Source of the DNA: Candidatus Aminicenantes bacterium | GTDB taxonomy: Bacteria; Acidobacteriota; Aminicenantia; Aminicenantales; Saccharicenantaceae | NCBI GenBank assembly: GCA_963805045.1 | Contig: CAWDTC010000021.1 | Coordinates: forward strand, 45,559-109,558 | DNA: 64,000 nt | Reading direction: 5' to 3' | In this document: piece after piece, positions 1 to 64,000 of the stretch | Numbering within the stretch: position 1 is the first letter of the stretch | Layout: each line of letters opens with the position of its first letter | Notes under the pieces: generated by a model | Told to the model about the DNA's origin: nothing | The model's input: the letters and a program-made list of their open reading frames with translations, nothing else | The model's database searches: none | Program-made: the position numbers and the translations under genes

Positions 1-2561
1 TCGAGGGCCTGGCCGTCGATCTTCTCGATGACGTGCCCGGCCCGGATCTTGAGGGACGGCCTTGTCGAGCGGGCCGCCGCTCAGGACCTCCGCGACCTTC
101 AGCCCGGGGCCGGCGAAATCGTAATCCAGGAACACGCCGAGCGAGGCCGTGGCGTCGCCCGAGGGCCCGCGCCGCCGGTAAAAGCGGCAGCCGGTATGGG
201 AGCCGTTGAGCTCGCCCAGCATCTCGCTGACCATCTCGGCGAAGTCGTAGTTGTTGTTGATGTAGGGCAGGAACTTGCTGGTAGACGCCGTAATAATAAT
301 CCCAGTCGGCGCCGAACAGGTCGGCGACCAGGAACTTCTGCTTGATCTGCGCGCCACATGTGGTCGAACATGTAGGCCTTCTCGGCCGGCCTGGTCGAGG
401 GCCATCTCGCCGCCGATGGCGACCGGCTCCGATCTTGCCGCTCTCGGGATCGACCTTGGTGACCTTGCCGTCGGCCAGCGACGAAGAGGGCCTTGCCGTC
501 GGCCGAAAGCTCCATGCCGCGCGTTCGGGCGCCCAGCTTGGCGAAGAGCTTGGTCTCCTTCGTCCGGAGCTCGGTCACCCACAGGTCGTAGCCCTTCTCG
601 AACCGGGCCAGGTAGAAGAGCTTGTCGCCGGTCTTGGTCAGGGCCATGTCGGCGATGTCGGCGGAGTTGATGGTCAGGCGGACCTTGCGGTCGGTCGAGG
701 CCCTCGAACTCGATGACGATGTCCTTTTTCGGCTCTTCCTTCTTCACCGCCGGCTTGCCCTTGGCCTCCTTGGCCGCGTCCTTGTCCGCCTTGTCCTTCT
801 CCTCCTTGGCCTTGTCCTCCTGCTCCTTGACGCAGGGCGTAGTCGACCTTGGACAGTCGGAACCGGTCGTAGGCCTCGCGGGTGAAGAACATGCCGTAGA
901 CGTCCATGGGTCACCGAGTTCCGCCGGCCAGGTTGACCGCGCCCTCGCGGGTGCGACCCGAAGTAGGTCATCGTCCCGTCCATGCCCCAGCGGCGGGTCG
1001 ATGTTGCCGAAGCCGCTCTGGGTCAGGTTGATGACCTTGCCCTTGCCGTCGCTCGAGACGAGGCCGACCTGCGGCGTGAACAGGCGCACGATAGCCGAAC
1101 TGGACGAGGAACCACTTGCCGTCCGGGCTCCAGCGGTAGTTCTGGTCGCCGTCGGAATAGGAATAGTTGCATTCGGCCGGCAGGATCGTCCGGGTCTGCT
1201 TCGTGGCCAGGTTGATGACCTTGAGGACGACCCGGTTCTCGAGGTAGGCGACCTCCTTGCCGTCGGGCGAGAAGGCCGGCTGGAACTCCTCGGCGGGCGT
1301 GGCCACGACCGGCTCCTCCTTGAGGACGGTCGAGGCGTAGAAATACGGCTCTTCCTTGCGCACGATCGAGGTCATGTAGACGTTCCAGTTGTTGTCCCGC
1401 TCGGCGGCGTAGACGAGGCTCCGGCCGTCGGGGCTGAAGCTCACGCTGCGCTCCTGCCAGGGGGTGTTGGTGATGCGCTTGGTGACGCCGCCCTCGACGC
1501 TGCCGACGAAGACCTCGCCGCGGAAGACGTAGGCGATCTCCTTGCCGTTCGGGGAAAGCCGCATCTCGGTGATGCCGCCCTGGACGGGCACGGTCCGCTG
1601 GAGGACCTGGCCGCCGTCCTCGGCGATCCGGACCTCGACCCTGCGCGGGGAGCGGCGCCGGCGGCCAGGGTGTAGATCTCGCCGTCATAGCCGAAGCACA
1701 GGACGCCGGTCGCGGAGCGCGTCAGGAAGCGGACGGGGTTCTTGGTGAACGAGGTCACGGCCGTCGACTGGTCCGGATGGCTCAGAGCGAGCTCCGGTAG
1801 ACGTTGAACGAGCCGCTCTGCTCGCTCAGGTAGTAGAAATCGTCGCCGTTCGCGTCGAAGACGGGGTTGCGGTCCTCGCCGGCGAAGGTCGTGAGCTGCG
1901 TGTTCTTTTTCGTCTTGAGGTCATAGACCCAGATGTCGCGGGTCACGGAGGAGGTGTGGTGCTTGCGCCAGTTGTCCTCGTAGCCCTTCTGGTCGTGGTA
2001 GATGATCTTGTCGCCGGCCGGGTTGACCGTGGCCGCGATGGCCGGCTGGGTCAGGACGAGCGCGGCTTCGCCGCCCTTGACGGGGACGCTGTAGAGCTCG
2101 GGGAAGACGCCCATGGGAAACTGGACGTTCGTCACCAGGTCCTGGTGGCTCGAGCTGAAGAGGATGCTCTTGTCGTCGGCCGTGAAGCTCGAGGGGATGT
2201 CGTCGGCCGAATGATAGGTCAGGCGCGTGGCCTCCCCGCCCGCGGCCGGCATGACGAAGACGTCGAAGTTGCCGTACCGGTCGGAGGCGAAGGCGACGAG
2301 CTTGCCGTCGTGGCTCCAGACCGGCGAATAGTCGTAGGCATCGCCGATGGTCAGCGGGACGGCCTGGCCGCCCGAGGCGGGGACGCGATAGATATGGCCC
2401 TTGTAGCAGAAGAGGATGGTCTGCCCGTCGGGGGAGATGGCCGGATAGCGGAGCCAGAGCGGCCGCTCCTGGGCCACGAGCGGGACGACGCTCCCCAGGC
2501 AGACGGCGAGAAGGAGAAGGGCAAGGACGGGTTTCGAGACGCGGGCGGCGAAAGACATCAT
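1..2561 (-). CDS. Tricorn-protease-like peptidase with a beta-propeller N-terminal half and a PDZ/S41-type C-terminal half. The C-terminus lies beyond the window start. The frame is broken at least 5 times.
   Basis: ORF pieces 1782-2561 (signal peptide; ISPDG/SHDG/SPDG propeller repeats), 1441-1758, 968-1591, 674-907 and 99-647, plus unlisted pieces at 1-345 (KFLPYINNNYDFAEMVSEMLGELNGSHTG; LKIRAGHVIEKIDGQAL), read as one protein when the frames are joined. Confidence 0.75.
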
Positions 2562-2659
2562 GGGTTCCTCCGGGGCGATGAAATGGGATCGTGCGCAGGC
2601 ATGCTGTTAGTATATACGCAACGAGGGGACTTTTCGTTGACAGGCCGACGGCCGATCTT

Positions 2660-4398
2660 CTAATCCGTCGGATCTCGCCGGGCGTCAGCACCGCCGGTCA
2701 CCGGCACGCTGTTCAGCGCGAAAATGTCCGCGCCGTCGAACACCCGGGGTTTCGGCGCGGGTCCGGGCGGAGCGGCTGCAGGAGCCGAACGCGAGCCCGT
2801 TCGCTTTAGTGCCACGCGGTACGCAAGGATAAAGTGCATCCGTCCATCGTCGACCCCCTGGGAGCCATTTCCGCCTGGCTTCCAGGCGGACGCGGTCCCG
2901 ACGAGCTCGTCCTCGGCCCATCGCAAGTCGAGGACGACGCTATGGGGAAGTCTCGCGGCATCCCCGTCGCCGAGAGGACCCGGGAAAGAGACGAGGAGCT
3001 GCCCGGGCGCGCGGGGAACGAACGCTGGCACCTCGCGCACGGGCCGTGACGGCGACGCCGGGTCGCCGACGCGGGCCGTTAGCTCCCCGGTGACCGACTT
3101 GACCAGGGTCAAAGTGACGGCATTGTCGAGCGTCCGGATCTCGCCCGAATATGTGCCGGCCGGAAGATCGAATGACGGAGGCGCCGGCGCCGCGCTCCGG
3201 TCAGCCACGGGGCTTTTCGGAGCCGCGTAGCCTGGGACCATGGCCCGGATCGTTTCTTCGGTCACCTCGTTGATGAACTCGGTGTCGTACACGTTCATGA
3301 GCACGGCGACCGCGATATCCTCGGACGGGATGAAGCTTCAGCATGGCGCTGGCGCCCGACCAGCCTCCCTCGTGCCAGACCGTCCGAACGCCGCCAGCGG
3401 TTCCTTCGAAGAACCAGCCCAGTCCATAGGATTCGTTTCCGCTGCCTTTATGCGCGGCGCCGTCCTTTTCCGTCTGCATTCGGTCGATCGTGCCATCGTC
3501 GAGGATCGGCCGCTGGTCCCCGAGGTGGTCCTTGAGATGGAACATCCCGAAGCGGACGAGGTCGTGAACGCTTGCATAGGCGTGTCGCGGCGCCCGGCGT
3601 GTCCGCACCAATGGAATGGGAGGCCCCTGCCTCGGTTGTCGTATGTCGACGGTGAGGTTCTTCTGCCGGTCCGGAGGTCCGGCTCGAACACCGTGCCGGC
3701 CATGCCAAGAGGGTTGAAGACCTCCTCGGTCATGAATGCGCCGAGGGATTTCCCGAGACCCGGGCGATGACGTCCCCGATCATGGCATACCCCAGGTTCG
3801 CGTAGACGAACTCCTCGCCGGGCGGCCGGACGATGATGGCGAAGCGCCGGATGGTCTCCTCGAGCGGCCGCGGCCTGTCGGGCTCGTCCGCATAGAAGTA
3901 GTTGAAATGCTGGGGGAGGCCCGCCGTGTGATGGAGGAGCCGCCGGAGGGTGACATCCTTGGCTAGCCCTTCGTATACGGTCAATTGGCCCGGGCCGATA
4001 TAGCGCTCGACCGGGGCGTCGAGGTCGACCTTTCCCACCCGCGCAAGGACAAGGAGCGCGGTCGCGGTCATCGCTTTCGTGACCGAGGCCAGGGAGTAGA
4101 CGGTGTTCGGCGAGGCCTTGACGTGCTTCTCGCGGTCCGCCCACCCGAAGGAGCGCTCCCAGATGACCCGGCCTTTCCGGGCGACGGCGATGGAGACGGA
4201 CGGGATCTTCCTTTGTTCAAGTCCGGACGAGATCAGTGCGCAGACCTTCGCGAATGACTCGTCGCCGGACAACCCGCCGAAGGCCGCGACCTGTTGTTGA
4301 GCACGGAGACCTCCGGGGGCGCGGCCGATGGCCGTTAGGAGGACGCTTGCCGAGAAAGAAATGGCCACGATCGTCAGGCCAAGGCTCGTCGGCTTCAT
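2660..4398 (-). CDS. Beta-lactamase-family serine hydrolase, secreted. Frame broken at least twice.
   Basis: Pieces 3730-4398 (signal peptide; SxxK motif as YSLASVTKAMTA), 3201-3611 and 2660-3304 are collinear on the minus strand. Confidence 0.75.
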
Positions 4399-4577
4399 TG
4401 GTCCACCTCGAAATGGGCACTCCGGCTATCATATTCGTATACGTAGGCGGGCCCATGATGGTTGACATGACAGGAGCCCGCCCGTGGCGTCCGCAGCGGA
4501 GGGGTCCGCACCGCCGGACGAACGGGGCGCCGCTGCGGGGGCCCAGGACGCGCCGGCCCGGGGCGGAAACCAACTCC

Positions 4578-5102
4578 TCAGTCTTGACGGGCCTTCTGCG
4601 GCGTTCCCGGAAGCGGGTTTTCGTTCCACATCTCCCAGACGCATTTCCACGCCCCGTCGGGCTGGCGGACGAAGGCCATCAGCCACTTGAGGTCGTACGG
4701 GATGGGCTTGCCCCCGCTCCTCGGGGTCGTGGCGCCCGTGTCGCGGCCTCGCGCCACGGCCAGATCGCCCGACACGCGGATGTCCTCGACGACGCTCGTC
4801 TCGACGTGCTCGATGTTCAACTTGTCGTCTCTTAGATACGATCGCAGGAGCGCATCCTTCCCTATGATGGCGGGGACCCCGGGCGCCATGAGGACCCCGT
4901 CTTCCGTGTAGAAAACGGACATCAGCCGGTCGAAGTCGCGGGCGTTGTAGAGCCGGGCCCATTCGTCGACGAGCGTCTTGACGGCGGCGACATCGGCCTC
5001 GACGGTCGGCTTGCCTCCCTCAGCCGGTTCCGGAACGTGGCTTCGGCAGGCGAAGGCGATACAGAGCAGAAGGCCCAGCGGAATGCAGAAAACGCGCTTC
5101 AT
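4578..5102 (-). CDS. SnoaL-like / DUF4440-type (NTF2 fold) lipoprotein
   Basis: Internal ATG of ORF 4578-5408 at 5102 is preceded by AGGAGGGGAG. The product starts MKRVFCIPLGLLLCIAFAC (lipobox), followed by VDEWARLYNARDFDRLMSVF, typical of the family. Confidence 0.6.
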   Translation of the reverse strand: MKRVFCIPLGLLLCIAFACRSHVPEPAEGGKPTVEADVAAVKTLVDEWARLYNARDFDRLMSVFYTEDGVLMAPGVPAIIGKDALLRSYLRDDKLNIEHVETSVVEDIRVSGDLAVARGRDTGATTPRSGGKPIPYDLKWLMAFVRQPDGAWKCVWEMWNENPLPGTPQKARQD

Positions 5103-5164
5103 CTTGCTCCCCTCCTGTCGGCGGCTATCGTTCCATCCCCGCCTCCCCGTTTTGAGATCAGCGG

Positions 5165-5455
5165 TCAACCGTCCGTTCGTTTCCTCAACTGCCGGGCCCA
5201 TAGCGTCAGCCAAAGAGCCACCAATGCCAGGAACCAAACCACGAACTTCAAGACCGCTATGGCCCAGAACCACACCGTCTGGACGAAAGACCAAGTCGTG
5301 CCCGGCCCCCACGAGGACAACACCCATGCGGGACGAGCGGACATGACCAGCGGGTACATGATCCACAGAATCAGAATGAACCCGACGTCGACCAGCAGGG
5401 CCCACCACGCCGCGACAGCCGCGGCCCTGACGCGCTTCTCAAAAACATCGTTCAT
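5165..5455 (-). CDS. Small integral membrane protein, hypothetical
   Basis: 96-aa ORF with three hydrophobic Trp-rich helices. It has a 4-nt overlap with the upstream gene's stop (operon-like). Confidence 0.45.
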   Translation of the reverse strand: MNDVFEKRVRAAAVAAWWALLVDVGFILILWIMYPLVMSARPAWVLSSWGPGTTWSFVQTVWFWAIAVLKFVVWFLALVALWLTLWARQLRKRTDG

Positions 5456-6009
5456 TGAGAGCCTCCTATCTCCGAGCCCTTGACTCCCTTGCCCTCAAAC
5501 GAAGTCTGCCAAGTCCCGTCCTTCTCATACTCGCACTTCACTGAAAGGGACTTCCCGCCGGCACCGAAGTTCCATGTGTTGCGCCATCTCTGGACTTTTC
5601 CGTCGGGAAAATGCGTCGAACCGTTCTCTATGCAGATTCTCTCACTTATGAATGTCGCCGTCGAAGTAAGCCAACTTCCATCGTCGTTATAGCCATGAGT
5701 GGCACAGGTCTTTTTGGCGGGGTCATATCCGGTAATGACCATGCTGTTTTGCTCGGTCCCTTGAGCTCTCCACGTGGTGAGGATTCGAAGGAAGAAGCCT
5801 CCCAGTATCCGTTGACCTTTGAGGGTCCAATAAACCTTAGCCGCAGACCCCGATAGCGTGTCCTTGCCTTCGCCTTGGATAATCCAGTCCCCGGCCCACG
5901 CGTCGAGGATCTTATACTCTGGACCCGGTTGGACAGCCCTGGTTTGAGCTTGGACGGTGATGCCCGAGACCAGAATGACCAGACAAATGGAAGAGCAATG
6001 AGCTCTCAT
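5452..6009 (-). CDS. Secreted hypothetical protein (DUF1579-like from memory)
   Basis: ORF 5452-6054. The likely start is MRAHCSSICLVILVSGITVQA (signal peptide). The body is a beta-rich W/G/T pattern. GC is visibly lower than the surroundings. Confidence 0.45.
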   Translation of the reverse strand: MRAHCSSICLVILVSGITVQAQTRAVQPGPEYKILDAWAGDWIIQGEGKDTLSGSAAKVYWTLKGQRILGGFFLRILTTWRAQGTEQNSMVITGYDPAKKTCATHGYNDDGSWLTSTATFISERICIENGSTHFPDGKVQRWRNTWNFGAGGKSLSVKCEYEKDGTWQTSFEGKGVKGSEIGGSQ

Positions 6010-6305
6010 GCCCCCTCCGATAATAGTGCAGTGACTCAACCTATAGCACCGCATCCGGGCAGAGTCAATTACGTCGTACCTGACCTGTCCTGGAATTCAG
6101 GAGGGGCTTCTGCCCCGAAATGCTCCTCAGAAATGTCCTAAGTGGTATTAATCTCCCCTACCCCTCTTAGGCAGCCAAGAGGGGTTCCGGATGAGGTTGG
6201 CATTTCAAGAAACAAAGTTGCCTTCACCCTTTGATTAAATCTTAACCCCCCTGCCCCCCTCTGTAATTAGGGGGGGGCTCGTGGAAGGCAACTTTGACAG
6301 TGGTC

Positions 6306-6382
6306 TGGCGGGGCCGACGAGACTCGAACTCGCGACCTCCGGCGTGACAGGCCGGCGTTCTAACCAGCTGAACTACGACCCC
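6306..6382 (-). tRNA. tRNA-Asp (anticodon GTC), CCA encoded
   Basis: The reverse complement folds as a cloverleaf: acceptor GGGGTCG/CGGCCCC, anticodon loop CTGTCAC, T arm GCGAG-TTCGAGT-CTCGT, 3' GCCA. Confidence 0.93.
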
Positions 6383-6398
6383 GCTCGAGGGCTGGCCT

Positions 6399-6427
6399 AT
6401 TATAGAGAATCGGCCCCGGACTTTCAA
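6399..6427 (-). promoter_or_regulatory. Sigma-70-type promoter for tRNA-Asp
   Basis: Minus strand reads TTGAAA, a 17-nt spacer, then TATAAT, ending about 16 nt upstream of the tRNA 5' end. Confidence 0.5.
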
Positions 6428-6468
6428 GCGCAGCGCCCCGGGCACCGCGTGCGTCGACGCCACCCGGC

Positions 6469-7446
6469 TCAATCCGCCGGGCAGGAATGGGTTTCGCAGC
6501 CCGGCTCGTCGGCGACCTCGGGCTGGAACGTCGTGTGGAGGATGCCGAACCGCTTGGAGACGGCTGCGTCCGCGTCCCGGATGACCCGTTGGACGTTGCA
6601 TTCCTTGGCGATCTTCAGGTGCGCGCTCAGCGAGACAAACCCCGAGGTGATGGTCCAGACATGGAGGTCGTGGACGCCGGCGACCCCGGGGACCCCGGCC
6701 AGGGCCCGCTCGACGGCCGCGACGTCCAGACCCGCCGGCGCCTGCTCCATGAAGATCCCGAAGGCCTCCCGGATGAGCCGCCAGGCCCCCCACAGGATGA
6801 GGACGCAGACGGCGACGCTGACGATGGGATCCCAGACCGAAGAGCCGGTGAGCTTGATAAGGAGGGCGGCGGCCAGCACGCCGACGCTGCCGAGGGCGTC
6901 GGCCACGACATGGAGGAAGGCGCCCCGGACGTTGAGGCTGTGCTCCCGGCCGCGGGCGAGGACGACCCCGACGATGATGTTGGCGGCCAGCCCGAGCGCC
7001 GCGACGGCCATCATCAGGCCGCTCCGGATTTCCGTCGGCGCGCGGAAGCGCCGGATGGCCTCGTACCCGATGACCCCGGCGACGGCCCACAGGGCGAGGC
7101 CGTTGAGGGAAGCGGCGAAGATCTCGAACCGGCGCCAGCCGAACGTCCTGCGGCTCGTCTTGGGGCGATCCGAGAGCCAGAAGGCGAACAGGCTCAGCCC
7201 GAGGGCGCCAACGTCGGTCAGCATGTGCCCGGCGTCGGCGAGGAGGGCCAGGCTCCCGCTGAGGAACCCGCCGGCCGCCTCGGCCAGCATCACGGCCGCG
7301 GTCACGGCCAGGGCGATCTTCAGGGGAGTCTTCTGCGCGCTCCGGTCGTGGGAAGGGCCGATCACGCTCACCGGGTCATTCGCCAAGTCGCTCTCCTCGA
7401 GGCCCGACGGCCTCGCGATAGAGGATAGCCCGGACCCCGGCGCCAA
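6469..7446 (-). CDS. czcD: Cation diffusion facilitator family Zn/Co/Cd efflux transporter
   Basis: Intact 325-aa ORF with six TM helices, LADAGHMLTD and HVVADALGSVGV motifs, and a C-terminal cytoplasmic domain ending in a His/Cys-rich tail. Confidence 0.9.
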   Translation of the reverse strand: MAPGSGLSSIARPSGLEESDLANDPVSVIGPSHDRSAQKTPLKIALAVTAAVMLAEAAGGFLSGSLALLADAGHMLTDVGALGLSLFAFWLSDRPKTSRRTFGWRRFEIFAASLNGLALWAVAGVIGYEAIRRFRAPTEIRSGLMMAVAALGLAANIIVGVVLARGREHSLNVRGAFLHVVADALGSVGVLAAALLIKLTGSSVWDPIVSVAVCVLILWGAWRLIREAFGIFMEQAPAGLDVAAVERALAGVPGVAGVHDLHVWTITSGFVSLSAHLKIAKECNVQRVIRDADAAVSKRFGILHTTFQPEVADEPGCETHSCPAD

Positions 7447-7576
7447 GTCAATTCGCGGCTCCGGAGCGGGGGGCCTCCGACCGCCGGGCTTCCCTGTTTG
7501 CCGCGCCTCCCCGGAAGGTTTATACTATCTACAGGGATTCGAACCAATCCATCATCCATATCAGGGGAGGCAAAAC

Positions 7577-7873
7577 GTGGCAAGTCTAACAAAAATGGAG
7601 AAATTCAGGGCCAAGATCGACATCGAGATGGACCATGTCAGGGCCCGGCTCATCGACCTCAGGGCCCAGGCCGGCAAGCTCGAGCTCAAGGCCCGGGAGG
7701 AGCTCGACAAGTCGCTCGACACCCTGGATAAGGCCCAGGGCGACCTCAAGGTCAAGCTCGACAATTGGACCAAGGCCGGGGCGGAATCGGGCAAGGAGCT
7801 GGCCAAGGGGATCAAGAGCTCGGCCAAGGAGCTCCGGAAGGGGATCAAGCAGGCCTATAAGAAGCTGCCCTGA
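7577..7873 (+). CDS. Small coiled-coil protein, hypothetical
   Basis: In-frame GTG at 7577 lies 6 nt after GGGGAGG; an alternative ATG is at 7595. The product is a K/E/L-rich heptad-like sequence. The rest of ORF 6281-7873 is antisense shadow of czcD. Confidence 0.5.
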   Translation: MASLTKMEKFRAKIDIEMDHVRARLIDLRAQAGKLELKAREELDKSLDTLDKAQGDLKVKLDNWTKAGAESGKELAKGIKSSAKELRKGIKQAYKKLP

Positions 7874-8031
7874 CGGCGGCTAACGGGCGCCCGCCGCATC
7901 CGGTCCAGAGTGAGAAAAACGGGCCGCGCGGGCGTCTCTTCCTGATGAGGTCCCAAAAACCGCATGGCGGCCTCAACCCGCCGGAGGTTCGGGGGCGGGG
8001 CACTCCCGGCCTCCGGCACCTTCACATCTTC

Positions 8032-8916
8032 TCCAGCGCCGCGATCCGCTCCTCGATGGGCGGGTGGGTGCTGAAGAGCCGGTTGACGGCGCCCCTTGAC
8101 GTTCTTGAGCGGGTTGACGATGTAGAGGTGCGCCGTGGCCTTGTTGGCCGCTTCGAGCGGCTCGGTGTCGGCGGAGATCTTGCGCAGGGCCGAGGCCAGG
8201 CCCGCCGGGTAGCGGGTCAGCATCGCTCCGCTCGCGTCGGCCAGGAACTCCCGCTTCCGCGAGACGGCGAGCTGGATGATGGTCGCGACGAGCGGCGAGA
8301 GGACGGCCAGGGCCAAGCCGACGAGGACGAGGATGCCGCCCGCGCCGCCGCGCCCGTCCCGGCCGCCGCGCCGCCGCCCCCCGCCCCAAAAGAAGCTCCG
8401 CAGCATCCAGTCGCTGAGGAGTGCGACGACGCCGGCCATGACCACGACGACCGTCTGGAGCCGGATGTCGTAGTTCTTGATGTGCGACATCTCGTGGGCC
8501 ACGACCCCTTCGAGCTCGGCCCGGTCGAGCTTCTGGAGGATGCCGGTCGTGACGCAGATCGCGGCGTTCTGCGGGTTGCGGCCGGTGGCGAAGGCGTTCG
8601 GCGCCGTGTCGTCGATGACATAGCAGCGGGGCGTCGGGACGCCCGCGGCGATGGCCAGCCCCTCGACGACGTTATAGAGGTAGGGGTACTCCTCCTTCGT
8701 CACGGGGCGGGCCTGGCTGATGGCCAGGACGACCTTGTCGCTCGAGTAGTAGCCGGCGGCGGCCATGGCCATGGAGACGACGACGGCCAGGACGAGGCCG
8801 CCTTTCCCCCACCCGGTCAGGTATTCGAAGAACCAGGTCAGGAGGAAGATGAAGGCCGTGAAGAACAGGACGAGAGCGGCCGACTTCCACTTGTTGCGCG
8901 AGATCTGCTCGTACAT
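8032..8916 (-). CDS. htpX: M48 zinc metalloprotease HtpX, with one frame break near 8092-8095
   Basis: HEMSHIKNYD (HExxH) and TM helices. Removing one C from the CCCC run at 8092-8095 restores the canonical C-terminus NRLFSTHPPIEERIAALEKM with a stop at 8032. Confidence 0.9.
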
Positions 8917-8972
8917 GGCGAAGAAGAAAGACGGGGACACGCACCCGGGCACGTGTCCCCCGATGCTCAGGC

Positions 8973-9527
8973 TTAGAAGCTCACCTTAACCGGGCCGCGG
9001 GCGACCTGTTCCTCGACCTGGAAGTAATCGCGGGGCTTGAAGTTGAACATGTTGGCGATGATGTTCGAGGGGAAGACCTGCTGGGCCATGTTGAACTTCA
9101 TGGCCGTGTCGTTGTAGAACTGCCGGGCGTAGGCGACCTTGCCCTCGGTCCCGGCCAGCTCCTCCTGGAGCATCAGGAAGTTCTGGTTGGCCTTGAGGTC
9201 GGGGTAGTTCTCGGCCACGGCGAAGAGGGACTTCAGGGCCCCGGAGAGGACGTTCTCCGCCTGGGACTGGTCCTTGACCGTCTGGGCGTTGACGGCCGCC
9301 GCCCGGGCCTCGGTCACGTTCTGGAAGACCGAGCTTTCGTGCTTGGCGTAGCCCTTGACCGTCTCGACGAGGTTCGGGATGAGGTCGTAGCGCCGCCGGA
9401 GCTGGACGTCGACCTGGGACCAGGCGTTGTCGCAGCGGTTGCGGTACGTCACCAGCCGGTTGTACATCCCGATGGCGATGAAGGCGACGACCACGATGAT
9501 GAGGAGAAGAAATGCGAGTGCACCCAT
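8973..9527 (-). CDS. lemA: LemA family protein
   Basis: Intact 184-aa ORF with an N-terminal TM helix, then [41 protein letters not shown], typical of LemA. It lies next to htpX, as is common. Confidence 0.88.
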
Positions 9528-9609
9528 GCGTCTCTCCTTAGGAAACCTTCGTTCCGACCTGAATCAACACTTAGGATAAGGGCGGGGGGCGCAAAAAGCA
9601 AGCTCTCGA

Positions 9610-11199
9610 TCAGCGGCTGCGGTAAACGACGGCCTCGCGGATGGCGACTTTCTTTCCCGTCGACCGCGGGTCGGCGTCGGCGCGCGGCACGATGCGGACG
9701 GTGTGCGTCCCCTGCTCGAGCCCGTAGATGTGCCAAAGGGAGGAGTCGAACGTCCGGGGCACGATGTAGCAGTCCATGTCGCGCGCTTTCTTGCCGTCGA
9801 CATAGACATCGGCCCGGCCGCCCTCCTGGTCGAGGACACCCTGGATGGAAACGGCCGACCCGGTGAAGGTCAGCACGGCCTCGGCGCCGGCACCCGAGGT
9901 CGCCATCCCGACGACGTCCTGCTTCTTGTCGCCTCCCATCAGGGGCTTCCAGCCGTCCTTCCAGGCCCAGGCCGGGTCCTTGAAGCCGAGGCGGCGGTCC
10001 GGCACTCCCATCGTCCACTGCTCGAGCTTGGCGGGGAGAGGCGCCTCCGCCGGGACCGTGACCGCGGTCTCCGTGACCTTCCCTCCCGCCGCTTCGACGA
10101 CCTTAAGCGCGCGGGCCAGCGTCGCCCGACTGATGTCGTTGAAGGAGGAGCGCGTGTACTCGAACTTAACGTCGGCGAGCGCCGGGATGCCGGATTTCCA
10201 GAGGTCGGGGATGGCCGCGTAGCCGAGGATGACGCCCAGGACGCCGCCGGCGCTCGACGGGTTGCAGTCGGAATCCTGGCCGCAGCGGGCCGCGATCTCG
10301 ATCGTCTTCCCGAAGTCCTTGCCGCCGTAGAGCAGGCCGATGGCGACGTAGCCCCCGTTGATCTTGGCGTCGATGTTGAACGGGTCGAGGGCGCCGTCCG
10401 GGCAGGACTCGTTCTTGTCCCACTTGTCCTCGACGAGCCGCCAGGTCTTCTTCCAGTCGACGGGGTCCTGAGCGCTCCAGTCGAGGACGTCCCGGATGAG
10501 CCGGGCATATTCGCTCTCGGCCGGGAGAGAGGCCCAGCCGGCCTCGACGACCTTGCGCACGTCCGTCTCGAAGAAGGCCGCCGCGTACATGCCGGTGAGA
10601 AAGACCCCGCCGTAGAGGCCGTCGCCGTAGTTCATGACCCGGCCGACGCGGTCGCTGTACGCGCTCGCCTCGCGGGGCAGCCCCGGGCACATCAGGCCGA
10701 TGAAGTCGGCCTCGATCTGGAAGTCGATGTCGTTGGCGTGGATATTGTAGCGCGGGTCCCCCGAGAGCGGGGCCTTGAGGCCCAGGTTGAGCAGGCGCCT
10801 GGCCGCGGCGTTGGCGTGCCAGAGCCCGTACTGGCTGACCTTGAAGGCCTCGCCGAACTCCTCGGTCGTGGCCTCGAGGCCGAGCCGGTCCATCGTCTCC
10901 GACATGGTCATCCCGACGTAGAGGTCGTCCTGGTGGATGGCGTTCTCCACCCGCTCGGGCTTCCAGGGCGGGAGCTCCGATTCGTTGATCCGGCCGTTCG
11001 AGCCGAACTCGGTCGGGGCGCCGAAGGAGACGCCGATCATCTTCCCCGCCCAGCCGCCGCGGATCTTGTCCTCGAGGACACTCCTCGCGATCGTCCGCGT
11101 GCCGGGTTTCGCGGACGGGGCGCAGGCGACCCCGGCAGCCACGGCGCAGACGAGAATGGACAGGGCGGTGAAAACGAAGGACCGATCCGGGTTTCTCAT
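9610..11199 (-). CDS. Secreted ADP-ribosylglycohydrolase-family protein with a C-terminal beta-sandwich-like extension
   Basis: Intact ORF with the ATG at 11199. It has a signal peptide, the family motifs GGWAGKMIGVSFGAPTEF and CGQDSDCNPSSAGGVLG, and about 150 extra C-terminal residues. Confidence 0.75.
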   Translation of the reverse strand: MRNPDRSFVFTALSILVCAVAAGVACAPSAKPGTRTIARSVLEDKIRGGWAGKMIGVSFGAPTEFGSNGRINESELPPWKPERVENAIHQDDLYVGMTMSETMDRLGLEATTEEFGEAFKVSQYGLWHANAAARRLLNLGLKAPLSGDPRYNIHANDIDFQIEADFIGLMCPGLPREASAYSDRVGRVMNYGDGLYGGVFLTGMYAAAFFETDVRKVVEAGWASLPAESEYARLIRDVLDWSAQDPVDWKKTWRLVEDKWDKNESCPDGALDPFNIDAKINGGYVAIGLLYGGKDFGKTIEIAARCGQDSDCNPSSAGGVLGVILGYAAIPDLWKSGIPALADVKFEYTRSSFNDISRATLARALKVVEAAGGKVTETAVTVPAEAPLPAKLEQWTMGVPDRRLGFKDPAWAWKDGWKPLMGGDKKQDVVGMATSGAGAEAVLTFTGSAVSIQGVLDQEGGRADVYVDGKKARDMDCYIVPRTFDSSLWHIYGLEQGTHTVRIVPRADADPRSTGKKVAIREAVVYRSR

Positions 11200-11223
11200 G
11201 GATTCCCCCAATTTGGATAAAAT

Positions 11224-11311
11224 GGGGACACAATACTCATTTCCGATTTAAACCCATCCCCCTCCTGGGGAAGAACTGGGACCGAAATTCGGAAATGAGT
11301 ATTGTGTCCCC
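11224..11311. repeat. Perfect 23-bp inverted repeat (arms 11224-11246 and 11289-11311) around a 42-nt spacer
   Basis: GGGGACACAATACTCATTTCCGA is exactly reverse-complementary to TCGGAAATGAGTATTGTGTCCCC. The element is AT-rich relative to its flanks and fills the gap between two minus-strand genes. Confidence 0.9.
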
Positions 11312-11332
11312 GAATTGTATGTCACCGAATTG

Positions 11333-12907
11333 TCACCAGCGGTCGGTGCGGAACGGGGACGCCGGCAGGCCCTCCTTGTTGGCCAGGTTGGGGACGGCGA
11401 CCTGGCTCCAGCCGAGCCGGACGGCCGCGGGCGCGGCGACGCGCGGGCTCCGGACGACGACCGTGTCCCCCGAGATCTCCGCTTCGGCTCGGTAGAAGAT
11501 GTGGTCGTCGCCGGCGACCTCGAACCAGGTCGGCGGCTGCCCGTCGTTCGTGACGAGCCCTCCCCCGACGTGGTCGAAAGAGATCCGCGCCCTGTCCCCC
11601 TCGACCGTCATGGACTTGAAGAGCGGGCCGGAATAGACGAGGCCCTTTTCGCCGTAGGTCTTGGCCCGCGCCCAGAGGGCGAGCCGCTCGGCCACGTCCT
11701 TCTTGTCGGCGGGATGGATATCCGTGAGGTTCGTGATGTCGGAGACGACGGCCATGCCCGTGTTCGCAAGGCGCAGGACGTTCGTCTGGGCCTCCCAGAG
11801 GAGAGGCAGCCGGTAGGCGTCGGGGACCGGGCTGCCTTTCATGTTCTTGTCGTAGCCGTAAGTGAAGGGCGCGATCTCGACGTAATAGAACGGGAAGTCG
11901 CCGAGCTTCCAGACTTCGCGCCAGCCGCGGATGAGCGCCTCCATCTTCTTCTCGTAGAGGAGGCCGTCGTTGCGGTTGTTCTCGCCCTGGTACCAGATCG
12001 CGCCGCGGATCGCGAACGGCGTCAGGGCGTGGATCATGGCGTTGTAGAGGGTCGTCGGCGCCTGGGGACTCTCATAGGGATCTTTCGGGTCAATGTCGGG
12101 CAGGGGCGGGATTTCAGCCTTGGCCTTGAGGGCTTTCTGGACATCGCGGATCCACGCCTCCCAAACCGGCAGGGCTTTTTCGAGCTCTTTGCGGTAATCC
12201 TCGTACTTGGCCATCTGCTTGTCGAGGAGAGGCTTGGTCTCGGGCACGGCGGCGAAACCGGCCGGCGGCGTCCACGGCTCGATGTCCGTCCCGCCCCATG
12301 CCGACTCGATCACGCCGACGGGCACGCCGAGCTTCTCGTGGAGCTCGAGCCCGTAGAAATAGGCCACGGCGGAAAAGCCGCGGGCCGAGGCGGGCGACGA
12401 AACGGCCCACTTGGCGTCGACGTCGTCCTTGGGCCGGTCGGAGGTGTGTTTCGGCACCTGGAACAGGCGCAGGCCGGGATGGTCTGCCTTCATGATCTCC
12501 GGTGTCGTGTTCGCCAGCCACTCCAGGGCGAACTCCATGTTCGACTGGCCGGAGCACAGCCAGACCTCGCCGACGAGGATGTCCTTGACCGCGACCTCGG
12601 GTCCCTTCTCGCCGCGGACGGCCATTTCGAGGGCCGCTCCGCCGGCCTTGAGCGGGTCGAAGACGACCTGCCACCTGCCGTCGGCGGCCGAGGCCCGGGC
12701 CTTCCGCTCCGCGCCGGCCAGGCGGACGGTGACCTGCTCGTTCTTCGCGGCCCAGCCCCAGACGTTGACGGGCTGTCCCTGTTGGATGACCATGTGGTCG
12801 CCGATGACGGCCGGGAGCCTGACGTCGGCCGAGAGGGCCGGGGCGAGCGCGGCCGAGACGATCGCCGTTAAAGCCGCGACGGTGAGCCATTTCCCTCGAG
12901 TGGTCAT
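11333..12907 (-). CDS. Sialate O-acetylesterase (SGNH-type)
   Basis: Intact 524-aa ORF with a signal peptide, the catalytic block WLCSGQSNMEF, and GAIWYQGENN. Confidence 0.85.
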   Translation of the reverse strand: MTTRGKWLTVAALTAIVSAALAPALSADVRLPAVIGDHMVIQQGQPVNVWGWAAKNEQVTVRLAGAERKARASAADGRWQVVFDPLKAGGAALEMAVRGEKGPEVAVKDILVGEVWLCSGQSNMEFALEWLANTTPEIMKADHPGLRLFQVPKHTSDRPKDDVDAKWAVSSPASARGFSAVAYFYGLELHEKLGVPVGVIESAWGGTDIEPWTPPAGFAAVPETKPLLDKQMAKYEDYRKELEKALPVWEAWIRDVQKALKAKAEIPPLPDIDPKDPYESPQAPTTLYNAMIHALTPFAIRGAIWYQGENNRNDGLLYEKKMEALIRGWREVWKLGDFPFYYVEIAPFTYGYDKNMKGSPVPDAYRLPLLWEAQTNVLRLANTGMAVVSDITNLTDIHPADKKDVAERLALWARAKTYGEKGLVYSGPLFKSMTVEGDRARISFDHVGGGLVTNDGQPPTWFEVAGDDHIFYRAEAEISGDTVVVRSPRVAAPAAVRLGWSQVAVPNLANKEGLPASPFRTDRW

Positions 12908-12979
12908 GCGTGACGCCTCCTTGTCGTTGGTCGTTGGACGCTCGCGAAAGAGGCGGATTCAAAGGTCGTCCCCCGGCAA

Positions 12980-13760
12980 TTAGAATTCGTAAACTGAAGG
13001 TCAGGCCGAGAGCGGGCGAGACGCCCAGGCTCCAGCGGCGCGCGGACGGGGCCGGCGCAGCTTCCCCCTTCCCCTGCTCGAACTTGGCCTCGTAGTCCTT
13101 CAGGTCCCGGACGGCGCGCATGGGCTGGGTGAAGATGTTGAGAAGAGAGATGGCCTCGCCCCCGGCAAAGTTGACCAGGGCGTTGCCCCAGGATTGTTTG
13201 AAGGCGGCCTTGAGCACGAGCGCGCCCGCGGCGTTGGCGCCGAGATTCAGGAGGTGCGTACCGAGGCTTCGACCGTTGATCTCCTGGCGGGCGCAGTCGC
13301 GGAGCATCTTCTCCGCCCGCTCGAACTTGGCCCGGCGCTCCTCCGGGCTCGACTCCGGCACGGCGCGCAGCTCGCCCGGGACGAGGGCCGGCTTGAACGG
13401 GTTGATGACTAGGCTGCCGACCCCGAGCAGGAGGGTCGCTCCGCCGACGAGCATGCCCTCGGCGGATTCCCGGTCCGCGACGAGTTCGGGCCCTTCGTAC
13501 TTCGTATCGTACCAGCCGGACGCGGCCACGATGCCGCTGGCAAGCGAGCTGACCGAGTAGGCGCCGAGCCAGCCATAGAACCACGTTTCGGCGCGCGGGC
13601 GTCCGGCCTCGAGGGCGGTCTCGATAAAGGCCAGCCGCTCCTTGACCTGATCATCCGAGAGCGCCGTCGCCTGCGCCCGGACAGCGGCCGGAGCGACGAG
13701 GGACAGGATGAGGGCGACGGCCAGACCCGCGCCCAAGGACTTGCCAAGCCGATGCTTCAT
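12980..13760 (-). CDS. Secreted/membrane hypothetical protein; the 3' end is uncertain because the stop is lost to a frame break
   Basis: Start MKHRLGKSLGAGLAVALILSLVAPAAVRA at 13760 inside ORF 12114-13856. The listed frame then runs on through the esterase gene. A TAA at 12980-12982 becomes in-frame after a 1-nt correction. Confidence 0.45.
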
Positions 13761-13979
13761 GGGAACCCCCTGAGGACGCTCAAGAATCATGGCCGCGGGC
13801 GGGCGAGTCTTCCTGGCTATCGGGCCGGCGCCGGCGCTGACCATCAGGATTGACAATAGGGCAGGTCCGCCGGCCTGTCAAGGTCCAGTTCATGGCCGCC
13901 TTCGCCTACGACGCGGCCATGAGCGACGCGCGCGTGCCGCGCAAATCGCTCAAATAAGGGAAAAACGGCCACGTTCCGG

Positions 13980-14009
13980 TTGACACCCCGCGACGCCGCG
14001 TGCTAAGAT
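13980..14009 (+). promoter_or_regulatory. Sigma-70-type promoter upstream of citrate synthase
   Basis: TTGACA (13980-13985), an 18-nt spacer, then TAAGAT (14004-14009). Confidence 0.4.
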
Positions 14010-14061
14010 GAAAAACCCCCGAGAGGGGGAAATTCATATATCTAAAAGGAGGTTGTGCTTC

Positions 14062-15387
14062 ATGGCTACGTTGAAAGAGAAATTTGCGGCCAAGATGGGC
14101 CCGATGAAGGAACGGGTCCAAAAGCTCAACAAGGAATTCGGCGACGTCAATGTTTCGAGCGTCAACGTCGGCCAGGTCGTCGGCGGCGCCCGCGACATCA
14201 TCTCGATGCTCTGGGACGTGTCGCTCCTCGACAAGTTCGAGGGCATCCGCTTCCGCGGCTTCTCCATCCCCGAGCTCCGCGAGAAGCTGCCCAAGGCCCC
14301 CGGCGGCACCGAGCCCCTGCCCGAGGGCATCTTCTATCTCCTCCTCCTCGGCGAGGTCCCGACGGCCGCGGACTGCGCCGCCGTGACCGAGGAATGGCAG
14401 AAGCGGAGCGTCCTGCCCCAGTATCTCATCGACGTCATGAACGCCATCCCCAAGGACACGCACCCGATGACCCAGTTCTCGCTGGCCATCCTGCAGCTCC
14501 AGCGGGAATCGGTCTTCGCCCAGCGCTACAAGGAGAAGATGCCCAAGAGCCAGTACTGGGACGCGACGTACGAGGACGCCATGAACCTCATCGCCAAGCT
14601 CCCGAACATCGCCGCCTACATCTTCCGGCGGACCTACATGGGCGGCAAGCACATCGCCCCCGACCCGAAGCTCGACTGGGGCGGCAACCTGGCCCACATG
14701 CTCGGCGTCAGCAACGACCCCGCCTTCAAGGAGCTCATGCGGCTCTACCTCTGCATCCACAGCGACCACGAGGGCGGCAACGTCTCGGCCCACACGACGC
14801 ACCTCGTCGGCTCGGCCCTGTCCGACGCCTACTACTCCCTGTCGGCCGGCATGGACGGCCTGGCGGGCCCGCTCCACGGCCTGGCCAACCAGGAAGTCCT
14901 GGGCTGGATCATGTACCTGATGAAGGACCTCGGCGGCGTCCCGACCAAGGAGCAGCTCGAGAAGTACATGTGGGACACCCTGAACGGCGGCCGGGTCATC
15001 CCGGGCTACGGGCACGCCGTCCTGCGCAAGACCGACCCCCGCTACGTCGCCCAGCGCGAGTTCGCCCTCAAGCACATGCCGGACTACGACCTGTTCAAGG
15101 TCGTCAGCCTGGTCTACGAGGTCGCCCCGGACGTCCTGACGAAGCACGGCAAGACCAAGAACCCGTGGCCGAACGTCGACGCCCACTCCGGCGTCCTTCT
15201 CTACTACTACGGCGCCACCGAGTTCGACTTCTACACCGTGTTCTTCGGCGTGTCCCGCGCCCTCGGCGTCCTGGCCCAGCTTGTCTGGGACCGCGCCCTC
15301 GGCCTGCCGATCGAGCGGCCGAAGTCCGTCACCACCGAGTGGCTCGAGAACTTCATCAAGGAACACCCCCCCGCACCGAAGCCGTAA
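14062..15387 (+). CDS. gltA: Citrate synthase, eukaryotic/mitochondrial-type
   Basis: Intact. AAGGAGG lies 8 nt before the ATG at 14062. The blocks GYGHAVLRKTDPRY, NPWPNVDAHSGVLL and FGVSRALGVLAQLVWDRALGLPIERPKS match the mitochondrial enzyme almost residue for residue. Confidence 0.92.
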   Translation: MATLKEKFAAKMGPMKERVQKLNKEFGDVNVSSVNVGQVVGGARDIISMLWDVSLLDKFEGIRFRGFSIPELREKLPKAPGGTEPLPEGIFYLLLLGEVPTAADCAAVTEEWQKRSVLPQYLIDVMNAIPKDTHPMTQFSLAILQLQRESVFAQRYKEKMPKSQYWDATYEDAMNLIAKLPNIAAYIFRRTYMGGKHIAPDPKLDWGGNLAHMLGVSNDPAFKELMRLYLCIHSDHEGGNVSAHTTHLVGSALSDAYYSLSAGMDGLAGPLHGLANQEVLGWIMYLMKDLGGVPTKEQLEKYMWDTLNGGRVIPGYGHAVLRKTDPRYVAQREFALKHMPDYDLFKVVSLVYEVAPDVLTKHGKTKNPWPNVDAHSGVLLYYYGATEFDFYTVFFGVSRALGVLAQLVWDRALGLPIERPKSVTTEWLENFIKEHPPAPKP

Positions 15388-15413
15388 GCGCCGTTCCTCA
15401 AGCGGAAGCTCAA

Positions 15414-15448
15414 GGGCCGCCGTCCCCCGCGGGCGGCGGCCCTTTTTT
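15414..15448 (+). terminator. Rho-independent terminator after gltA, possibly bidirectional
   Basis: GC-rich hairpin GGGCCGCCG...CGGCGGCCC followed by TTTTTT, lying between convergent genes. Confidence 0.7.
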
Positions 15449-15466
15449 GTCCGGCCCGCCCGGCCC

Positions 15467-17108
15467 TCACTCCTCCGACATGTGCGGGTAAAAGGGGTCT
15501 CGCGGCGGGAGGAAGTTCTCCTTGACGGCCTGCGGACTCGTCCACCGCAGCAGGTTGAAGTAGCCGCCGGCCTTGTCGTTGGTGCCGCTCATCCGGCCGC
15601 CCCCGAACGGCTGCTGGCCGACGACGGCGCCCGTCGGCTTGTCATTGATGTAGATGTTCCCGGCGGCCTGGGACAGGCGGTCGAGGGCGAGCCGGATCGT
15701 GGCCCGGTCCTTGCCGAAGACCGAGCCGGTCAGGGCGTAGGGGCTCGTCTCGTCGACCAGGGCCAGGGTCGCCTCGAACCGGCTGTCGTCGTAGACATAG
15801 ACGGTCAACACGGGGCCGAAGATCTCCTCCACCATCCCCCGGAACTTCGGGTTCGTGGCCCGGATGACGGTCGGGCGGATGAAGTAGCCGACGCGGTCGT
15901 CGCACTCCCCGCCGAGGACGACCTCCGCCTCGGAGGAGGCGCGTGCGTCGGCGATGTAGGTGGCGACCTTCCCGAACGCCGCCCGGTCGATGACGGCGCC
16001 CATGAAGGTCCGGAAGTCGCGGACGTCGCCGACCCGCGCGCGCGCCGCCATCTTCGACAGCCGGGCCAGGACGCCCGGCCACGAGGACCCGGGAATGTAG
16101 GCCCGACTGGCCGCCGAGCACTTCTGCCCCTGGTACTCGAAGGCGCCGCGGAACAGGGCCGTCGCCAGCTCGTCGGGGTCGGCGTCCGGACAGGCCAGGA
16201 TGAAGTCCTTGCCGCCCGTCTCGCCGACGAGGCGCGGGTAGTTCCGGTAGACTCCGCGGCCGAGATTCCCGGCCACCCGCGTCCAGATGCCCGTGAACGT
16301 CGCCGTCGAGCCGGTGAAATGGACCCCGGCCAGGTCCCGGTGGTCGATGACGGGGTCGGCGATCTCCGCGCCGCTCCCGGGGACCATGTTGATGACCCCG
16401 TCGGGCAGGCCGGCCTCGAGGAGGACCTTCATGAGATAGTGGGCGCTGAGGACGGCAGAACTCGCCGGCTTCCAGACGACGGTGTTCCCCATCATGGCCG
16501 GCGCGGTCGGCAGGTTGCCGCCGATGGAGGTGAAGTTGAACGGGGCGATGGCGAAAACGAAACCGTCGAGAGGCCGGTACTCCAGCTTGTTCCAGCTCCC
16601 CGGCGGGTTGACCTCGGGCTGGCCGGAGTAGATCCGGCAGACGTAGGAGACGTTGAACCTCAGGTAATCCGTGAGCTCGCAGGCCGCGTCGATCTCGGCC
16701 TGGAAGACGGTCTTGCTCTGGCCGAGCATGGTGGCCGCGTTCATCGCGTAGCGGTAAGGGACCGGCGAGAAGGTCGGCGGCCTTGAGGAAGACGGCGGCC
16801 CGGTCCTCCCACGGCAGGCGCTGCCAGGCGCTCTTGGCCGCGGCGGCGGCCCCGATGGCGCGGGCGGCCGCGTCGGGGCCGCCCAGGTGATAGACGCCGA
16901 GGACGCGGGAGTGCTCGTGGGGGCAGACGATGCGCCCCGTCCTCCCCGAACGGAATTCCGCGCCGCCGATGACCATCGGGACCTCGACGGGGTTCTCGGC
17001 CTGTCTCCCGAGCTCCTCCTTTAGGAGGCGCTTGTCTTCCGAGTCCGGCCCGTAATCGCGGACCTTCTCGTTGACCGGATGAGGCGTGACGAATCGTCCG
17101 GACGGCAT
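15467..17108 (-). CDS. pruA: 1-pyrroline-5-carboxylate (glutamate semialdehyde) dehydrogenase, with one frame break near 16750-16790
   Basis: The N-terminal piece in ORF 15642-17300 starts at MPSGRF (17108, RBS AGGAGGGG). The C-terminal piece 15467-16744 has the ALDH motifs ETGGKDF and EYQGQKCSAASR and the family C-terminus FYPHM. Confidence 0.85.
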
Positions 17109-17265
17109 CGGACCCCTCCTTCGACTGCTATTTCCAACTATACTCTGTTTCCCGGGCCCGCCAAAGATCCGCCGCGCGCCGTGCGGCGCGATCACCGACC
17201 GGTTCCGTCGGCCGCCGGATATGCTATATTGTTTTTCCGGAAAACGCCCGCAAGGAGAGAAGACC

Positions 17266-18310
17266 ATGGAACATCGGATCGGCCTTATCGGCTGCGGCAC
17301 CGTCGGCCAGGGGCTTCTCGAGATCCTGGATAAAGAAGAGGGATTTCCTCAGGGACGCCTGCGGCTTCGAGGCCCGGGTCGTGGCCATCTCGGACAAGAT
17401 CAAGGGCGGCCTCCTCGTCCCGGAGGGGATCGACATCCCAGCCGTCCTCGGCGTCCTCGGCCGCGGCGGGAACCTCGCCGAATACCCCAAGGCGAAGCCC
17501 GGCCAGGCCCAGCCTCTCGACCCGCTGGACATGATCGAGAAGACGGACGCCGACATCATCGCCGAGCTGACCTACACGAACATCGAGACCGGCGAGCCCG
17601 CGACGAGCTACATCAAGAAGGCCCTGCGCACGGGCAAGCACGTCGTCACATCGAACAAGGGCCCGGCGGCCCTCCACTACCGCGAGCTCCAGGACCTGGC
17701 CCGAAAGAACGGCCTCCAGTTCCGGATCGAGGGCACGGTCATGAGCGGGACACCCGTCTTCCACCTCGCCGAGGGCGGCCTGGCCGGCAACGAGGTCCGC
17801 GAGGTCAAGGGCATCCTCAACGGGACGACGAACTTCATCCTGACCAAGATGGAGACCGAGGGCATGGACTACGCCGACGCCCTCAAGCTCGCCCAGAAGC
17901 TCGGCTACGCCGAGGCCGACCCCACGGCCGACGTCGAGGGCTTCGACGCCCTGGCCAAGATCGTCATCCTCTCGAACGTCCTCATGGGCGGGTCGGTCAA
18001 GACGTCGGACGTGGCGCGCCAGGGCATCTCGAAGATCGGCCTGGCCGACGTCAGGGCCGCCGCGAAGGAGGGCTTCCGCTACAAGCTCATCGCCCAGGCC
18101 AAGAAGGGGGCGGGCGGGGTCGTGGCCAGCGTTTCACCCCAGAAACTCCCGGTCTCCGACCCGCTGGCGGGCGTCATGGGCGCCCAGAACGCCCTGAGCT
18201 TCGAAACGGACCTCATGGGCAAGGTCACGATCCAGGGGGCCGGCGCCGGCAAGACCGAGACGGGCTTCTCGATCCTGTCCGACATGCTGGCCATCAATCG
18301 CTGCCGCTGA
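17266..18310 (+). CDS. hom: Homoserine dehydrogenase, with one frame break near 17340
   Basis: MEHRIGLIGCGTVGQG (Rossmann fold) at 17266 continues in the frame of ORF 17381-18310 (TSNKGPAA, GILNGTTNFILT, AEADPTADVEG). Confidence 0.88.
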
Positions 18311-18436
18311 AGCTTGACTCGGCGCCCCGTTCCTTTATATGCTAAGGCCTAACGAACACCGTGTCATGCGGTTCGCCTTGAAATCTCTTCCTGAATCCCT
18401 CGCCCCCGACACGTCCGTCCGTTAATTGGAGGACCC

Positions 18437-19848
18437 ATGAGCTCCGCCCCGAAATATTCCGCCGGCGTCATGAGATACGTCGAGGCCGCGAAGAAGCTCC
18501 TGGCCGAGCGGGACGCCGCGCTGGTCCGGATGAAGGCGATGCGGTTCGATACCATCGCCGTCCACGGGCTCTACACCGTCGAGGAAGCGCTCGCCAGGAA
18601 CCAGGGGGCCGTCATCGAGCCCCTCTACCTCTCCGCCTCCCAGGCCTACGCCGATTCCGACGAGCTCGAGGCGGCCCTGGCCTACCTCGTCCCGACCTGG
18701 TGCTACACGCGGATCGCCAACCCGACGACCTATTACCTCGAGTGGGTCCTGGCCCTGCTCGAAGGATATCGGACGGGATACGACACGTCGTGCTGCGTCA
18801 CGGCCTCGGGCATGGGCGCGATCATGTCGGCCGTCGACCCGCTCCTCGTCAAGCAGAAGCAAGGGCCCGAACGGATCAACTTCGTCTCCTGCATCCAGGT
18901 CTACGGCGGCACGTTCCAGCATTTCTCCATCCGCAAGATGCAGGAGCGCGGCATCGAGTGCCGCTGGGTCGAGCACCCCTGGGATATCGAGGACTGGAAA
19001 TCGAAGATCGACGAGGACACCCGCTTCCTCTACATGGAGATGCCCTCGAACCCCCAGCAGTCCTTCGCCGACGTCAAGGCCCTGGCCGACCTGGCCCATT
19101 CGTGGGAGGTCCCGCTCGTCATCGACGCCACCTGCGCGACGCCCGCCCTCATGCGGCCCATCGCCTACGGCGCCGACATCGTCGTCCACTCGCTGACGAA
19201 GTCGATCACGTCCGGCGGGTTCGCCATCGGCGGCGCCCTCATCAGCCGCAAGCCGATCACGACCAAGGTCAAGAACGACCATCCCCTGTTCAAGGAGAGC
19301 TACGCCGAATACGTGAAATTCCTGCCCTACAGGGACAACGGGCCGGCCGCCTCACCCGTCAACGCGATCTTCGCCCTCAACGACCTGCGGACCCTGCGCT
19401 CGAAGATGGACGTCGTCAGCCAGAATTGCCAGACCGTCGCCGAGTTCCTGGCGAAGCACCCCAGGGTCTACCAGGTCGATTACCTCGGGCCTGCCCAGCT
19501 TTCATCTCCACGAGCATCGCCAGGAAGTACATGAAGCTCGTGGACTCCGACGACGGGCAGGGCGGCGAGGTCAACCGCTACGGGCACCTGATGAGCTTCC
19601 GCGTCGACGGCCCGCCGGAGAACGCCCGCAAGGTCTTCGACAGCTTCAAGATGATCTACAGGGCCACGGACCTGGGCCGGATCAAGAGCGTGGCCACGAT
19701 CCCCGCGATCTCGACCCATCAGCAGCAGGGGGAGGAAGCCCGGAAGGCGGCCGACGTCCCGCCCCAGCTCATCCGCCTCTGCGTCGGCGCGGAACATCCC
19801 GACGACGTCATCGCCGACCTCGACCAGGCGCTGAACTCCCTCAAATGA
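18437..19848 (+). CDS. Cys/Met-metabolism PLP enzyme, O-acetylhomoserine sulfhydrylase-like, with two frame breaks near 19490-19515
   Basis: ORF 18437-19534 (YTRIANPT, SLTKSITSGG with the PLP lysine) joins the tail in ORF 18700-19848 (ARKYMKL..IRLCVGAEHPDDVIADLDQAL). TTGACT, 18 nt, TATGCT at 18314-18343 is a possible promoter. Confidence 0.75.
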
Positions 19849-19899
19849 GACGGGGCGCGGAACGAGGCGCCCGAGGGAACAACCACGGGAGAGACTCAA

Positions 19900-21848
19900 A
19901 TGCCGGACAGCAAGCCGATCAGAGCGGGATACCGGGGGACATGGGCCTGGGTCGACCTCACCAACCGCACCGTCCGCCTGACGGAAGCCGACCCGGACCT
20001 CTGCCGGGACTATGTCGGCGGCCGGGGCCTCCAGGCCCGCCTTCTCTCCGACAAGCTCAAGCCGGGCGCTCCCCTCAAGGACCCGCTCGGCCCCGGCGAA
20101 CCGCATCGTCATCGGCAGCGCCGCCGCCAATGACACCGCCATCCCGACGGCCGGCCGCGGCTCCTGCTCCTTCTTCGGCACGATGACCCGCTCGCCCGAG
20201 CCCGCCGGCTGGGCGCCGGGCACGCAAGCCGCTCTACGGAATGGTCACGCATTCGAGCGCCGGCGGGCTCTTCCACAACATGCTCAAGCGGGCCGGCATC
20301 GACCAGCTCATCATCGACGGACGGGCCGACCGCGCGGTCCGGATCGAGGCCGTCGAGGGCGCCGTCCGCATCGTCGACGCGGAGGACTCCCTCTTCCAGA
20401 CGGTCGGAGGCCGGTCCGTCCCCCGGCCGGCCTCCGAGATCACGGACGAGCTCTCGCGCAAGCTCAAGGGCTCGTCGACCCTCTGCGTCGGCCCGGCCGG
20501 CTGGAACCTTGTCGATTACGCCTGCCTCACCGCGGATTACCACCGGAATTTCGGCCGCGGCGGCGCCGGCGCCGTTTTCGGCTCCAAGAATCTCGTCGCC
20601 GTCACGGCCGCGGGGAAGGACCCCGTTGCCTACGCCGACCCCGAGGGTTTCAAGAAGCTCGGCGCGGAGATCGACCGCATCGTCAAGGCCTCGGTCGACG
20701 ACCCGGCCCGGACGGCCTCGTTCCGGCCGACGACGGGAACGACCTGGTGGCTCGACCGGGCCTTCAACGGCCGCTACCTGGGCGTCAAGGGCGGTTACCT
20801 TCCCTGGCACAACTTCGACGAGGGCTCTTTCGACGCCGCCGACTACGCTCGCGTTTCGACGGACGCTTTCCTCGAGATCGCCGGCAAGCACAACGTCTGC
20901 AACAAGTGCCGGCACGTCTTCTGCACCCGCTCGGCCCGGGTCGAGTCCGGGCCCTACGCGGGCGAGGGCGTCCGCCCCGAGTTCGAGACGATCGCCCTCT
21001 GGATCAACTGCTGCATCCTCGACCGGGACGCCATCTTCCACATGAACTATCTCTGCAACGAGCTCGGCGTCGACACCATGACTTTCGGCAGCGTCATGGC
21101 CGGGGCCATGGAGATGTCGGAGAAGGGCCTCCTCGAAAAATACGGCAGCCGCCTGCGGTTCGGCGACGCGCCGGAGATGGTCCAGGCCCTGAAGGACATC
21201 GCCTACGCCGCGACCGACCTCGGGCGGCTCCTTGGGCATCACACCGACCGCGTCATCAGCGAGGCGGCGGGCCGCGCCGGCGCGGGTGCTGCCGGTGACC
21301 TCGCCTATTGCGCGACAACGGCCCGCGGCGGGCTCGGCTACGCCGGCATCAACCCCAAGTCCTTCCCCGGCATGTTCGCGGCCTACGGCACCTCCAACCG
21401 CGGCCGCGGCGACCACACCTACGCCTGGACGATCCAGGCCGAGGAGGGCGGGCTCAAGGACGCCCGCGACCTCGCCGCCTACGTGGCCGAGGGCCAGGCC
21501 GGCAAGGCCCTCGTCGATTCATTGGGCCTGTGCGACTTCTTCACCGGCGACGTCACCGCCGAGCCGTTCCTGTCCCTCTACCGCGCCCTCACCGGAATCG
21601 ATTACACCGCCGAGTCCCTGAAGGCGTGCGGCCGCCGCATCTACGCTCTCGAGCGGCGGATGAACAACACCCAGGGCCGCGACCGGGCCTACGACGCCTA
21701 CGTGCCGCCGAAGCTCAAGGTCCCGATGAGCCGCGGCGCCCATCAGGGCCGGGCGGTCGACGAATCCTTCTACAACTCCGTCCTCGACGCCTATTACGAC
21801 GCCTGGGGCTGGTCGCGCGACGGGCTCGTCCCGGCCGAAGAGGGCTGA
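19900..21848 (+). CDS. aor: Aldehyde:ferredoxin oxidoreductase family (tungstopterin) enzyme, with two frame breaks near 20095 and 20235
   Basis: Pieces 19900-20133 (WVDLTNRTV..YVGGRGL), part of 20012-21298, and 20241-21848 (FGRGGAGAVFGSKNL; GVDTMTFG; GLCDFF) are collinear. Confidence 0.8.
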
Positions 21849-21984
21849 AGGGGAATGGCCGGAACGTCATGTGCGGTTTAGCGCAAACCGCACTCTGGAG
21901 TGGAGGCCATCCCCGAGGTCCCTCGGGTTCCTAGGGCGGTGCCAAGGCCGTCCGGCAGGGAACGGAGTCTTCGTAGTGACCGGC

Positions 21985-22019
21985 AAAAGCGCGGCCGAGC
22001 GGCTCGAGGCCGCGCTTTT
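21985..22019 (+). terminator. Rho-independent (bidirectional-looking) terminator
   Basis: AAAAGCGCGGCC, a loop, then GGCCGCGCTTTT. A 12-bp perfect stem is flanked by A and T runs, 137 nt after the aor stop. Confidence 0.7.
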
Positions 22020-22282
22020 GGGAAATGTTCGGATAAAGAGGACCTGCCCGCTCTATCCGTATTCTTCTCAGAAGTACGGCTCTGAGTCACGCCGCCGTAC
22101 TTCTGATGGTCGCTCCTCAGAATCCGCTCCCAGCCAGAGGGGGACCCGGCGGGATTTACGACGGGGGAACCGGGACAGGTTCCCGGGGCCGGGGGATAAG
22201 GACGGCCTTGGCGCCGCCGGGGAACATCCGAAGAAAGAGGGCGTCGGTTGAATTCTCCCCTGAGTTCCCTTAGAATCGGGCC

Positions 22283-23546
<1,264 letters not shown>

Positions 23547-23554
23547 GAGGGACC

Positions 23555-23901
23555 ATGGACGACTGCCTCTTCTGCCGCATCGTGAAAAAGGAGATCCCGG
23601 CGAAGATCGTCTACGAGGACGAGAAGTTCGTCGCCTTCGAGGACATCCGGCCCCAGGCGCCGGTCCACGTCCTGCATCATCCCCAAGACAGCACTTCGCC
23701 TCGCTCAACGAGGCGCCCGAGGGGGCCGAGGCCCTGCTCGGCGAGGCCCTCCTGCGGGCCCGCGAGATCGCCCGGGCCAAGGGCGTCGGGACGAGCGGCT
23801 ACCGGATCGTCCTCAACACCGCCCGCGACTCCGGCCAGGAGGTCTTCCACATCCACTTCCACCTCCTCGGCGGCCGCCGGATGACCTGGCCGCCGGGCTG
23901 A
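23555..23901 (+). CDS. HIT family (histidine triad) protein, with one frame break near 23675
   Basis: [38 protein letters not shown], then after a shift [12 protein letters not shown] (HxHxH motif), with a stop at 23899-23901. Confidence 0.85.
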
Positions 23902-23928
23902 GCGGGGGCGCGGAGACCGCCGCGTCAC

Positions 23929-24406
23929 ATGGCCTACCTCATCGACGGGAACAACCTCCTCGGCCGCGTCGCGCCCGAGGAGCTGCGGCAGAGGTCCGGC
24001 CGCGATACCCTCGTCGTGCAAGCTCCTCGCCTTCCAGAGGGTCACGCACACGCGCATCCATCTCGTCTTCGACGGCAACCCCGAGCGGGAGCGGAGCGAG
24101 GTCCCCGTCAACCCGAAGTTCACCATCCTCTACCCCGGCGAGGGGCAGACGGCCGACGACGTCATCGAGGACGTCGTGCGGCGGCTGACCGACCGGAGGC
24201 GGTTCTTCGTCGTCAGCTCCGACCGCGCCGTCCGGGAGTTCGCCAAGGAGAACGGCGTCGCGGCCGTGACCTCGGAGGAGTTCGCGAAGGACCTCAAGGC
24301 GGCGCTCAAGGAGCGGAGAAAGCAGAAGGAGATGGAGAAGCACGTCAGGAACCCTTCCCCGCTCGAGGTCGACCTCTGGGACGAGGTCTTCAAGGCCAAG
24401 CCATGA
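23929..24406 (+). CDS. YacP-like NYN/PIN-domain protein (DUF901), with one frame break near 24020
   Basis: MAYLIDGNNLLG, then after a +1 shift IHLVFDGNPE..GQTADDVIEDVV..FFVVSSDRAVRE. Its stop overlaps the next ATG (ATGA). Confidence 0.7.
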
Positions 24407-25321
24407 ACACGTTCTCCGTCGTCGGCGCCGGGCGGCTGGGCACGTCGCTCGCGCCGGGCCCTGACCCGCAGGGGGTGGGGCCTCGAGGCCCTCGTCGACC
24501 GCGACCCGGCCGCGGCCCGGGAGGCGCGCCGCATCGTCGGCCGCGGGCACGCGGGCACGGACATCCGGCGGGCGGCGGCCCGCGGCGCCGGCGTCGTCTT
24601 CGTCTGCGTCCCCGACGACGCCGTGGAGACAGTCGCGCGGGCGCTCGCCCGGTCGGGCGCGGACTGGGCCGGCCGGACCGTCTTCCACACGAGCGGCCTG
24701 CTCCCGGCCGCCGCCCTGGAGCCGCTGCGACGCCGGGGCGCCCGCGTCGCCTCGCTCCATCCCGTCCAGTCGTTCCCGGTAAGGGCGGGCGGCCCGCGCC
24801 TCTTCCGCGGCATCGTCTGGGCCGTCGAGGGCGACGCCGAAGCCGTCCGGCTGGGCGCGAGGATCGCCCGCTCGCTCGGCGGCCGGGCCATCCGGCTGAG
24901 CGCGGACGCCAAGCCCCTCTACCACGCCGCGTGCTGTATCGCTTCGAACTTTCTCGTCGCCCTCGAAGCGGCCGCGGCGGGCCTGCTCCGCGATGCGGGC
25001 GTCGGCCGGGCCACGGCGGCCCGGGCCCTCTTCCCTCTCGTCCAAGGAACTTTACGGAACGTAAAGGAACTTGGCTGGGCGAAGGCCCTCACCGGGCCGG
25101 TGGCGCGGGGGGATGTCCGGACGGTCCGCCGCCATCTCGAGGCCCTGGCCGGCCGGCCGCTCGAGGACGGGATCTACCGGGCCTTGGCGCGGCAGGCCCT
25201 GGCGCTCGTCGAGCCGGGCCAGGTCCCGGCCGCGAACGTCAGAGCATTGAGGCGGTCGCTGGGAGGTAAACGACCTCCTCTTCGAGCCGCACGCCGGACG
25301 TCGCGAAGACCCGCTCCTTGA
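24403..25321 (+). CDS. Rossmann-like DUF2520-domain protein, with one frame break near 24455 and an uncertain 3' end
   Basis: MNTFSVVGAGRLGTSLA, then after a +1 shift ALTRRGWGLEALVDRD..VVFVCVPDDAV, joining ORF 24623-25321. The listed stop would overlap murB by 83 nt. Confidence 0.55.
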
Positions 25322-26178
25322 GCTCCCGGGCCAGGGCGAGGACGTCGCGCGCCCGGGCGTTCCCCGTGTTGATGAGGAAATTGCAGTGGCCCTCGTAGAC
25401 GGCCGCGCCGCCGACCCTCATGCCGCGCGCGCCCGCCTGCTCGAGGAGCCGCCCGGCGGCGACCCGCCGGCCGTCCGGCGAGCAGGGGTTCTTGAAGAAG
25501 CTCCCGGCGCAGGCCGTGCCCCAGGGGGGATGCTTGGCCCGCCGCTCGTCCATGTGCTCGCGGACCTTCGCCTCCGAGGCCTTGCGATCGCCGGGCTCGG
25601 CCCTGACGACGGCCCGCAGGACGAGGCCGTGGTCGCGCTGGAGGGAGGAGCGCCTGTAGCCGAAGGCCAGGTCCGCCGCGGTCCGCCGTTCCTCGCCGCC
25701 GTCCGGACGGAGGAGGACGGCCTCTTCGAGGACGTCGCCGATGCTCCGGCCGAAGGCACCGGCGTTGCTGAAGAGGGCCCCGCCCACGGTGCCCGGGATG
25801 CCGGCCAGGAACTCGAGCCCGGAGAGGCCGCCGGCCAGGGCCTGCTGAAGCAGCGACGAGAGCGCCGTGCCCGACGAGGCCGTGATGCGGCCCTCCGCGC
25901 GGGAGAGCTCCTCGACCTTGTTCCGCACGACGAGCCCCCGGTAGCCCTCGTCGTCGAAGAGGATATTGGTAGCCGCCGCCGATGACATAGAAGGGGAATC
26001 TCTCACGGACGGCGAGCCCGGCGGCCCTCTTGAGCTGGTCTTCCGTGCGGGCTTCGAAGAAAAGGTCGGCCGGGCCGCCGATCTTGAAGCTCGAGAACCG
26101 GTCGAGTGTCGCGCCCTCCGGGATGGGTGCGCCTACGGTCTCGGCGAGGAGGCTCCGGAACTTCTGGGTCGTCGTCAT
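25239..26178 (-). CDS. murB: UDP-N-acetylenolpyruvoylglucosamine reductase, with one frame break near 25980-26000
   Basis: The N-terminal piece starts MTTTQKF at 26178 (SFKIGGPADLFF). The C-terminal piece 25239-26006 has GIPGTVGGALFSNAGAFG and AGSFFKNP. Confidence 0.88.
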
Positions 26179-26324
26179 TTCCTGTATTATAGAGGAAGGC
26201 CGCCGGCGAAGTAAAACGGGGTGTCCACGGCAAAGGACGGACGGCAAAATATGCAGGGACAGTTTTCCCCGGGACGACGGTCCAGCCCAGGGTCTGAAGG
26301 GACGGTGTCCCCATTATTAGCTCT

Positions 26325-26340
26325 TGGCACGCGGATTGCT
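26325..26340 (+). promoter_or_regulatory. Sigma-54 (-24/-12) promoter
   Basis: TGGCACG-CGGA-TTGCT matches the TGGCAC-N5-TTGC consensus exactly. It lies about 85 nt upstream of the ATG at 26423. Confidence 0.6.
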
Positions 26341-26366
26341 ACTAAGAGAACGTGTGAGGCATGATA

Positions 26367-26395
26367 TTGACAATTCCCAAGATAGTCGTTATGAT
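26367..26395 (+). promoter_or_regulatory. Sigma-70-type promoter
   Basis: TTGACA, a 17-nt spacer, then TATGAT, ending 28 nt before the ATG at 26423. Confidence 0.5.
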
Positions 26396-26422
26396 TCAAC
26401 AAATTTTGGAGAGAGGTTGAGC

Positions 26423-31100
<4,678 letters not shown>

Positions 31101-31250
31101 GAGGAGCCCTTCAATCCGAGACCGATAGACAGACTATAGTCAAAACGCGGCGAAATATCAACCCGACGCGCCGCCGGGAGGCGCCGCGAGTTTAGTCCGC
31201 GGGGGGCGGGCCGGATTGAAAACGTCTCCCGTTTATGGTAGTTGTGGGGC

Positions 31251-32108
31251 ATGAAGGTCGCCCTGGCGCAGATCGCTCCCGTCCTCGGGGACGTCGAGCG
31301 GAACCTCGAGACCCACCTGGAGCTCATGGACAAGGCCCGCCGGGCCAAGGTCGACCTCCTCGTCTTCCCCGAGCTGAGCCTGACCGGCTACACCCTCAAG
31401 GACCTGGCCGGGGACGTCGCCCTCGACCCCGCCTCCGACCGCCGCTTCCGCCGGATCGTCGACCGGAGCCGCGGCCTGTCGGTCGTCCTCGGCTTCATGG
31501 AGGAGAGCCCCGCGGCCCGGGGCCTGTTCTACAACGCCGCCGCCTTCGTCTCCGGCGGAAAGCTCCTCCATGTCCACCGCAAGGTCTTCCTGCCGACGAA
31601 CGGGCTGTTCGAGGAGGCCAAGTTCTTCGCCCAGGGCCGCGATTTCCGCGTCTTCCCGACCCCCTTCGGCCGCGTCGGCCTGCTCATCTGCCGGGATTTC
31701 CTTCACTACGGCGCGAGCTACGTCCTGTATTCGGGCGGCGCCGACATGATCATCACCATCTCGGCCGCGCCCGGCCGCGGCGTCGCCGGGGCCGACGACG
31801 GCTTCGAAACGAGCCGGATGTGGGAGCTCATGGGCGAGGCCGTGTCCTATTTCTCGACGGCCTTCGTCCTCTACGCGAACCGGGTCGGCTTCGAGGACGG
31901 CGTGTCGTTCGCCGGCGGCTCGTTCATCTACGGTCCGTCCGGCCGCCTCCTGGCCCGGGCGGCCTATCTCGACCCCGACTTCCTCGTCCACCGCGTGGAC
32001 CTCACGGCCGTCCGCGAGGCCCGGACGCGCTGGCTCTTCCGGCGCGACGAGAGGCCCGAGGTCATCCTCCGCTCGCTCGAGAGGGTCGTCCGTGCCGTTG
32101 ACGATTAA
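31251..32108 (+). CDS. Carbon-nitrogen hydrolase (nitrilase superfamily), probably the glutaminase part of NAD synthetase
   Basis: MKVALAQIAP.., FPELSLTGY (catalytic Glu), HRKVFLP (Lys), LICRDF (Cys). It overlaps the nadE reading frame by 17 nt in a +1 relationship. Confidence 0.8.
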   Translation: MKVALAQIAPVLGDVERNLETHLELMDKARRAKVDLLVFPELSLTGYTLKDLAGDVALDPASDRRFRRIVDRSRGLSVVLGFMEESPAARGLFYNAAAFVSGGKLLHVHRKVFLPTNGLFEEAKFFAQGRDFRVFPTPFGRVGLLICRDFLHYGASYVLYSGGADMIITISAAPGRGVAGADDGFETSRMWELMGEAVSYFSTAFVLYANRVGFEDGVSFAGGSFIYGPSGRLLARAAYLDPDFLVHRVDLTAVREARTRWLFRRDERPEVILRSLERVVRAVDD

Positions 32109-32914
32109 CCCCGTCTTCACGGAGAAGGTCCTCGTCCGCTTCATCCGCGAAGAGCTCGGCAAGCACGGCTTCCGAAAGGCGGTCCTGGGCCTTTCCGGCG
32201 GGCTCGATTCCTCGGTCTGCGCCGCCCTCGCCGTCCGGGCCCTCGGAGCCGCGCAACGTCCTCGGGCTGATCATGCCCTACGGCGACTCCTTCCCCGCCG
32301 ACGTCCGGGACGCCGAGAAGGTCGCCCGCAAGTTCGGCTTCCGGACGCGGACGGTCGACATCGCGCCGCAGGTCGACGCTTACTTCGCCGCCCACCCGAC
32401 CCGCAACCGCGTGCTCCGCGGCAACAAGATGGCCCGCGAGCGGATGTCCATCCTCTACGACTGGTCGGCCCGCGAGAAGGCCCTCATCCTGGGCACGAGC
32501 AACAAGACGGAGCTGCTCATCGGCTACGGCACGGTCCACGGCGACATGGCCTGCGCCGTCAACCCCATGGGCGATCTTTACAAGACCCAGGTCCGGGAGC
32601 TCGCCCGCCACCTCGGCCTGCCGGCCTGCGTCGTCCGGACAAGGCCCCCACGGCCGGCCTGTGGTCCGGCCAGACCGACGAGGCGGAGATCGGGATGACC
32701 TACGGCGAGCTCGACCGCATCCTCGAGAGCCTCGTCGAGGGCCGGCGGACGGTCGCGGAGACGATCCGGGCGGGCTTCGCGCCGGCCAAGGTCCGGCGCG
32801 TCGCGGCCCTCGTCCGGGGCTCGGAGTTCAAGAGGAAGATGCCGCCGATCGCCAAGATCTCCTCCCGCTCCGTCGGGCCACGATTTCCTCTATCCCTACG
32901 ACTGGGGCAAGTAG
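32092..32914 (+). CDS. nadE: NAD+ synthetase (ATP-pyrophosphatase domain), with at least 3 frame breaks; possibly the C-terminal half of a fused glutamine-dependent enzyme
   Basis: LGLSGGLDSS P-loop, GTSNKTELLIGYGTVHGD, TAGLWSGQTDEAEIGMTYGELD, and a tail HDFLYPYDWGK with a stop at 32912-32914. Confidence 0.85.
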
Positions 32915-32917
32915 GCC

Positions 32918-33621
32918 GTGAGCGGATCGGGCGCCGGGACGGCGCCGAAAGGTCGCCTGTTCATCGTCGCGACGCCCATCGGCAACCTCGAAGACATCAC
33001 CCTCCGCGCCCTCCGCGTCCTCGGCGAAGTCGACGGCCATCGCCTGCGAGGACACCCGCCAGACGGTCAAGCTCCTCAACCGGTACGGGCTGAAGAAGCG
33101 GCTCATCAGCTATTTCCATCCGCGCGAGGGCCGGAAGGTCCCGGAGATCATCGGCCTGCTCGAGGCGGGCAGGACGTCGCCCTCGTCTCGGACGCCGGGA
33201 CGCCGGGCATCTCCGACCCGGGATTCCCGCTCATCCGCGAGGCGCTCAGGGAAGGGCATCCCGGTCGTGCCGCTCCCCGGGCCTTCGGCCGTGGCGGCGG
33301 CCCTCTCCGCCGCGGGCCTGCCGACCCACCGCTTCCTCTTCGCCGGCTTTCCGCCGCCGAAAAAGGAGGGCGCTGCGCAAGCTCCTCGCCTCGCTCGGCG
33401 AGGAAGAGGCGACGCTCGTTTTCTATCTCCCGACCCGGCGGGTCCGGGAATTCCTGGAGGCCGTCCGTTCGGTCTTGGGCGAGAGGCGGGTCGTCATCGC
33501 CCGGGAGCTGACGAAGGTCCATGAGGAGTTCATGCGCGGCATGGTCGGGGAGCTCTTGGAAGGGCTAGGGGACCGTGTGCTCAAGGGGGAGGCGACGGTC
33601 CTGGTCGAGGGGAAGACCTAA
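32918..33621 (+). CDS. rsmI: 16S rRNA (cytidine1402-2'-O)-methyltransferase, with at least 4 frame breaks
   Basis: GRLFIVATPIGNLEDITLRALRVL, AIACEDTRQT in a shifted frame, VSDAGTPGISDPG, LPGPSAVAAAL, and ARELTKVHEE. Confidence 0.85.
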
Positions 33622-33664
33622 GATGTCTGGTCAGCCATTGGAACGATATTTTTTTCTCCATTAC

Positions 33665-33693
33665 TTGACAAATATGTGCTCATATATTATATT
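33665..33693 (+). promoter_or_regulatory. Near-consensus sigma-70-type promoter of hsp20
   Basis: TTGACA, a 17-nt spacer, then TATATT inside a locally AT-rich gap. AAGGAGG lies 6 nt before the ATG at 33727. Confidence 0.55.
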
Positions 33694-33726
33694 GATGTTA
33701 CGCTAAGATAATAAAAGGAGGTCATT

Positions 33727-34200
33727 ATGGCTATCATCAAATGGGATCCCTACAGGGATATCGTCACGCTCAGGGACAGGATGAACCGCCTCTTTGAGGA
33801 CATGCCCACGCTCCGCGGCGAGGAGAAGGACCTAGCCGCCAGCGCCTGGGCGCCGGCCGTCGACATCTACGAAACGGAGAACGAGGTCGTCCTGACGGCC
33901 GAGATCCCCGGGGTCGACGAGAAGGACATCGAGATCAAGGTCGAGGACGACACCCTGACCATTCGGGGCGAGCGGAAGTTCGAGAAGGAGACGAAAGAAG
34001 AGAACTTCCATCGCATCGAGCGCGCGTACGGGTCGTTCTTCAGGTCGTTCGCCCTGCCCTCGTACGTCGACCACGACAAGATCGAGGCCGAGCACGAGAA
34101 CGGCGTCCTGCAGATCCGGATGCCGAAGAAGGCGGAGCTCAAGCCGCGGAAGGTCAAGATCGTGAAGCCGGCCGCGCCGGCCGAAAAGCCGAAGAAGTAA
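33727..34200 (+). CDS. Hsp20/alpha-crystallin small heat-shock protein
   Basis: Intact 157 aa. WDPYRD.., the alpha-crystallin core VDIYETENEVVLTAEIPGV, and AEHENGVLQIRMPK. Confidence 0.92.
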   Translation: MAIIKWDPYRDIVTLRDRMNRLFEDMPTLRGEEKDLAASAWAPAVDIYETENEVVLTAEIPGVDEKDIEIKVEDDTLTIRGERKFEKETKEENFHRIERAYGSFFRSFALPSYVDHDKIEAEHENGVLQIRMPKKAELKPRKVKIVKPAAPAEKPKK

Positions 34201-34224
34201 GGGCCCCGGCGCCGACTCGAGAAA

Positions 34225-34259
34225 GGCGGTCCCCCGGCCAGGGGGGCCGCCTTTTTTTT
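34225..34259 (+). terminator. Bidirectional rho-independent terminator between hsp20 and comF
   Basis: GGCGGTCCCCC...GGGGGGCCGCC hairpin followed by T8, with AAA on the other side. Confidence 0.7.
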
Positions 34260-35001
34260 AGGCCTGGGCCAGCGTCAGGGCGCGGACCTCTCTCGCCCCC
34301 GCCCGCTTCAAGACCAGGCCGCACTCGCCGAGCGTCGAGCCGGTCGTGAACACGTCGTCGACAAGGACGAGGACCCGGCCCTCGACGCGCGCCCGCCGCC
34401 TGACCCTGTAGGCCCCGCGAGCATTGGCCTCCCGGCCGGCCGCCTCGAGCGAGGCCTGCGGCGGGACGTTGCGGACCTTGACCAGCGCGTTGTCGACGAC
34501 CGCAAGCCCCCGGATCCGGGCCAGCTCGCGGGCCAGCACCTGCGACTGGTTGAAGCCTCGCTCCCGCTTTCTTTTCGCGTGGAGCGGCACCGGAACGAGG
34601 CCGTCCGCTCCCATCCAAAGCCCCTCCTCCGCCTCGAGCGCCGCCGCGGCGAAGCGCGCCAGGGGACGGCCCAGGGCCGAGACGCGGCCGTACTTGAAGA
34701 GGAGGATGAGGTCCCTGAGGACGCCGTCGTACCGGCCGCAGGACCTGTGGACCGTGTACGGCGGGACGCGCTCGAGGCAGCGCCCGCAGAGGTGGTCCCC
34801 ACCGGCGCCCTCGAAGAACCGGCCGCAGCACAGGCAAGCCGGACCCCGGCGGGGGGCCAGGGCCTCCCAGCACTCCCGGCAGACGACTTTCTCCCCGGGC
34901 CGGCCGAGCGGGCGGGAGCAGAGGCGGCAGAACGAAGGGAAGACGAGGAGTTCGACATGGCGGGCCAGGGACGCGGCCCGGGCCCGCAGCCCGGCCCTCA
35001 T
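34258..35001 (-). CDS. comF: ComF-family phosphoribosyltransferase-domain protein
   Basis: Start at 35001 (ATGA overlap with the upstream stop). N-terminal Cys-rich zinc-ribbon region (CRLC..CREC..CLCCG..CGRC). PRTase motif VLVLVDDVFTTGST. Confidence 0.8.
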   Translation of the reverse strand: MRAGLRARAASLARHVELLVFPSFCRLCSRPLGRPGEKVVCRECWEALAPRRGPACLCCGRFFEGAGGDHLCGRCLERVPPYTVHRSCGRYDGVLRDLILLFKYGRVSALGRPLARFAAAALEAEEGLWMGADGLVPVPLHAKRKRERGFNQSQVLARELARIRGLAVVDNALVKVRNVPPQASLEAAGREANARGAYRVRRRARVEGRVLVLVDDVFTTGSTLGECGLVLKRAGAREVRALTLAQA

Positions 35002-35357
35002 TGGCCTCTCAATTCCTCCTCGGCCTTCTCTTGGCAGTTGATGCAATACGGCGTCCAGGGGATGGCCTCGATCCTCTTGCGGCCGATCTCCTGGCGGCAG
35101 AGCTGGCAGACGCCGAATTCGTCGCGGTCGAGGCGCCGGATGGCCTCGTCGATGAGGAGGAGCTGCTCGCGGTCCGCGTCCGACAGGCTCAGAAGGAATT
35201 CCTTCGTGTATGACGTCTCCGCCTTGTCCACGACATCCTGGGCGACGTTGGCCTCCATTTCCTTGCTCTCCGTGGTCAGCTCGTTGAGCTTCCGGAGGAT
35301 CGTCTCCTTCTTGTCGAGGAGCTTCTTCCGGAACTCCTCCCTTTCCTTCTTGTTCAT
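34998..35357 (-). CDS. DksA/TraR-family C4 zinc-finger protein
   Basis: MNKKEREEFRKKLL.. coiled coil, then CQLCRQEI..CINCQ. Confidence 0.75.
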   Translation of the reverse strand: MNKKEREEFRKKLLDKKETILRKLNELTTESKEMEANVAQDVVDKAETSYTKEFLLSLSDADREQLLLIDEAIRRLDRDEFGVCQLCRQEIGRKRIEAIPWTPYCINCQEKAEEELRGQ

Positions 35358-35380
35358 TTTCTTTCCCACTGTCCACTCCC

Positions 35381-35848
35381 TCACTTCGCGTAATGTCGGC
35401 CCCGGATGATCGTCAGGGCCCGGTAGACCTGCTCGAGCAGCACGACGCGGCACAGCTCGTGGGAGAAGGTCAGCCGCGACAGCGACAGCCGCAGGTCGGC
35501 CCTCTCCGCGATCCTCTCGGCCAGGCCGAGGAATCCGCCGACGACGAACACGGGCGGGCGCGCCGTGTCCTCGGCCCGGGCCCGGAGGAACCGGGCGAAT
35601 TCGCCGGACGCCATTTCCTTCCCATCGTCAAGAAGGCAGATACTATAAACACCTTCGAGGTGTTTTTCAAGGCCCCGCGCCTCCGTTTCCATGACCTTGT
35701 CCGGCGACCTCTCGCCGAGCCCCCGGGCCTCGCGTGTCTCGACGATCTCGATCTGGGCCATGGTCCTGATCCGGCCGGCATAGAAGTCCAGGAGCCCGCG
35801 CATCTCGGGGCTCTTGGTCTTTCCCGGCCAGAGGAATTTCAGGCGCAT
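35381..35848 (-). CDS. rlmH: 23S rRNA (pseudouridine1915-N3)-methyltransferase
   Basis: Intact 155 aa. SPOUT fold with FVVGGFLGL, SLSRLTFSHEL and IIRGRHYAK. Confidence 0.88.
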   Translation of the reverse strand: MRLKFLWPGKTKSPEMRGLLDFYAGRIRTMAQIEIVETREARGLGERSPDKVMETEARGLEKHLEGVYSICLLDDGKEMASGEFARFLRARAEDTARPPVFVVGGFLGLAERIAERADLRLSLSRLTFSHELCRVVLLEQVYRALTIIRGRHYAK

Positions 35849-35909
35849 CGCCGAAAATGCCCATAAACAATAATGATTCGACGGCGCGTTGTCAACTGGA
35901 AAAGCGCGG

Positions 35910-35947
35910 AAAAAGAGGGGGCACGTACCTGCGGTACATGTCCCCTC
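35910..35947 (-). terminator. Rho-independent terminator immediately after rsfS
   Basis: Minus strand reads GAGGGGACATGTACC-GCA-GGTACGTGCCCCCTC followed by TTTTT. Confidence 0.65.
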
Positions 35948-35948
35948 T

Positions 35949-36320
35949 TTAATAATTCAAGCGCGGAGCGTCCCCCCACAGCTTCTCGAGCGAGAAGTGG
36001 TCGCGCGCCTTGGGCGAGAAGACATGGACGATGAAGGAGCCGTAGTCGAGGAGGACCCACTCGCCGGTCTCGCGGCCCTCGACGCTGAGGGACCTCAGCC
36101 CGGCCGCTCTCATCTCGGCCTCGACGCCGTCGGCGATGGCCGAGTTCTGCCGGGAGGAGTTCCCCTGCATGATGAGGAAGTAGTCCGTGAACGAGGACAG
36201 GTCCGAGAGGTCGAGGACGCAGAGGCCCTCCGCCTTCTTGGCCAGGCAGGCCTCGACGGCCAGCCGGACCTCCCGGGCCAGGTTCCGCTTGGTGAATGTC
36301 TTTCTTTTTTCTTGGGACAT
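35949..36320 (-). CDS. rsfS: Ribosome silencing factor
   Basis: 123-aa tail of ORF 35949-37112 starting MSQEKRK. It has DYFLIMQGNS and WVLLDYGSFIVHVF. Confidence 0.85.
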   Translation of the reverse strand: MSQEKRKTFTKRNLAREVRLAVEACLAKKAEGLCVLDLSDLSSFTDYFLIMQGNSSRQNSAIADGVEAEMRAAGLRSLSVEGRETGEWVLLDYGSFIVHVFSPKARDHFSLEKLWGDAPRLNY

Positions 36321-36325
36321 GGTTC

Positions 36326-36985
36326 CTACCGGTCCGTATAGAGTTGGTGGTCCCGGATGTAGTCGGCGACGGCCGCCGGGACGAGGCCGTCCGGACGCTC
36401 TCCCCTCCCGACGCGCTCCCGGATGTCGGTGGCGGAGATGTCGAGCGCCTCGATGGGCAGGAGGAAGACGCCGTAGCACGCGAGGAGTTCCTCGTCCACG
36501 GGCCCGCCTTCCGGGACGCGGCAGGTCCGGTCGCTCAGCCGGCCGGCGAGGACCCCGGCCGCTGCGGCGAGGTCGAAGCCCGGCCTGGAAGTGACGATGA
36601 AGAGGCTCTCGGCGATGACACGCTCGTATTCGTGCCACGTCCCGATCTCGAGGAACGCGTCGACGCCGAGGATGAAGAGGACCCAGGCGCCCGGATAGGC
36701 CCCCCGGACCTTCGCCAGGGTCACGACCGAATAGGACCTCCCCGGCGACTCGACTTCGAGGGGCGAGACGACGAAGCCCTCGTGGTCCCGGCAGGCGAGC
36801 TCGACCATGCGGAACCGGTCGGCGGCCGGGGCGAGGTCCGGGGAGGCCTTGTGCGGCGGGATATCGGAGGGGACGAAGAGGACCCGGTCGAGGCCGAAGG
36901 CCGCCCGGACGTCGGCCGCAGCCTTGAGATGGCCGAAATGGACGGGGTTGAACGTGCCGCCGAACAGCCCGACCCGCTCCCTCAC
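36326..36985 (-). CDS. nadD: Nicotinate-nucleotide adenylyltransferase
   Basis: GTG at 36985 overlaps the obg stop (GTGA). It has GLFGGTFNPVHFGH, and ISATDIRERV near the C-terminus. Confidence 0.85.
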   Translation of the reverse strand: MRERVGLFGGTFNPVHFGHLKAAADVRAAFGLDRVLFVPSDIPPHKASPDLAPAADRFRMVELACRDHEGFVVSPLEVESPGRSYSVVTLAKVRGAYPGAWVLFILGVDAFLEIGTWHEYERVIAESLFIVTSRPGFDLAAAAGVLAGRLSDRTCRVPEGGPVDEELLACYGVFLLPIEALDISATDIRERVGRGERPDGLVPAAVADYIRDHQLYTDR

Positions 36986-38010
36986 CCCGGCCCTCCCGCG
37001 CCGGCCTCCTCGAGGCGCTCGAGCGTCTCGGCCATGGCCCGGACGAGAGGCCTGAGCCCCTCGCCCTTGAGGGCGGAAACGGCGAAGAAGGGCATCTTTC
37101 TCCGGCCGGCAAGGCGCCGGAGCCCGACGAGCCGGGACTTGTCCCGGCCGAGGAGGTCGACCTTGTTGGCGGCGACGATCATGGTCCGCCGGGCGAGCCG
37201 GGGGTCGAAGGACGCGAGCTCCCCCATGACGACATCGAAATCGTGGACGGGGTCGCGCTCCGTGTACGGCGAGACGTCGACGACGTGGACGAGGACCCGG
37301 GTCCGCTCGATGTGCCGCAGGAACCGGTCGCCGAGCCCCTGGCCGAGGTGGGCGCCCTCGATGAGCCCGGGGATGTCGGCGACGATGAAGCTCTTCATCG
37401 CCCCCGCGTCCACGACGCCGAGGTTGGGCGTCAGGGTCGTGAACGGGTAATCCGCGATGAGCGGCCGCGCCGCCGAGATCTTCGAGATGAGCGTCGACTT
37501 GCCGGCGTTGGGGAAGCCGACGAGGCCGACGTCGGCGATGAGCTTGAGTTCGAGGGAGATCTCCTTCTCCTCCCCCGGCCGCCCGGGCTCCCACTCGCGG
37601 GGGGCCTGGTGGGTCGCGGTGGCGTAGGAGGCATTGCCGCGGCCGCCCTTGCCGCCCTTGGCCGCCGTGAAGGACAGGCCCGGTCGGGCGAAATCGAACA
37701 GGACCTCGCCCGCTGCGGCGTCCTTGACGACCGTCCCGACCGGCACGGGGAGCCGCATCTCCGCGCCGCGGGCGCCGGTGCGGTTGCCGCCCTCTCCGGG
37801 CGCCCCGTTCCGGGCCCGGAGGAGCGGGTGGAAGCGGAAATAGGACAGGGAATGGGCGCTCGCGTCCGAGACGAAGACAACGCTCCCCCCGTGGCCGCCG
37901 TGGCCGCCGTCCGGCCCTCCCCGGGGGACCTTGGCCTCGCGCCTGAAGCTGACGCAGCCGTCCCCGCCGCGGCCGGCCTTGAGCTTGACCTGGACCTGGT
38001 CAACGAACAT
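36982..38010 (-). CDS. obg: GTPase Obg
   Basis: Intact 342 aa. MFVDQVQVKLKAGRGGDGCVSFRRE, with GFPNAGKST and DIPGLIEGA G-motifs. Confidence 0.93.
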   Translation of the reverse strand: MFVDQVQVKLKAGRGGDGCVSFRREAKVPRGGPDGGHGGHGGSVVFVSDASAHSLSYFRFHPLLRARNGAPGEGGNRTGARGAEMRLPVPVGTVVKDAAAGEVLFDFARPGLSFTAAKGGKGGRGNASYATATHQAPREWEPGRPGEEKEISLELKLIADVGLVGFPNAGKSTLISKISAARPLIADYPFTTLTPNLGVVDAGAMKSFIVADIPGLIEGAHLGQGLGDRFLRHIERTRVLVHVVDVSPYTERDPVHDFDVVMGELASFDPRLARRTMIVAANKVDLLGRDKSRLVGLRRLAGRRKMPFFAVSALKGEGLRPLVRAMAETLERLEEAGAGGPG

Positions 38011-38090
38011 AGGACGCCCCGGCGGTCAGGAGTGGAGCGGTGTCACGGGAAGCGGGCGGCGTGAGGGAATCGGGCGCTTTGATGTCGGCC

Positions 38091-38345
38091 TCAGGCGGGC
38101 AGAACGGAAACGACCGTGTTCCCCTTCCCCTTGTCGACGAAACGGACGACGCCCGTGATCATGGCGAAGAGCGTGTCGTCCTTGCCGCGCCCGACGTTCA
38201 GCCCGGGCTTGATGGGCGTCCCCCTCTGGCGGACAAGGATCGAGCCCGCGTTGACCTTCTGGCCGCCGTGGCGCTTGACGCCGAGCCGCTGGCCGCTGCT
38301 GTCCCTCCCGTTCCGCGCGCCGCCGCCTGCCTTCTTGTGGGCCAT
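38091..38345 (-). CDS. rpmA: 50S ribosomal protein L27
   Basis: [24 protein letters not shown]..; intact 84 aa. Confidence 0.95.
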
Positions 38346-38348
38346 GGG

Positions 38349-38900
38349 TCACTCCTTCGCCGCTTTCTTCGGCTTCGCGGCCGGCTTGGCGCCCGCCGTC
38401 TTCTTGCCGACGGTCCTGGCCTGGGGGGCCTGGGTCGTCTTCTTGGCCGGTTTCCTGGGCTTTCCGGCCGGCTTCTTGGCCGGAGCCTCCGCCTTGACCG
38501 GGGCCTTGGGCTCGGCCTTCGGCGCCGGAGCCGCGGCCGGGGCGGGCTTCGCCTCGGGCGCTTCCTCGGCCGGGGCCTGGCTTTTATCGGGGTAGATGCC
38601 CTCGACGCGGATCCGGGTCAGCTGCTGGCGGTGGCCGCGGGTCCGGCGGTACTGCTTCCTTCTCTTCTTCTTGAAAACGAGGACCTTCTCGTCCTTGTAG
38701 AGCTCGAGGACCTCGGCCCGGACCAGGGCGTCCTCGAGAACGGGCGTGCCGAGGAGGACGTTCCCGCCGTCCTCCTCGATGAGGAGGACCTGGCCGAAGC
38801 TGACCTTCCGGCCGGCCTCGGCCTCGAGCTTCTCGACCGAGAGGACGTCGCCCGGCTTGACGCGATATTGTTTTCCGCCTGTCAGGATCACTGCGTGCAT
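38349..38900 (-). CDS. rplU: 50S ribosomal protein L21 with an Ala/Pro/Lys-rich C-terminal extension of about 80 aa
   Basis: MHAVILTGGKQYRVKPGD.. L21 core of about 103 aa, followed by APAEEAPEAKPAPAAAPAPKAEPKAPVKAEAPAKKPAGKPRKPAKK... Confidence 0.92.
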   Translation of the reverse strand: MHAVILTGGKQYRVKPGDVLSVEKLEAEAGRKVSFGQVLLIEEDGGNVLLGTPVLEDALVRAEVLELYKDEKVLVFKKKRRKQYRRTRGHRQQLTRIRVEGIYPDKSQAPAEEAPEAKPAPAAAPAPKAEPKAPVKAEAPAKKPAGKPRKPAKKTTQAPQARTVGKKTAGAKPAAKPKKAAKE

Positions 38901-39052
38901 CGGTTGTACCCTTGTCGAGAGATGAAAATCGGAACGTCAAATTTAGCATACGGCCCGGCCAAAGTCAAATTCGATATGACGCCGGCGCGGCTTGACACGG
39001 GACCGCCTTTTCCCTACGCTGGGGTCGCGGCCCGCCCCTCGCGGCGCCGGAC

Positions 39053-39127
39053 GGGCGGTTAGCTCAGCGGCAGAGTATCGGTCTTACAAACCGGGGGTCG
39101 CAGGTTCGAACCCTGCACCGCCCACCA
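39053..39127 (+). tRNA. tRNA-Val (anticodon TAC), CCA encoded
   Basis: Acceptor GGGCGGT/ACCGCCC, anticodon loop CTTACAA, T arm GCAGG-TTCGAAC-CCTGC. TTGACA, 17 nt, TACGCT at 38992-39020 is a possible promoter. Confidence 0.93.
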
Positions 39128-39260
39128 CCGGTCTTCCCAGGCATCAGGAAGCTCTTGACTTTGCCGGAAAATCTGTTCTATATCTTTCCTCATAGAGATC
39201 CTGATGAGAGCCGTGCGGGCCGGGGTCCGCGCGGCGGCGTTCAGAAGAGGAGGAGGTGTC

Positions 39261-42002
39261 ATGAGAGCGAAGAGTGTTGTTCTCGTCGCCGCCCTGCTCC
39301 TGGCGCTCGTTTCCTGGGGCCTCGCCCAATCCAAGGAAACGGGAGCCATCCAGGGGACGGTGACCGACCAGGACAAGGCCCCCTTGCCCGGCGTCACGGT
39401 GACCATCTCGAGCCCCAAGATGATGGGCACGCGGAGCGCGGTCACGAACGCCTCGGGCGGCTTCCGGTTCCCGGCCCTGCCGCCGGGGACCTATGAGGCC
39501 AAGGTCGAGCTCCAGGGCTTCAAGACCTACATCCAGCAGAACATTCGTCTGGAAACGACCATGAGCCTGAGCCTCGAGATCGTCATGACCCCGAGCACCA
39601 TCGAGGAGAAGATCACGGTCGTGGCCAAGTCGCCGACGGTCGACGTCAAGTCCTCCGAGACGGCCTCGGTCACCCTGAGCGACGAGATCCTGCGGAACAT
39701 CCCCTACAGCCAGTTCACGGCCGACATCGTCAACCTGGCCCCCGGGGTCACGAACAACGTCGCCTACGGCGCCTCGCAGGACACGGGCATCGCCTATTCC
39801 ATGGACGGCGTCAACGTCGCCGACCCGGAGGCGGGCTCGGCCTGGGTCTTCCTCGACCACAACATCATCGAGGAGGCCAAGGTCATGGGCGTCGGCCTGC
39901 CGGCCGAATACGGGAACTTCACCGGCGTCATCTTCAACCTCATCACCAAATCCGGCGGCAACAACTTCTCCGGCCACATGGAGGTCGATTTCCAGGGCAA
40001 GAAAGGGGATTTCCCGAAGGGCCTCTGGCAGACGGACAACAACCAGGCCTTCATCAACGATTTCCCCGACCTGACCTCGCCCCTCTCGAAGCTCTTCGAC
40101 GCCGACGTCCACCTCGGCGGGCCGATCAAGAAGGACAAGCTCTGGTTCTATGTCGGGCTCCAATGGTACCGGACCCAGGACTACCCGACGGGGTTCCCTG
40201 CCGCCGTCGACTACAAGCAGCCCCACTCCTTCTTCAAGCTGTCCGCGCAGCCCTCGCCCTCGACGCCGATGACCCTGTCGGTCGAGGTCGACACCTATAA
40301 CGGCGTCAACCGGGACGGCAGCGCCACGGTCCTACCGGAAGCGACGGTGACGCAGAAGTCGCCCGAGGTCGTGGCCAACTTCACCCTGACCCACATCTTC
40401 AACCCCAAGACCTTCATCGACGTCAAGGCCGCCTACTTCTGGGGGTATTATTACCTCGAGCCGGCGCAGGGACGCGATGTCAACTCCCATTTCAACATCA
40501 CCGATAACCTGCTCACGACCAATGCCATGCTATTATTATCAGGCCGACCGCGACCGCATCCAGGCCAACATCAGCCTGACCCACTACGCCGAGGACTTCA
40601 TCAAGGGCAACCACGACTTCAAGTTCGGCGTCGAGGTCGAACGGTCGCACGCCCGCAGCCGCTACGGCTTCACGGGCGCGAACCACATGTACTACATCGA
40701 CTATCCGGGGTACTATTCCGCCGGGCCGCAGGGCCAGTACCTGGCCTACCAGTACACCGGGTACGACAAGAACACGAGCTACATCCGGGCCGAGGCCTTC
40801 GCCCAGGACGCGTGGCAGCTCACCAAGCGCTTCAACCTCAACGTCGGCCTGCGCTTCAGCCACAACTGGGGCTTCGTCAAGGGCGTCAGCGGCTCTATTT
40901 ACCAGACGACGCGCCTCGCGCCGCGGGTCGGCTTCACCTTCGACATCCTCGGCGACAAGACGACGATCCTCAAGGCCCACTACGGCCAGTTCACCGAGGC
41001 CATGCTGACGGCAGAGATCGACATGCTCAACCCGACCTCGGCCTTCAGCGACTACATCCGGTATTACTTGGGACAACGAAGCCGGCCAGTACGTGGCCGT
41101 TCGACACGACGCCCGCACCGACCTACCACCTCGCCGACGGCATCAAGCACCCCTACATGGAACAGTTCACGGTCAGCGTCGAGCGGGAGCTGTTCAAGGA
41201 CGCCTCGGTCTCGGTCACCGGAATTTGGCGGTCGTGGCATGATTTCCTCTTCCACTACGACCGGGCCACGACCTGGGACCCCGTCACCTTCTACATCTCC
41301 GAGCTCGCCGATCAGCCGGTCACGGTCTACGACCGGACCTCGGCCAGCGACGCGCACGACCTCTGGATCCAGAACACCGTCCCCGGAGAGAACCCGGCTC
41401 AGAAATACTGGGGCCTCGAGTTCCTGTTCAACAAGCGCTTCTCCAACAGGTGGCAGGTGCTGGCCTCCTACGTCTACTCCCACGCCACCGGAACGCTGAA
41501 TAACAGCTTCGGCTCGGGCCTCGGCTGGGCGGGCAGCGTCGACAACCCCAATATGTGGGTCAACGCCAGCGGCACCTTAGTCAACGACCCGACGCACATG
41601 ATCAAGGTCCAGGGGACCTACGTCCTGCCCTGGGGCATCTACTTCAACGCCTATTTCCAGGGCATCACCGGGAACGCCTGGACGACGACCTACCGGTCGT
41701 CCTACCTCACCCAGGGCCGGGCGGTCGTCTTCATCGAGCCGCGCGGGTCGCACCACTATCCGATGGCCAAGACGCTCGACATCCGGCTCGAGAAGACCTT
41801 CCTGATGGCCAAGAAGTACCGGCTGGGGTTGATGCTCGACGTCTTCAACCTCTTCAACGACCACACCATCACGTCGTGGGGGACGCGCTACGGCAACGGC
41901 GCCGACTGGATCCCGGACGAGTACCCGTCGACCGATGGGCACGACCTCTACGGCATCATCAACCCGCGCCAGGCCCGGGTCGGCATCCGGCTCATCTTCT
42001 GA
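39261..42002 (+). CDS. TonB-dependent receptor with an N-terminal CarboxypepD_reg domain, with about 3 frame breaks (near 40530, 41068 and 41093)
   Basis: Signal peptide, GAIQGTVTD..PLPGVTVTI..TNASGGFRFPALPPGTY, plug-like region, beta-barrel, and a terminal ..RQARVGIRLIF. The middle third is in ORF 40477-41499. TTGACT, 18 nt, TATATC at 39155-39184 is a possible promoter. Confidence 0.85.
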   Translation: MRAKSVVLVAALLLALVSWGLAQSKETGAIQGTVTDQDKAPLPGVTVTISSPKMMGTRSAVTNASGGFRFPALPPGTYEAKVELQGFKTYIQQNIRLETTMSLSLEIVMTPSTIEEKITVVAKSPTVDVKSSETASVTLSDEILRNIPYSQFTADIVNLAPGVTNNVAYGASQDTGIAYSMDGVNVADPEAGSAWVFLDHNIIEEAKVMGVGLPAEYGNFTGVIFNLITKSGGNNFSGHMEVDFQGKKGDFPKGLWQTDNNQAFINDFPDLTSPLSKLFDADVHLGGPIKKDKLWFYVGLQWYRTQDYPTGFPAAVDYKQPHSFFKLSAQPSPSTPMTLSVEVDTYNGVNRDGSATVLPEATVTQKSPEVVANFTLTHIFNPKTFIDVKAAYFWGYYYLEPAQGRDVNSHFNITDNLLTTNAMLLLSGRPRPHPGQHQPDPLRRGLHQGQPRLQVRRRGRTVARPQPLRLHGREPHVLHRLSGVLFRRAAGPVPGLPVHRVRQEHELHPGRGLRPGRVAAHQALQPQRRPALQPQLGLRQGRQRLYLPDDAPRAAGRLHLRHPRRQDDDPQGPLRPVHRGHADGRDRHAQPDLGLQRLHPVLLGTTKPASTWPFDTTPAPTYHLADGIKHPYMEQFTVSVERELFKDASVSVTGIWRSWHDFLFHYDRATTWDPVTFYISELADQPVTVYDRTSASDAHDLWIQNTVPGENPAQKYWGLEFLFNKRFSNRWQVLASYVYSHATGTLNNSFGSGLGWAGSVDNPNMWVNASGTLVNDPTHMIKVQGTYVLPWGIYFNAYFQGITGNAWTTTYRSSYLTQGRAVVFIEPRGSHHYPMAKTLDIRLEKTFLMAKKYRLGLMLDVFNLFNDHTITSWGTRYGNGADWIPDEYPSTDGHDLYGIINPRQARVGIRLIF

Positions 42003-42036
42003 TCCTAGAGGCGCGGACGGGCTTCGCAGTCACTCG

Positions 42037-42071
42037 CGGGGCGGCGGGCGGTCCCGCCGCCCCGTTTTTTT
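42037..42071 (+). terminator. Rho-independent terminator after the TonB-dependent receptor
   Basis: CGGGGCGGCGGG-CGGT-CCCGCCGCCCCG followed by T7. Confidence 0.8.
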
Positions 42072-42196
42072 GGGCGGCGTGCCGTCCGCGCGAGCGATCA
42101 ACGGCAGAACCGACAGGGGTTCGGCCCCCGGGACGATTCCTTTCCCGCTATGCCGTAGGGAGGCCGGGGGCGGGCGCACGGAAAGAGGGGAGAGGG

Positions 42197-42433
42197 ATGG
42201 ACGCGCCGACCGTACAGAGGACAGGCGGAGGCCGCTGGCTGGTCGTTCTGTCCGTCGTCCTGGCCCTGGCCGGGATGGCCGGCTTCTACCTCCTCTTCCT
42301 CCGGCATCTCACCGTCTATTGGCTCATCCTGGCCCCCGTCATCCTCGCCCTCTACGAGGTCCCGGCCGTCTTCGCCGTCTGGCTCTACAAGCGGCGGCGG
42401 AGGGGGGCCGGCGGGAGCGGAAGAGGAGAATGA
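42197..42433 (+). CDS. Small two-TM membrane protein, hypothetical
   Basis: ATG at 42197 after GGGGAGAGGG. It has two hydrophobic helices and an Arg-rich tail. Its last codons lie inside the left copy of the 22-bp direct repeat. Confidence 0.4.
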   Translation: MDAPTVQRTGGGRWLVVLSVVLALAGMAGFYLLFLRHLTVYWLILAPVILALYEVPAVFAVWLYKRRRRGAGGSGRGE

Positions 42434-42438
42434 GCCGT
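42417..42438 (+). repeat. Left copy of the exact 22-bp direct repeat GCGGAAGAGGAGAATGAGCCGT
   Basis: Identical to 58879-58900 in the same orientation. Confidence 0.95.
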
Positions 42439-42899
42439 CAATCTTCGGTCAGGACGTGCGTTTCGTATTCGGCTTCGAGCCTGAGCTTGTGGGTCCGTTC
42501 CTGCCCGGCAAGGAACTCGAAGACTTTCCGGTGCGCCGCGAGTTCCGGCCTCCGGGCCAGGCCGGCGTAGAGATCTTCGGCCTTTTTCTCTTTCCGGGCC
42601 GCGAAAATAAGAAGTTCTTGAAACGTCATGTCGGGCGCGAGCGGCAAGTCCGCCAGGGCGTCCGTGAGCCCCAGATCCGGTACGGGAGCCGCGGCCGCTC
42701 CCTTGGGCGGAGCGACTTTTATTTTCTTCAGGAGGCGGCGGTGCTTCTCTTCTTCGCTCTTGAGCTCGAGGAGGAGGTCCCGCAGGCCCGGCGTCGCGGC
42801 CTGGGTGGCCATGCGGGCGTAGCCCCGGGCCGCCTCGACTTCCCGTTCAACGGCGAAAGCGAGGACATCGCTCATGCTCTCGAAACGGCGGTCAGACAT
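42438..42899 (-). CDS. Ferritin-like / rubrerythrin-family domain protein
   Basis: Start MSDRRFESMSDVLAFAVEREVEAARGY at 42899 after GGAAGGAGG. ExxH-like helices (ELKSEEEKHRRLL; LAGQERTHKLRLEAEYE). Confidence 0.6.
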   Translation of the reverse strand: MSDRRFESMSDVLAFAVEREVEAARGYARMATQAATPGLRDLLLELKSEEEKHRRLLKKIKVAPPKGAAAAPVPDLGLTDALADLPLAPDMTFQELLIFAARKEKKAEDLYAGLARRPELAAHRKVFEFLAGQERTHKLRLEAEYETHVLTED

Positions 42900-43042
42900 T
42901 CCCGTACCTCCTTCCCATGATCGTGACCTGTGCCATATCAATGTACCATTCCTAAAGCGAAATCTTCAAGCTCCGGCGAGATCCCCTTCCCCGACTCCCC
43001 CTCCTGTGGCGGGCAAGGGGTGTCGGCGGCCCCAAATAATCG

Positions 43043-43072
43043 TTGACAAGTTTTCCGAGGATTCAGTAAGTT
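43043..43072 (+). promoter_or_regulatory. Sigma-70-type promoter of the NuoE-like/NfnAB cluster
   Basis: TTGACA, an 18-nt spacer, then TAAGTT, followed directly by the palindrome GTCATTAGTGAC at 43075-43086. Confidence 0.4.
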
Positions 43073-43162
43073 ATGTCATTAGTGACGCAACACGAGGGAA
43101 CGGCGGGGCCGGTCAAACAGGAGCCATGAGCCCTGCCTGTCCCCTTTCCTAAGGAGTCGGAG

Positions 43163-43638
43163 ATGACATCGGAGCGGACCGCCGTAGAACTCGTGGTCTC
43201 CAAGCACCACGGCCGGAAGAGGTCCCTGATCCCCATCCTCCAAGACCTCCAAGAGCGCTGCCGATGGCTTTCGCCCGAAATCCTCGACGAGGTCGCGGCT
43301 GTGCTTTGCCTCCCCGCGGCCCACGTGTGGAGCGTCGCCACTTTCTACAGATCGTTCAGCCTGGAACCGCGCGGGCGGCATCGCTGCACGGTCTGCATGG
43401 GCACGGCCTGCCACGTCCGGGGGGGCGGCCGTTCTGGAGCATTTCGAGCGCAAGCTCGGCATCCGCGCCGGAGAGACGTCGGCCGACGGAGAGTACACGC
43501 TCGAGCGGGTCAACTGCCTGGGCGCCTGCGCCCTGGCCCCGCTGGCCATCGTCGACGGGCGGTATTATGGACAGATGACCGAGATCAAGGCCGACGCGGA
43601 TCTTGGGGACGTTGAGGGAGGGGAAGGAAAAGGCCTAA
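43163..43638 (+). CDS. NuoE/HydC-like thioredoxin-fold [2Fe-2S] subunit, with two frame breaks (G7 run at 43419-43425; GGGG at 43605-43608)
   Basis: ..IPILQDLQERCRWLSPE..VATFYRSF..CTVCMGTACHVRG, then after correction VNCLGACALAPLAIVDGRYYGQMT..LGTLREGKEKA with a stop at 43636-43638. The full four-Cys ligand set is present. Confidence 0.8.
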
Positions 43639-43647
43639 GGGAAGCCC

Positions 43648-45502
43648 GTGGAACACCATCGGATCCACCTCCTTGTCTGCGCCGGGACCGCGTGCGTATC
43701 CTGCGGGGCCTTCGAGCTCAAGGAGGCCCTGGAGAAGGAAGTCGCGCGGCGAAAGCTCCAGGACGAGGTCCTCGTCGTCACGACGGCGTGCCAGGGGTTC
43801 TGCGAGAGAGGGCCGATCCTCATGGTCCATCCGGACGGCGTTTATTATCAGCGCCTGAAGGTCGAGGACGTGCCCTTTCTGGTCGAAGAGCATCTCGTCA
43901 AGGGACGTCCGGTTGAAAAGTTTGTGTACGTCCCGCCGGCAGAAAAATCCTCCGTCCCCAAGATGGCGGACATCGAGTTCTTCAAGCACCAGAGGCTCAT
44001 CGTCCTGCGCAACCGGGGACGCCTCGACCCCGAGAAGATCGAGGAATACATCGCCTGCGACGGCTACGAGGGCATGGCCAAGGCCTTGACGGCGATGACC
44101 CCGGCCGGGATCATCGCCGAGGTCGCGGCCGCCGGCCTCCGCGGCCGCGGCGGCGCCGGCTTCCCCACAGGCAAGAAATGGGCCCTCTGCCAGCAGGCGC
44201 AGGCGGCGCCGAAATACCTGATCTGCAACGGCGACGAGGGCGACCCGGGCGCCTTCATGGACCGGTCAGTCCTCGAGGCCGACCCGCACGCGGTCATCGA
44301 GGGGATGGTCATCGGGGCCAAGGCGATCGGGGCGGCCATGGGCTTCGTCTATATCCGCGACGAATACCCCCTGGCGGTCAGGCGGATGGGCATGGCCATC
44401 CAGCAGGCGAAGGACTACGGCCTGCTTGGCGAGGACATCCTCGGGTCGGGCTTCACCTTCGACCTCGAGATCGTCCGGGGCGCCGGCGCGTTCGTCTCGG
44501 GCGAGGAGACCGCCCTCATCGCCTCGATCGAGGGCCAGCGCGCCTATCCGCGGCAGAGGCCGCCCTATCCTGCCCAGTCCGGCCTGTGGGGGAAGCCGAC
44601 CGTGATCAACAACGTCGAGACGTGGGCCAACGTCCCCTCCATCATCCGCCGCGGCGCCGCCTGGTTCTCCGGCATGGGGACCGAGACGAGCAAGGGGACG
44701 AAGATCTTCTCGCTCGTCGGCAAGATCAACAACACCGGGCTCGTCGAGGTGCCGATGGGCATCCATCTGCGCGAGATCATCTACGGCATCGGCGGAGGGA
44801 TCCCCGGCGGCCGGGAATTCAAGGCCATCCAGATCGGCGGCCCTTCCGGGGGCTGCATCCCCAAGGACCTCCTCGACCTCCCCGTCGATTACGAGAGCCT
44901 GACCAAGGCCGGGGCCATGATGGGCTCGGGCGGCATGATCGTCATGGACGAGGACACCTGCATGGTGGACATCGCCCTCTACTTCCTGCGTTTCATCGAG
45001 GAGGAATCCTGCGGGAAATGCGCCCCTTGCCGGATCGGCACGCGCCAGATGGCCGGGATCCTGGCCCGCATCGTCGCCGGCGAGGGCAGCGACGAGGACC
45101 TGAAGCGGCTCGAGGAGCTGGCCCTCGTCGTCAAGCCGGGATCGCTCTGCGGCCTCGGCCAGACGGCCCCCAATCCCGTCCTGTCCACGCTGCGGTATTT
45201 CCGGGACGAGTACCGGGCGCACATCACGGACCGCTGCTGCCCCGCCCTCGTCTGCAAGAACCTGATCACGTATTTCATCGAGCCGGAGAAATGCGTCGGC
45301 TGCCTCCTCTGCCTCAAGAATTGCCCGACCAAGGCGATCTCCGGGCGAGTCGAAAGAAGTCCACGTCATCGACCAGGCCCTCTGTATCAAGTGCGGGGCC
45401 TGTTTCAACGTCTGCCCGAAGAAGGTCCGGGCCGTCTCGAAATACACGGGAGAGAAGGGCCGGGCGCTCGCCGGCCGGGCCGGGAAACCCGTGAAGCCAT
45501 GA
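43648..45502 (+). CDS. NuoF/HydB-like FMN- and NAD(H)-binding subunit with an N-terminal [2Fe-2S] thioredoxin-like domain and a C-terminal 2x[4Fe-4S] ferredoxin domain, with one frame break near 45350
   Basis: GTG start. LLVCAGTACVSCG..CQGFCERGP; GLRGRGGAGFPTGKKW; ICNGDEGDPGAF; ESCGKCAPCR; CVGCLLCLKNCP; and after correction CIKCGACFNVCP. Its stop overlaps the next ATG. Confidence 0.85.
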
Positions 45503-47787
45503 CCATCACCATCGACGGCCGGACGATCGCCTTCGAGGGGCGGCCCATGATCCTCGAGCTCGCCCGGGCCAACGGGATCGACATCCCTTCGCTCTGCGAC
45601 CATCCCGTGCTCGAACCGTACGCCGCCTGCCGCCTCTGCCTGGTCGAGGTCAAGGGCCGCCGGGGCTATGTTCCGGCGTGCAGCACGGCCGCCGAGGAAG
45701 GCCTCGAGGTCCGGACGGCGACGCCGGAGCTCGCGGCCCTGCGGCGCGGGATCCTCGAGCTCATCCTGGCCGAACACCCCAACGCCTGCCTCATCTGCGC
45801 CGAAAAGAAATCCTGTGACGACTACAAGTCGACGATCCGCAAGACAGGCGAAGTCACCGGCTGCGTCCTCTGCCCGGCCAACGGACGCTGCGAGCTGCAG
45901 CGCGTCGCCGAGGCCGTCGGCGTCGAGCGCGTCCATTTCCCCTCCGCGCGGCGGAAGGGCGAGGTCCGGCGGGACGACCCGTTCATCGACCGGGACAACA
46001 GCCTCTGCATCCTCTGCGGCCGCTGCGTCCGCGTCTGCCACGAGGTGAGAGGGGCGACGGTCCTGACCTTCGTCTCCCGCGGCTCCGAGACCGTCGTCGA
46101 CACGGCCATGAGCCGGCGTCTCGTCGAATCGGGCTGCCGCTTCTGCGGCGCCTGCGTCGACGTCTGCCCCACGGGCTCGCTCTCCGAGCGGGCCGTCCGT
46201 TACGTGGGCCTGCCCGATACGGAGAACCCGGCGCTCTGCCCGTTTTGCGGCCAGGGCTGCAGTCTGACGATCGGACTCAGGGACGGCCGGATCCTCGGCT
46301 CCGCCCCCGACCCGAACGGGGCCGCGAACTGCGGCCAGGCCTGCGTCAAGGGGAGGTTCCTGGTGAGAAGCGCCGTCGACCATCCACGCCGCCTTCTCCG
46401 GCCGATGGTCCGCAGGGAGGGCCGGCTCGAGGAGACGAGCTGGGACGAGGCATTGGCGGCCGCGGCGGGGCGGCTGGCTGACATGCCGGCCGGGACGTCC
46501 GCCGTGGCCATGTCCGCGCAGAGCTCCTGTGAGGACCTCTTCGTCCTCCAGCAGTTCGCCGCGGAGATCCTCGGCGCGGGAGCGTTCACGGCTCCCTGGA
46601 ACGGTTCGGTGGCCGCCGCGCTTCGCGGTCTCGGCGGAGCGGCGCGGCCGGCGGTCCCCATGAACGTCCGGTTGTCCGATCTCGCGCGGCGCGGGCGCTG
46701 TCGTGAACTTCGGCGAGGACTTGCCCTTCACCCAGCCGATCGCGGGCGTCGAGGTCACTCGGGCGGTCTGGCACGGGGCCTCCCTCGTGAACGTCGCCCT
46801 CGAAGGCGCCCGGCCTTGCGGCCAGGCCTGCGTCGAGGTCGACCTCCCGTCGGGAGAAGTGACGAGATTCCTTTCGGTCCTGGCCGCGCTCGTCCTCAAC
46901 CGCCGCGGCCGGGCCTCCGTCAAGGGCGCGGGAAGTGTCAAGTTCAAGGCCGGCCTGAAAGCGCTCGATCTGGCCGCAGCGCGCGCCGCGCTCGGGATCT
47001 CCGAGGAGAAACTCGCCGCGATCCCCCGGGCGCTCGAAACTCCCGGGCCGGTCTTCTTCCTCGTCGGACCCGCCTTCCTCAAGGCGGCCGGCGGGCGGAG
47101 CGGGCTGGCCGCCCTCTGGAACCTGGCCGTCCTCACGGGCGGTCGGGTCGTTCCGCTCGACCCCGAAGCCAACGTGCGCGGCGGACTCGAGATCTCCGCC
47201 GCGTTCCCGTCGAAGGCCGCCATGGCCGAGTCCCTGGTCGCGGCCGCCGCCGGGCGAGAGATCCGGGCCCTGTACATCGCGGGACCTTTCCCCAAGTTGG
47301 AGCCGGGCGCGGCCGAACTCGTCATCTTCCAAGGAAGCTATGACGCCGGGAACGCCGAAGCCGCCGACATCGTCTTCCCGGAGACGACGTCATTCGAATC
47401 GGAAGGGACCTTCGTCAACATCGAAGGCCGCTCCCAGCTCTCCCGCCGAGCCGTCGAGCCGCGGGGCGACGCCAGGCCCGGATGGGCGATCTTGGGGAGT
47501 TGGCCGCGAAGATGGGCCGGACGGATTTCGTCCCCTCCTCGGCCGCCGGCATCAGGAAGGACATCGCCCGCGCCGTTCCCGCCCTGGGCGGGCTGGCGGC
47601 GGACGCCGTCCCTCCGGAGGGCGTCTTCCTGGCCGAGGAGCCGAAGACGGCCGGATTCATCGCCGGAGGCAAGGAGGCTCCGGGCCGAGGCGCGGAGACG
47701 GCTCCGGCGCGGCGGGACCCGGATGATTACAAGGGTCTGAACCTGGCCCTTGAGACGAAGAGCCTGAGGCTCGTGCGAGGACGATGA
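45499..47787 (+). CDS. NuoG-like Fe-S subunit with a degenerate molybdopterin-oxidoreductase-like C-terminal domain, with at least 3 frame breaks
   Basis: MTITIDGRTIAFEG..CRLCLVEV (2Fe-2S), CILCGRCVRVC and CRFCGACVDVCP (4Fe-4S), and CPFCGQGCS..NCGQACVKGRF (MopB-type cluster). It continues in ORFs 46703-47740 and 47482-47787. I could not see a Cys/Sec-His catalytic pair. Confidence 0.75.
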
Positions 47788-48621
47788 TGCCCAAGATCCT
47801 GGAGCGACGGCGCCTGGTGCCCAACTTGCACCTCATCGAGGTCCACGCCCCCGAGGTGGCCAGGAAATGCCGGCCCGGGCAGTTCGTCATCGTCATGCCC
47901 GACGAGAAGGGCGAGCGGATCCCTCTGTCGATCGCCGACTGGGACACGGAACGGGGCTCGGTCACGGCCGTCTTTCTCGTCGTCGGCACGACGACGCGGA
48001 AGCTCGCCGCGCTCGGCCCCGGCGCCGAGGTCCCCGTCTTCGTCGGCCCGCTGGGCCGTCCCTCCGAGATCGCCGCGTTCGGAACGGTCGTCCTGGCCGG
48101 CGGCTGCTTCGGCATCGGGGCCCTCTGGCCCGTGGCCCGGGCGCTCAAGGCGGCCGGGAACCGCGTCATCGCCCTCCTCGACGCCAAGGCGGACTATCTC
48201 GTCTACTGGAAGGACCGCTACCTCTCGGTCTGCGACAAGCTCCTGTTCTCGTCGCGGGACTATGCCCTCGGCTCGAAGGAGTTCGTGCCCGGGCCGCTCG
48301 CGGCGGTCCTCAAGGCCGAGGCGCCGGTGGCCCGGGTCATCGCCGTCGGCTGCACCTATCTCATGTACGCCAGCTCCCAGGCCACGCGTCCGCTGGGCAT
48401 CAAGACGATCGTCAGCCTGAATCCGATCATGGTCGACGGGACGGGCATGTGCGGCGCCTGCCGCTGCACGGCGGCGGGCAAGACCAAGTTCGCCTGCGTC
48501 GACGGGCCGGACTTCGACGGCCACGAGGTGGACTGGGACGAGCTTTTCGCGCGGCGGAAATCCTACTTCGACGACGGAGGTCCGCTCGCTCTGCCAATGG
48601 GAGGAGCGCGAGCTCCCTTAG
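47784..48621 (+). CDS. nfnA: NfnA / sulfide-dehydrogenase-beta-like FAD and [2Fe-2S] subunit; the 3' end depends on a frame correction near 48575
   Basis: MMPKILERRRLVPNLHLIEV..RPGQFVIV..RIPLSIAD..MVDGTGMCGACRC..KFACVDGPDFDGHEVDW. With a +1 correction it ends EVRSLCQWEERELP at 48619-48621. Uncorrected, the ORF ends at 48761. Confidence 0.8.
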
Positions 48622-48757
48622 GACGAGGGACGAACAAGGCATGGCCGAGGACAAGAAGGAAAGAGCTGGCCCCGGAAGAAAAGGCACGGCTCCGGGCCGG
48701 GTTCGAGAAGGAATGGCGCAAGGAGCTCCGCAAGGTCGCTTCCGGTCAAAGGAGCGG

Positions 48758-50149
48758 ATGAAGGGCGCCCGCCAGAAGATGCCGGAACGCCCGCCGGATG
48801 TCCGCAACCGCGATTTCAAGGAGGTCAACCTCGGCCTGACGCCGGAGATGGCCCAGGAGGAGGCCCGGCGCTGCCTCGACTGCGCCAATCCCCAGTGCGT
48901 CACCGGCTGCCCCGTGTCCATCGACATCCCGGGCTTCGTCAAGCTCATCGAGGCCGGGCGACTTCCTCGAGGCGGCCTGGAAGCTCAAGGAGACGAACTC
49001 GCTGCCGGCCATCTGCGGCCGCGTCTGCCCGCAGGAATCCCAGTGCGAGGAAGTCTGCACGCTCAAGAAGGCCACCGGGATTTCCGTGGCCATCGGCAAC
49101 CTGGAGCGCTTCGCGGCCGACTTCGAGCGGGGCAGCGGCTCCCTGAAGATCCCGCCCCTGCCGCCGCCGACGGGAAAGAAAGCGGCCGTCATCGGGGCCG
49201 GGCCGGCGGGGCTGACGGTCGCGGGCGACCTGGCCAAGCTCGGCCACAAGGTCACGATCTTCGAGGCCCTCCACGAATCGGGCGGCGTCCTGATCTACGG
49301 CATCCCCGAGTTCCGGCTCCCCAAGGCCATCCTCAAGGCCGAGGTCGATTACCTGCAGGCGGCTCGGCGTCGAGATCCGGACGAGCTTCGTCGTCGGCCT
49401 GACCGCGACGATCGACGACCTGCGGGCCGACGGCTACGAAGCCTTCTTCATCGGCTCGGGCGCGGGACTGCCGAACTTCATGAAGATCCCCGGGCGAGAA
49501 CCTGGTCGGCGTCTACTCGGCCAACGAATACCTGACGCGGGTCAACCTCATGCGGGCCTACGCATTTCCCGAGCTACGACACGCCGGTCTTCAAGGCCAG
49601 GACGGCGGCCGTCATCGGCGGCGGGAACGTCGCCATGGACTCCGTCCGCACGGCCAAGCGGCTGGGCGCCGAGCGGGCCGTCATCGTCTACCGCCGCTCG
49701 CGGACCGAGATGCCCGCCCGGATCGAGGAGATCCACCACGCCGAGGAGGAAGGGATCGAGTTCCAGCTCCTGACGACGCCCGTCCGCTACTTCGGGGACG
49801 AGCACGGACATGTCAGGGCCATGGAATGCCAGAAGATGGGGCTCGGCGAGCCCGACGCTTCGGGCCGGCGGCGCCCCGTCCCGATCGAGGGCTCGGAATA
49901 CACGATGGAGGTCGACCTCGTCGTCTGCGCCATCGGCCAGAGCCCCAACCCGCTCATCCCCCAGACGACGCCCGGCCTCAAGGTCGGCAAATGGGGGAAT
50001 GTCGAGGTCGACTGGACGACCATGGCGACCGAGCATCCCGGGCATCTATGCCGGCGGCGACATCGTCCGGGGCGGGGCGACGGTCATCCTGGCCATGGGA
50101 GACGCCCGGGCTCGCGGCCGCCGAGATCGACAGGTATCTTTGCCGCTGA
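48758..50149 (+). CDS. nfnB: NfnB / GltD-like NADPH-dependent oxidoreductase subunit (FAD, 2x[4Fe-4S]), with about 6 frame breaks
   Basis: MKGARQKMPERPPDVRNRDFKEVNLGL..RCLDCANPQCVTGCPV..ICGRVCPQESQCEEVC..AAVIGAGPAGL..IGGGNVAMD..IYAGGD..AAAEIDRYLCR. The reading steps +1 near 48958, 49366, 49498, 49576, 50032 and 50106. Confidence 0.85.
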
Positions 50150-50359
50150 CCTCGGCCGAGGACCTGAACGACTTTTATAAAGATCCTCCGCCAGACGATA
50201 TTCTTCCTTGATATCGGCAGGGACAGGGGGATCCCTCCCTGGCGATGTTCGAAGCGGTCCGGTGCCTTTCGAAGAAGGCGAACCCGTCCCCCGTCATCGA
50301 GCAAAAATCGTCCGACCCATATCTGGATACGGCAATATGGTTTTGCTCGTCTCAATGCA

Positions 50360-50737
50360 TCAAACACCAATTGAAGTACGGTCATCATTTTCTCGATGAA
50401 AAACTGCCAGATAACAGTCGCTCAAGTAAGTCCTTCGAGCGCTCCCGCCACAGCAATCCGCAAGGGCCGACAGAACGAACATGTGCTCTTCGTTGGGCTT
50501 CAGCTTGCTTTTCTTCGTCCGTCGCGTCTGCCGTCGCTTTGACCATAGCGATGAACCCAATACGTTGTATGGGCCGCGACAGCAAGGAGCAACACCGATC
50601 AGGGTCAGGAGGATCCAGTCCGGAATCACCCACCGGGAGACGTTCAGCTTGACCCCCCACTTGAGTATCCCGAGCACCAACACGACGGCTCCGCATGCCT
50701 CCGCCAAGAACTTGATAAGCGCTCTCCAATAGCTCAT
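50360..50737 (-). CDS. Hypothetical membrane protein, probably broken and continuing toward about 50150 in other frames
   Basis: 125-aa ORF with two hydrophobic helices and a basic linker. Protein-like stretches in two other minus frames follow it (..FDALRRAKPY.., ..PADIKEEYRLAEDLYKS). It is the first gene of the low-GC island. Confidence 0.3.
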   Translation of the reverse strand: MSYWRALIKFLAEACGAVVLVLGILKWGVKLNVSRWVIPDWILLTLIGVAPCCRGPYNVLGSSLWSKRRQTRRTKKSKLKPNEEHMFVLSALADCCGGSARRTYLSDCYLAVFHRENDDRTSIGV

Positions 50738-50797
50738 CTTGACCTCTGGTCAATTGTCATGAGACGAGGCTCCTCCGGCCCATCTCACGCTGATCCC

Positions 50798-51375
50798 CTA
50801 TGAAAAGCCTCTCGCCAAGACTGCCCCAGCCAACAACGGAGTTTCTTGGGCCTTGCACGCTCCCCTTAACGTATCAGCGAAGTGCCATGGCGTCAAGTCG
50901 CCAAGCGAACCGTCCGGCCGGAATTCGTTGTCATCTTCGCGCTACTTCTCTATCGTCTCCGGAGCGTCCTCCATTGACAAGAACCCATTCCCATTCAGGC
51001 ATGTATCCCGAAACGGGCCGTTGACCGACCCGACTGATATTATCGATTCTCGTTAAGGCCCGGCACCGAAGGCCGTCAAAGAGGCTATCGACGACAAAAT
51101 CCATGCTCCATTAGGCGTTAAGTCGGTTCCTCTCCGGCCGGGCTACCCAACGGCTACCCGTGGCATGCCGACGGGAACGCTTGCGCCTCAGGATGCTCGA
51201 CACGTTCCCGCCTCTGGGCAGGCTTCAGAATATTATTGAACTGCCGGTTCTCCTCCTCCCGTTACCTCAAGCAGGGCGAAACGCATTCCTTGATTTTCCC
51301 GACCGGGTTTGCTATACATTTGTTGGGCCTTTTAGGAATCGTGCTTTTCCCCAAATTCTTCGCTTCAGAAAATGA
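50798..51375 (-). mobile_element. Decayed, internally deleted IS3-family transposase relic (OrfA tail plus OrfB fragments)
   Basis: Minus-strand fragments in shifting frames: AQQMYSKPGRENQGM; REEENRQFNNILK (leucine-zipper end of OrfA); LRRKRSRRH..RPERNRLNA*WSMDFVVDSLFDGLRCRALTRIDNISR; FRDTCLNGNGFLSMEDAPETIEK*REDDNEFRPDGSLGDLTPWHFA. The DDE core between them is missing. A TAG sits where the conserved Trp of ..IE.WR.DYN.. belongs. Confidence 0.75.
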
Positions 51376-51397
51376 ACCGAGAATCAGAAGGAGGAAT

Positions 51398-52686
51398 ATG
51401 GTGGCTGATAAATCGTACAATCCATTTGAAATAGCCCAAGCTCAGTTCGACAGAGTGGCTGATCTTCTCGATTTGGACAAGGCGACCCGGGACTTGCTCC
51501 GTTATCCTCTGAGGGAATACCATTTCAGCATCCCCGTTCGCATGGACGACGGCAAGGTCCGGATATTCAGGGGGTTCAGGGTTCAGCATAACGATGCGCG
51601 CGGCCCCGGCAAAGGGGGAATCCGTTTCCATCCGATGGAAAATGTCGATATCGTTCGTGCCCTCGCGATGTGGATGACGTGGAAATGCGCGGTGGTCGAT
51701 ATCCCGTTGGGCGGAAGTAAAGGCGGCGTCGTGTGCGATCCGCACAATTTGAGCCCCCGAGAGCATGAACAGCTCTGCCGCGGCTGGGTCCGCCAGATCG
51801 CCAAGAATGTCGGTCCCCATTTGGATGTTCCGGCTCCCGATGTGATGACGAGCCCGCAACGATGCTGTGGATGCTCGATGAGTTCGAGACGATCCATGGC
51901 GGCAAGTATCCCGGTTTCATCACCGGCAAGCCGGTCAGCATCGGAGGCTCGCAAGGCCGGACGGAAGCGACCGGCTACGGAGTTGTCTTCACGCTCAGGG
52001 AAGCCCTCAAAGATCTGAATCTGAAGGCCGAACAGACTCAAGCCAGTGTCCAGGGATTTGGCAACGTGGCCCAATATGCGATTGAACTGTACCAGCGGAT
52101 CGGCGGGACCGTGACCTGCGTTTCATGCTGGGATCAGGCAGATAAAAGGTCCTACAGCTATCGCAAGAAGCAAGGCGTCGGTCTCGAAGAGCTCTTGAAG
52201 ATCACGGATGCCTTCGGCGGCATTGATCAAAGCGAAGGCCAGGGAGATCGGCTATGAAATACTGCCCGGCGAAGCCTGGATCGAACAGGACGTCGACATT
52301 CTCATCCCGGCCGCTATCGAGAATCAGATCACCGTCGAGAACGTCAACAAAATCGGCAAGCGCGTGAGGATCATTGCCGAAGGGGCCAATGGGCCGACCA
52401 CACCCGAAGCCGACGCCGTGCTCAGGAGCGGGATATTTTCAGGATTCCGGACTTCCTGGCGAATGCCGGCGGCGTGACGTGCAGTTACTTTGAACAAGTC
52501 CAGAGCAACATGAATTATTACTGGGAGAAAGACGAAGTGCTGGCCAAGCTGGATGCCAAAATGACGGCGGCCTATATCGAGGTCCGGGAACTTTCAAGAA
52601 AAAAGAAACTGAATATGAGAGATGCCGCCTATGTCATCTCCATCAATCGGGTCGCTCAGGCATGCCGGGATCGTGGCTGGGTATAG
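51398..52686 (+). CDS. gdhA: Glutamate dehydrogenase (Glu/Leu/Phe/Val dehydrogenase family), with at least 3 frame breaks
   Basis: AAGGAGG then ATG at 51398. [12 protein letters not shown] and [18 protein letters not shown] (catalytic Lys block). Pieces 51862-52257, 52208-52477 and 52474-52686 follow. The first break looks like a lost A in CAAACG near 51858. Confidence 0.85.
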
Positions 52687-52760
52687 CCATTCCGTCCCGG
52701 ACAGATTATGCGGAACTTCAGCGATGCTTGATACAATCGAGACGAGGGGGCTCGAATTCA

Positions 52761-54514
52761 ATGAACAAGCCAAATCAATGGCCATCGGGGGGGCATGACA
52801 TCCAAGAGTTTCAGGGGGAGTTTTTCGATCCCAACCGACGCTTGACCTCGATCGGATCGGGCTCCATCGGCGCCAAGGCCAGCGGATTGGCCTTCATCGA
52901 CGAGGTCTTGAAATCAAAGCTCAACTCCCAGGATTCCGGGCAGATTCAAGTCAGCATTCCTTCCTTGACGGTCATTCGCACCGATGTCTTCGATGCGTTC
53001 CTGAAGCGAAACGGCCTGACCGACATGGCCTATTCAGAATCGGCCAACGACGTGATCGCCCACGCTTTCCAAAAGGCCCTCTTGCCCGCCGAGATCCTCG
53101 GCGACTTGCGCGGCTGATCGAAAAAGTCCACACGCCGCTGGCCATCAGATCTTCCAGCATGCTGGAAGACGCGTTCAATCAGCCCTTCGCCGGCATTTAT
53201 GTCACGAAGATGATCCCCAACAACCAGCCGAGCCCCGATGTCCGCTTTCAGAAGCTGATGGAAGCCATCAAGCTCGTCTACGCCTCCACGTTTTCAAAAT
53301 CGGCCAAGGATTACCTCAAGGCGATCAGGCGTTCCCTGACGACGAAAAGATGGCCGTGATCATCCAGGAGGTGGTCGGTTTGCGTCATGCGGATCGTTTC
53401 TATCCGAACATCTCGGGCATAGCAAAATCGTACAATTTCTATCCTATCGGCCGCTCAAGGCCTGAAGATGGCATGGCCAGCCTGGCCTTGGGCTTGGGAA
53501 AAACGATCGTCGACGGCGGAACATGCTGGACTTACTCGCCGGCCTATCCCGGCATCAGCGCCCCGTGGCCTCGGCCGGCGAGCTCATGGAACAGACTCAA
53601 GACGAATTCTGGGCCATCAACATGGGAAAGCCCCCGGCCTATGACCCTCATTAAAGAAACCGAGTACATGGTGCAGTCGAATCTCTCCGATGCGGAGGCG
53701 GATGGCACGCTGAGCAACATCGCCTCGGTTTATGATGTCCAGGAGGACAGGATTTCCATGGGACTTGACCGCGAAGGGCCGAGGGTGCTCAACTTTGCCG
53801 GCTTGCTCGTCCTGAAAGGAGTTCCCTTGAATGACGTGATCAGTTCTCTCTTGAACATATCTCAACAGGCTCTCGGGGCGCCGGTGGAGATTGAATTTGC
53901 GGCGACGTTCAACCCCTCATCGTTTCGGATTTCTGCAGGTCAGACCGATGGTTGTGCCCGGCGACGAAATTGACATCGCTGAAGAAGAACTCAAAGGGGA
54001 AGACGTCTTCTTAGCGTCCAAAAATGTTTTGGGGAACGGGATCATCGAGACAATCCGGGACATCGTCTACGTCAAGCCGAAAGAGTTTGAAGCCAAGTAC
54101 TCTCCGCGCATCGCTCTGGAATTGGAGACGGTGAACAGAGGACTTCTTGACAAAGGACGGCCTTACTTGCTCATTGGATTCGGCCGATGGGGGAGTTCCG
54201 ATCCCTCGGCTGGGATACCGGTCGAATGGGGACAGGTCTGCGGCGCCAAGGTGATCGTGGAAGCGACCGGGCCGACGATGAAGGTCGAGCTGAGCCAAGG
54301 ATCGCATTTTTTCCACAATCTCAGCAGTTTCGAAGTCTGCTATTTCTGTGTTCCGTATTCAGGTGAATATTCGATCAACTGGGAATGGCTAAGCCGGCAG
54401 AGGGGTGAACAGGAGACTCAGTTTATTCGCCATGTCGTCTTGCCGACCCCCTTGCAAGTTAAAGTCGACGGAAGAAGCGGCCGGGGCGTCATTCGCACGC
54501 CCCGATCTGCCTAA
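52761..54514 (+). CDS. PEP/pyruvate-binding (PPDK_N ATP-grasp) domain protein, paralogue 1, with at least 3 frame breaks
   Basis: IGSGSIGAKASGLAFI, LAIRSSSMLEDAFNQPFAGIY, MAVIIQEVVG, VEIEFAA.., then a C-terminal module LLIGFGRWGSSDP..SQGSHFFHNL. Pieces 52662-53117, 53159-53359, 53350-53973 and 53891-54514. Confidence 0.75.
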
Positions 54515-54534
54515 GGGAGACATCCATAAACATC

Positions 54535-57500
54535 ATGGACAAATCCGTCGAGAACCTGCTCTACGCTCTCAAAGAGCGGGCCAAAGAGCTGAACTGTCTT
54601 TATGAAGTCGAAGGGCTCTTCAACAAGCCTGATGCGTCCCTAACGGCGATTCTGGAGGGAATCGTCCGTGCCATTCCGGCAGGATGGCAGTATCCGGACG
54701 TCTGCCAGGCAAGAATCACCTACGGCGATCACTCGTTTCAGTCGCCGAACTTCAAAGAGACACCGTGGGTTCAAAGCGCCAATATCACCGTCCAGGACGA
54801 AGTCGTCGGAAAAATAAGCGTCTATTATACCGAAGAGAGACCCCGCCGACGAAGGCCCGTTCTTGAGGGAAGAACGTAAGCTCATCGAGACCATTGCCGA
54901 CCGCCTCGAACGCCGAATCTTCTTCGAGAGATCAAGGTCGTCTTCGAAAAGCAAACGGTTGGCAAGGAACGCGCGGTCAATGTTGGGTCGTCCTCGACCT
55001 GTTGAGAAGGACGGACTTGAAGCTCTTAACGCACGTGACCAGAAAGATGCTCAACTATCTGTCATGGTCCGGGATCGCGGAAGCCAACACGCTGTTGGAG
55101 AAGATCAGCCCCGCCTCGATGACGGATCAAGATGACGTTCTTCAGGGCATGAATCGGCCATCGCTGTCAGAGGCCGCCAACGACTCTGACGAATCTACGA
55201 TGATATTTTCAGGATGGCGAACAGGTACTTGGGCGAGAAGGAAGTCTTGAACAGCATTCAGAAGTGGATCATGGAGGATCGCTCCAATTTTCTCGTCAAG
55301 GTCCTCGAGGATCCCGGTTCAACCCTGGCGCAGATCACCAATGCCATCGAGCGATTTCATCACCTGATCCCTCATGGCCTGAACCTGCCCTCCCCGAGGG
55401 AAAAGGGCTTCCGCGTCTCGCTCATTCGAAAGCTCCTCAACGACGATCTGCACTTCATCAATGTCGCGAAGAAGTATCTTGAGGTCGACGATTTCCATGA
55501 TCTGTTGCACCATATCATCTTCCCGGCGGAGTCAGGGAAGACTCGGCGGCAAGGGCTCGGGCCTGTTTCTGGCGTCCCAGATCTTAAAAAAGTCTACAAT
55601 GGACAATGAACCCTCCGCAAGATCAAAACCCCGAAGACCTGGTATCTCACCTCCGACGGCATCATGAATTTCATCAGCCATAACGACCTCGAAGAGATCG
55701 TGGAACAGAAGTACGAGGATATTGACGCGGGTACGGCAGGAATATCCGTATGTCGTCCATGTTTTCAAGAATTCCTCCCTGCCGCCGAAATCGTCAATGC
55801 GCTCTCGGTCGCGCTTGACGATCTCGGCGAGCGTCCTCTCATCGTCAGGAGCTCGAGCCTCCTGGAGGACCGCATCGGAACATCGTTCGCCGGCAAATAC
55901 AAGAGCTTGTTCATCGCCAACCAGGGCAAAAACGGGAGAGGTTGCCGCGCTCATGGACGCCATTGCGGAAGTGTACGCATCGATCTTCAGCCCTGATCCC
56001 ATCGAGTACCGGATTGAGCACGGCATGATCGATTTCAACGAGGAAATGGGCATCCTCATCCAGGAAGTCGTCGGGAAAAAAGTCGGCCATTATTTCATGC
56101 CGGCCTTTGCCGGAGTCGCCTTCTCTCGCAATGAATTCCGTTGGTCGCAGCGCATCCGAAGAGAAGATGGACTGGTGCGAATGGTGCCGGGATTGGGAAC
56201 GCGCGCCGTCGATCGGTTCAGCGATGACTATCCGATTCTGGTCGCCCCGGGGCAGCCGAACCTCCGCGTAAATGTCACCATCGATGAAAAAATACACTAC
56301 TCGCCGAAGAAGATCGATGTCATCAATTTCAGAGACGAATTCATTCGAGACCATCGAAATCCGAGAGCTTCTCAAGATGTACGGAGACGAATATCCGTTG
56401 ATCCACCAGATCGGCTCCGTCTTTCGGAATGACCGGCTGGACCCGCTCGGACCACTAGGGACTGATTTCGAGAAGAGCCGTCGTCCTGACATTCGACGGC
56501 CTCATCAACAACACGCCGTTCATGGAGCAAATTCGCTCCATTCTCAAGGTTCTCGAAACCGAGCTGGGCAACTCCCGTTGATATCGAATTCGCCCATGAC
56601 GGGACAAATCTGCATCTGCTGCAGTGCCGGCCGCAAAGTCACGCCAAAGCCTCTCAGCCGCCCGCAATTCCGAGGGACGTTCCGAAAGACAGAATCCTTT
56701 TCACGGCCAACCGGTATGTCACGAATGGGACCGTTTCGGGCATCACCCACATCGTTTACATCGATCCGCAAAGATACGGAGAACTGACGAACCGGGCCGA
56801 TCTCCTGGCCGTGGGCCGGGCCGTGAGCAAGCTGAATCAAATCCTGCCGAAACGCCAGTTCATTCTCATGGGGCCCGGCCGCTGGGGCAGTCGAGGAGAT
56901 ATCAAACTTGGCGTGAGCGTTTCCTATTCGGATATCAACAATACGGCGATGATCATCGAAATCGCCCGGAAACAGAAAGACTACGTGCCCGAGCTCTCCT
57001 TCGGCACGCATTTCTTCCAGGACTTGGTTGAGGGCTCGATCCGTTACCTTCCCCTTTACCCGGATGACAGGGGAGTCGTGTTCAATGAGGAATTTCTTGC
57101 GAAATCAAAAAACATTCTGCCCGACCTTCTCCCGGAATATTCTTCTCTTTCCGACACCATTCGCGTGATCGAGCTGGCGGACTCTGCGGACGGTCAGGTC
57201 TTCCAGGTCCTCATGAACGGCGAGAGAGATGAGGCGGTCGCCATCTTGGGGAAATCCTCGGCGGAGACGACCATGGCCGCCGAAAAACCCCGGGAGAGGA
57301 ACCCCAAGAAAAGAGAGACGACGCTCACTGGCGATGGCGCCTCAGCAGCGTCGAACATATTGCGGCCAGGATGGACGCTCAGCGGTTCGGCGTGAAGGCC
57401 TTCTATATCTTCGGGAGCACCAAAAACGCGACGGCGGGCCCTGAAAGCGATATCGACATCCTGATCCATTTCAACGGGACGGACACACAAAGGAAGGATC

Positions 57501-57865
57501 TGATGAGCTGGCTCGAAGGATGGAGCCTTTCTTTGAGTGAGGCCAATTACCTGCGGACCGGGCACAAAACGGACGGGTTGCTCGATATCCATATCGTGAC
57601 GGATGAGGATATCCAGAGCAGGACCAGCTTTGCGACCAAGATCGGCGCCATCACGGACGCCCCCAGGTCGCTGCCGATGGGCAAGGACTTAAAAGAGCCG
57701 TCCGCGGGTCAGATAAGCTCTCTCGTCGAGGCTTCCAAGTCATCGAGCCTGAAGCGGACCAGCGCCAGTTCCGGGCCGTCGTGCGCGGCGGAAAAGAGAT
57801 GGGTCCGGCCGATCTTGTCTTTCCAGGAACCGGTGATCCGAGCCGATTCGTGGACGTGTCCGTGA
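54535..57865 (+). CDS. Large multidomain protein with an N-terminal KELNCLY-type sensor-like module, a PPDK_N ATP-grasp domain (paralogue 2) and a C-terminal minimal nucleotidyltransferase domain. It has at least 7 frame breaks. The fusion of the last domain and the 3' end are uncertain.
   Basis: LKERAKELNCLYEVEGLF..GWQYPDVCQARI..DEGPFLREERKLIETIADRLE; GKLGGKGSGLFLA; LIVRSSSLLEDRIGTSFAGKYKS; MGILIQEVVG; DIEFAHDG..LLQCRP; ILMGPGRWGSRGD..SFGTHFFQDL; then KAFYIFGSTKNATAGPESDIDILIHF. The listed stop at 57865 would overlap the convergent gene by 157 nt. Confidence 0.65.
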
Positions 57866-58674
57866 AGAGTCAAGAGCGGTCGATATGTTTCAATGAACCG
57901 TCGAACGCCAATGCTCCCGACGTGGAGATCCAGCGGCACATGATCGACCATCTGGCCGTCCAAGGCGGCCCGGTCGAGGTTGGTTTGATACGGGGGGCTG
58001 TGAAAGAGGAAGATCGCGCGAGAGAGATCGCCCCGTCCGACGAGGTGGTCAAGATCAGCCTTGATGGTGGCCTTTCTCAGGTCGGAATCCGGGACCGGGA
58101 CCGAGCGCGTTCCCTCTTCCGGGCTGATGCAGTCCGGGTCGACATATCGCGAGACATCATAACGTTCCCAGTCTTTCAAGCTGAACGGCGTGGGCGGGAC
58201 GCAGGCATAGCCGAAAACCGAGAATTCCGACAGCCGGACCCGGCGATGATGGATATATTCCCATAGGCCCCGCCGGCTTCCGGCCAGGATCGCCGCTTCC
58301 TCGGAGCGCGGGTCGTCGTTTCCCAGGATCAGAAAGACCCTGGGATAGTCCTTCCCGAGCGCCTTCTTCAATCGCGCGAATCTCGGCGCCAAGAAGTCCT
58401 TGACAAAATCGGGGAAAGCCTCATGCGTCGATGAGAGCGCGAGCAGATAGGATGGGAGGAGATCCCCTCCGAGGAACACCGCCCTCGGGCGCTCCTGTCT
58501 GATCGCCTGAAAAAGCTTCTCGTAACGATCGATGCGTCCGTGCAGGTCGGAGGCAAAGAAGCACGTCGATGGGTCAGAGGACCGATCGCCGGAGATCCTG
58601 TCGGAACCTCTTTTTCGCATGGAAGCATACTCGCCCGGGCCGCCGCCGGAGCCAATCGCCCGTGGCGAGTCCAT
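57709..58674 (-). CDS. Calcineurin-like metallophosphoesterase
   Basis: Intact ORF; the start may be MRKRG at 58620. It has FFASDLHG, FLGGDLL, ILGNDD, LFHSPP and TLHGHVHE metal-binding blocks. Confidence 0.8.
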   Translation of the reverse strand: MDSPRAIGSGGGPGEYASMRKRGSDRISGDRSSDPSTCFFASDLHGRIDRYEKLFQAIRQERPRAVFLGGDLLPSYLLALSSTHEAFPDFVKDFLAPRFARLKKALGKDYPRVFLILGNDDPRSEEAAILAGSRRGLWEYIHHRRVRLSEFSVFGYACVPPTPFSLKDWERYDVSRYVDPDCISPEEGTRSVPVPDSDLRKATIKADLDHLVGRGDLSRAIFLFHSPPYQTNLDRAALDGQMVDHVPLDLHVGSIGVRRFIETYRPLLTLHGHVHESARITGSWKDKIGRTHLFSAAHDGPELALVRFRLDDLEASTRELI

Positions 58675-58804
58675 TATAACTCAATCCCCGTGACGGAGGG
58701 CCCGTACCCCTTCTCCCATGCCGCGGCCTGCCCCCTCTCCTGCCCGGAAACGGCCTTGCGACGCCCCGGGCATTCTCGGGACAGGGCTTCGGAAAACTAA
58801 GACG

Positions 58805-58880
58805 TGGCGCCCCCGACGGGATTCGGACCCGTGTTGCCGCCTTGAAAGGGCGATGTCCTAGGCCTCTAGACGACAGGGGC
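58805..58880 (-). tRNA. tRNA-Glu (anticodon TTC), CCA encoded, with an atypical T-loop
   Basis: The reverse complement GCCCCTGTCGTCTAGAGGCCTAGGACATCGCCCTTTCAAGGCGGCAACACGGGTCCGAATCCCGTCGGGGGCGCCA aligns along its length with a canonical bacterial tRNA-Glu. The T-loop reads TCCGAAT instead of TTCGAAT. Confidence 0.85.
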
Positions 58881-58900
58881 GGAAGAGGAGAATGAGCCGT
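58879..58900 (+). repeat. Right copy of the exact 22-bp direct repeat GCGGAAGAGGAGAATGAGCCGT
   Basis: It spans the first 2 nt of tRNA-Glu, the 12-nt spacer and the last 8 nt of tRNA-Lys. It is identical to 42417-42438. Confidence 0.95.
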
Positions 58901-58964
58901 GCTGGACTCGAACCAGCGACACCCGGCTTAAAAGGCCGGTGCTCTCCCTCTGAGCTAACGGCCC
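58893..58964 (-). tRNA. tRNA-Lys (anticodon TTT), CCA not encoded
   Basis: Acceptor GGGCCGT/ACGGCTC (one G-U pair), anticodon loop CTTTTAA, T arm GCTGG-TTCGAGT-CCAGC, 72 nt. Confidence 0.88.
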
Positions 58965-58977
58965 GGAAAAGCGTTCT

Positions 58978-59005
58978 ATTATACCGAACAGGGACAAGGA
59001 ATCAA
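58978..59005 (-). promoter_or_regulatory. Sigma-70-type promoter of the tRNA-Lys/tRNA-Glu pair
   Basis: Minus strand reads TTGATT, a 16-nt spacer, then TATAAT, ending 13 nt upstream of the tRNA-Lys 5' end. Confidence 0.5.
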
Positions 59006-59036
59006 CATGTCGCGAGGACGCCGTCCCCCCGCGGCC

Positions 59037-59726
59037 TCAGGCGACCGGCTCGAACCGGATGATGACCCACCGGCTCGGCAGCTTCTGCCCCGCGTCGGTC
59101 TTGACGTCGTACATCCGCATCGGCAGCTTGTAGTTCTTGACCGCGCCCTGCTTGGTCTTGATCTTGACCACGACGTCCTTGGAGTGGACGTTGCCGCTCA
59201 GGTCGCGGACACCGGCCAGCTCGCGGAGACCGAGCGAGAACAGCGTGATCTGTTCCTCCATCGAGGCGGCGTTCTTGGCGTCCGTGTAGGCCTTCTTGAA
59301 CTCCTTCATCTTGCCGTACTCTTCGTCGTACTTGGCCTGGGTCTCGTCGACCTTCTTCTTGGCGATGGCCTTGGCCCCGGCCGTCCGGGCCAGGTCGAGC
59401 TCATCCTTGGCGTTGGCGAGGGCCGCGTCGGCGTCCATGGTCGGGCCGATCTGGCCGTCCTGGGCCTTCTTGGCCTCCATTTCCTTCTTGTTCAGGTCGG
59501 AGAGGGTGACGGGATCGGTCTTTTCCGGGCTGACGCTGACGATCTCCCAGGACGCGACTTCCCACTGGGCCGGCTCGAGGGCCATGGAGGCCATGGTTGA
59601 GTTGTCGTTCATCGTGACGGCGTTGAAATAACGGGACAGGAGCCCCTGTTCAGGGTTTGACGTGCAGCTTTGGACCGCGAAAAAGGCGATCAAGATCCCG
59701 AGAACGACGAGTGTCTGTTTTCTCAT
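59037..59726 (-). CDS. Lipoprotein, hypothetical
   Basis: ATG at 59726 after GAAGGAGG. MRKQTLVVLGILIAFFAVQSC lipobox, with a charged coiled-coil middle. Confidence 0.6.
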   Translation of the reverse strand: MRKQTLVVLGILIAFFAVQSCTSNPEQGLLSRYFNAVTMNDNSTMASMALEPAQWEVASWEIVSVSPEKTDPVTLSDLNKKEMEAKKAQDGQIGPTMDADAALANAKDELDLARTAGAKAIAKKKVDETQAKYDEEYGKMKEFKKAYTDAKNAASMEEQITLFSLGLRELAGVRDLSGNVHSKDVVVKIKTKQGAVKNYKLPMRMYDVKTDAGQKLPSRWVIIRFEPVA

Positions 59727-59923
59727 GAAGCCTCCTTCTTCGAGTATTCTCCGCAATATTCCTGGCCCCATCTTAACCTCATTCGGGAGGAAAAAGCAAG
59801 CCCTAAAATGCCGGTTGGAGGCCGGCCCGCCCTCAGGCGCCGCCTCGTCCGCCCCCTCCGCGGAGGCTTTGTTTGCCGCCCCGATTGTGCTAGACTACTA
59901 CGTTCATCCGTGGGGGTAGAATC

Positions 59924-61734
59924 ATGGACCACTTCAAAGACATCATCGCCAGGCACAAGAAGGACCCGGGACGCCTCCTGGACATCCTCGCCGACATCCA
60001 GGCCCGGGACGGCCGCGTCCCCGAAACGGCCGTGGCCGAGGTCGCCGGGGCCCTCAAGCTCTCCGAGGCCGACGTCCGCGGCGTCGTCACGTTCTATCAC
60101 TTCTTCTCGCTCGCTTCGCGTGGACGCGCGGCCGTCTATCTGAACGACTCCATCACCTCGCGGATGAACGGCCGGACCGCCGTGGCCCGGGCCTTCGAGG
60201 AGGAGGCCGGCTGCCGCTTCGGCGAGGTCTCCGCCGACGGCCTCGTCGGGCTCTTCCCGACGTCCTGCATCGGCATGAACGACCAGGAGCCCTCGGCCAT
60301 CGTCGGCGGTGTCGTCTTCACCTGCTCTGACTCCCGACAAGGCCCGGGCCATCGTCCGCGGCCTGCGGGCGGGCACACCCGCCCAAAGCCTCGTCGGGAC
60401 CTACGGCGACGGCGCCAATCAGTCCGAGCTCGTCCGGGCCATGGTCTCGAACAACATCCGGAAGCGAGGGCCGGTCCTCTTCGGCCCGTTCGAATCCGGG
60501 TCCGCCGTCAAGGCGGCCCTCTCGATGCAGCCCGACATGGTCATCGACGAGATCAAGCGTTCGGGCCTCCTCGGCCGCGGCGGCGCGGGCTTCCCGACCG
60601 GCCTCAAGTGGGAGTTCTGCCGGAAGGAAAAAGGCGATCGCCACTACGTCGTCTGCAACGCCGACGAGGGCGAGCCCGGGACCTTCAAGGACCGGGTCAT
60701 CCTGACCGAGCTGCCGCGCCTCCTCTTCGAGGGCATGGCCGTCGCCGGCTACGCCGTCGGCGCCCGCGAAGGGATCCTCTACCTCCGGGCCGAGTATTCC
60801 TACCTCAAGCCCTATCTCGAGTCGGTCCTCGAGGCCCTCCGCCGCGAACACGTCCTGGGCAGGAAGGTCGCCGGCTCGGCCGGCTTCGACTTCGACATCG
60901 CCATCAAGTCGGGCGCCGGCGCCTACGTCTGCGGCGAGGAATCGGCCCTCCTGGAATCGGCCGAGGGACAGAGGGGAGAGCCGCGCGACAGGCCGCCGTT
61001 CCCTGTCCAGTTTGGCTATCTCGGCCAGCCGACGACCGTCAACAACGTCGAGACGCTGGCCGCGGCCGCGCAGATCCTGGTCCACGGCGCCGCCTGGTTC
61101 ACATCCTTCGGAATTGCCGAAATCGGCCGGCACGAAGCTCCTCAGCGTCTCCGGCGACTGCGCCGCTCCGGGCGTCTACGAGGTTGAGTTCGGCCTGACC
61201 GTCCAGGAGCTCTTGGACATGGCCGGGGCCAAGGACGTCCGGGCGGTCCAGGTCGGCGGGCCCTCCGGGACGTGCCTCTCGAGGTCCGGCTTCGGCCGGA
61301 GGATCAGCTTCACGGACCTGGCGACGGGCGGCTCCGTCATCGTCTTCGGACGGGACCGGGACATCTTCGAGGTCGTCGAGAACTTCATGGAGTTCTTCGT
61401 CGAGGAATCCTGCGGCTGGTGCACGCCCTGCCGGGCGGGGAACGTCCTCCTCAAGAGAAAGTTCGAAAAGGTCGTCGCCGGCCGGGGTGCCGTCCAGGAC
61501 CTCAAGGACCTCGAGGACTGGGGGAAGCTCGTCAAGGCCACCAGCCGCTGCGGCCTCGGCCAGACCTCGCCCAACCCCATTCTGACGACGCTCCAGAACT
61601 TCCGCGAGCTCTACGAGGTGAAGATCCAGCAGGGAGTGGATTTCGTCCCCGATTTCGACCTCCGGACCGCGCTCCAGGACGGCTGCACCGCTGCCAACCG
61701 GCAGCCCGAGTGCAAGGAGTCCCTCCATGACTGA
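59924..61734 (+). CDS. hoxF: HoxF-type diaphorase subunit (NuoE-like N-terminal domain fused to a NuoF-like FMN/NAD/[4Fe-4S] domain), with two frame breaks near 60320 and 61110
   Basis: Pieces 59924-.., 60309-61187 (LLGRGGAGFPTGLKW, VCNADEGEPGTF) and 61012-61734 (ESCGWCTPCR, CGLGQTSPNP). The NuoE-like part reads YLNDSITSRMNG and SCIGMNDQEP, so most [2Fe-2S] cysteines are replaced. Confidence 0.8.
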
Positions 61735-62432
61735 GATCCGCTTCACCATCGACGGCAAGGAGTGCCTGGCCAAGCCGGGCCAGACCATCGTCGAGGCCGC
61801 CAAGGCCAACGGCGTCTACATCCCCGTCCTCTGCCACTACGAGGGGCTCAAGCCCGTCGGCAGCTGCCGCGTCTGCACGGTCCGCGTCGGCGGGCGGTAC
61901 ATGGCCGCCTGCACCCAGCCTGTGACCGAGGGCATGGCCGTCGAGAACACGGCCCCGGACCTCGAGGACATGCGCCGCGCCCTCATCGAGATGCTCTTCG
62001 TCGAGGGCAACCACATGTGCCCGACCTGCGAGAAGAGCGGCAACTGCGAGCTCCAGGCCCTGGCCTACCGCTACCGGATCATGGCCCCGCGCTTCCCTTA
62101 CCTGTTCCCCGTCCGAGAGCTCGACGCCTCGAGCCCGAAGATCATGCTCGAGCGCAACCGCTGCATCCAGTGCCTCCGCTGCGTCCGGGGCGTCCGGGCC
62201 AAGGACGGGCGGAAGGTCTTCGCCGCCCAGGACCGGACCGGCCGGGTGACGATCGAGGCGGACCGCGACCTCGCCGCCCGCCTCACCGATGCGGAGGCCC
62301 GCCGGGCCATGGATCGTCTGCCCCGTCGGCGCCATCCTGAAGAAGGAGGTCGGCTTCGCCGTGCCCATCGGGAAGCGCAAGTTCGATACGAAGCCCATCG
62401 GCAGCGACATCGAGGAAGGGCCCGCGAGGTGA
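61727..62432 (+). CDS. hoxU: HoxU-type Fe-S subunit (NuoG N-terminal-like), with one frame break near 62310
   Basis: MTEIRFTIDGKECLA..CRVCTVRVGG..CPTCEKSGNCELQ..CIQCLRCVR. After correction it reads CPVGAILKKE..GSDIEEGPAR with a stop at 62430-62432. Confidence 0.8.
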
Positions 62433-62436
62433 GATC

Positions 62437-62983
62437 ATGAGCAAGCCCATCATCGCCACCGCCTCCCTGGCCGGCTGCTTCGGCTGCCACATGTCGTTCC
62501 TCGACATCGACGACCGCATCCTCCAGCTCATCGAGCTCGTGGAGTTCGACAAGTCGCCCATCGACGACATCAAGAAGTTCACCCAGCCCGTGCGACATCG
62601 GCCTCATCGAGGGCGGCTGCTGCAACAGCGAGAACGTCCACGTCCTGCGGTCCTTCCGCAAGAACTGCCGACCCTGGTCTCGGTCGGCGAGTGCGCGATC
62701 ATGGGCGGGCTGCCCGCCCTGCGCAACGGCATCCCGCTCAAGGAGTGCCTGGACGAGGCCTACCTGAACGGCCCGACCGTGGACCCGGACGGACCGGCTC
62801 ATCCCGAACGACGCGGAGCTGCCGCTCATCCTGGACAGGGTCTATCCCTGCCACGAGATCGTCAAGATCGACACTTCCTCCCGGGCTGCCCGCCGTCGGC
62901 CGACCTCATCTGGGAGGCGCTGACGGCGCTCCTCCAGGGCCGGCCCCTGAACCTGCCTTACGAACCTCGTCAAGTACGACTGA
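62437..62983 (+). CDS. hoxY: [NiFe] hydrogenase small subunit, group 3 (HoxY-type), with at least 3 frame breaks
   Basis: MSKPIIATASLAGCFGCHMSFLDID..; shifted pieces IEGGCCNSENVHVL, VGECAIMGGLPALRN and YFLPGCPPSADLIWEAL. The stop is at 62981-62983. Confidence 0.8.
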
Positions 62984-62998
62984 AGGGTGAACAGACGC

Positions 62999-64000
62999 AT
63001 GGCACGCAAGATCACCATCGAACCCGTCACGCGGGTCGAGGGCCACGGCAAGGTCACCATCCACCTCGACGACCAGGGCAAGGTCACCCAGTCCCGGCTC
63101 CACATCGTCGAGTTCCGCGGCTTCGAGCGGTTCGTCCAGGGCCGCCCCTACTGGGAGGTGCCGGTCCTGGTCCAGCGGCTGTGCGGCATCTGCCCGGTCA
63201 GCCACCACCTGGCCGCGGCCAAGGCCATGGACGTGGTCGTCGGCGCCGGCCCCGGGACGCCTGCACGCCGACGGCCGAGAAGATGCGCCGGCTCATGCAC
63301 TACGGCCAGATCTTCCAGTCCCACGCCCTGCACTTCTTCCACCTCGCCTCGCCCGACCTGCTCTTCGGCATGGACGCCGACCCGGCCATCCGGAACGTCA
63401 TCGGCGTCGTCGCCGAGAACCGGGACCTGGCCGTCCAGGGCGTGCTGATGCGCAAGTTCGGCCAGGAGGTCATCCAGGCCACGGCCGGCAAGAAGATCCA
63501 CGGCACGGGCGCCATGCCCGGCGGGATCAACAAGAACCTGACGCCGGAGGAGCGGGACGCGCTTCCTCAAGGGCCCGGCCCCGCTCAACATCGACCAGAT
63601 GATCGCCTGGTCCCAGGCCGCCCTCGATTTCTTCAAGGACTACCACCGGAAGAACAAGGAGGTCATCGACGGCTTCGCCGTCTTCCCCTCGAACCACCTC
63701 AGCCTGGTCCGCAAGGACGGCGCCCTGGACTTCTACCACGGCGTCCTGCGGGCCGTCGACGCCGACGGGCACAAGATCCTCGACGACGTGGACTACCAGG
63801 ACTATCTCGAGTACATCGGCGAGGAGGTCCGGTCCTGGAGCTACATGAAGTTCCCCTACCTCCGGTCGCTCGGCAAGGCCGACGGCTGGTACCGGGTCGG
63901 CCCGCTGGCGCGGCTCAACACCTGCGACTTCATCCCCTCGCCCCTGGCCCAGAAGGAGTTCGAGGCCTACAAGGCCTACACGGACGGCAAGCCCAACAAC
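62999..64000 (+). CDS. hoxH: [NiFe] hydrogenase large subunit, group 3d (HoxH-type), 3' partial, with at least 1 frame break near 63255
   Basis: MARKITIEPVTRVEGHGKVTIHLD..RLCGICPVSHHLAAAKA (N-terminal Ni-Fe ligand motif). It continues as ..EKMRRLMHYGQIFQSHALHFFHL.. to the window end. Confidence 0.85.

Follow-up and report, generated by a model that had tools for sequence, protein, structure and literature searches.

The window, by which we mean the whole 64,000-nt stretch of Candidatus Aminicenantes DNA that was analyzed, contains a 22-nt direct repeat, one copy of which covers the 3' end of a tRNA-Lys gene. Judged from its sequence and that of its relatives, the repeat appears to be a scar left by recombination and not a mobile-element attachment site. 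The left copy is probably the decayed remnant of a target region that was duplicated when metabolic genes were inserted without an integrase. The whole event is best read as ordinary genome plasticity in one lineage of the Aminicenantales.

RESULTS

The repeat, GCGGAAGAGGAGAATGAGCCGT, occurs exactly twice in the window, at 42417 to 42438 and at 58879 to 58900, and the two copies are identical, directly oriented, and bracket about 16.5 kb, as the initial annotation had reported. No further match to the 22-mer was found in the window, even with three mismatches allowed. The 22-mer is the longest exact direct repeat of the window (the runner-up has 19 nt), and with one mismatch it lengthens to 25 nt (42414 to 42438 versus 58876 to 58900). 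An exact direct repeat of at least 22 nt arose in 2 of 450 Markov-chain simulations of the window, or about 0.4% per window, and the chance of about 1e-4 given earlier was too optimistic. The right copy is the native junction of two tRNA genes.

58879 to 58900, minus strand: right copy, native junction (last 8 nt of tRNA-Lys, 12-nt spacer, first 2 nt of tRNA-Glu)
58893 to 58964, minus strand: tRNA-Lys(UUU), without encoded CCA (ARAGORN)
58805 to 58880, minus strand: tRNA-Glu(UUC), CCA encoded in this arrangement type (ARAGORN)
59037 to 59726, minus strand: conserved hypothetical gene (229 aa), situated upstream of tRNA-Lys

This composition of the right copy agrees with the earlier description, and the native junction is kept in all relatives. 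The tRNA-Glu gene that adjoins the block encodes CCA, and the tRNA-Glu gene of uninterrupted sites (see below) does not. The left copy lies where two convergent genes meet and is an orphaned piece of the same junction.

42417 to 42438, minus strand: left copy, orphan tRNA-Lys/tRNA-Glu junction fragment (repeat search and orthologous copies in relatives)
42197 to 42433, plus strand: smp, a small membrane protein gene of 78 aa (open reading frame ending in SGRGE and a stop)
42438 to 42899, minus strand: rubrerythrin/ferritin-like gene, 153 aa in relatives, at the stop of which several lineages have a rearrangement breakpoint

In the orientation of the tRNA genes, the left copy consists of ACGGCTCA, TTCTCCTCTTCC, and GC. 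The full orphan piece of 25 nt derives from tRNA-Lys (8 nt), the spacer, and tRNA-Glu (5 nt), and the window has no further pieces of either tRNA gene. The left copy encodes the end of smp, its final codons and stop included, and its last base overlaps by 1 nt the TGA with which the convergent rubrerythrin-like gene stops; both features had been noted before. The C-terminal tail and stop of smp are unlike those in relatives with an uninterrupted site.

Orthologous left copies are present in five other assemblies (L012; L013; L014, also designated L030; L031; and L039), which derive from different samples. In L012 to L014 and L031 the copy reads ACGGCTCATTTTCCTTTTCCGCCCC and is identical at 25 of 25 positions to the native junction of L018, which shows where the fragment came from. 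The spacer variant TTCTCCTCTTCC occurs in the left copies of L039 and the window and in the native spacers of the window, L028, and L033. Gene conversion to hold the two copies identical is an unneeded assumption, because the spacer variant of the window is also native in L028 and L033 and stands in the left copy of L039. At the level of sequence, it is supported that the repeat represents a genuine paralogue of the tRNA-Lys/tRNA-Glu junction.

Because five independent assemblies share its position, the left copy is neither a chance match nor a misassembly. An origin by chance, with a purine-rich 22-mer recurring, or by a chimeric assembly join at a shared k-mer could draw on the simulated frequency, which is well above the earlier estimate, and on the error-rich window sequence (about 3 to 4 one-nt indels per kb). 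Such an origin is hardly credible, however, when the left copy recurs at the same position in five assemblies, four of which match a native junction variant over 25 nt, and when the right junction is also present in L016 and L017. The independent assemblies have effectively refuted it. The assembly artefact that had been left as an option is likewise excluded by the left junction in five assemblies and the junction of tRNA-Glu with a phosphoesterase gene in two.

Contigs of 10 relatives carry an uninterrupted site with the order 229-aa gene, tRNA-Lys, 12-nt spacer, tRNA-Glu, and directly abutting smp, and with a single copy of the junction. Their right flanks are 86 to 91% identical to that of the window in L001 to L004, L018, L019, L028, L033, and L036 and 75 to 79% identical in the more distant L035. 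When genome contigs were scanned for the junction pattern, L028 was the only real relative to emerge, alongside three chance matches, and a scan of metagenomes returned eight loci, namely, four new relatives (L031, L033, L035, and L036), two that had been found already (L029 and L030), and two chance matches (L032 and L034). The gene smp also lies beside tRNA-Glu in two further arrangement types (L015/L005 and L021 to L023). Since smp is next to tRNA-Glu both there and in the uninterrupted sites, we conclude that the window arrangement is derived.

42401 to 58806, no strand: segment of about 16.4 kb without counterpart in uninterrupted-site relatives (blastn)
39053 to 42002, plus strand: left flank, with tRNA-Val and a gene for a CarboxypepD_reg/beta-barrel outer membrane protein, syntenic with uninterrupted-site relatives

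The comparison shows an insertion relative to the uninterrupted sites. Homology to them by blastn stops at 42400 and 58807, and in L001 the place of window positions 42401 to 58806 is taken by 38 nt of smp tail. By this alignment, the insertion is placed between the tRNA-Glu 3' end and smp. Its right boundary is the tRNA-Glu 3' end (58806/58807), 72 nt inward of the right copy. An empty site with a single junction copy had been predicted and was found in all 10 contigs, but smp abuts tRNA-Glu in it and not tRNA-Lys. The idea that the repeats are the limits of the insert had to be given up, because in the uninterrupted sites the repeat is set apart from smp by tRNA-Glu and a piece of smp tail of about 38 nt.

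Apart from the rubrerythrin gene and tRNA-Glu, the block holds two groups of metabolic genes (S1 and S2), an insertion sequence relic, and two smaller features.

43163 to 50211, plus strand: S1, NuoE-, NuoF-, and NuoG-like and NfnA/NfnB-like genes, GC 0.68, frames broken by 1-nt indels
50178 to 50803, minus strand: remnant of a 195-aa open reading frame found beside NfnB in relatives (L015 6114 to 6739, 81%)
about 50888 to 51034, minus strand: IS3-family transposase relic, the C-terminal 49 aa of rve_3, at the S1/S2 joint (Pfam rve_3, E = 8.6e-8)
51398 to 57865, plus strand: S2, glutamate dehydrogenase (GDH), a PPDK_N-domain protein, and a PPDK_N plus nucleotidyltransferase protein, GC about 0.56, frames broken by 1-nt indels
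57709 to 58674, minus strand: metallophosphoesterase adjoining the tRNA-Glu 3' end, with the same junction in L016 and L017

The ferritin-like gene, the NuoEFG-like/NfnAB cluster, the low-GC part with its IS3 relic, and tRNA-Glu had all been listed by the initial annotation and were all recovered. The window sequence is error rich, with about 3 to 4 one-nt indels per kb. Its apparent pseudogenes are not to be trusted at face value because the source assembly is rich in single-base indels.

In other lineages of the Aminicenantales, the genes of the block are likewise found next to the tRNA-Lys/tRNA-Glu pair, at 87 to 91% identity and differently ordered. Comparison across these lineages shows the cargo to be conserved chromosomal genes resident in the clade, not alien ones. 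A recently imported low-GC island was rejected because S2 is low in GC in every relative (0.50 to 0.53). As a unit, the succession of inverted S2, IS relic, and S1 within the block was absent from any donor-like arrangement observed, and no path of fewer than about three events was found to lead to it from orders of the L005 or L008 type.

As in a tDNA island, an intact tRNA gene is followed downstream, in the same orientation, by a cognate 3' fragment, which holds only the last 8 nt of tRNA-Lys. A tyrosine-recombinase gene within the interval was not found, nor was a mobility module or lineage-alien cargo, and the repeats do not delimit the insert exactly, as homology ends at 58807 and 42400, off the repeat edges. 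All coding capacity of the block is assigned except for 1.3 kb (50150 to 51450). Gene assignment, together with a six-frame Pfam scan of that interval, found no tyrosine integrase or excisionase in the block; the scan returned the rve_3 relic only, which bears out the earlier statement on this point. Apart from tRNA-Glu and a conserved segment of the NuoF-like gene, no part of the block showed similarity to plasmids or phages.

Other units of movement were considered and rejected. A composite IS3 transposon or other IS-bounded unit fails because the single 49-aa relic is internal and no IS sequence lies at either end of the block, and an island targeted to tRNA-Glu fails because no tRNA-Glu 3'-end repeat lies at the far side. 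A tandem segmental duplication was suggested by the NuoE/F-like genes (44047 to 45225) and HoxE/F (60523 to 61626), matches between which are spaced by 16.39 to 16.43 kb, nearly the spacing of the 22-mer. These genes are paralogues only 66 to 72% identical, and the duplication was rejected because there is no collinear homology and both clusters occur separately in relatives; the spacing is a coincidence.

The joint next to the rubrerythrin stop looks illegitimate from its sequence. The context of the stop is TGACG followed by tgccc in L005 to L007, TGACGGCTC followed by cccg in L037 and L038, and TGACGGCTCA followed by tt in the window, and the tRNA-Lys 3' end reads agcACGGCTCA. The joint thus has the short microhomology of an integrase-free insertion scar, with 3 to 7 nt in common with the tRNA-Lys 3' end: ACG by comparison with L005 to L007 or ACGGCTC by comparison with L037 and L038. 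In the latter two, about 41 to 47 nt past the rubrerythrin gene, there follows a stretch made up of the terminal ~108 nt of the 229-aa gene and the region upstream of tRNA-Lys (window 59144 to 58979). It matches the native locus of L016 and L019 at 95.8% identity and is collinear with the window fragment. The second copy of L037 and L038 is at least 166 nt long, as both contigs stop short of the tRNA; neither contig includes the proximal copy. At the other edge, the smp tail of L028 and L033 has CTTCCCGCTCC versus CTTCCGC(C/T)CC in the fragment. Several alignments of this edge are possible because the tail is G/C rich and of low complexity.

DISCUSSION

How the junction fragment came to lie beside smp is best explained by recombination and decay. 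Taken together, the microhomology, the longer copy in L037 and L038, the lack of a recombinase, the resident cargo, and the position of the repeats off the limits of the insert argue for homology- or microhomology-based recombination followed by decay and not for a site-specific att core. The ancestor would have had the order 229-aa gene, tRNA-Lys, 12-nt spacer, and tRNA-Glu, followed by smp in opposite orientation. About 16.4 kb of clade-resident metabolic genes (rubrerythrin, the NuoEFG/Nfn-like cluster, GDH, two PPDK-like genes, and the phosphoesterase) would then have entered between tRNA-Glu and smp through homology or microhomology and without a site-specific integrase. The first insertion may have been Campbell-type homologous recombination with a circle or donor fragment bearing the tRNA locus, or it may have been an illegitimate join. 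In the process, the target (the 3' end of the 229-aa gene, tRNA-Lys, the spacer, and tRNA-Glu) would have become duplicated, with a distal copy remaining between rubrerythrin and smp. The distal copy would have decayed through short-repeat deletions, one from ACGGCTC of the rubrerythrin 3' flank to ACGGCTC at the tRNA-Lys 3' end and another that removed the body of tRNA-Glu and the old smp tail. The surviving 25 nt would now provide the last codons and stop of smp. We infer the order of these events and the role of the long copy in L037 and L038 as an intermediate. The left 22-mer, originally 25 nt, is rather likely a nonfunctional scar and not an attachment site.

The repeat might instead be a relic of attL and attR. 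A tyrosine integrase island would have entered the 3' end of tRNA-Lys and brought its own spacer and tRNA-Glu, and the integrase and the displaced tRNA-Glu would later have been lost. Location at a tRNA 3' end, direct orientation, and uninterrupted sites in relatives are also to be expected of an old integrase-mediated island, the fragment is on the correct side, the block is partly low in GC with an IS relic, and the block-side tRNA-Glu encodes CCA, unlike that of uninterrupted sites. We nonetheless consider this origin quite unlikely. The block has neither an integrase or excisionase nor unassigned space to house one, and no phage or plasmid similarity, and its cargo is found at 87 to 91% identity in other chromosomal arrangements of the clade. 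Moreover, the repeated part of tRNA-Lys is only 8 nt long, and 3 to 7 of these nt are also native to the rubrerythrin flank. Uninterrupted sites do not consist of two flanks joined by one repeat, as tRNA-Glu and the smp tail intervene. Finally, the second copy in L037 and L038 reaches upstream of tRNA-Lys into the 229-aa gene, unlike an att duplication of a 3' end. What stands of the att reading first proposed is a junction-derived repeat at one end of a lineage-specific block with uninterrupted sites in relatives; the absence of a recombinase, repeats that are not the limits, and resident cargo speak against the rest.

Alternatively, the fragment could have arisen in a single step by template switching in a replication-based, MMBIR-like rearrangement, in which a nascent strand left the smp tail, copied about 12 to 20 nt of the Lys/Glu junction by microhomology, and switched to the end of rubrerythrin. 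Both edges could involve microhomology (from ACG to ACGGCTC at the one, G/C-rich matches with the smp tail at the other), and the template is only about 120 to 140 nt away in uninterrupted-site relatives. The microhomology at the smp side is ambiguous, however, and the much longer copy at the same joint in L037 and L038 is simpler to explain as duplication and then decay. To our knowledge, template-switch insertions are poorly documented in bacteria, which also counts against a single step, and we think it unlikely.

RecA-independent deletion between short direct repeats by slipped misalignment is a common source of deletions in bacteria, and such deletions were reportedly described by Albertini in 1982 and Lovett in 2004. 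The decay proposed here is similar in that it would have used direct repeats of 7 nt (ACGGCTC) and roughly 10 nt (pyrimidine/GC rich), about 120 to 350 nt apart. Unlike in those cases, the deletions are deduced from comparison of lineages, and one endpoint is ambiguous. Templated insertions at rearrangement junctions (FoSTeS/MMBIR) are known mostly from eukaryotes and from studies of amplification in Escherichia coli. The window resembles them in having a short, microhomology-bounded stretch from about 0.1 kb away at a breakpoint, but the longer copy in L037 and L038 favors decay of a larger duplication over a 20-nt template switch. Homology-facilitated illegitimate recombination of foreign DNA is said to have been described by de Vries and Wackernagel in 2002, and the term occurs in a passage of PMC6382021. 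As in that process and in Campbell-type integration, a duplication of the host target flanks an insert that has no recombinase of its own, with short microhomology at one joint. Unlike in Campbell-type integration, only 22 to 25 nt of the duplication are left in the window, and the donor and first event are deduced.

Genomic islands that target tDNA carry the Islander signature of an intact tRNA gene, a displaced 3' fragment, and a tyrosine integrase (PMC4383910). The window shares with them a tRNA 3'-end fragment, directly oriented and downstream of the intact gene, that bounds a multikilobase segment absent from relatives. Unlike those islands, the block lacks an integrase, carries resident metabolic cargo, and has a repeat of only 8 nt of tRNA and 14 nt beyond it. 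Moreover, the right repeat is separated from the real boundary by an entire second tRNA gene, and the duplication in one relative extends upstream of the tRNA.

The finding is of little weight outside this lineage. It does illustrate that the textbook appearance of a tRNA 3' end, a direct repeat, and a low-GC block can arise without a mobile element, and it is a useful warning where island-calling programs loosen their demand for an integrase. Perhaps the interval from tRNA-Lys/tRNA-Glu to tRNA-Val in the Aminicenantales is a recombination hotspot where a metabolic cassette of about 16 kb, devoid of an integrase, passes from strain to strain, carries a copy of the tRNA locus, and inserts by single-crossover homologous recombination, with the 22-mer as a worn-down repeat, but we regard this as improbable. 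Such a cassette would comprise the NuoEFG/Nfn-like genes for a putative flavin-based electron transfer complex, rubrerythrin, GDH, and PPDK-like enzymes. Ultimately, the interval from tRNA-Lys/Glu to tRNA-Val emerges as a rearrangement hotspot in uncultivated Aminicenantales, in which redox modules (NuoEFG/Nfn-like and Hox adjacent) and GDH/PPDK-like enzymes are reshuffled between close lineages.

Results

The repeat and its two copies

A scan of the window found the 22-mer GCGGAAGAGGAGAATGAGCCGT at 42417-42438 and 58879-58900 in one orientation, as the initial annotation had reported, and no third copy in the window, even allowing three mismatches. No exact direct repeat of the window is longer (runners-up, 19 nt), and with one mismatch it grows to 25 nt (42414-42438 versus 58876-58900). 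When order-2, order-3, and order-5 Markov models of the window were simulated, 2 of 450 sequences contained an exact direct repeat of at least 22 nt. Chance recurrence is thus about 0.4% per window, above the earlier estimate of 1e-4, yet small. At 11224-11311, within an AT-richer patch, lies an inverted repeat unrelated to the 22-mer; its 26-nt arms are near-perfect (23 nt exact) and enclose a loop of 36 nt.

The right copy spans the junction of two tRNA genes placed by ARAGORN:
58805-58880, minus strand, tRNA-Glu(UUC)
58893-58964, minus strand, tRNA-Lys(UUU)

In the tRNA sense it reads ACGGCTCA, the last 7 nt of the tRNA-Lys acceptor stem plus the discriminator, then the spacer TTCTCCTCTTCC, and finally GC, the start of tRNA-Glu; this placement agrees with the earlier assignment of 8, 12, and 2 nt. 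The right copy is simply the native junction and, because tRNA-Glu sits in between, lies 72 nt outside the true insertion boundary. The left copy, also as annotated, supplies the end (...SGRGE*) of smp, a 78-aa small membrane protein gene (42197-42433, plus strand), and overlaps by one base the TGA stop of a convergent rubrerythrin-like gene.

Gene content of the block

The contents first listed for the block (a ferritin-like gene, NuoEFG/NfnAB genes, a low-GC part, an IS3 relic, and tRNA-Glu) were all found. Besides tRNA-Glu, they are as follows:
42438-42899, minus strand, rubrerythrin-like gene
43163-50211, plus strand, NuoE, NuoF, NuoG-like and NfnA/NfnB-like genes (segment S1, GC 0.68)
50178-50803, minus strand, remnant of a 195-aa ORF
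about 50888-51034, minus strand, IS3-family transposase relic of 49 aa (rve_3, E = 8.6e-8)
51398-57865, plus strand, glutamate dehydrogenase (GDH) and two PPDK_N-domain proteins, one fused to a nucleotidyltransferase (segment S2, GC ~0.56)
57709-58674, minus strand, metallophosphoesterase

The block held neither integrase nor excisionase, as the initial annotation had it, and left no unassigned room for one. The records searched gave no plasmid or phage similarity except for tRNA-Glu and a conserved NuoF-like stretch. Rubrerythrin and a 229-aa protein encoded beside tRNA-Lys have homologues in metagenomes and in MAGs of Candidatus Aminicenantales. Throughout the Aminicenantales lineages examined, the cluster from GDH through both PPDK_N genes to the metallophosphoesterase lies 10 to 15 GC points under its surroundings (0.50-0.56 versus 0.63-0.68; window 51273-58685 and, in relatives' contigs, L005 10743-17570, L008 2306-9686, and L016 11092-13791). 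Either an old acquisition or a conserved anomaly of composition would account for its low GC.

Over S1, S2, and the Hox flank, the window differs from every short-read relative by about 3 to 4 gaps per kb, mostly single-base (within 43000-64000, e.g., 43258, 43597, 44424, 45343, 48572-48746, 49357-50108, and 59762-62996), whereas two short-read relatives of similar divergence showed 3 gaps in 7.2 kb. Given this excess, broken frames are most likely long-read consensus errors rather than pseudogenes, probably including those in NuoE, NuoF/G (a fusion), NfnB, GDH, the PPDK-like genes, and HoxF. The NuoE/F-like genes (44047-45225) and HoxE/F (60523-61626) are paralogues with 66-72% nucleotide identity and short exact matches. 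Their spacing of 16.39-16.43 kb comes close to the 16.46 kb of the 22-mer and gives the look of a tandem duplication, which was rejected: the near match is a coincidence.

Uninterrupted sites

Relatives lacking the block were found (contigs L001-L004, L018, L019, L028, L033, L036, and the more distant L035), as an empty-site reading had anticipated, but there smp adjoins tRNA-Glu, not tRNA-Lys. Their order is Hox genes, 229-aa gene, tRNA-Lys, 12-nt spacer, tRNA-Glu, and smp on the opposite strand, its stop overlapping or abutting the tRNA-Glu 3' end, followed by an outer-membrane protein (OMP) gene, tRNA-Val, and L21. Homology to the window by blastn stops at 58807 and 42400, and therefore the window carries an insertion of about 16.4 kb (42401-58806) that separates smp from the tRNA-Glu 3' end. 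Two further types (L015/L005; L021/L022 with L008-L011, L023 being similar) carry S1 and S2 genes beyond smp in other orders and also keep smp directly after tRNA-Glu; therefore, the window arrangement is derived at that boundary.

The tRNA-Glu CCA is encoded only in the inserted-block arrangement (GGGGGCGCCA; window 58805-58807, L016/L017). At uninterrupted sites (L001, L018, L019, and L028) the sequence is GCGCTA or GCGCTTA, its last bases being the opposite-strand smp stop codon. L028 (DATKJS010000059.1), labelled Terriglobales, is 88% identical in nucleotides to the Aminicenantales-type locus across 8 kb, which suggests that the contig was given a wrong label or bin; on it, ARAGORN also predicts an odd tRNA-Leu of 98 nt (2964-3061), overlapping the end of OMP homology.

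The left fragment and its joints

The joint of NuoE, rubrerythrin, fragment, smp, and OMP is present in five assemblies from different samples (L012 and L013 from ENA; L014=L030, L031, and L039 from JGI), and the CCA-encoding tRNA-Glu/phosphoesterase junction is independently present in L016 and L017. Thus, the left copy is a genuine junction fragment and not the assembly artefact once considered. The fragment of L012-L014 and L031, ACGGCTCATTTTCCTTTTCCGCCCC, combines 8 nt from tRNA-Lys, the spacer, and 5 nt from tRNA-Glu, and the native junction of L018 is identical over 25 nt. The L039 fragment, ACGGCTCATTCTCCTCTTCCGTCCC, bears the window's spacer variant, which is also native to L028 and L033, the nearest uninterrupted-site relatives on the left flank. 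Thus, the ancestral left copy was 25 nt with the window's spacer, and gene conversion is unneeded to explain identical copies.

A longer second copy is found in L037 (JGI) and L038 (ENA). There, a 90% identical rubrerythrin gene is followed by about 41-47 nt, the last ~108 nt of the 229-aa gene, and the tRNA-Lys intergenic/promoter region (window 59144-58979). With the native locus of L016 and L019 it shares 95.8% identity, and it is collinear with the window's fragment; the L037 and L038 contigs both stop just before or inside this stretch, ahead of the tRNA. Deletion between two ACGGCTC motifs would yield exactly the window's joint. This copy supports a once-longer target duplication that later decayed but, as neither contig reaches the tRNA, does not prove it.

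The rubrerythrin gene ends in gaagatTGAC in all lineages, and the sequence downstream varies.

Sequence after the rubrerythrin stop (slash, joint)
L005-L007: TGACG/tgccc
L008, L009: TGACC/tgcc
L037, L038: TGACGGCTC/cccgctcaatg
Window type: TGACGGCTCA/ttctcc

Compared with these flanks, the tRNA-Lys 3' end, agcACGGCTCA, gives 3 to 7 nt of microhomology at the rubrerythrin joint. On the other side, the smp tail CTTCCCGCTCC of L028/L033 resembles the fragment's CTTCCGC(C/T)CC end; this tail is G/C-rich and aligns several ways, and the smp-side edge is not mappable to the nucleotide. Rubrerythrin is a recurrent breakpoint (L005, L008-L011, L015, L021-L023, and L037-L038 versus window 42436-42969 and 51273): it runs in the direction of GDH in L005 and diverges from it in L008, and its neighbour is smp in the window but a fragment of the 229-aa gene in L037/L038. 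From tRNA-Lys/Glu to tRNA-Val, the whole interval is a rearrangement hotspot.

Discussion

How the block came to lie beside the tRNA pair fits an integrase-free event. The block may have arrived by homologous or microhomology-mediated recombination that duplicated part of the target locus. Initially, a circle could have integrated by a Campbell-type single crossover, a donor fragment bearing the locus could have recombined, or an illegitimate join could have formed. Short-repeat deletions would then have trimmed the redundant distal copy to 25 nt, and the survivor would now supply the end of smp. Insertion in one step by template switching is possible, and a homology-targeted, integrase-free cassette is improbable.

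Alternatively, a tyrosine integrase would have acted at the tRNA-Lys 3' end, for which the island signature is defined in PMC4383910. Such an origin needs extra assumptions, as the element must have brought its own spacer and tRNA-Glu, and both the displaced tRNA-Glu and the integrase must later have been lost. Moreover, it leaves unexplained why the cargo is resident, why S2 is low in GC in all lineages, and why the longer L037/L038 copy extends upstream of the tRNA. The repeat raises no new question and is real but ordinary: a scar of rearrangement in an uncultivated lineage, within a tRNA-flanked interval that is plastic.

Follow-up and report, generated by a model that had tools for sequence, protein, structure and literature searches.

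A conserved five-gene cluster in Candidatus Aminicenantes encoding Bfu-type and Nfn subunits, a candidate NADPH/NADH/ferredoxin complex

Genes, junctions, and domains at the locus

We analyzed a 64,000-nucleotide stretch of a Candidatus Aminicenantes contig (the window), in which positions 43163–50149 (+) encode, after frame repair, BfuC, BfuB, BfuA, NfnA, and NfnB in that order (Table 1), tightly packed on one strand as a preliminary description had stated. Both overlaps that it had proposed were recovered: the NuoF-like and NuoG-like genes overlap in ATGA (ATG at 45499, TGA at 45500–45502), and nuoG and nfnA overlap within ATGATG (nuoG stop at 47785–47787, nfnA ATG at 47784). The nuoE–nuoF gap (43639-47) measures 9 nt, one less than the 10 nt first reported, and the nfnA–nfnB gap after repair is 19 nt (48622–48640). 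The same description had named a terminator or promoter between the two gene sets as grounds for treating them separately; at the nuoG/nfnA junction we found nothing resembling a promoter or a terminator. The rubrerythrin-like gene that lies upstream is not conserved as a partner of the five-gene unit.

Table 1. Features of the five-gene cluster in window coordinates
Feature	Position (strand)	Length	Remarks
BfuC / NuoE-like [2Fe-2S] subunit	43163..43638 (+)	about 158 aa after repair	Frameshifts near 43425, 43596
BfuB / NuoF-like FMN/NAD(H) subunit	43648..45502 (+)	617 aa	GTG start; frameshift near 45346
BfuA / NuoG-like Fe-S scaffold	45499..47787 (+)	762 aa	Frameshifts near 46690, 47497; predicted [2Fe-2S], His-ligated [4Fe-4S], 2x[4Fe-4S], Molybdop_Fe4S4 cluster, cofactor-less molybdopterin-oxidoreductase-like domain
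Duplicated cluster-binding motif in BfuA	45775..45891 (+)
Conserved BfuA C-terminal tail (DPDDYKGLNLALETKSLRLVRGR)	47716..47784 (+)		Ends exactly at overlapping nfnA start
NfnA / NfnS	47784..48621 (+)	about 278 aa	FAD/NAD(H)-type FNR-like plus [2Fe-2S] domain; frameshift near 48576
NfnB / NfnL	48641..50149 (+)	about 502 aa	2x[4Fe-4S] plus FAD/NADPH GltD-like subunit; eight single-base frameshifts

Pfam searches with the repaired proteins assigned 2Fe-2S_thioredx to BfuC (E = 3.8e-48) and a partial N-terminal 2Fe-2S_thioredx, Complex1_51K, NADH_4Fe-4S, and two Fer4 domains to BfuB. The extras in BfuB are a thioredoxin-like [2Fe-2S] domain at the N-terminus and a 2x[4Fe-4S] ferredoxin domain at the C-terminus. 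For comparison with solved structures, we used the BfuB ortholog of locus L002 as the query. Its residues 3–590 aligned best to subunit B of NiFe-HydABCSL from Acetomicrobium mobile (7t2r_B, 870 bits), followed by the B subunits of solved bifurcating hydrogenases and of Stn/NfnABC transhydrogenases. This full-length alignment to solved bifurcating enzymes bears out the earlier assignment of the NuoF-like protein to the bifurcating type with both extra Fe-S domains; judged by its sequence, it is a true Bfu/HydB-type subunit.

Repaired BfuA contains Fer2_4, two NADH-G_4Fe-4S_3 matches, Fer4_Nqo3, Molybdop_Fe4S4, and Molybdopterin, and the same Pfam search returned no Molydop_binding (the pterin-binding domain IV). 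Its catalytic Cys/Sec-His site is replaced by 'FTAPWNGSVAAAL', and this formate dehydrogenase (FDH) active-site motif is absent throughout the BfuA family. The missing motif and the missing domain IV agree with the earlier view of the NuoG-like protein as catalytically empty. The best full-length solved match is 7t2r_A, BfuA of NiFe-HydABCSL, including its dead pterin-like domain. An AF2 model (pLDDT 70, with low confidence in the Fe-S region) gave the NuoG/FDH-alpha fold in Foldseek. Within the Fe-S part, a 24-aa insertion that comes after H93-x3-C97-x2-C100-x5-C106 carries a second motif, E118-x3-C122-x2-C125-x5-C131, which is a candidate extra [4Fe-4S] site. The insertion with its second Cys motif is missing from 7t2r_A, a single segment of which aligns to both motif copies. 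"All seven residues" of the duplicated motif are invariant in 27 family members; among the fused-family relatives described below, the Glu position is not conserved and is Cys or Arg (the second motif of L034 reads C-x3-C-x2-C-x5-C, and L019, P0121, and P0207 have Arg). The C-terminal tail, kept in 27/27 family members, has low pLDDT in the isolated model; its homologous counterpart in NuoG::NfnA fusion proteins is the stretch that precedes the linker.

Repaired NfnA has the Pfam domain DHODB_Fe-S_bind and matches the NCBIfam family 'sulfide/dihydroorotate dehydrogenase-like FAD/NAD-binding protein' (342 bits; cut-off 220), and repaired NfnB has Fer4_20 and Pyr_redox_2 and matches TIGR01316 (588 bits; cut-off 472). 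The L002 NfnA ortholog scored 289 bits with 5jca_S, the small subunit of Pyrococcus furiosus NfnI, and 228 bits with 4ylf_A of Thermotoga maritima. The NfnB ortholog scored 523 bits with 5jca_L and 539 bits with 4ylf_B, T. maritima NfnB, above the 305–345 bits to the GltD-like domain of Stn/Nfn-Bfu. The pair is thus close kin of the crystallized NfnAB/NfnSL enzymes (4YLF, 5JCA), complete and classical as first described, and matches them in domains and cofactor motifs, including the Asp/Cys [2Fe-2S] motif and the GIPEFRLPK arginine of NfnB; all recognizable cofactor motifs are retained in both proteins. Classical Nfn, however, is a heterodimer that stands alone, lacking a HydBC/NuoG partner, whereas Nfn of the window family is always encoded right after a BfuABC set and is translationally coupled to it. 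Further differences are the glycine-rich loop of NfnA (GC[FY]G rather than GGGVG) and an N-terminus extended by about 35 aa in NfnB. The extension is conserved across loci. It is not specific to the five-gene system and can be aligned with the linker found in fused NfnAB proteins.

Conservation of the gene order and fusion proteins

We fetched 80 metagenome loci by a family-specific motif and based each count on loci with enough flanking DNA. The gene directly after nuoG is nfnA in 56/56 loci with enough downstream DNA, nfnB is present downstream in 48/48, nuoF precedes nuoG in 52/52, and nuoE lies upstream in 48/51; the full five-gene set was found in 35 of 37. In 57 of 60 loci, nfnA begins before nuoG has ended; the shared stretch is 1 nt long in 52 of them and 16 nt long in 5. 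All six long contigs inspected carry the five genes in the same order between differing flanks. Across 53 flanked loci we found no other conserved partner, with no flanking gene conserved in more than about 40%; nfnA and nfnB are the sole conserved neighbors of the BfuABC set. Far from being unique to this contig, a possibility raised at the outset, the adjacency of the two modules is kept in every family member examined, amid unrelated flanks. The arrangement is far beyond chance, and the unit recurs in many uncultured anaerobes.

Moreover, NuoG-like and NfnA sequences are joined in single proteins of about 830 aa in at least 120 protein clusters, from Dehalococcoidia, Hydrogenedentota, Planctomycetota, and Nitrospirales. 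These fusions form a sister subfamily, their NuoG part being about 39% identical to window BfuA. The fusion loci L019, L088, L089, L170, and L171 are nuoE-nuoF-[G::nfnA]-nfnB clusters, and the BfuB of L171 is of the same Bfu type as the window's. Distant relatives that retain domain IV share 30–34% identity in the dead domain. In two of these, L172 and L174, the nuoG-like gene is likewise followed by nfnA; nfnB comes next in L172, and the L174 contig stops before nfnB is identifiable. Domain content, the orthology of each part, the invariant order with its overlap, and the BfuA::NfnS fusions in relatives are observed features, and the fusion sequences add support for a single complex.

A proposed five-subunit complex and its alternatives

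We consider it reasonably probable that the five genes encode one soluble Bfu-family (HydABC-like) iron-sulfur flavoprotein complex in which NfnSL is an added module and which interconverts NADPH, NADH, and ferredoxin. We infer the physical association in the window subfamily, as well as the wiring, substrates, and direction. The architecture would be 'ABCSL', as in NiFe- and W-containing Bfu enzymes. BfuB and BfuC would form the FMN/Fe-S bifurcating core, with the site for NAD(H) and ferredoxin; catalytically dead BfuA would act as electron wire and docking platform; and the complete NfnS/NfnL pair would be the added 'SL' module, with NADP(H) at the NfnL FAD. With substrate sites in BfuB/BfuC and in NfnL, the whole would thus operate as a ferredoxin-dependent transhydrogenase between NADPH, NADH, and ferredoxin. 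Electrons would move between the Fe-S clusters of the Nfn pair and the chain of clusters in BfuA, perhaps by way of its extra Cys-motif site or its Molybdop_Fe4S4 cluster. In NiFe-HydABCSL, the dead pterin-like domain of BfuA bears the added subunits (PMC9304861), and BCRII offers a mechanistic precedent for linking two bifurcation modules (bioRxiv 10.64898/2026.04.10.717634). We found no five-gene NADPH/NADH/ferredoxin enzyme described in the searchable literature, in keeping with the initial impression that the arrangement matched no described enzyme. If the proposal is correct, the cluster encodes an undescribed enzyme uniting two known electron-bifurcating machines.

Known systems share parts of this design. 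NiFe-HydABCSL (NiFe-Bfu; PDB 7T2R/7T30), the prototype Type 3 Bfu enzyme, has the same layout of ABC plus two extra subunits (PMC9304861), but these are the small and large subunits of a NiFe-hydrogenase in place of NfnS and NfnL. Stn/Nfn-Bfu (NfnABC) of Sporomusa ovata, Caldicellulosiruptor saccharolyticus, and Thermococcus sibiricus (PDB 8OH5, 9BOV, 9N5U) has in common with the window a HydBC-like BfuBC core, a NuoG-like Fe-S domain, an inactive FdhF-like domain, a GltD/NfnB-like FAD module for NADP(H), and, presumptively for the window, the substrates NADPH, NAD+, and ferredoxin. Stn carries its GltD-like module as a fusion at the N-terminus of the NuoG-like subunit; this module has lost bifurcation, and Stn lacks an NfnA homolog (PMC10482914). 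In the window, by contrast, NfnB forms a polypeptide of its own and is accompanied by a full NfnA carrying FAD and [2Fe-2S]; in relatives, the fusion partner of NuoG is NfnA, not NfnB. Bam[(BC)2DEFGHI]2 (Bam-Bfu, class II benzoyl-CoA reductase) is the one characterized example of a HydBC/Bfu-type module in series with a second flavin-based bifurcation module; there an HdrA-like unit takes the second place, and electrons leave through a W-pterin aromatic-ring reductase and ETF, whereas the window has NfnSL and no evident non-nucleotide substrate site. FdsABG (Rhodobacter capsulatus, 6TG9) and Fdh-Bfu share the NuoE/NuoF/NuoG-like subunit set, and for the N-terminal Fe-S part of BfuA the FdsABG alpha subunit ranks first in both sequence and fold comparisons. 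Fds, however, has an active Mo-bisPGD site (Cys-His), and its beta subunit lacks the Bfu-specific extra clusters, whereas window BfuA has neither the catalytic residues nor domain IV.

Strong, nearly full-length alignment to self-sufficient, solved NfnAB is a point against one complex, as NfnA and NfnB could function alone. Further points against it are that the fusions come from the sister subfamily and that the NfnB extension is not confined to this system. NfnAB and BfuABC might then be independent enzymes of one operon, linked only via soluble carriers. Translational coupling is frequent among functionally related yet separate enzymes, and a metagenomic paper treated a 'putative FDH with nuoEF-like genes' and Nfn in one similar region as separate enzymes (PMC6349859). 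We nevertheless regard this as unlikely: because BfuA itself lacks a catalytic site, BfuABC alone would have no third substrate and no meaningful reaction (PMC9304861), relatives fuse BfuA to NfnA, and the adjacency is invariant over deep divergence with nothing else conserved. Co-transcription of separate enzymes would be explained by both balancing NAD(P)H and ferredoxin pools. Also speaking against one complex is the statement of Kumar et al. 2023 that either Nfn or Stn is found in most species and that Nfn lacks a HydBC partner (PMC10482914).

BfuABC could also pair with a catalytic module encoded elsewhere, such as the NiFe-hydrogenase SL of A. mobile, with NfnAB merely co-regulated. NiFe-HydABCSL subunits are indeed closest to BfuB and BfuA, and in L001 and L004 the cluster has Hox-type NiFe-hydrogenase genes nearby. 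However, Hox-type clusters have their own HoxEFU-like genes and are missing from most loci, and with no other conserved partner among the flanked loci, we judge this pairing very unlikely. More doubtful still is an active Mo/W FDH, which would make the cluster an Fdh-Bfu enzyme beside Nfn. JGI labels many homologs 'formate dehydrogenase alpha subunit', and BfuA has Molybdopterin and Molybdop_Fe4S4 domains. Yet FDH alpha subunits match BfuA only up to about residue 360, the catalytic motif is missing family-wide, and domain IV is missing in the window subfamily. In addition, true Sec-containing FDH-type relatives are only about 30% identical.

Single-base frameshifts number 14 in the five genes (nuoE 2, nuoF 1, nuoG 2, nfnA 1, nfnB 8), one of them at a G7 run near 43420. 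Because amino-acid identity to orthologs holds at 81–93% across the frame changes, we took them as assembly errors, not gene decay. That so many disruptions within 7 kb, eight in nfnB, mark a genuinely decaying pseudogene cluster in the host organism is scarcely credible, as every one is a single-base change, identity persists across frames, unrelated neighboring genes are frameshifted too, and a related contig has similar errors. A neighboring TonB-like ORF is likewise frameshifted, and the related contig, L001 of the same ENA submission series, carries errors of the same kind.

Genes, domains and nearest solved relatives

We read window positions 43000-50400 in six frames, rebuilt the proteins by hand and verified the joins by tblastn with clean orthologues. 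This gave five co-directional genes, each interrupted by single-base frameshifts (table below), with 14 frameshifts in total in the 7-kb cluster, one of them at a G7 run near 43420. Orthologue identity stays at 81-93% on either side of every frameshift in tblastn, several single-base frameshifts also interrupt a TonB-dependent-receptor-like ORF upstream, and the same defect affects L001, a related contig submitted to ENA in the same series. We therefore treated the frameshifts as assembly errors; the pattern points to a noisy, unpolished assembly rather than to gene decay. The re-read junctions agree with the preliminary description in that the nuoF-like and nuoG-like genes overlap by ATGA and the nuoG stop sits within the ATGATG that starts nfnA, but the spacer between nuoE and nuoF measures 9 nt, not 10. 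A consensus scan of the nuoG-nfnA junction found no promoter-like or terminator-like site, a separating signal that the same description had counted against a joint unit.

Features of the cluster and its surroundings, and of comparison loci
Feature	Sequence	Position	Strand	Remarks
TonB-dependent-receptor-like ORF	window	39204-42002		several single-base frameshifts
Ferritin/rubrerythrin-like gene	window	42438-42941	-	167 aa; divergent; 220 nt upstream of nuoE
nuoE-like (BfuC)	window	43163-43638	+	2 frameshifts
nuoF-like (BfuB)	window	43648-45502	+	GTG start; 1 frameshift
nuoG-like (BfuA)	window	45499-47787	+	2 frameshifts
nfnA (NfnS)	window	47784-48621	+	1 frameshift
NfnA glycine-rich loop	window	~48090-48110		residues ~103-110
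nfnB (NfnL)	window	48641-50149	+	8 frameshifts
Region of lower G+C	window	50200-58800		
Glutamate dehydrogenase	window	51236-52686		frameshifted; adjoins cluster
tRNA-Glu and tRNA-Lys	window	58805-58964		end of low-G+C region
Frameshifted stretch of related contig	L001	12232-14643		
Planctomycetota-type BfuB	L088	4849-7968		~1040 aa
Planctomycetota-type BfuB	L170	3871-6990		~1040 aa
Planctomycetota-type BfuB	L034	3772-6906		~1040 aa
Fused NfnA-NfnB-like protein and regulators	L004	13909-18289		adjoins cluster
Fused NfnA-NfnB-like protein and regulators	L005	12966-18268		adjoins cluster

In the repaired proteins, Pfam matched 2Fe-2S_thioredx in BfuC (E = 3.8e-48) and Fer2_4, NADH-G_4Fe-4S_3 (two stretches), Fer4_Nqo3, Molybdop_Fe4S4 and Molybdopterin in BfuA; it also matched Complex1_51K, NADH_4Fe-4S, two Fer4 and an N-terminal thioredoxin-like piece in BfuB, DHODB_Fe-S_bind in NfnA, and Fer4_20 with Pyr_redox_2 in NfnB. 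By sequence, the set has the features of the Bfu family: BfuB has all four domain classes (FMN/NADH, the B1 [4Fe-4S], the N-terminal thioredoxin-like [2Fe-2S] and the C-terminal 2x[4Fe-4S] ferredoxin domain), BfuC is encoded alongside and the cluster domains of BfuA are present. Clean orthologues from a homologous locus, L002, served as queries against solved structures. Residues 3-590 of the NuoF-like protein align to BfuB of the Acetomicrobium mobile NiFe-HydABCSL enzyme (7t2r_B, 870 bits). The GGPSGG loop and the H..CPA..C segment fall within the aligned part, and the next matches are HydB and the B subunits of Stn/NfnABC, the Sporomusa-type transhydrogenase; the match to complex I NuoF and to FdsB is confined to the central part. 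Pfam and this alignment both bear out the extra N-terminal [2Fe-2S] and C-terminal 2x[4Fe-4S] domains reported earlier for this subunit. The extra Fe-S domains of BfuB are absent from non-bifurcating NuoF homologues. Their presence, together with the lack of adjacent nuo membrane-arm genes in the window and in the related loci with gene tables, led us to reject a respiratory complex I N-module.

A molybdenum or tungsten formate dehydrogenase alpha subunit (FdhA/FdsA) was considered for the NuoG-like protein. Formate dehydrogenase alpha subunits match it only over its N-terminal Fe-S part and some 120 residues into the pterin domain, and its best full-length solved match is BfuA of A. mobile NiFe-HydABCSL. 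The formate dehydrogenase Cys/Sec-His position reads FTAPWNGSVAAAL-like in the family, with neither Cys nor His; the pair is absent in all 12 aligned members covering the site, and two fusion proteins are gapped there. Pfam also found no Molydop_binding domain (PF01568) in the repaired protein, so the formate dehydrogenase assignment was rejected and the protein is, as proposed, catalytically empty. Foldseek against the PDB returned a generic NuoG/formate dehydrogenase alpha fold only and did not tell the candidates apart.

The small and large Nfn subunits match characterised NfnAB (NfnSL) in domains, motifs and scores: the small one combines an FNR-like FAD/NAD(H) domain with a [2Fe-2S] domain, and the large one 2x[4Fe-4S] with a FAD/NADPH GltD-like fold that keeps the Arg close to the FAD N5. 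NfnA scores 289 bits to the small subunit of Pyrococcus furiosus NfnI (5jca_S) and NfnB 539 bits to Thermotoga maritima NfnB (4ylf_B), the [2Fe-2S] motif DGTGMCGACR...FACVDGP and the GIPEFRLPK arginine are conserved in NfnA/NfnB, and the NCBIfam models TIGR01316 and NF004862 exceed their curated cut-offs for the pair, in keeping with its description as a classical NfnAB. The domain reading of the preliminary description is thus correct: judged by sequence comparison, the cluster combines a Bfu-type BfuBC core, a BfuA devoid of a catalytic site and a genuine NfnAB pair. By eye, NfnA of the window and of L002, L034 and L019 has (A/G)GC(F/Y)G(I/V)G as its glycine-rich loop for nucleotide binding, against GGGVG(I/V)A in the stand-alone crystallised proteins of T. 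maritima and P. furiosus; the altered loop may change NAD(H) binding.

The NuoG-like protein has a further feature that A. mobile BfuA lacks. After its His-ligated cluster motif, H93-x3-C97-x2-C100-x5-C106, comes a 24-residue insertion that repeats the motif as E118-x3-C122-x2-C125-x5-C131. All these residues are invariant in 27 family members, and Pfam matches the cluster-motif model twice. The Glu position varies among fused-family relatives, with Cys in L034 (C-x3-C-x2-C-x5-C) and Arg in L019 and in the proteins P0121 and P0207. The Cys/His ligands of Fer2_4, NADH-G_4Fe-4S_3 and Fer4_Nqo3 are likewise invariant, the single clusters (A1-A5) being assigned from the domains only. The AlphaFold2 model of the protein has a mean pLDDT of 70, falling below 50 in the Fe-S region (92-237) and the C-terminal tail. 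Because it is unreliable exactly at the insertion, we put the extra cluster forward as a hypothesis: the insertion may hold an additional [4Fe-4S] site, a candidate extension of the chain towards the Nfn module.

Conservation of the five-gene order and NuoG::NfnA fusions

A protein search with the NuoG-like sequence gave 2042 proteins at E <= 0.001, the best 120 listed having 54-91% identity. Among the matches with names, MAGs of Aminicenantes and other Acidobacteriota predominate, and many matches bear the annotation 'formate dehydrogenase alpha subunit'. Six long contigs with homologues at 54-84% identity all retain the order nuoE-nuoF-nuoG-nfnA-nfnB (6/6) amid quite different neighbours. 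A GTDB scan with the full NuoG alignment, which responded to a generic NuoG motif, found one close relative (L008) among the matches listed, and also L019, L033 and L034. We then scanned a metagenome collection with A2, an alignment of a family-specific 49-residue segment, and ran HMMs of the five proteins over the resulting 80 loci, limiting each count to loci with enough DNA. NfnA is encoded directly after nuoG in 56/56 loci, nfnB is present in 48/48, nuoF lies upstream in 52/52 and nuoE in 48/51, and the complete set of five occurs in 35 of 37. The survey of gene order across genomes proposed in the preliminary description thus finds it recurring in both the long contigs and the metagenome loci, and the adjacency, whose restriction to this contig would have spoken against the reading, extends beyond it. 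When all flanking ORFs were clustered, with a ferredoxin, a hydrogenase and a regulator among the partners sought, no further gene exceeded about 40% of loci; we therefore regard the five genes as a conserved unit.

The commonest neighbour, in 21-23 of 53 metagenome loci (L090-L169), is a divergently transcribed pair of a Cache_3-Cache_2/HAMP histidine kinase and a response regulator upstream of nuoE. The same pair occurs in L002, L006 and L007, which suggests that some family members regulate the cluster in response to a ligand.

The boundary between nuoG and nfnA is itself conserved. At 52 of 60 junctions the nuoG stop shares a single base with the nfnA start (TAATG or TGATG); at five others of the 60 (L092, L094, L101 and two further loci) the overlap is 16 bases. 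In the latter the nuoG stop is lost and reading continues five codons further (...VRGRRCPRS), which looks like a possible intermediate towards a fused form. Such a form exists in a Nitrospirales contig (L019), where the NuoG-like protein and NfnA are one ORF of 834 residues; two Phycisphaerales contigs (L033, L034) have a shorter NuoG-like gene followed by nfnA and nfnB. A search with the L019 fusion gave at least 120 clusters at the 90% identity level, 59-99% identical to the query, most of 820-850 residues and aligned over nearly its whole length. NuoG-type domains and DHODB_Fe-S_bind were both present in 120/120 listed clusters, which come from Planctomycetota, Dehalococcoidia and Hydrogenedentota. 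The C-terminal tail of unfused BfuA, DPDDYKGLNLAxExKSLKLVRGR, has key positions invariant in 27/27 members and aligns with the pre-linker segment of the fusions, [YF]-[KR]-G-[LH]-x-[LI]...[SG]-L-[KR], so the nuoG/nfnA boundary in the window corresponds to the fusion point.

Fused loci are arranged as nuoE, nuoF, nuoG::nfnA and nfnB. Those of L171 (Dehalococcoidia) and L089 (Hydrogenedentota) have a Bfu-type BfuB of 634-638 residues, and those of L088 and L170 a BfuB fused to a GltD-like module. In this Planctomycetota-type BfuB, found also in L034, a complete GltD/NfnB-like Fer4_20 plus Pyr_redox_2 module stands in place of the C-terminal 2x[4Fe-4S] ferredoxin domain, so that these clusters hold two GltD-like flavoproteins together with NfnA.

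More distant relatives were reached by an exhaustive search with the in-frame piece of the dead domain, which gave few of them, with 13, 77 and 1107 representatives at E <= 1e-30, 1e-10 and 1e-3, respectively. Relatives of 825-877 residues keep the Molydop_binding domain IV, lack the Cys/Sec-His and share the 24-residue insertion. Among the long relatives with readable contigs nfnA follows in 2/2, and one locus (L172) has the complete five-gene set. In L009, L011, L012, L018, L023, L028, L036 and others, all matches of the GTDB scan, a NuoG/FdhA-like protein of ~30% identity is encoded by two adjacent same-strand ORFs with one in-frame stop between them; this looks like TGA-encoded selenocysteine in a genuine formate dehydrogenase-type BfuA, unlike the dead domain here.

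Relation to known bifurcating enzymes and a possible mechanism

Flavin-based electron bifurcation is the route of strict anaerobes to low-potential ferredoxin, and to our knowledge only four enzyme families are known to perform it. Current accounts treat Nfn and Stn/Nfn-Bfu as two alternative enzymes, unrelated to each other, for one and the same transhydrogenase reaction. The closest characterised enzymes to the unit described here are Stn/Nfn-Bfu and NiFe-HydABCSL. The latter has the most similar BfuA and BfuB and the same ABC+SL layout, but its SL is a hydrogenase. More generally, the unit may be a Type 3 Bfu enzyme (ABC plus extra subunits that carry the third-substrate site): BfuA has 2x[4Fe-4S]- and Molybdop_Fe4S4-type cluster domains, and the products of nfnA and nfnB, genes that are always attached here and of which nfnA is fused in relatives, would be the extra subunits. 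With Stn/Nfn-Bfu it shares three substrate classes (predicted for the unit), the BfuBC core and a dead FdhF-like domain. In Stn, however, the NuoG-like subunit incorporates the GltD-like NADPH module, and the three-subunit enzyme has no NfnA homologue (PMC10482914); in the window NfnB is a separate gene, NfnA is present and Pfam detects no GltD domain in the NuoG-like protein. The Stn FAD that is homologous to the NfnL FAD has lost its bifurcating role (PMC10482914). Stand-alone Nfn, in contrast, is a two-subunit enzyme without a HydBC or NuoG partner, whereas here nfnAB always directly follows the nuoEFG-like genes with a stop/start overlap. The unit was therefore assigned to neither Stn nor stand-alone Nfn.

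Full-text searching of the literature turned up neither a BfuABC-NfnSL unit nor NuoG::NfnA fusions, consistent with the earlier remark that the arrangement is not assignable to a described enzyme. Among described enzymes, class II benzoyl-CoA reductase alone has a HydBC-type module wired to a second bifurcation module (bioRxiv 10.64898/2026.04.10.717634). Matheus Carnevali et al. 2019 noted a 'putative FDH' (fdhA with nuoE/F-like genes) and Nfn in one region of Margulisbacteria/Saganbacteria, and handled them as separate enzymes (PMC6349859). On comparative-genomic evidence throughout, which confirms the initial observation and supports and extends its interpretation, the unit is a widespread, conserved and previously unrecognised combination of two known bifurcating systems, found in Acidobacteriota/Aminicenantes, Planctomycetota, Dehalococcoidia, Hydrogenedentota and Nitrospirales.

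Characterised Nfn enzymes are obligate heterodimers of NfnA and NfnB. Together with the BfuA::NfnA fusions, this argues that all five products assemble together, and we think it somewhat probable that they form a five-subunit, Bfu-type, ferredoxin-dependent transhydrogenase with NfnSL as the added module. In the parent families, BfuB handles NAD(H) at its FMN and ferredoxin at its C-terminal clusters, and BfuA conducts electrons to and from a third-substrate module; the NfnL FAD binds NADP(H), feeds two [4Fe-4S] clusters and passes electrons through the NfnS [2Fe-2S] cluster to a second FAD, which binds NAD(H) (PMC9304861, PMC10482914, PMC12018979). Given these properties, NADP(H), NAD(H) and ferredoxin are the only substrates for which the five proteins have recognisable sites.

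A more speculative scheme, which we consider unlikely, has two bifurcation sites in series, the NfnL FAD and then the BfuBC flavin/Fe-S site. The NfnL FAD would split the electrons of NADPH; its high-potential branch would reduce NAD+ at NfnS, and its low-potential branch would run through BfuA to the BfuBC site, where a second bifurcation would pass electrons to NAD+ and ferredoxin. Overall this would give 4 NADPH + 3 NAD+ + 2 Fd(ox) <-> 4 NADP+ + 3 NADH + 2 Fd(red). Such a 'low-gear' transhydrogenase would have half the ferredoxin-per-NADPH ratio of classical Nfn. By our own arithmetic, with the physiological potentials of Buckel and Thauer, an NADPH pool far less reduced, at about -335 rather than -390 mV, could then still reduce ferredoxin; alternatively, acceptors at about -680 mV could be reached.

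A unit that joins complete NfnSL and BfuABC would alter the picture of Nfn and Stn/Nfn-Bfu as unrelated alternatives. Under the two-site scheme, it would be the first tandem of Bfu and Nfn and might connect NfnSL with Stn/Nfn-Bfu in evolution. As one complex, it would give the Bfu family a new third-substrate module, be the second natural example, after class II benzoyl-CoA reductase, of two bifurcation modules coupled hierarchically, and serve, with its natural fusion variants, as a soluble and tractable system for studying what sets coupling stoichiometry. Many database entries that annotate the scaffold as 'formate dehydrogenase alpha subunit' would be corrected, and the metabolism reconstructed for uncultured anaerobes abundant in sediments and soils would have to be revised to match.

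Neighbouring genes and regions

The ferritin/rubrerythrin-like gene upstream, with EEEKH and QERTH motifs, has a highly conserved counterpart (294 bits) in L001, the closest relative, and is absent from the other loci; L006 and L007 have a ferritin-like gene of a different family downstream. As it is conserved only in L001, we rejected it as a Rub-Bfu-type partner. An N-terminal extension of NfnB was considered as a docking helix specific to the family. Family members do conserve it, but its alignment to the linker in NfnA-NfnB fusions (NCBIfam PRK12778) weakens that candidate.

In L004 and L005 the cluster adjoins genes for a fused NfnA-NfnB-like protein of ~750 aa and response regulators, so these genomes hold a second, stand-alone Nfn-like enzyme. 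Alongside lies a histidine kinase with a [FeFe]-hydrogenase large-subunit-like domain (Fe_hyd_lg_C + HisKA + HATPase), and the neighbourhood may represent a sensory hydrogenase/redox regulon. A glutamate dehydrogenase adjoins the cluster in the window, and such genes flank it also in L005; this adjacency is weakly compatible with NADPH re-oxidation during amino-acid fermentation. Downstream of nfnB, G+C falls from about 0.69 to 0.54-0.57 over a region with long ORFs resembling, by eye, PEP/pyruvate-binding kinase-type proteins. The region ends at two tRNA genes and could be an island or an assembly join.

Follow-up and report, generated by a model that had tools for sequence, protein, structure and literature searches.

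Among described systems, those closest to the locus reported here are tRNA-associated genomic islands, ancient inter-phylum xenologous gene clusters and, for the proteins it encodes, VadK (Rv1127c), the truncated PPDK by which Mycobacterium tuberculosis tunes methylcitrate-cycle enzymes and which phosphorylates itself on a histidine (PMC13400623). The locus shares with tRNA-associated islands a break in base composition, a location at the 3' end of a tRNA gene, absence from this place in its close relatives, a short direct repeat containing a tRNA 3' end (that of tRNA-Lys) and a mobile-element relic inside, and as a genomic island it is an ordinary kind of thing. It departs from them in that it has no integrase or excisionase, its repeat brackets not the low-GC part but a larger, mostly high-GC block of housekeeping-type redox genes, the left repeat adjoins a shortened gene instead of lying in the context of a tRNA remnant, and the low-GC cargo is old and common to other species, where it occupies other sites. 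Ancient inter-phylum clusters resemble this cargo in their nesting in another phylum's clade, donor-like third-codon composition (GC3), patchy range in the recipient family and co-residence with a native paralogous pair; the cargo differs from them in the lack of amelioration despite near-saturating synonymous divergence, and in that it keeps moving within the recipient genus. What history could account for all these features? The explanation that we consider probable combines an ancient acquisition of a four-gene module from a donor of FCB type, its later arrival at the present site within the larger block, and frameshifts that are errors of the assembly.

The window (the whole stretch analysed) comprises 64,000 nucleotides of a Candidatus Aminicenantes genome, here designated G000. 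GC content drops less than 100 nt past the end of nfnB: the segment 50150-57700 has 55.1% GC versus a genome median of 67.8% (7.5-kb windows; robust z -6.4), a level as low as which is reached by only 1.6% of 945 genome windows, and its tetranucleotide distance is 0.455 versus a median of 0.142 (top 1.7%). Both profiles bear out the composition break that an earlier reading of the letters alone (the sequence-only reading) had placed at the end of nfnB. The trough that it described is real too, although its figure of roughly 50% was slightly too low, the whole span 50150-58804 having 55.9% GC. It was right that the metallophosphoesterase gene is intermediate (60.8%) and that backbone composition returns after the tRNA pair, except that 59-64% GC persists from 59.0 to 59.9 kb and the backbone level of 66-70% is regained only at about 59.9 kb. 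Several further low-GC stretches of the same genome are located at contig ends.

The low-GC core is one discrete four-gene module of 7.4 kb (51273-58685). It opens with an upstream region that moves with it (51273-51397, plus strand) and forms the left limit of homology in every relative, the alignments to the genomes G002, G004 and G005 and the locus L041 all beginning at 51273-51283. Three plus-strand genes follow, namely a glutamate dehydrogenase (GDHi; 51398-52686), in which both ELFV domains are present (PF02812 and PF00208, found on four fragments), a PPDK_N ATP-grasp protein of 584 aa (52761-54514) with a His-bearing C-terminal domain (GRWGS...SQGSHFFHN), and a fusion protein of about 1,060-1,100 aa (54535-57697) whose end was placed by homology with L041. 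Convergent with the last of these runs gene 4, a calcineurin-like metallophosphoesterase (57709-58674, minus strand; start probably at 58620) that matches PF00149 above the cut-off (1.3e-9) and has no PDB relative by sequence. A junction piece of 119 bp (58686-58804), without counterpart in the relatives searched, connects the module to tRNA-Glu(UUC) (58805-58880, minus strand), beside which tRNA-Lys(UUU) lies on the same strand (58893-58964). On the left, a small membrane-protein gene (50178-50803, minus strand; 54.6% GC) is 81-82% identical in nucleotides to the segment right after nfnB in G002 and G004, and the relic of an IS3-family insertion sequence without an intact transposase frame (50806-51272, minus strand) makes the module's left junction. 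Pfam thereby confirms the contents listed by the sequence-only reading, i.e. a GDH, two PPDK_N genes, one of them with a nucleotidyltransferase tail (NTP_transf_2), and a Metallophos gene. Its identification of a decayed IS3-family relic also holds, given the homology to multi-copy elements in the genomes G021 and G003, the G021 copy of which carries rve/rve_3 integrase-core ORFs, and a weak match to the IS3 transposase on a Hymenobacter plasmid. Whereas intact elements of this kind encode rve/rve_3 DDE domains, only some 470 bp remain here, with no transposase frame or recognizable ends: no ORF longer than 75 aa has a Pfam match, and terminal inverted repeats were looked for and not found.

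The module is found in five other species of two genera, the genus of G000 (g1) and its sister genus (g3), the copies named being G002, G004, G005, G009 and L041. A core of 6.4 kb aligns end to end with those of G002, G004, G005 and G009 at 79-88%, and in a separate alignment of the full module nucleotide identity is 84-88% to congeners and 78% to the sister genus. The ORFs are intact in these relatives (the GDH orthologues have 428 aa), the module's GC of 53-59% contrasts with flanks of 63-69%, a difference that recurs wherever it sits in a high-GC Aminicenantes genome, and its chromosomal place differs in almost every species of the genus. The gene order recurs in genomes labelled as more than 10 phyla, and 47 loci carry both ATP-grasp genes (PPDK1 and PPDK2) together with the phosphoesterase, mostly in the same order and in nearly all cases with an adjoining GDH. 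The PPDK1 family alone comprises at least 8,000 clusters, whose names go no further than 'PEP/pyruvate-binding domain-containing protein' or 'hypothetical'. The module is strongly conserved, with a mean column identity of 62-63%, and phosphoesterase orthologues share 73-82% identity within the genus and its sister and some 60-70% across many phyla. Within its own family (f1) the phosphoesterase was found only in g1 (six of the seven relatives searched) and g3, and not in 11 searched genomes of the family's other five genera. The other lineage of the module, present in G021, likewise lies in a low-GC zone of a genome with 65% GC.

Are the interrupted genes of the locus signs of decay? Genes of the island and of the flanking backbone are alike split by indels of 1-2 nt, which leave the metallophosphoesterase as the only uninterrupted module gene, and indels specific to G000 and not divisible by three occur at 3.33 per kb in nfnAB, 3.15 in the island and 2.93 in hox. 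The genome is a draft MAG in 60 contigs with a marker completeness of 55%. The frameshifts in the island genes are shown by this to be assembly-wide errors, not decay. The membrane-protein gene that had been called broken exists, but its breakage is due to assembly indels, six of 1 nt each setting it apart from G002, where the ORF is intact (199 aa), and gene breaks as a biological feature of the island do not survive the equal indel densities. The artefact is worth knowing because the same error-rich assembly is expected to yield many false pseudogene calls.

Two exact copies of a 22-bp sequence from the tRNA-Glu/tRNA-Lys spacer (GCGGAAGAGGAGAATGAGCCGT), in direct orientation, enclose 16.46 kb of DNA, a block whose right end is the module. 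The left copy (42417-42438), 7.7 kb to the left of 50150, adjoins the shortened end ('Aend') of a small membrane-protein gene; to the right copy (58879-58900), tRNA-Glu contributes 2 nt, the spacer 12 nt and the 3' end of tRNA-Lys 8 nt. No further copy exists in the G000 genome, and the relatives have the sequence nowhere but at the corresponding spacer of G005 and G006. The block begins with a rubrerythrin-like gene (R; 42437-42969, minus strand, 153 aa; PF02915 on the intact G002 and G009 orthologues), followed by NuoEFG-like genes and nfnA-nfnB (43163-50149, plus strand; interrupted by assembly indels), the membrane ORF, the IS relic and the module. R is a neighbour of the module in other species as well, lying upstream of GDH in G002 and next to the phosphoesterase in G009. 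The NuoEFG-like/nfnAB genes held by the block are high in GC (68.9%).

Comparison with relatives indicates what happened at the site. In G002 and G004, nfnAB, the membrane ORF, Aend and tRNA-Glu stand in a row and the module is elsewhere; because nfnB and tRNA-Glu are nearly adjacent there, DNA must have been inserted at the site in G000. Synteny therefore supports an insertion as such, but the 8.6-kb low-GC span was rejected as the inserted unit, since the difference from the nearest relatives comprises either the module (7.4 kb) or the 16.46-kb block. In G005 and G006 the site consists of A, Aend and tRNA-Glu with nothing between and the block is absent, and in G005 and G009 four extra genes separate nfnB from the module. 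In trees of rpoC and of hox, the partners of G000 are G005/G006. The nfnA region gives the opposite result, with G000 next to G002 (support 99; 91% nucleotide identity) and far from G005/G006 (77%), and the module tree joins G000 to L041, G002 and G004 with moderate support of 74 and 85. This affinity of block genes to a different clade of the genus suggests that, on the contig as assembled, the block may have moved here by relocation or within-genus transfer. The module would then have reached its present site in G000 inside the 16.46-kb block, after an IS element had joined it to nfnAB. One attB x attP event would not produce the geometry of the repeat, as the left copy adjoins the shortened gene and not a second tRNA-Glu. 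As the sequence-only reading had noted for the left boundary, no duplicated tRNA-Glu 3' segment, nor any other tRNA-derived repeat, is present at 50150, and its placement of the island at a tRNA 3' end is upheld by homology with all relatives, which resumes at 58805-58807, exactly at the 3' end of tRNA-Glu that faces the island. Pfam searches of the listed ORFs of the low-GC stretch revealed no integrase or recombinase, the only mobile-element trace being the IS3 relic, which lacks a DDE frame.

Where, then, did the module come from? Outside its own family its nearest relatives are FCB-group bacteria and not other Aminicenantales, and for this reason a horizontal origin is likely. In a concatenated tree, g1, g3 and the locus L044 form one clade (support 100) nested among rows labelled Ignavibacteriales, Bacteroidota, Calditrichaeota and KSB1 (plus one labelled Anaerolineales), with six other Aminicenantales in a distant clade; all four single-gene trees agree on this nesting, and an approximately unbiased (AU) test rejects a single Aminicenantes clade (p 1.4e-5, dlnL 1024), the group having been named after the tree was seen. 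The RpoC N-domain is 94% identical to that of G021 and 65% to that of L044's genome, whereas the module proteins show the opposite, with 54-68% identity to G021 and 70-86% to L044. The contig of L044 has 52-58% GC throughout and carries a T9SS-sorting-domain protein next to the module; its label, like the others in the trees, is a MAG taxonomy, backed by this one gene for the contig and by one RpoC comparison for the bin. GC3 is 0.59-0.72 in the module genes as opposed to 0.82-0.89 in native genes, which include the same-family paralogues GDHp and PPDK2p that the genomes of g1 and g3 also keep as a native high-GC GDH/dikinase pair; in L044 it is 0.58-0.71 in the module and 0.63-0.65 in neighbouring genes. 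The trees, the AU test, the RpoC contrast and GC3 agree in indicating that a donor of FCB type, with about 54% GC, passed the module on in the distant past; the common ancestor of g1 and g3 would have taken it up, and the module would have retained the donor's third-codon composition ever since. At four-fold sites, G002 and G009 share only 56-59% identity in the module genes, and 58% in nfnB (a yardstick of age with a non-vertical history of its own). The module shows no visible amelioration despite this heavy synonymous turnover, which is awkward for a simple model of old transfer plus mutation pressure.

The same evidence bears on the other histories that can be proposed. A foreign island that entered G000 alone and recently by integration at the tRNA-Glu 3' end, and that is in decay today, would explain the sharp GC break, the IS relic at the left junction, the synteny break exactly at tRNA-Glu and the 'empty' nfnB-tRNA-Glu arrangement of G002 and G004. 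By the standard that the sequence-only reading set for its own refutation, it fails, because congeners and the sister genus have the module in synteny, with unbroken genes and just as low a GC content (78-88% nucleotide identity in five other species of two genera); the closest relatives of its genes are those of congeners, the frameshift density is no higher than in the backbone, and there is neither a tRNA-Glu-derived repeat at 50150 nor an integrase, leaving this history very little credence. Of the horizontal acquisition advanced by the sequence-only reading, the foreign origin remains likely, as the expected affinity to another phylum was found in the FCB group, and its recent, genome-private character falls. 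Could the contig instead merge two co-occurring congeneric populations, with the block or the module misplaced? An error-rich draft MAG (3 indels per kb, 60 contigs), the grouping of block genes with another clade of the genus than their flanks and the other low-GC stretches at contig ends would suit such a chimera. It would demand, however, two false joins within a contig that continues as ordinary backbone for 42 kb on one side and 10 kb on the other, and an indel-error rate that happens to be the same in block and flanks; a long-read assembler would not be misled by as little as 22 bp, and the left junction has an extra exact spacer of the recipient type (that of G000/G005/G006, not of G002/G004) fused to the shortened gene and for this reason resembles a product of recombination and not an overlap error. 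We regard a chimera as quite improbable.

A third history dispenses with transfer: the module would be ancestral in Aminicenantales, its two old paralogous lineages differentially lost and its low GC maintained by selection acting on the module, for instance on expression or regulation, instead of being a mark of the donor. The unameliorated GC3 in the face of such divergent four-fold sites, the low-GC zone around the other lineage in G021 and the very wide distribution and strong conservation of the module all speak in its favour. They have to be set against the nesting of the g1/g3 copies with a T9SS-bearing FCB contig in a mostly FCB-labelled clade (concatenated and all four single-gene trees), the rejection of Aminicenantes monophyly, the inverse course of module and RpoC identities, the missing phosphoesterase in the 11 searched genomes of the family's other five genera and the match of module GC3 to that of L044's neighbouring genes, and on balance we think a purely vertical descent unlikely.

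What might the module do? The intact orthologues of its two ATP-grasp genes match PF01326 (PPDK_N; 4.5e-32 and 2.2e-58), and the best folds are rifampin phosphotransferase RPH (5hv3), PEP synthase (2ols) and PPDK (1kbl), with Foldseek alignments to full-length PEP synthase and PPDK that equal or exceed the whole 584-residue model of gene 2 (AlphaFold, pLDDT 87). Unlike these enzymes, the module proteins have no Pfam match to the PEP-utilizers swivel domain (PF00391) and none in Pfam or NCBIfam to the PEP/pyruvate TIM-barrel beyond their N-terminal part, the NCBIfam PEP-synthase scores of 55-62 bits being far under the cut-offs of 598-883; they carry instead a conserved C-terminal domain (some 170 aa) in which one His is invariant (SQGSHFFHN, with His516, or SFGTHFFQDL). 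Gene 3 additionally encodes a sensor-like N-terminus, then a helical region, the PPDK_N ATP-grasp, the His-bearing domain and an MNT-type minimal nucleotidyltransferase. PADLOC matched no anti-phage defence system, the nucleotidyltransferase giving only weak generic matches to the candidate PDC-S09. By architecture the proteins can be likened to VadK, in which a dikinase is also cut down to its ATP-binding and His-bearing parts and is associated with the control of a central metabolic enzyme and not with PEP/pyruvate interconversion; VadK differs in that it keeps a recognizable PPDK phospho-His domain and consists of one protein only, which neither carries a nucleotidyltransferase nor has a phosphoesterase partner or a link to GDH (PMC13400623). 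From architecture and neighbourhood it is possible, and we put it forward only tentatively, that the module is a covalent regulator of the co-encoded GDH or of a partner. The two truncated dikinases would autophosphorylate on the conserved His of the C-terminal domain, and together with the nucleotidyltransferase and the phosphoesterase they would switch the GDH or partner covalently on a signal perceived by the N-terminal domain of the gene 3 protein. The existence of the native two-gene pair, GDHp and PPDK2p, implies that the link between GDH and dikinase is old. GDHi of G000 keeps the catalytic Lys (AAA) in its GGSKGG motif (GGxKGG); in all the other Aminicenantes copies examined this residue is S, E, N, H or T. 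A bolder and rather doubtful conjecture is that the 7.4 kb form a self-contained regulatory cassette that circulates between phyla and within genera, holds its own composition in the face of mutational pressure from the host and whose GDH, once the cassette had arrived in Aminicenantes next to the native GDH/dikinase pair, has repeatedly lost the catalytic Lys to become a non-catalytic partner; if so, G000 would preserve the still-catalytic ancestral state of the GDH.

These findings imply that low GC can be an old signature, and the rule of thumb by which low GC means recent import fails here because the signature is common to two genera and has not ameliorated. The neighbourhood from tRNA-Val to tRNA-Glu/tRNA-Lys is a rearrangement hot spot within one genus, where redox operons (NuoEFG-like/Nfn, Hox and a sensory-hydrogenase kinase block) are shuffled between species. 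The locus also provides a clean natural experiment, in which a transferred copy resides beside a native paralogous pair in the same genomes, and its cargo is an uncharacterized module that spans thousands of protein clusters and many phyla and is tied to GDH, a central enzyme of carbon and nitrogen metabolism.

The drop in GC content that a sequence-only reading of this DNA had placed directly after nfnB is real: in 500-nt windows, composition falls from 66-73% GC in nfnAB to 53-58% from 50.0 kb on and holds there until 57.7 kb, the metallophosphoesterase gene has ~61%, and 66-70% is regained no earlier than ~59.9 kb. Measured against the whole host assembly (G000; 2.73 Mb, 60 contigs, 66.8% GC), the stretch 50150-57700 has 55.1% GC (robust z -6.4), with 1.6% of 7.5-kb windows equally low, and its tetranucleotide profile is likewise discontinuous, falling in the top 1.7% of distances from the genome mean. 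The gene content had been named correctly and both tRNAs lie where they had been placed; Rfam, run over 42-60 kb, returned these two tRNAs and nothing else, and a scan for sigma-70 promoters and terminators gave sites not in excess of shuffles. The idea of a horizontally acquired island survives as to foreign origin and a real insertion at a tRNA, and fails as to age, decay and the limits of the unit. Further low-GC stretches of G000 occur on its contigs at C9:85001-107500, C30:1-17500 and C56:77501-95000, and also at C28:1-12500, C37:17501-32500 and C41:35001-45000; three have ~38-43% GC and lie at contig ends, several others have ~55%, and each may be an island, a prophage or a mis-join.

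In 50150-57700, ORFs do not exceed 260 aa: the glutamate dehydrogenase gene (GDH, 51398-52686) is split into four fragments, as is the first ATP-grasp gene, and the second is split into at least seven. The backbone is equally cut, the NuoG-like gene and nfnB each shifting frame several times, and in three stretches within 46240-63248 of the window, each aligned to at least three relatives, the density of 1-2-nt indels private to G000 is 3.33 per kb in nfnAB, 3.15 in the island and 2.93 in hox. These are mainly insertions in 68%-GC DNA (12 of 13 and 9 of 13) and mainly deletions in 55%-GC DNA (17 of 23). Because their density is alike in island and backbone, the island decays no faster than the rest, and island-specific pseudogenization can be dismissed; an alternative genetic code is likewise an improbable cause of the short ORFs, each break being an indel of 1-2 nt when set against three or more relatives. 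The orthologues in G002 and G005 (host's genus) and in G009 (sister genus) run unbroken (428-465, 584, 1101-1143 and ~300 aa) and, judged from these alignments, the gene breaks are assembly errors. The marker completeness of G000, 55% at 1% contamination, fits a frameshift-riddled long-read consensus and is probably itself an artefact of the private indels.

What, then, is the unit? A 6.4-kb core aligns end to end with G002, G004 and G005 of the same genus and with G009; over the full module, identity in a separate alignment is 88.0, 87.1, 83.6 and 78.4%, respectively, and that of the phosphoesterase in these four genomes is 73-82%. The homologous stretch has 53-59% GC in all four, between flanks of 63-69%. 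Homology always begins at 51273-51283 and always ends at 58567-58685, so that the unit is not the 8.6-kb low-GC span proposed earlier, but a 7.4-kb module of GDH, a 584-aa PPDK_N ATP-grasp protein, a ~1,100-aa PPDK_N protein with a nucleotidyltransferase tail and a convergent metallophosphoesterase (57709-58674). Neither inverted nor direct repeats were found at its own ends (51273 and 58685). Scanning one genome per species for the phosphoesterase confirmed 558 loci; among the best 80 of these, pooled with the loci of three relatives, 47 hold both ATP-grasp genes and the phosphoesterase complete, nearly all with GDH alongside and mostly in identical order. Their labels include Calditrichota, KSB1, Eisenbacteria, Phycisphaerae/Planctomycetota, Bacteroidota, Ignavibacteriota, Gemmatimonadota, Latescibacterota, Zixibacteria, Krumholzibacteriota, Elusimicrobia and others. 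The ATP-grasp proteins of the module are unusually conserved (mean column identity 62-63% among 40 sequences), and the 584-aa protein alone accounts for at least 8,000 clusters at 90% identity in the protein collection, named at most 'PEP/pyruvate-binding domain-containing protein' or 'hypothetical'. Our literature search found no description of a module combining GDH, PPDK_N, nucleotidyltransferase and metallophosphoesterase, nor of horizontal transfer of GDH in Aminicenantes.

In a concatenated tree of the two ATP-grasp proteins and the phosphoesterase (1,931 columns), the copies of the host's and the sister genus form, with a Bacteroidota-labelled contig carrying the module (L044), a clade with support 100, nested among rows labelled Ignavibacteriales, Bacteroidota, Calditrichaeota and KSB1, plus one labelled Anaerolineales; six other Aminicenantales (G019, G027, G021, L109, L113, L120) fall in a distant clade. 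Enforcing a single Aminicenantes clade, a group named after the tree had been seen, lowers the log-likelihood by 1,024 units (AU p 1.4e-5), and all four single-gene trees, that of GDH included, return the same five-row clade with the same FCB-labelled next neighbours. Core-gene similarity runs in the opposite direction to module similarity: the RpoC N-domain of G000 is 94% identical to that of G021 and 65% to that of the genome of L044, whereas its module proteins share 54-68% with G021 and 70-86% with L044. The L044 contig has 52-58% GC over all of its 21 kb, with a gene for a T9SS-sorting-domain protein directly adjoining the module, and GC3 there is 0.58-0.71 in the module and 0.63-0.65 in its neighbours. 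In G002 and G009, GC3 is 0.59-0.72 in module genes and 0.82-0.89 in native ones, among them the paralogues of GDH (GDHp) and of the long ATP-grasp gene (PPDK2p). Within the family, searches detected the phosphoesterase in the host's genus (six of seven relatives searched) and the sister genus alone, and 11 genomes from five other genera gave no match. Most genera of the family possess the native pair at backbone GC (in G000 at C11:61493-66093, locus L143, 68% GC; in G009 at L144:5180-9724), which consists of the 428-aa GDHp and a PPDK_N protein of 1,061 aa, to which Pfam assigns no nucleotidyltransferase domain; GDHp directly adjoins the transferred module in G002 and G004. Together, the trees, the AU test, the RpoC contrast, GC3, the patchy phosphoesterase and the native pair are read as reflecting a single acquisition of the module from an FCB-type donor on the stem of the two genera. 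By the low identity of four-fold sites between G002 and G009 (56-59% in module genes, 58% in nfnB), this transfer would be old; between G002 and L044, just 36-39% of such sites are identical. Over that span, the GC3 of the module has not shifted toward the host value.

The gene neighbourhood differs in almost every species compared. In G002 and G004, the NuoEFG-like genes and nfnAB are followed by a 199-aa membrane ORF, a 102-aa gene (Aend), tRNA-Glu, tRNA-Lys and hox, so that nfnB and the tRNA are near-adjacent; in these two genomes, the module itself is found at another place. In G005 and G006, gene block A, Aend, both tRNAs and hox follow one another with nothing between. In G005 (L031:8687-15648) and G009 (L032:4258-11196), nfnB and the module are separated by four extra genes, for a response regulator, a 695-aa fusion of an [FeFe]-hydrogenase-like domain with a histidine kinase, an RR-PAS-kinase and a 754-aa NfnA-NfnB fusion (PRK12778); tblastn of the G000 assembly found neither the hydrogenase-kinase nor the fused Nfn. 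At L041, the module lies beside tRNA-Ala, G001 retains only its phosphoesterase, and G003 and G007 have no part of it. The intact membrane ORF of G002 (L033:4137-4736), to which the membrane-protein gene after nfnB in the window (50178-50803) shows six single-base indels, has 45% GC and a GC3 of 0.45; it is a stronger compositional outlier than the module and travels with nfnAB.

In G000, the left part reads A, a shortened Aend, a 22-bp repeat, a rubrerythrin-like gene, NuoEFG-like/nfnAB and the membrane ORF, and the right part an IS3 relic, the module, 119 bp, tRNA-Glu and the second repeat copy, inside the spacer and the 3' end of tRNA-Lys. The two copies of the repeat, GCGGAAGAGGAGAATGAGCCGT, are exact, occur nowhere else in the genome, are of the G000/G005/G006 spacer type, not that of G002/G004, and bracket a block of 16.46 kb (42417-58900; 61.6% GC). 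With rpoC at 96% identity to G005 versus 90% to G002/G004, and the hox flank at 87-88% to G005/G006 versus 80%, the closest relatives of G000 are G005 and G006. Its nfnA region, however, shares 91% identity with G002 and 77% with G005/G006, and the tree of that region (window 43163-50149 with L002-L009) is incongruent with rpoC and hox, so that the NuoEFG-like/nfnAB genes, too, would have departed from vertical descent within the genus; in the module tree, L041, G002 and G004 share a group with G000 that excludes G005. Since the affinity of the block's genes is unlike that of its flanks, the block presumably came to this site by relocation, or was received from a different clade within the genus, and the IS element would mark where nfnAB and the module were joined. 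A contig chimera is a less likely account of its position: the additional spacer copy, of recipient type and fused to a shortened gene, speaks for genuine recombination. Had one attB x attP event at tRNA-Lys placed the block, a copy of tRNA-Glu should stand at its left end; none does, and the left junction is not reproduced. No integrase is found in the block. A circular permutation is conceivable though unproven, the G000 order R-N-IS-M (rubrerythrin-like gene, nfnAB, IS, module) being the G009 order N-S-M-R, with S the genes between N and M, opened between M and R.

In AlphaFold models (pLDDT 87 and 79), the folds nearest to both ATP-grasp parts are those of rifampin phosphotransferase, PEP synthase and PPDK, whereas the long protein's tail most resembles MNT-type minimal nucleotidyltransferases. 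Both proteins lack the PEP/pyruvate barrel and a Pfam-recognizable swivel domain, and share a ~170-aa domain with invariant GRWGS and G-[ST]-H-F-F motifs; sequence searches of the PDB with the 584-aa protein and the phosphoesterase gave no matches. The module is no known defence system, PADLOC having detected none. A KELNCLY-type, second sensor-like module lies in G000 at C21:37056-37550, ~8 kb upstream of the window start; it matches the N-terminus of the long ATP-grasp protein at 34% over 165 aa (tblastn) and adjoins NuoEFG-like genes in G002 and G004. In the GGxKGG motif of the module's GDH (near 51673-51720), compared across the window and L034, L039, L031, L032, L041, L105, L109, L120, L037 and L040, the catalytic Lys is kept in G000 (AAA), in the FCB copies and in GDHp, and is replaced by S in G002 and G004, E in G005, N in G009, H in L041, and S, S, T, T and T in the other Aminicenantales clade; from these residues, two lineages of the module within a single order seem to have lost it convergently.

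In its logic, the module comes closest, among characterized systems, to the M. tuberculosis protein VadK, a truncated PPDK which phosphorylates itself on His422 and tunes enzymes of the methylcitrate cycle (PMC13400623). Given the constant link to GDH and the existence of a native GDH/dikinase pair, we would very tentatively predict, as the likeliest role, a sensor-gated covalent control of GDH, or of the flux around it, which the phosphoesterase would reverse. Seen as an island, the stretch is an ordinary kind of thing; its interest rests in the cargo and in the stubborn composition that this cargo has kept.

Follow-up and report, generated by a model that had tools for sequence, protein, structure and literature searches.

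Two adjacent PPDK_N-type ATP-grasp genes without swivel or TIM-barrel domains, located downstream of a glutamate dehydrogenase gene in a Candidatus Aminicenantes bacterium

Introduction

Phosphoenolpyruvate (PEP) synthase (PpsA) and pyruvate phosphate dikinase (PPDK) possess an N-terminal ATP-grasp domain of the PF01326 (PPDK_N) family, a swivel domain with the motif GG-x-TSHAA and a PEP/pyruvate-binding TIM barrel. Rifampicin phosphotransferase (RPH; PDB 5fbs, 5hv1) and the prodigiosin ligases PigC and RedH use the PPDK_N domain on other substrates. They lack the pyruvate TIM barrel and retain a recognisable swivel His domain. In EI-Ntr (PtsP) a GAF-type sensor is placed N-terminal to a phosphotransfer enzyme that consists of swivel and TIM barrel and has no ATP-grasp domain. 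GlnE/GlnD and AceK reversibly nucleotidylylate or phosphorylate a branch-point enzyme of nitrogen or carbon metabolism in response to metabolite sensing.

The window analysed here, that is, the whole stretch of 64,000 nucleotides from a Candidatus Aminicenantes bacterium, contains two adjacent genes, A and B. Like PEP synthase and PPDK, their products carry an N-terminal PF01326 domain with the same catalytic motifs and a further domain right after it. Unlike these enzymes, they have neither swivel nor TIM barrel; a module of about 180 residues is present instead, and the genes form a tandem pair beside a glutamate dehydrogenase (GDH) gene. RPH and PigC/RedH are the best sequence matches of the ATP-grasp part and likewise do without the pyruvate TIM barrel, but they have no GAF domain, nucleotidyltransferase or GDH context. 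The product of B resembles PtsP in the position of its putative sensor, and the PtsP GAF domain (3ci6) is among its fold matches, whereas the enzyme part of B is an ATP-grasp. The nucleotidyltransferase of B belongs to the Pol-beta superfamily, as do those of GlnE/GlnD. The likeness to GlnE/GlnD and AceK is a functional analogy only, since the catalytic core of A and B is a PPDK-type ATP-grasp and the target is only putative; no GlnE, GlnD or AceK domain was detected in A or B among Pfam matches at E ≤ 1. In contrast to the minimal nucleotidyltransferases of the MntA type, whose model it matches weakly, the C-terminal domain of B is fused to an enzyme of 930 residues, with no toxin-antitoxin context.

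Results and discussion

Organization of genes A and B

Gene A (52761..54514, plus strand) encodes a protein of approximately 584 amino acids, 90% identical to the intact orthologue P0001. It consists of a PPDK_N ATP-grasp nucleotide-binding domain (52863..53971) and a C-terminal module, the C-module (53987..54511). In P0001, PF01326 matches residues 35-404 with an E-value of 1.9e-31 and covers profile positions 3-316 of 328. The translation of A contains the blocks GAKASGL, AIRSSSMLED..FAG, VIIQEVVG, VEIEFA and LLIGFGRWGSSDP...SQGSHFFHNL. The motifs GxGxxGxKA, RSSSxLED, PFAG, QE, VEIEFA and LQxRP are invariant in 16 A proteins.

Gene B (54535..57698, plus strand), delimited by tblastn with the B protein of the related locus L001, encodes approximately 1058 amino acids in five parts. 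The first is a GAF-like putative sensor domain (54535..54847), for which a structure model of medium quality (pLDDT 76.7) was compared by Foldseek. The top matches were consistently GAF domains (Nlh2, NifA, Nlh1 and PtsP), with a probability of about 1, a target TM of about 0.5 and E-values from 5e-3 to 0.2. The Pfam GAF profiles gave no match on the full protein; two fragments bear the NCBI name 'GAF domain-containing'. All 22 B proteins compared share two cysteines in this domain, C21 and C57. An all-helical region (54848..55532; helices H112-H332 in the model), for which no Pfam match was found, leads to the ATP-grasp domain (55539..56660). PF01326 matches residues 338-712 of the intact B orthologue P0121 (E 6.4e-58, profile 3-317 of 328), and the fragments of B in the window with E-values of 9.1e-11 and 3.5e-20. 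The ATP-grasp motifs are invariant across the 22 B proteins, and the translation of B contains the blocks GGKGSGL, IVRSSSLLED..FAG, ILIQEVVG, VDIEFA and ILMGPGRWGSRGD...SFGTHFFQDL. The C-module of B (56670..57239) is followed by a minimal nucleotidyltransferase of the Pol-beta/MNT type (57311..57697). The segment 57371-57865 matches PF01909 (2.4e-08) and PF18765 (2.4e-07). The catalytic pattern G-[SG]-x(9-13)-[DE]-h-[DE]-h is present in B, and its motif G964 S965 ... S975 D976 x D978 is intact and invariant in the 22 B proteins.

A reading made from the sequence alone had described these genes as adjacent PPDK_N ATP-grasp paralogues, the second of them fused to sensor-like and nucleotidyltransferase domains. 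The profile matches to the window fragments of both genes and to the whole profile in their intact orthologues bear out the first point, and all motif blocks quoted in that reading are present in the translations. The second point agrees with the nucleotidyltransferase match and, at the level of a predicted fold, with the GAF-like assignment. As to the extent then given, 52761-57865, the start of A at 52761 stands, while B ends at 57698 by homology; its open reading frame runs on to 57865 because the stop codon has been lost in the window.

The shared C-terminal module

The C-modules of A and B are homologous, as shown by hhalign (98.8%, E 1e-16, 122 columns). They are of alpha/beta type and occupy the place that the swivel domain has in PEP synthase. 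The conserved features are a loop G-x-G-R-W-G-S and a helix start S-x-G-[ST]-H-F. In A the GRWGS loop lies at 54182-54196 and the G-S-H-F-F helix start at 54299-54313; in B, GRWGS lies at 56877-56891 and G-T-H-F-F at 57003-57017. GPGRWGSRGD and SFGTHFFQD are invariant in B C-modules, and in 27 C-modules drawn from all architectures the residues R, W, E, S and H do not vary. The invariant histidine is H516 in P0001 and H829 in P0121.

No library assigned the module. Seven isolated modules gave no Pfam match at E ≤ 10. The AlphaFold model of the A module (53957-54511; pLDDT 92.6, pTM 0.90) had no fold match in the PDB by Foldseek (best E 0.11, TM below 0.27) and none in BFVD. The sequence-only reading had already pointed to a shared module and to the lack of swivel and TIM-barrel domains, and neither of these domains was detected by motif, Pfam, profile-profile comparison or fold search. 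The swivel motif GG-x-[TS]SH-AA is absent from all six frames of the window. The full proteins gave no Pfam match to PEP-utilisers or to the TIM barrel (PF02896) at E ≤ 1, nor did the seven C-modules at E ≤ 10, and A stops at residue 584, directly past the C-module. Profile searches do not assign the module to the PEP-utilising mobile domain. A and B thus combine a full PPDK_N ATP-grasp domain with neither a swivel phosphohistidine domain nor a PEP/pyruvate TIM barrel.

Genomic context of the cassette

The gene directly upstream of A encodes a GDH of the ELFV family (51401..52686, plus strand, approximately 428 amino acids), identified by Pfam and tblastn. Its fragments match ELFV_dehydrog_N (4.6e-49) and ELFV_dehydrog. 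A calcineurin-like metallophosphoesterase gene (57709..58674, minus strand) is convergent with B and intact in the window, where tblastn gives a single HSP. Its product matches positions 5-190 of 191 of PF00149 (1.3e-09), and the metal-binding motifs DLHG, GGDL, GNDD and GHVH are readable in the translation. The order GDH, A, B, phosphoesterase is the same as in the related loci L001-L005.

The 80 best-scoring of at least 586 loci were surveyed, a selection by which the neighbour frequencies may be inflated. Among them, a GDH gene lies on the same strand directly upstream of A in 65 of 70 related loci from many phyla, B follows A directly in 71 of 76, and a phosphoesterase gene lies downstream in 43 of 61, in 41 of these on the opposite strand. 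The median gap between A and B is 21 nt in the related loci. The pairing of the paralogues and the neighbouring metallophosphoesterase, both raised by the sequence-only reading, recur beyond this genome, although the phosphoesterase is absent from about 30% of the loci. The near-obligate operon link to GDH, which we regard as the strongest clue, had escaped that reading, as had the A-B fusions and the very large size of the family. The GDH-A-B cassette was found in Bacteroidota, Ignavibacteriota, Calditrichota, Acidobacteriota, Planctomycetota and others; across phyla it keeps its GDH context, which has a housekeeping character, at a protein identity of 60%. No phage or mobile-element neighbours were seen in the locus neighbourhoods.

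In natural A-B fusions of about 1640 amino acids (P0208, P0241), both the PPDK_N stretch and the C-module occur twice. A third paralogue, 22% identical and with the motifs GRLGS and GTHFL, adjoins a second GDH. Further, more distant paralogues are found beside GDH genes as well, and some of them are fused to receiver domains (L063, L064, L088, the cultured Parabacteroides distasonis, and Phocaeicola massiliensis); other receiver-fused paralogues are located away from GDH (L086, L089, L092).

Proposed function and alternative explanations

The fusion of GAF-like and receiver sensor domains to the catalytic core, together with the accompanying phosphoesterase, suggests a regulatory character. 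A phosphoryl- or nucleotidyl-transfer modification system, the speculative reading made from the sequence alone, remains the best one. We tentatively propose that A and B form, as its two subunits, a single transferase that consumes ATP and acts together with the upstream GDH, the likeliest role being a covalent-modification switch on GDH. The GAF-like domain would sense nitrogen/carbon status or redox state. The ATP-grasp domains would cleave ATP and transfer a phosphoryl or pyrophosphoryl group onto the invariant histidine of the C-module, which may be a phosphocarrier or acceptor site of a new kind; the role of phosphate carrier is assigned to this histidine solely from its conservation and position. 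The phosphoryl group, and a nucleoside monophosphate from the nucleotidyltransferase, would then be transferred to GDH or to a GDH-bound partner, and the metallophosphoesterase would take the mark off.

Adjacency of the genes does not tell whether GDH itself is the target or whether A and B share a metabolite with it (2-oxoglutarate, glutamate or ammonia). A and B may instead be metabolic, a dikinase-like enzyme that spends ATP to activate a small molecule connected with the GDH reaction. Candidates are 2-oxoglutarate or its enol or imine form, glutamate and ammonia, and the C-module would serve as a substrate-binding or phosphocarrier domain. PPDK_N-type enzymes that phosphorylate pyruvate, phenol, rifampicin or glucans set a precedent for this. 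It is also consistent with the GDH-A-B operon order with its short gaps and with the retention of every ATP-grasp catalytic residue. The closest named relatives by sequence, PEP synthase, PigC/RedH and rifampicin phosphotransferase, likewise act on small molecules as dikinases or ligases; the ATP-grasp match to the latter two is weak. However, the GAF-like and receiver fusions, the nucleotidyltransferase and the phosphoesterase would be more usual in a regulatory enzyme. In addition, each of the separate GDH paralogues is accompanied by a PPDK_N-C-module paralogue of its own, an arrangement better explained by protein-protein specificity than by a metabolite in common. No pathway is known to require such an activation step, and we regard a metabolic enzyme as possible but rather doubtful. 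A similar degree of doubt applies to the C-module being a strongly diverged swivel domain, which would make A and B ordinary dikinases of the rifampicin phosphotransferase/PigC type with ATP-grasp and His carrier. The location directly after the ATP-grasp and the order of predicted strands and helices, which we take to resemble that of the swivel domain, speak for it. The best hhalign path pairs G-S-H with T-S-H, YLLIGF with ILV, KVIVEA with GILT and VDGRSG with (D/N)GSTG. Its score against eight swivel sequences (PF00391), however, was 15.7 (P 0.097) and was equalled by 3 of 30 column-shuffled controls, so that homology is unsupported. The Pfam PEP-utilizers profile was silent on the modules, and no PPDK, EI, PEPS or RPH chain was among the Foldseek matches listed, despite the isolated swivel domain 2fm4 being a solved PDB entry. 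The RPH swivel, by comparison, is readily found by sequence (residues 777-861 against the PEP synthase swivel, 5.8e-17). That A and B are simply PEP synthase or PPDK genes, as database names have it, is very improbable: the best scores with the NCBIfam PEPS/PPDK models are 55-60 bits against cut-offs of 598-883 (for example, 55 against 883), A has just 584 residues, and the missing swivel and TIM-barrel domains refute this identity. Equally remote is the idea that the nucleotidyltransferase forms the core of an anti-phage defence or toxin-antitoxin system. The weak matches of this domain to the PADLOC candidate PDC-S09 and to the MntA antitoxin model would fit it, but the PDC-S09 matches are generic to MNT domains, A, the ATP-grasp domains and the C-module have no PADLOC match, a HEPN partner is absent, and the context is housekeeping-like and free of phage or mobile-element neighbours.

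The cassette could also be dead in this genome. Compared with an intact relative of 88% identity, A contains five one-base frame-breaking indels (at 53111, 53335, 53566, 53650 and 53919) and B contains 14, approximately 19 small indels together. GDH has three frameshifts, and the GDH of L001 used as tblastn query gives four HSPs in alternating frames. These defects, together with the lost stop codon of B, the intact state of other window genes, ribosomal ones included, and the fact that the indels are not obviously limited to homopolymers, would be expected of true pseudogenes. The lineage-specific substitutions, on the other hand, are distributed N:S as 8:21, 11:41 and 39:123, a synonymous bias as strong as in intact relatives, and none of them creates a stop codon. 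Purifying selection and the absence of new stop codons make sequence errors more likely than decay. The gltD-like gene at 48.8-50.2 kb, unrelated and high in GC, is also frameshifted, and the indel-rich stretch ends ahead of the phosphoesterase gene; with the synonymous bias, this indicates a local consensus-quality problem at about 48.9-57.7 kb. Pseudogenization of GDH, A and B is thus unlikely.

Taken to its full breadth, the proposed modification of GDH would place this enzyme, which is central to nitrogen and amino-acid metabolism, under a novel covalent-modification cascade in a large part of bacteria (among them the FCB group, Acidobacteriota, Planctomycetota and gut Bacteroidales). In this cascade an ATP-grasp of the PPDK type, gated by a GAF or receiver domain, would load phosphate on a new His-bearing carrier fold (GRWGS/G-S-H-F-F) and mark GDH with the help of the fused nucleotidyltransferase, and a dedicated phosphoesterase would erase the mark. 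We consider this wide version conceivable rather than probable. If true, it would parallel the control of glutamine synthetase by adenylylation, with entirely different parts.

No paper on the A/B family was found in literature searches. The family search returned more than 6000 relatives of B. The family is common, and databases label its members with unspecific or wrong names: 'PEP/pyruvate-binding domain-containing protein', 'pyruvate, water dikinase', 'phosphoenolpyruvate synthase' and 'pyruvate, phosphate dikinase'.

Organization and state of the cassette in the window

The four genes of the cassette occupy 51.3-58.7 kb of the window. A glutamate dehydrogenase (GDH) gene (51401-52686, + strand), recognized by ELFV dehydrogenase Pfam domains on fragments upstream of the pair, is followed by gene A (52761-54514, + strand) and gene B (54535-57698, + strand). 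Fragments of both A and B match PPDK_N (PF01326), and the last fragment of B matches NTP_transf_2/Polbeta. A metallophosphoesterase gene (58674-57709, − strand; Pfam Metallophos) converges on B. The plus-strand genes GDH, A and B are split into many pieces in the ORF list of the window. The repaired A sequence has at least 8000 relatives, the top one being P0001, a protein of 584 aa with 90% identity. On the contigs of P0001 and of a second relative, P0002, the same genes are found in the same order and all intact: GDH, A (584 aa), B (1058 aa) and, on the opposite strand, the phosphoesterase. These contigs align with the window over 7.4 kb at 87–88% DNA identity.

Compared with the reference locus L001, the window contains 27 indels, almost all only 1-2 bases long. 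Three of the frame-breaking ones fall in GDH, five in A and 14 in B. The stop codon of B is also lost: the TAG of the relatives is replaced by GAG together with a 3-base deletion. The sequence-only reading placed the end of the pair at 57865. The open reading frame does reach this position because the deletion removes the stop codon, but by homology gene B itself ends at 57698. The resulting 55-residue extension (57697-57865) runs into the 3′ end of the phosphoesterase gene on the other strand.

Just upstream, at 48.8-50.2 kb, a gltD-like gene of high GC content and no relation to the cassette shows at least five frame switches. The phosphoesterase at 57.7-58.7 kb is intact, and elsewhere in the window (35-43 kb) L21, L27, Obg, NadD, RsfS, RlmH and rubrerythrin each give a single unbroken match. 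Most substitutions confined to the window lineage are synonymous: the nonsynonymous to synonymous counts are 8:21 in GDH, 11:41 in A and 39:123 in B. The intact relatives do no better on this measure, and no stop codon was created by substitution. Since the substitutions show purifying selection and the gltD-like gene is also frame-broken, the indels over ~48.9-57.7 kb suggest a local sequence or consensus-quality problem of the assembly rather than old pseudogenes. Decay specific to the cassette was set aside as the preferred reading on the same two grounds.

The GC content of the cassette is 0.53-0.56 versus 0.63-0.70 in the flanks (window 50000-58700; L001 8500-15900; related locus L002 8560-15940), and its between-genome DNA identity is 87-88% versus 77% for the ribosomal-protein cluster. 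These contrasts may stem from an ancient horizontal transfer or from strong constraint on the sequence. In the closest relatives, two GDH genes of 429 and 428 aa bracket the cassette (L002 8684-17377). The window has no second GDH gene, and a NuoE-like 2Fe-2S gene (59924-61198) comes after the phosphoesterase.

Domain composition of A and B

All of the motifs quoted in the sequence-only reading were recovered by three-frame translation, and its assignment of a PPDK_N ATP-grasp domain to both genes holds on the intact orthologues, where PF01326 spans the whole profile (A residues 35-404, B residues 338-712). The nucleotide- and metal-binding motifs of the PPDK_N family, GGKG/A, RSSSxLED, FAG, QE, (V/D)IEFA and LQxRP, show no variation across 16 A and 22 B proteins, and judged by these residues the ATP-grasp domains of A and B look active. 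The reported absence of the phosphohistidine (swivel) domain and of the PEP/pyruvate TIM barrel was likewise borne out: neither gave a Pfam match at E≤1 on intact A and B orthologues, and GG-x-TSHAA is absent from all frames of the window. The NCBIfam models for PEP synthase, PPDK, rifampicin phosphotransferase (RPH) and PigC score A and B at only ~20-60 bits, far under their cut-offs (456-1700 bits). The A–B pair is a variant within the PPDK_N enzyme world; for lack of a detectable swivel domain it falls outside both PEP synthase/PPDK and the RPH/PigC-type dikinases.

The nucleotidyltransferase fusion described for B is real: the last 130 residues form a minimal nucleotidyltransferase with an invariant G-S...D-x-D motif. 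The first 105 residues, in a medium-confidence model, consistently match the GAF domains of Nlh2, NifA, Nlh1 and PtsP in Foldseek, with probability ~1, target TM ~0.5 and weak E-values; a helical region follows this GAF-like domain. C21 and C57 of B (KELNCLY, PDVC; window 54595-54705) are invariant in an alignment of 22 full-length B proteins and 34 N-terminal fragments, and this conserved pair could form a redox-, metal- or cofactor-binding site.

The shared C-terminal module

Homology between the ~180-residue C-terminal modules of A and B, as the sequence-only reading proposed, is borne out by hhalign (98.8%, E 1e-16, 122 columns). G-x-G-R-W-G, one Glu and S-x-G-x-H-F are invariant in 27 modules from all architectures. 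The AlphaFold model of the A module of the window (53957-54511; pLDDT 92.6, pTM 0.90) shows an alpha/beta core with small sheets at its flanks. A Foldseek search of the PDB with this model returned nothing significant (best E 0.11, TM <0.27), no match was obtained in BFVD, and seven diverse modules gave no Pfam match at E≤10. The module, confidently modelled yet without a solved-fold match or a Pfam model, is therefore a candidate new domain family.

The module lies directly after the ATP-grasp domain, has a Gly-rich loop and begins one helix with G-[ST]-H, and its origin as a diverged swivel domain was therefore tested. The module was compared by hhalign with four and then eight swivel sequences, the eight coming from PDB alignments, using 30 column-shuffled controls. 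With eight sequences the score was 15.7 (P 0.097), and three of the 30 controls scored as high. The top path pairs GSH with TSH and VDGRSG with DGSTG, without statistical support. Neither Pfam, a profile search of PDB sequences nor Foldseek favours reading GRWGS...G-S-H-F-F...VDGRSG as a swivel, an idea we keep only as a rival to the candidate new family. In agreement with the sequence-only reading, none of these searches assigns the module to the ordinary PEP-utilising mobile domain.

Distribution and gene neighbourhood

A full HMMER search that used only the module as query yielded 1506 clusters at the 50%-identity level, and in every protein checked with Pfam the module comes after a PPDK_N domain. 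The architectures include the A type (~580 aa), a form with a DUF5752-like region (~750 aa), N-terminal receiver domains joined to PPDK_N and the module (~990 aa), and A–B fusions (~1640 aa) with two module copies. Outside the window, six such single-chain fusions (P0208, P0217, P0220, P0229, P0241 and P0244; 1630-1654 aa) contain two PPDK_N domains and two modules; they are independent evidence of A and B acting together. B has more than 6000 relatives and keeps ~60% identity across phyla. Database names of A and B relatives are generic or wrong (PEP synthase, PPDK, "pyruvate, water dikinase").

Scanning one genome for each GTDB species gave at least 586 encoding stretches, of which the best 80 belong to Bacteroidota, Ignavibacteriota, Calditrichota, Zixibacteria, Eisenbacteria, Acidobacteriota, Aminicenantes, Planctomycetota and others, and neighbours were counted at those of the 80 with enough flank. 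Among these best 80 of at least 586, a same-strand GDH gene lies directly upstream of A in 65 of 70 loci, and B lies directly downstream of A in 71 of 76 (median gap 21 nt). The adjacent phosphoesterase pointed out in the sequence-only reading occurs within 4.5 kb in 43 of 61 loci, on the opposite strand in 41 of those 43. No further conserved neighbour was found in the loci surveyed. A third paralogue (~552 aa, 22% identical to A, with GRLGS/GTHFL) is grouped with a second GDH, of 453 aa, in Aminicenantes-like genomes, beside the main cassette (L024 4963-6618; L032 6730-8388; L040 18134-19801; L042 6815-8473). Receiver-fused paralogues adjoin GDH in L063, L064, L088, Parabacteroides distasonis and Phocaeicola massiliensis; those of L086, L089 and a Prevotella record do not.

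Proposed function

The analysis confirms the observation and supports the cautious interpretation of the sequence-only reading. What it adds is the connection to GDH, the fused forms, the wide extent of the family and a module fold that appears to be new. From the active-looking ATP-grasp domains, the conserved module with its invariant His, the sensor and nucleotidyltransferase fusions, the A–B fusions and the strong GDH link, we infer a sensor-gated, ATP-driven system in which A and B would transfer a phosphoryl or nucleotidyl group, acting on GDH, and the phosphoesterase would erase the mark. The logic is comparable to that of glutamine synthetase adenylylation and of AceK, although the parts differ. 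The main rival is a dikinase-like metabolic activation of a GDH-linked small molecule by A and B. Adjacency to GDH by itself does not discriminate between these readings; we lean towards regulation because sensor domains are fused to the enzymes and because the paralogues pair one to one with GDH paralogues. A defence role was rejected, PADLOC giving generic MNT matches only. No paper on the family turned up when the literature was searched for the domain combination, for the cassette and for DUF5752.

GDH stands where carbon and nitrogen metabolism meet, and to our knowledge its post-translational control is poorly understood in most bacteria. Because a highly conserved pair (~60% identity across phyla, thousands of sequences) directly follows GDH in many lineages and has relatives beside gdhA in cultured human-gut Bacteroidales, A and B are a specific candidate, open to experimental test, for controlling GDH or for carrying out a hitherto unrecognized ATP-dependent step of glutamate metabolism. 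The misleading PEP synthase/PPDK names can lead metabolic reconstructions of uncultured Aminicenantes, Ignavibacteria and Acidobacteria astray.

In the cultured gut Bacteroidales P. distasonis (L091 5148-9632) and P. massiliensis (L093), a receiver-PPDK_N-module protein (984 aa, WP_041525632.1 in P. distasonis) is encoded next to gdhA in divergent orientation, and a second GDH gene lies 3.5-4 kb away. The P. distasonis neighbours annotated as "nucleotidyltransferase family protein" and "RapZ" were considered as a parallel to the nucleotidyltransferase of B; by Pfam they are a sugar-phosphate NTP_transferase and an APH kinase, and are probably foreign to the A/B system. Candidate B. thetaiotaomicron locus tags gave no link to the family, BT_1971 being a catalase. 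GDH activity in B. thetaiotaomicron reportedly depends on genes near gdhA (a 1996 report), which may be related. The cultured gut Bacteroidales with a receiver-fused paralogue offer a genetically tractable model.
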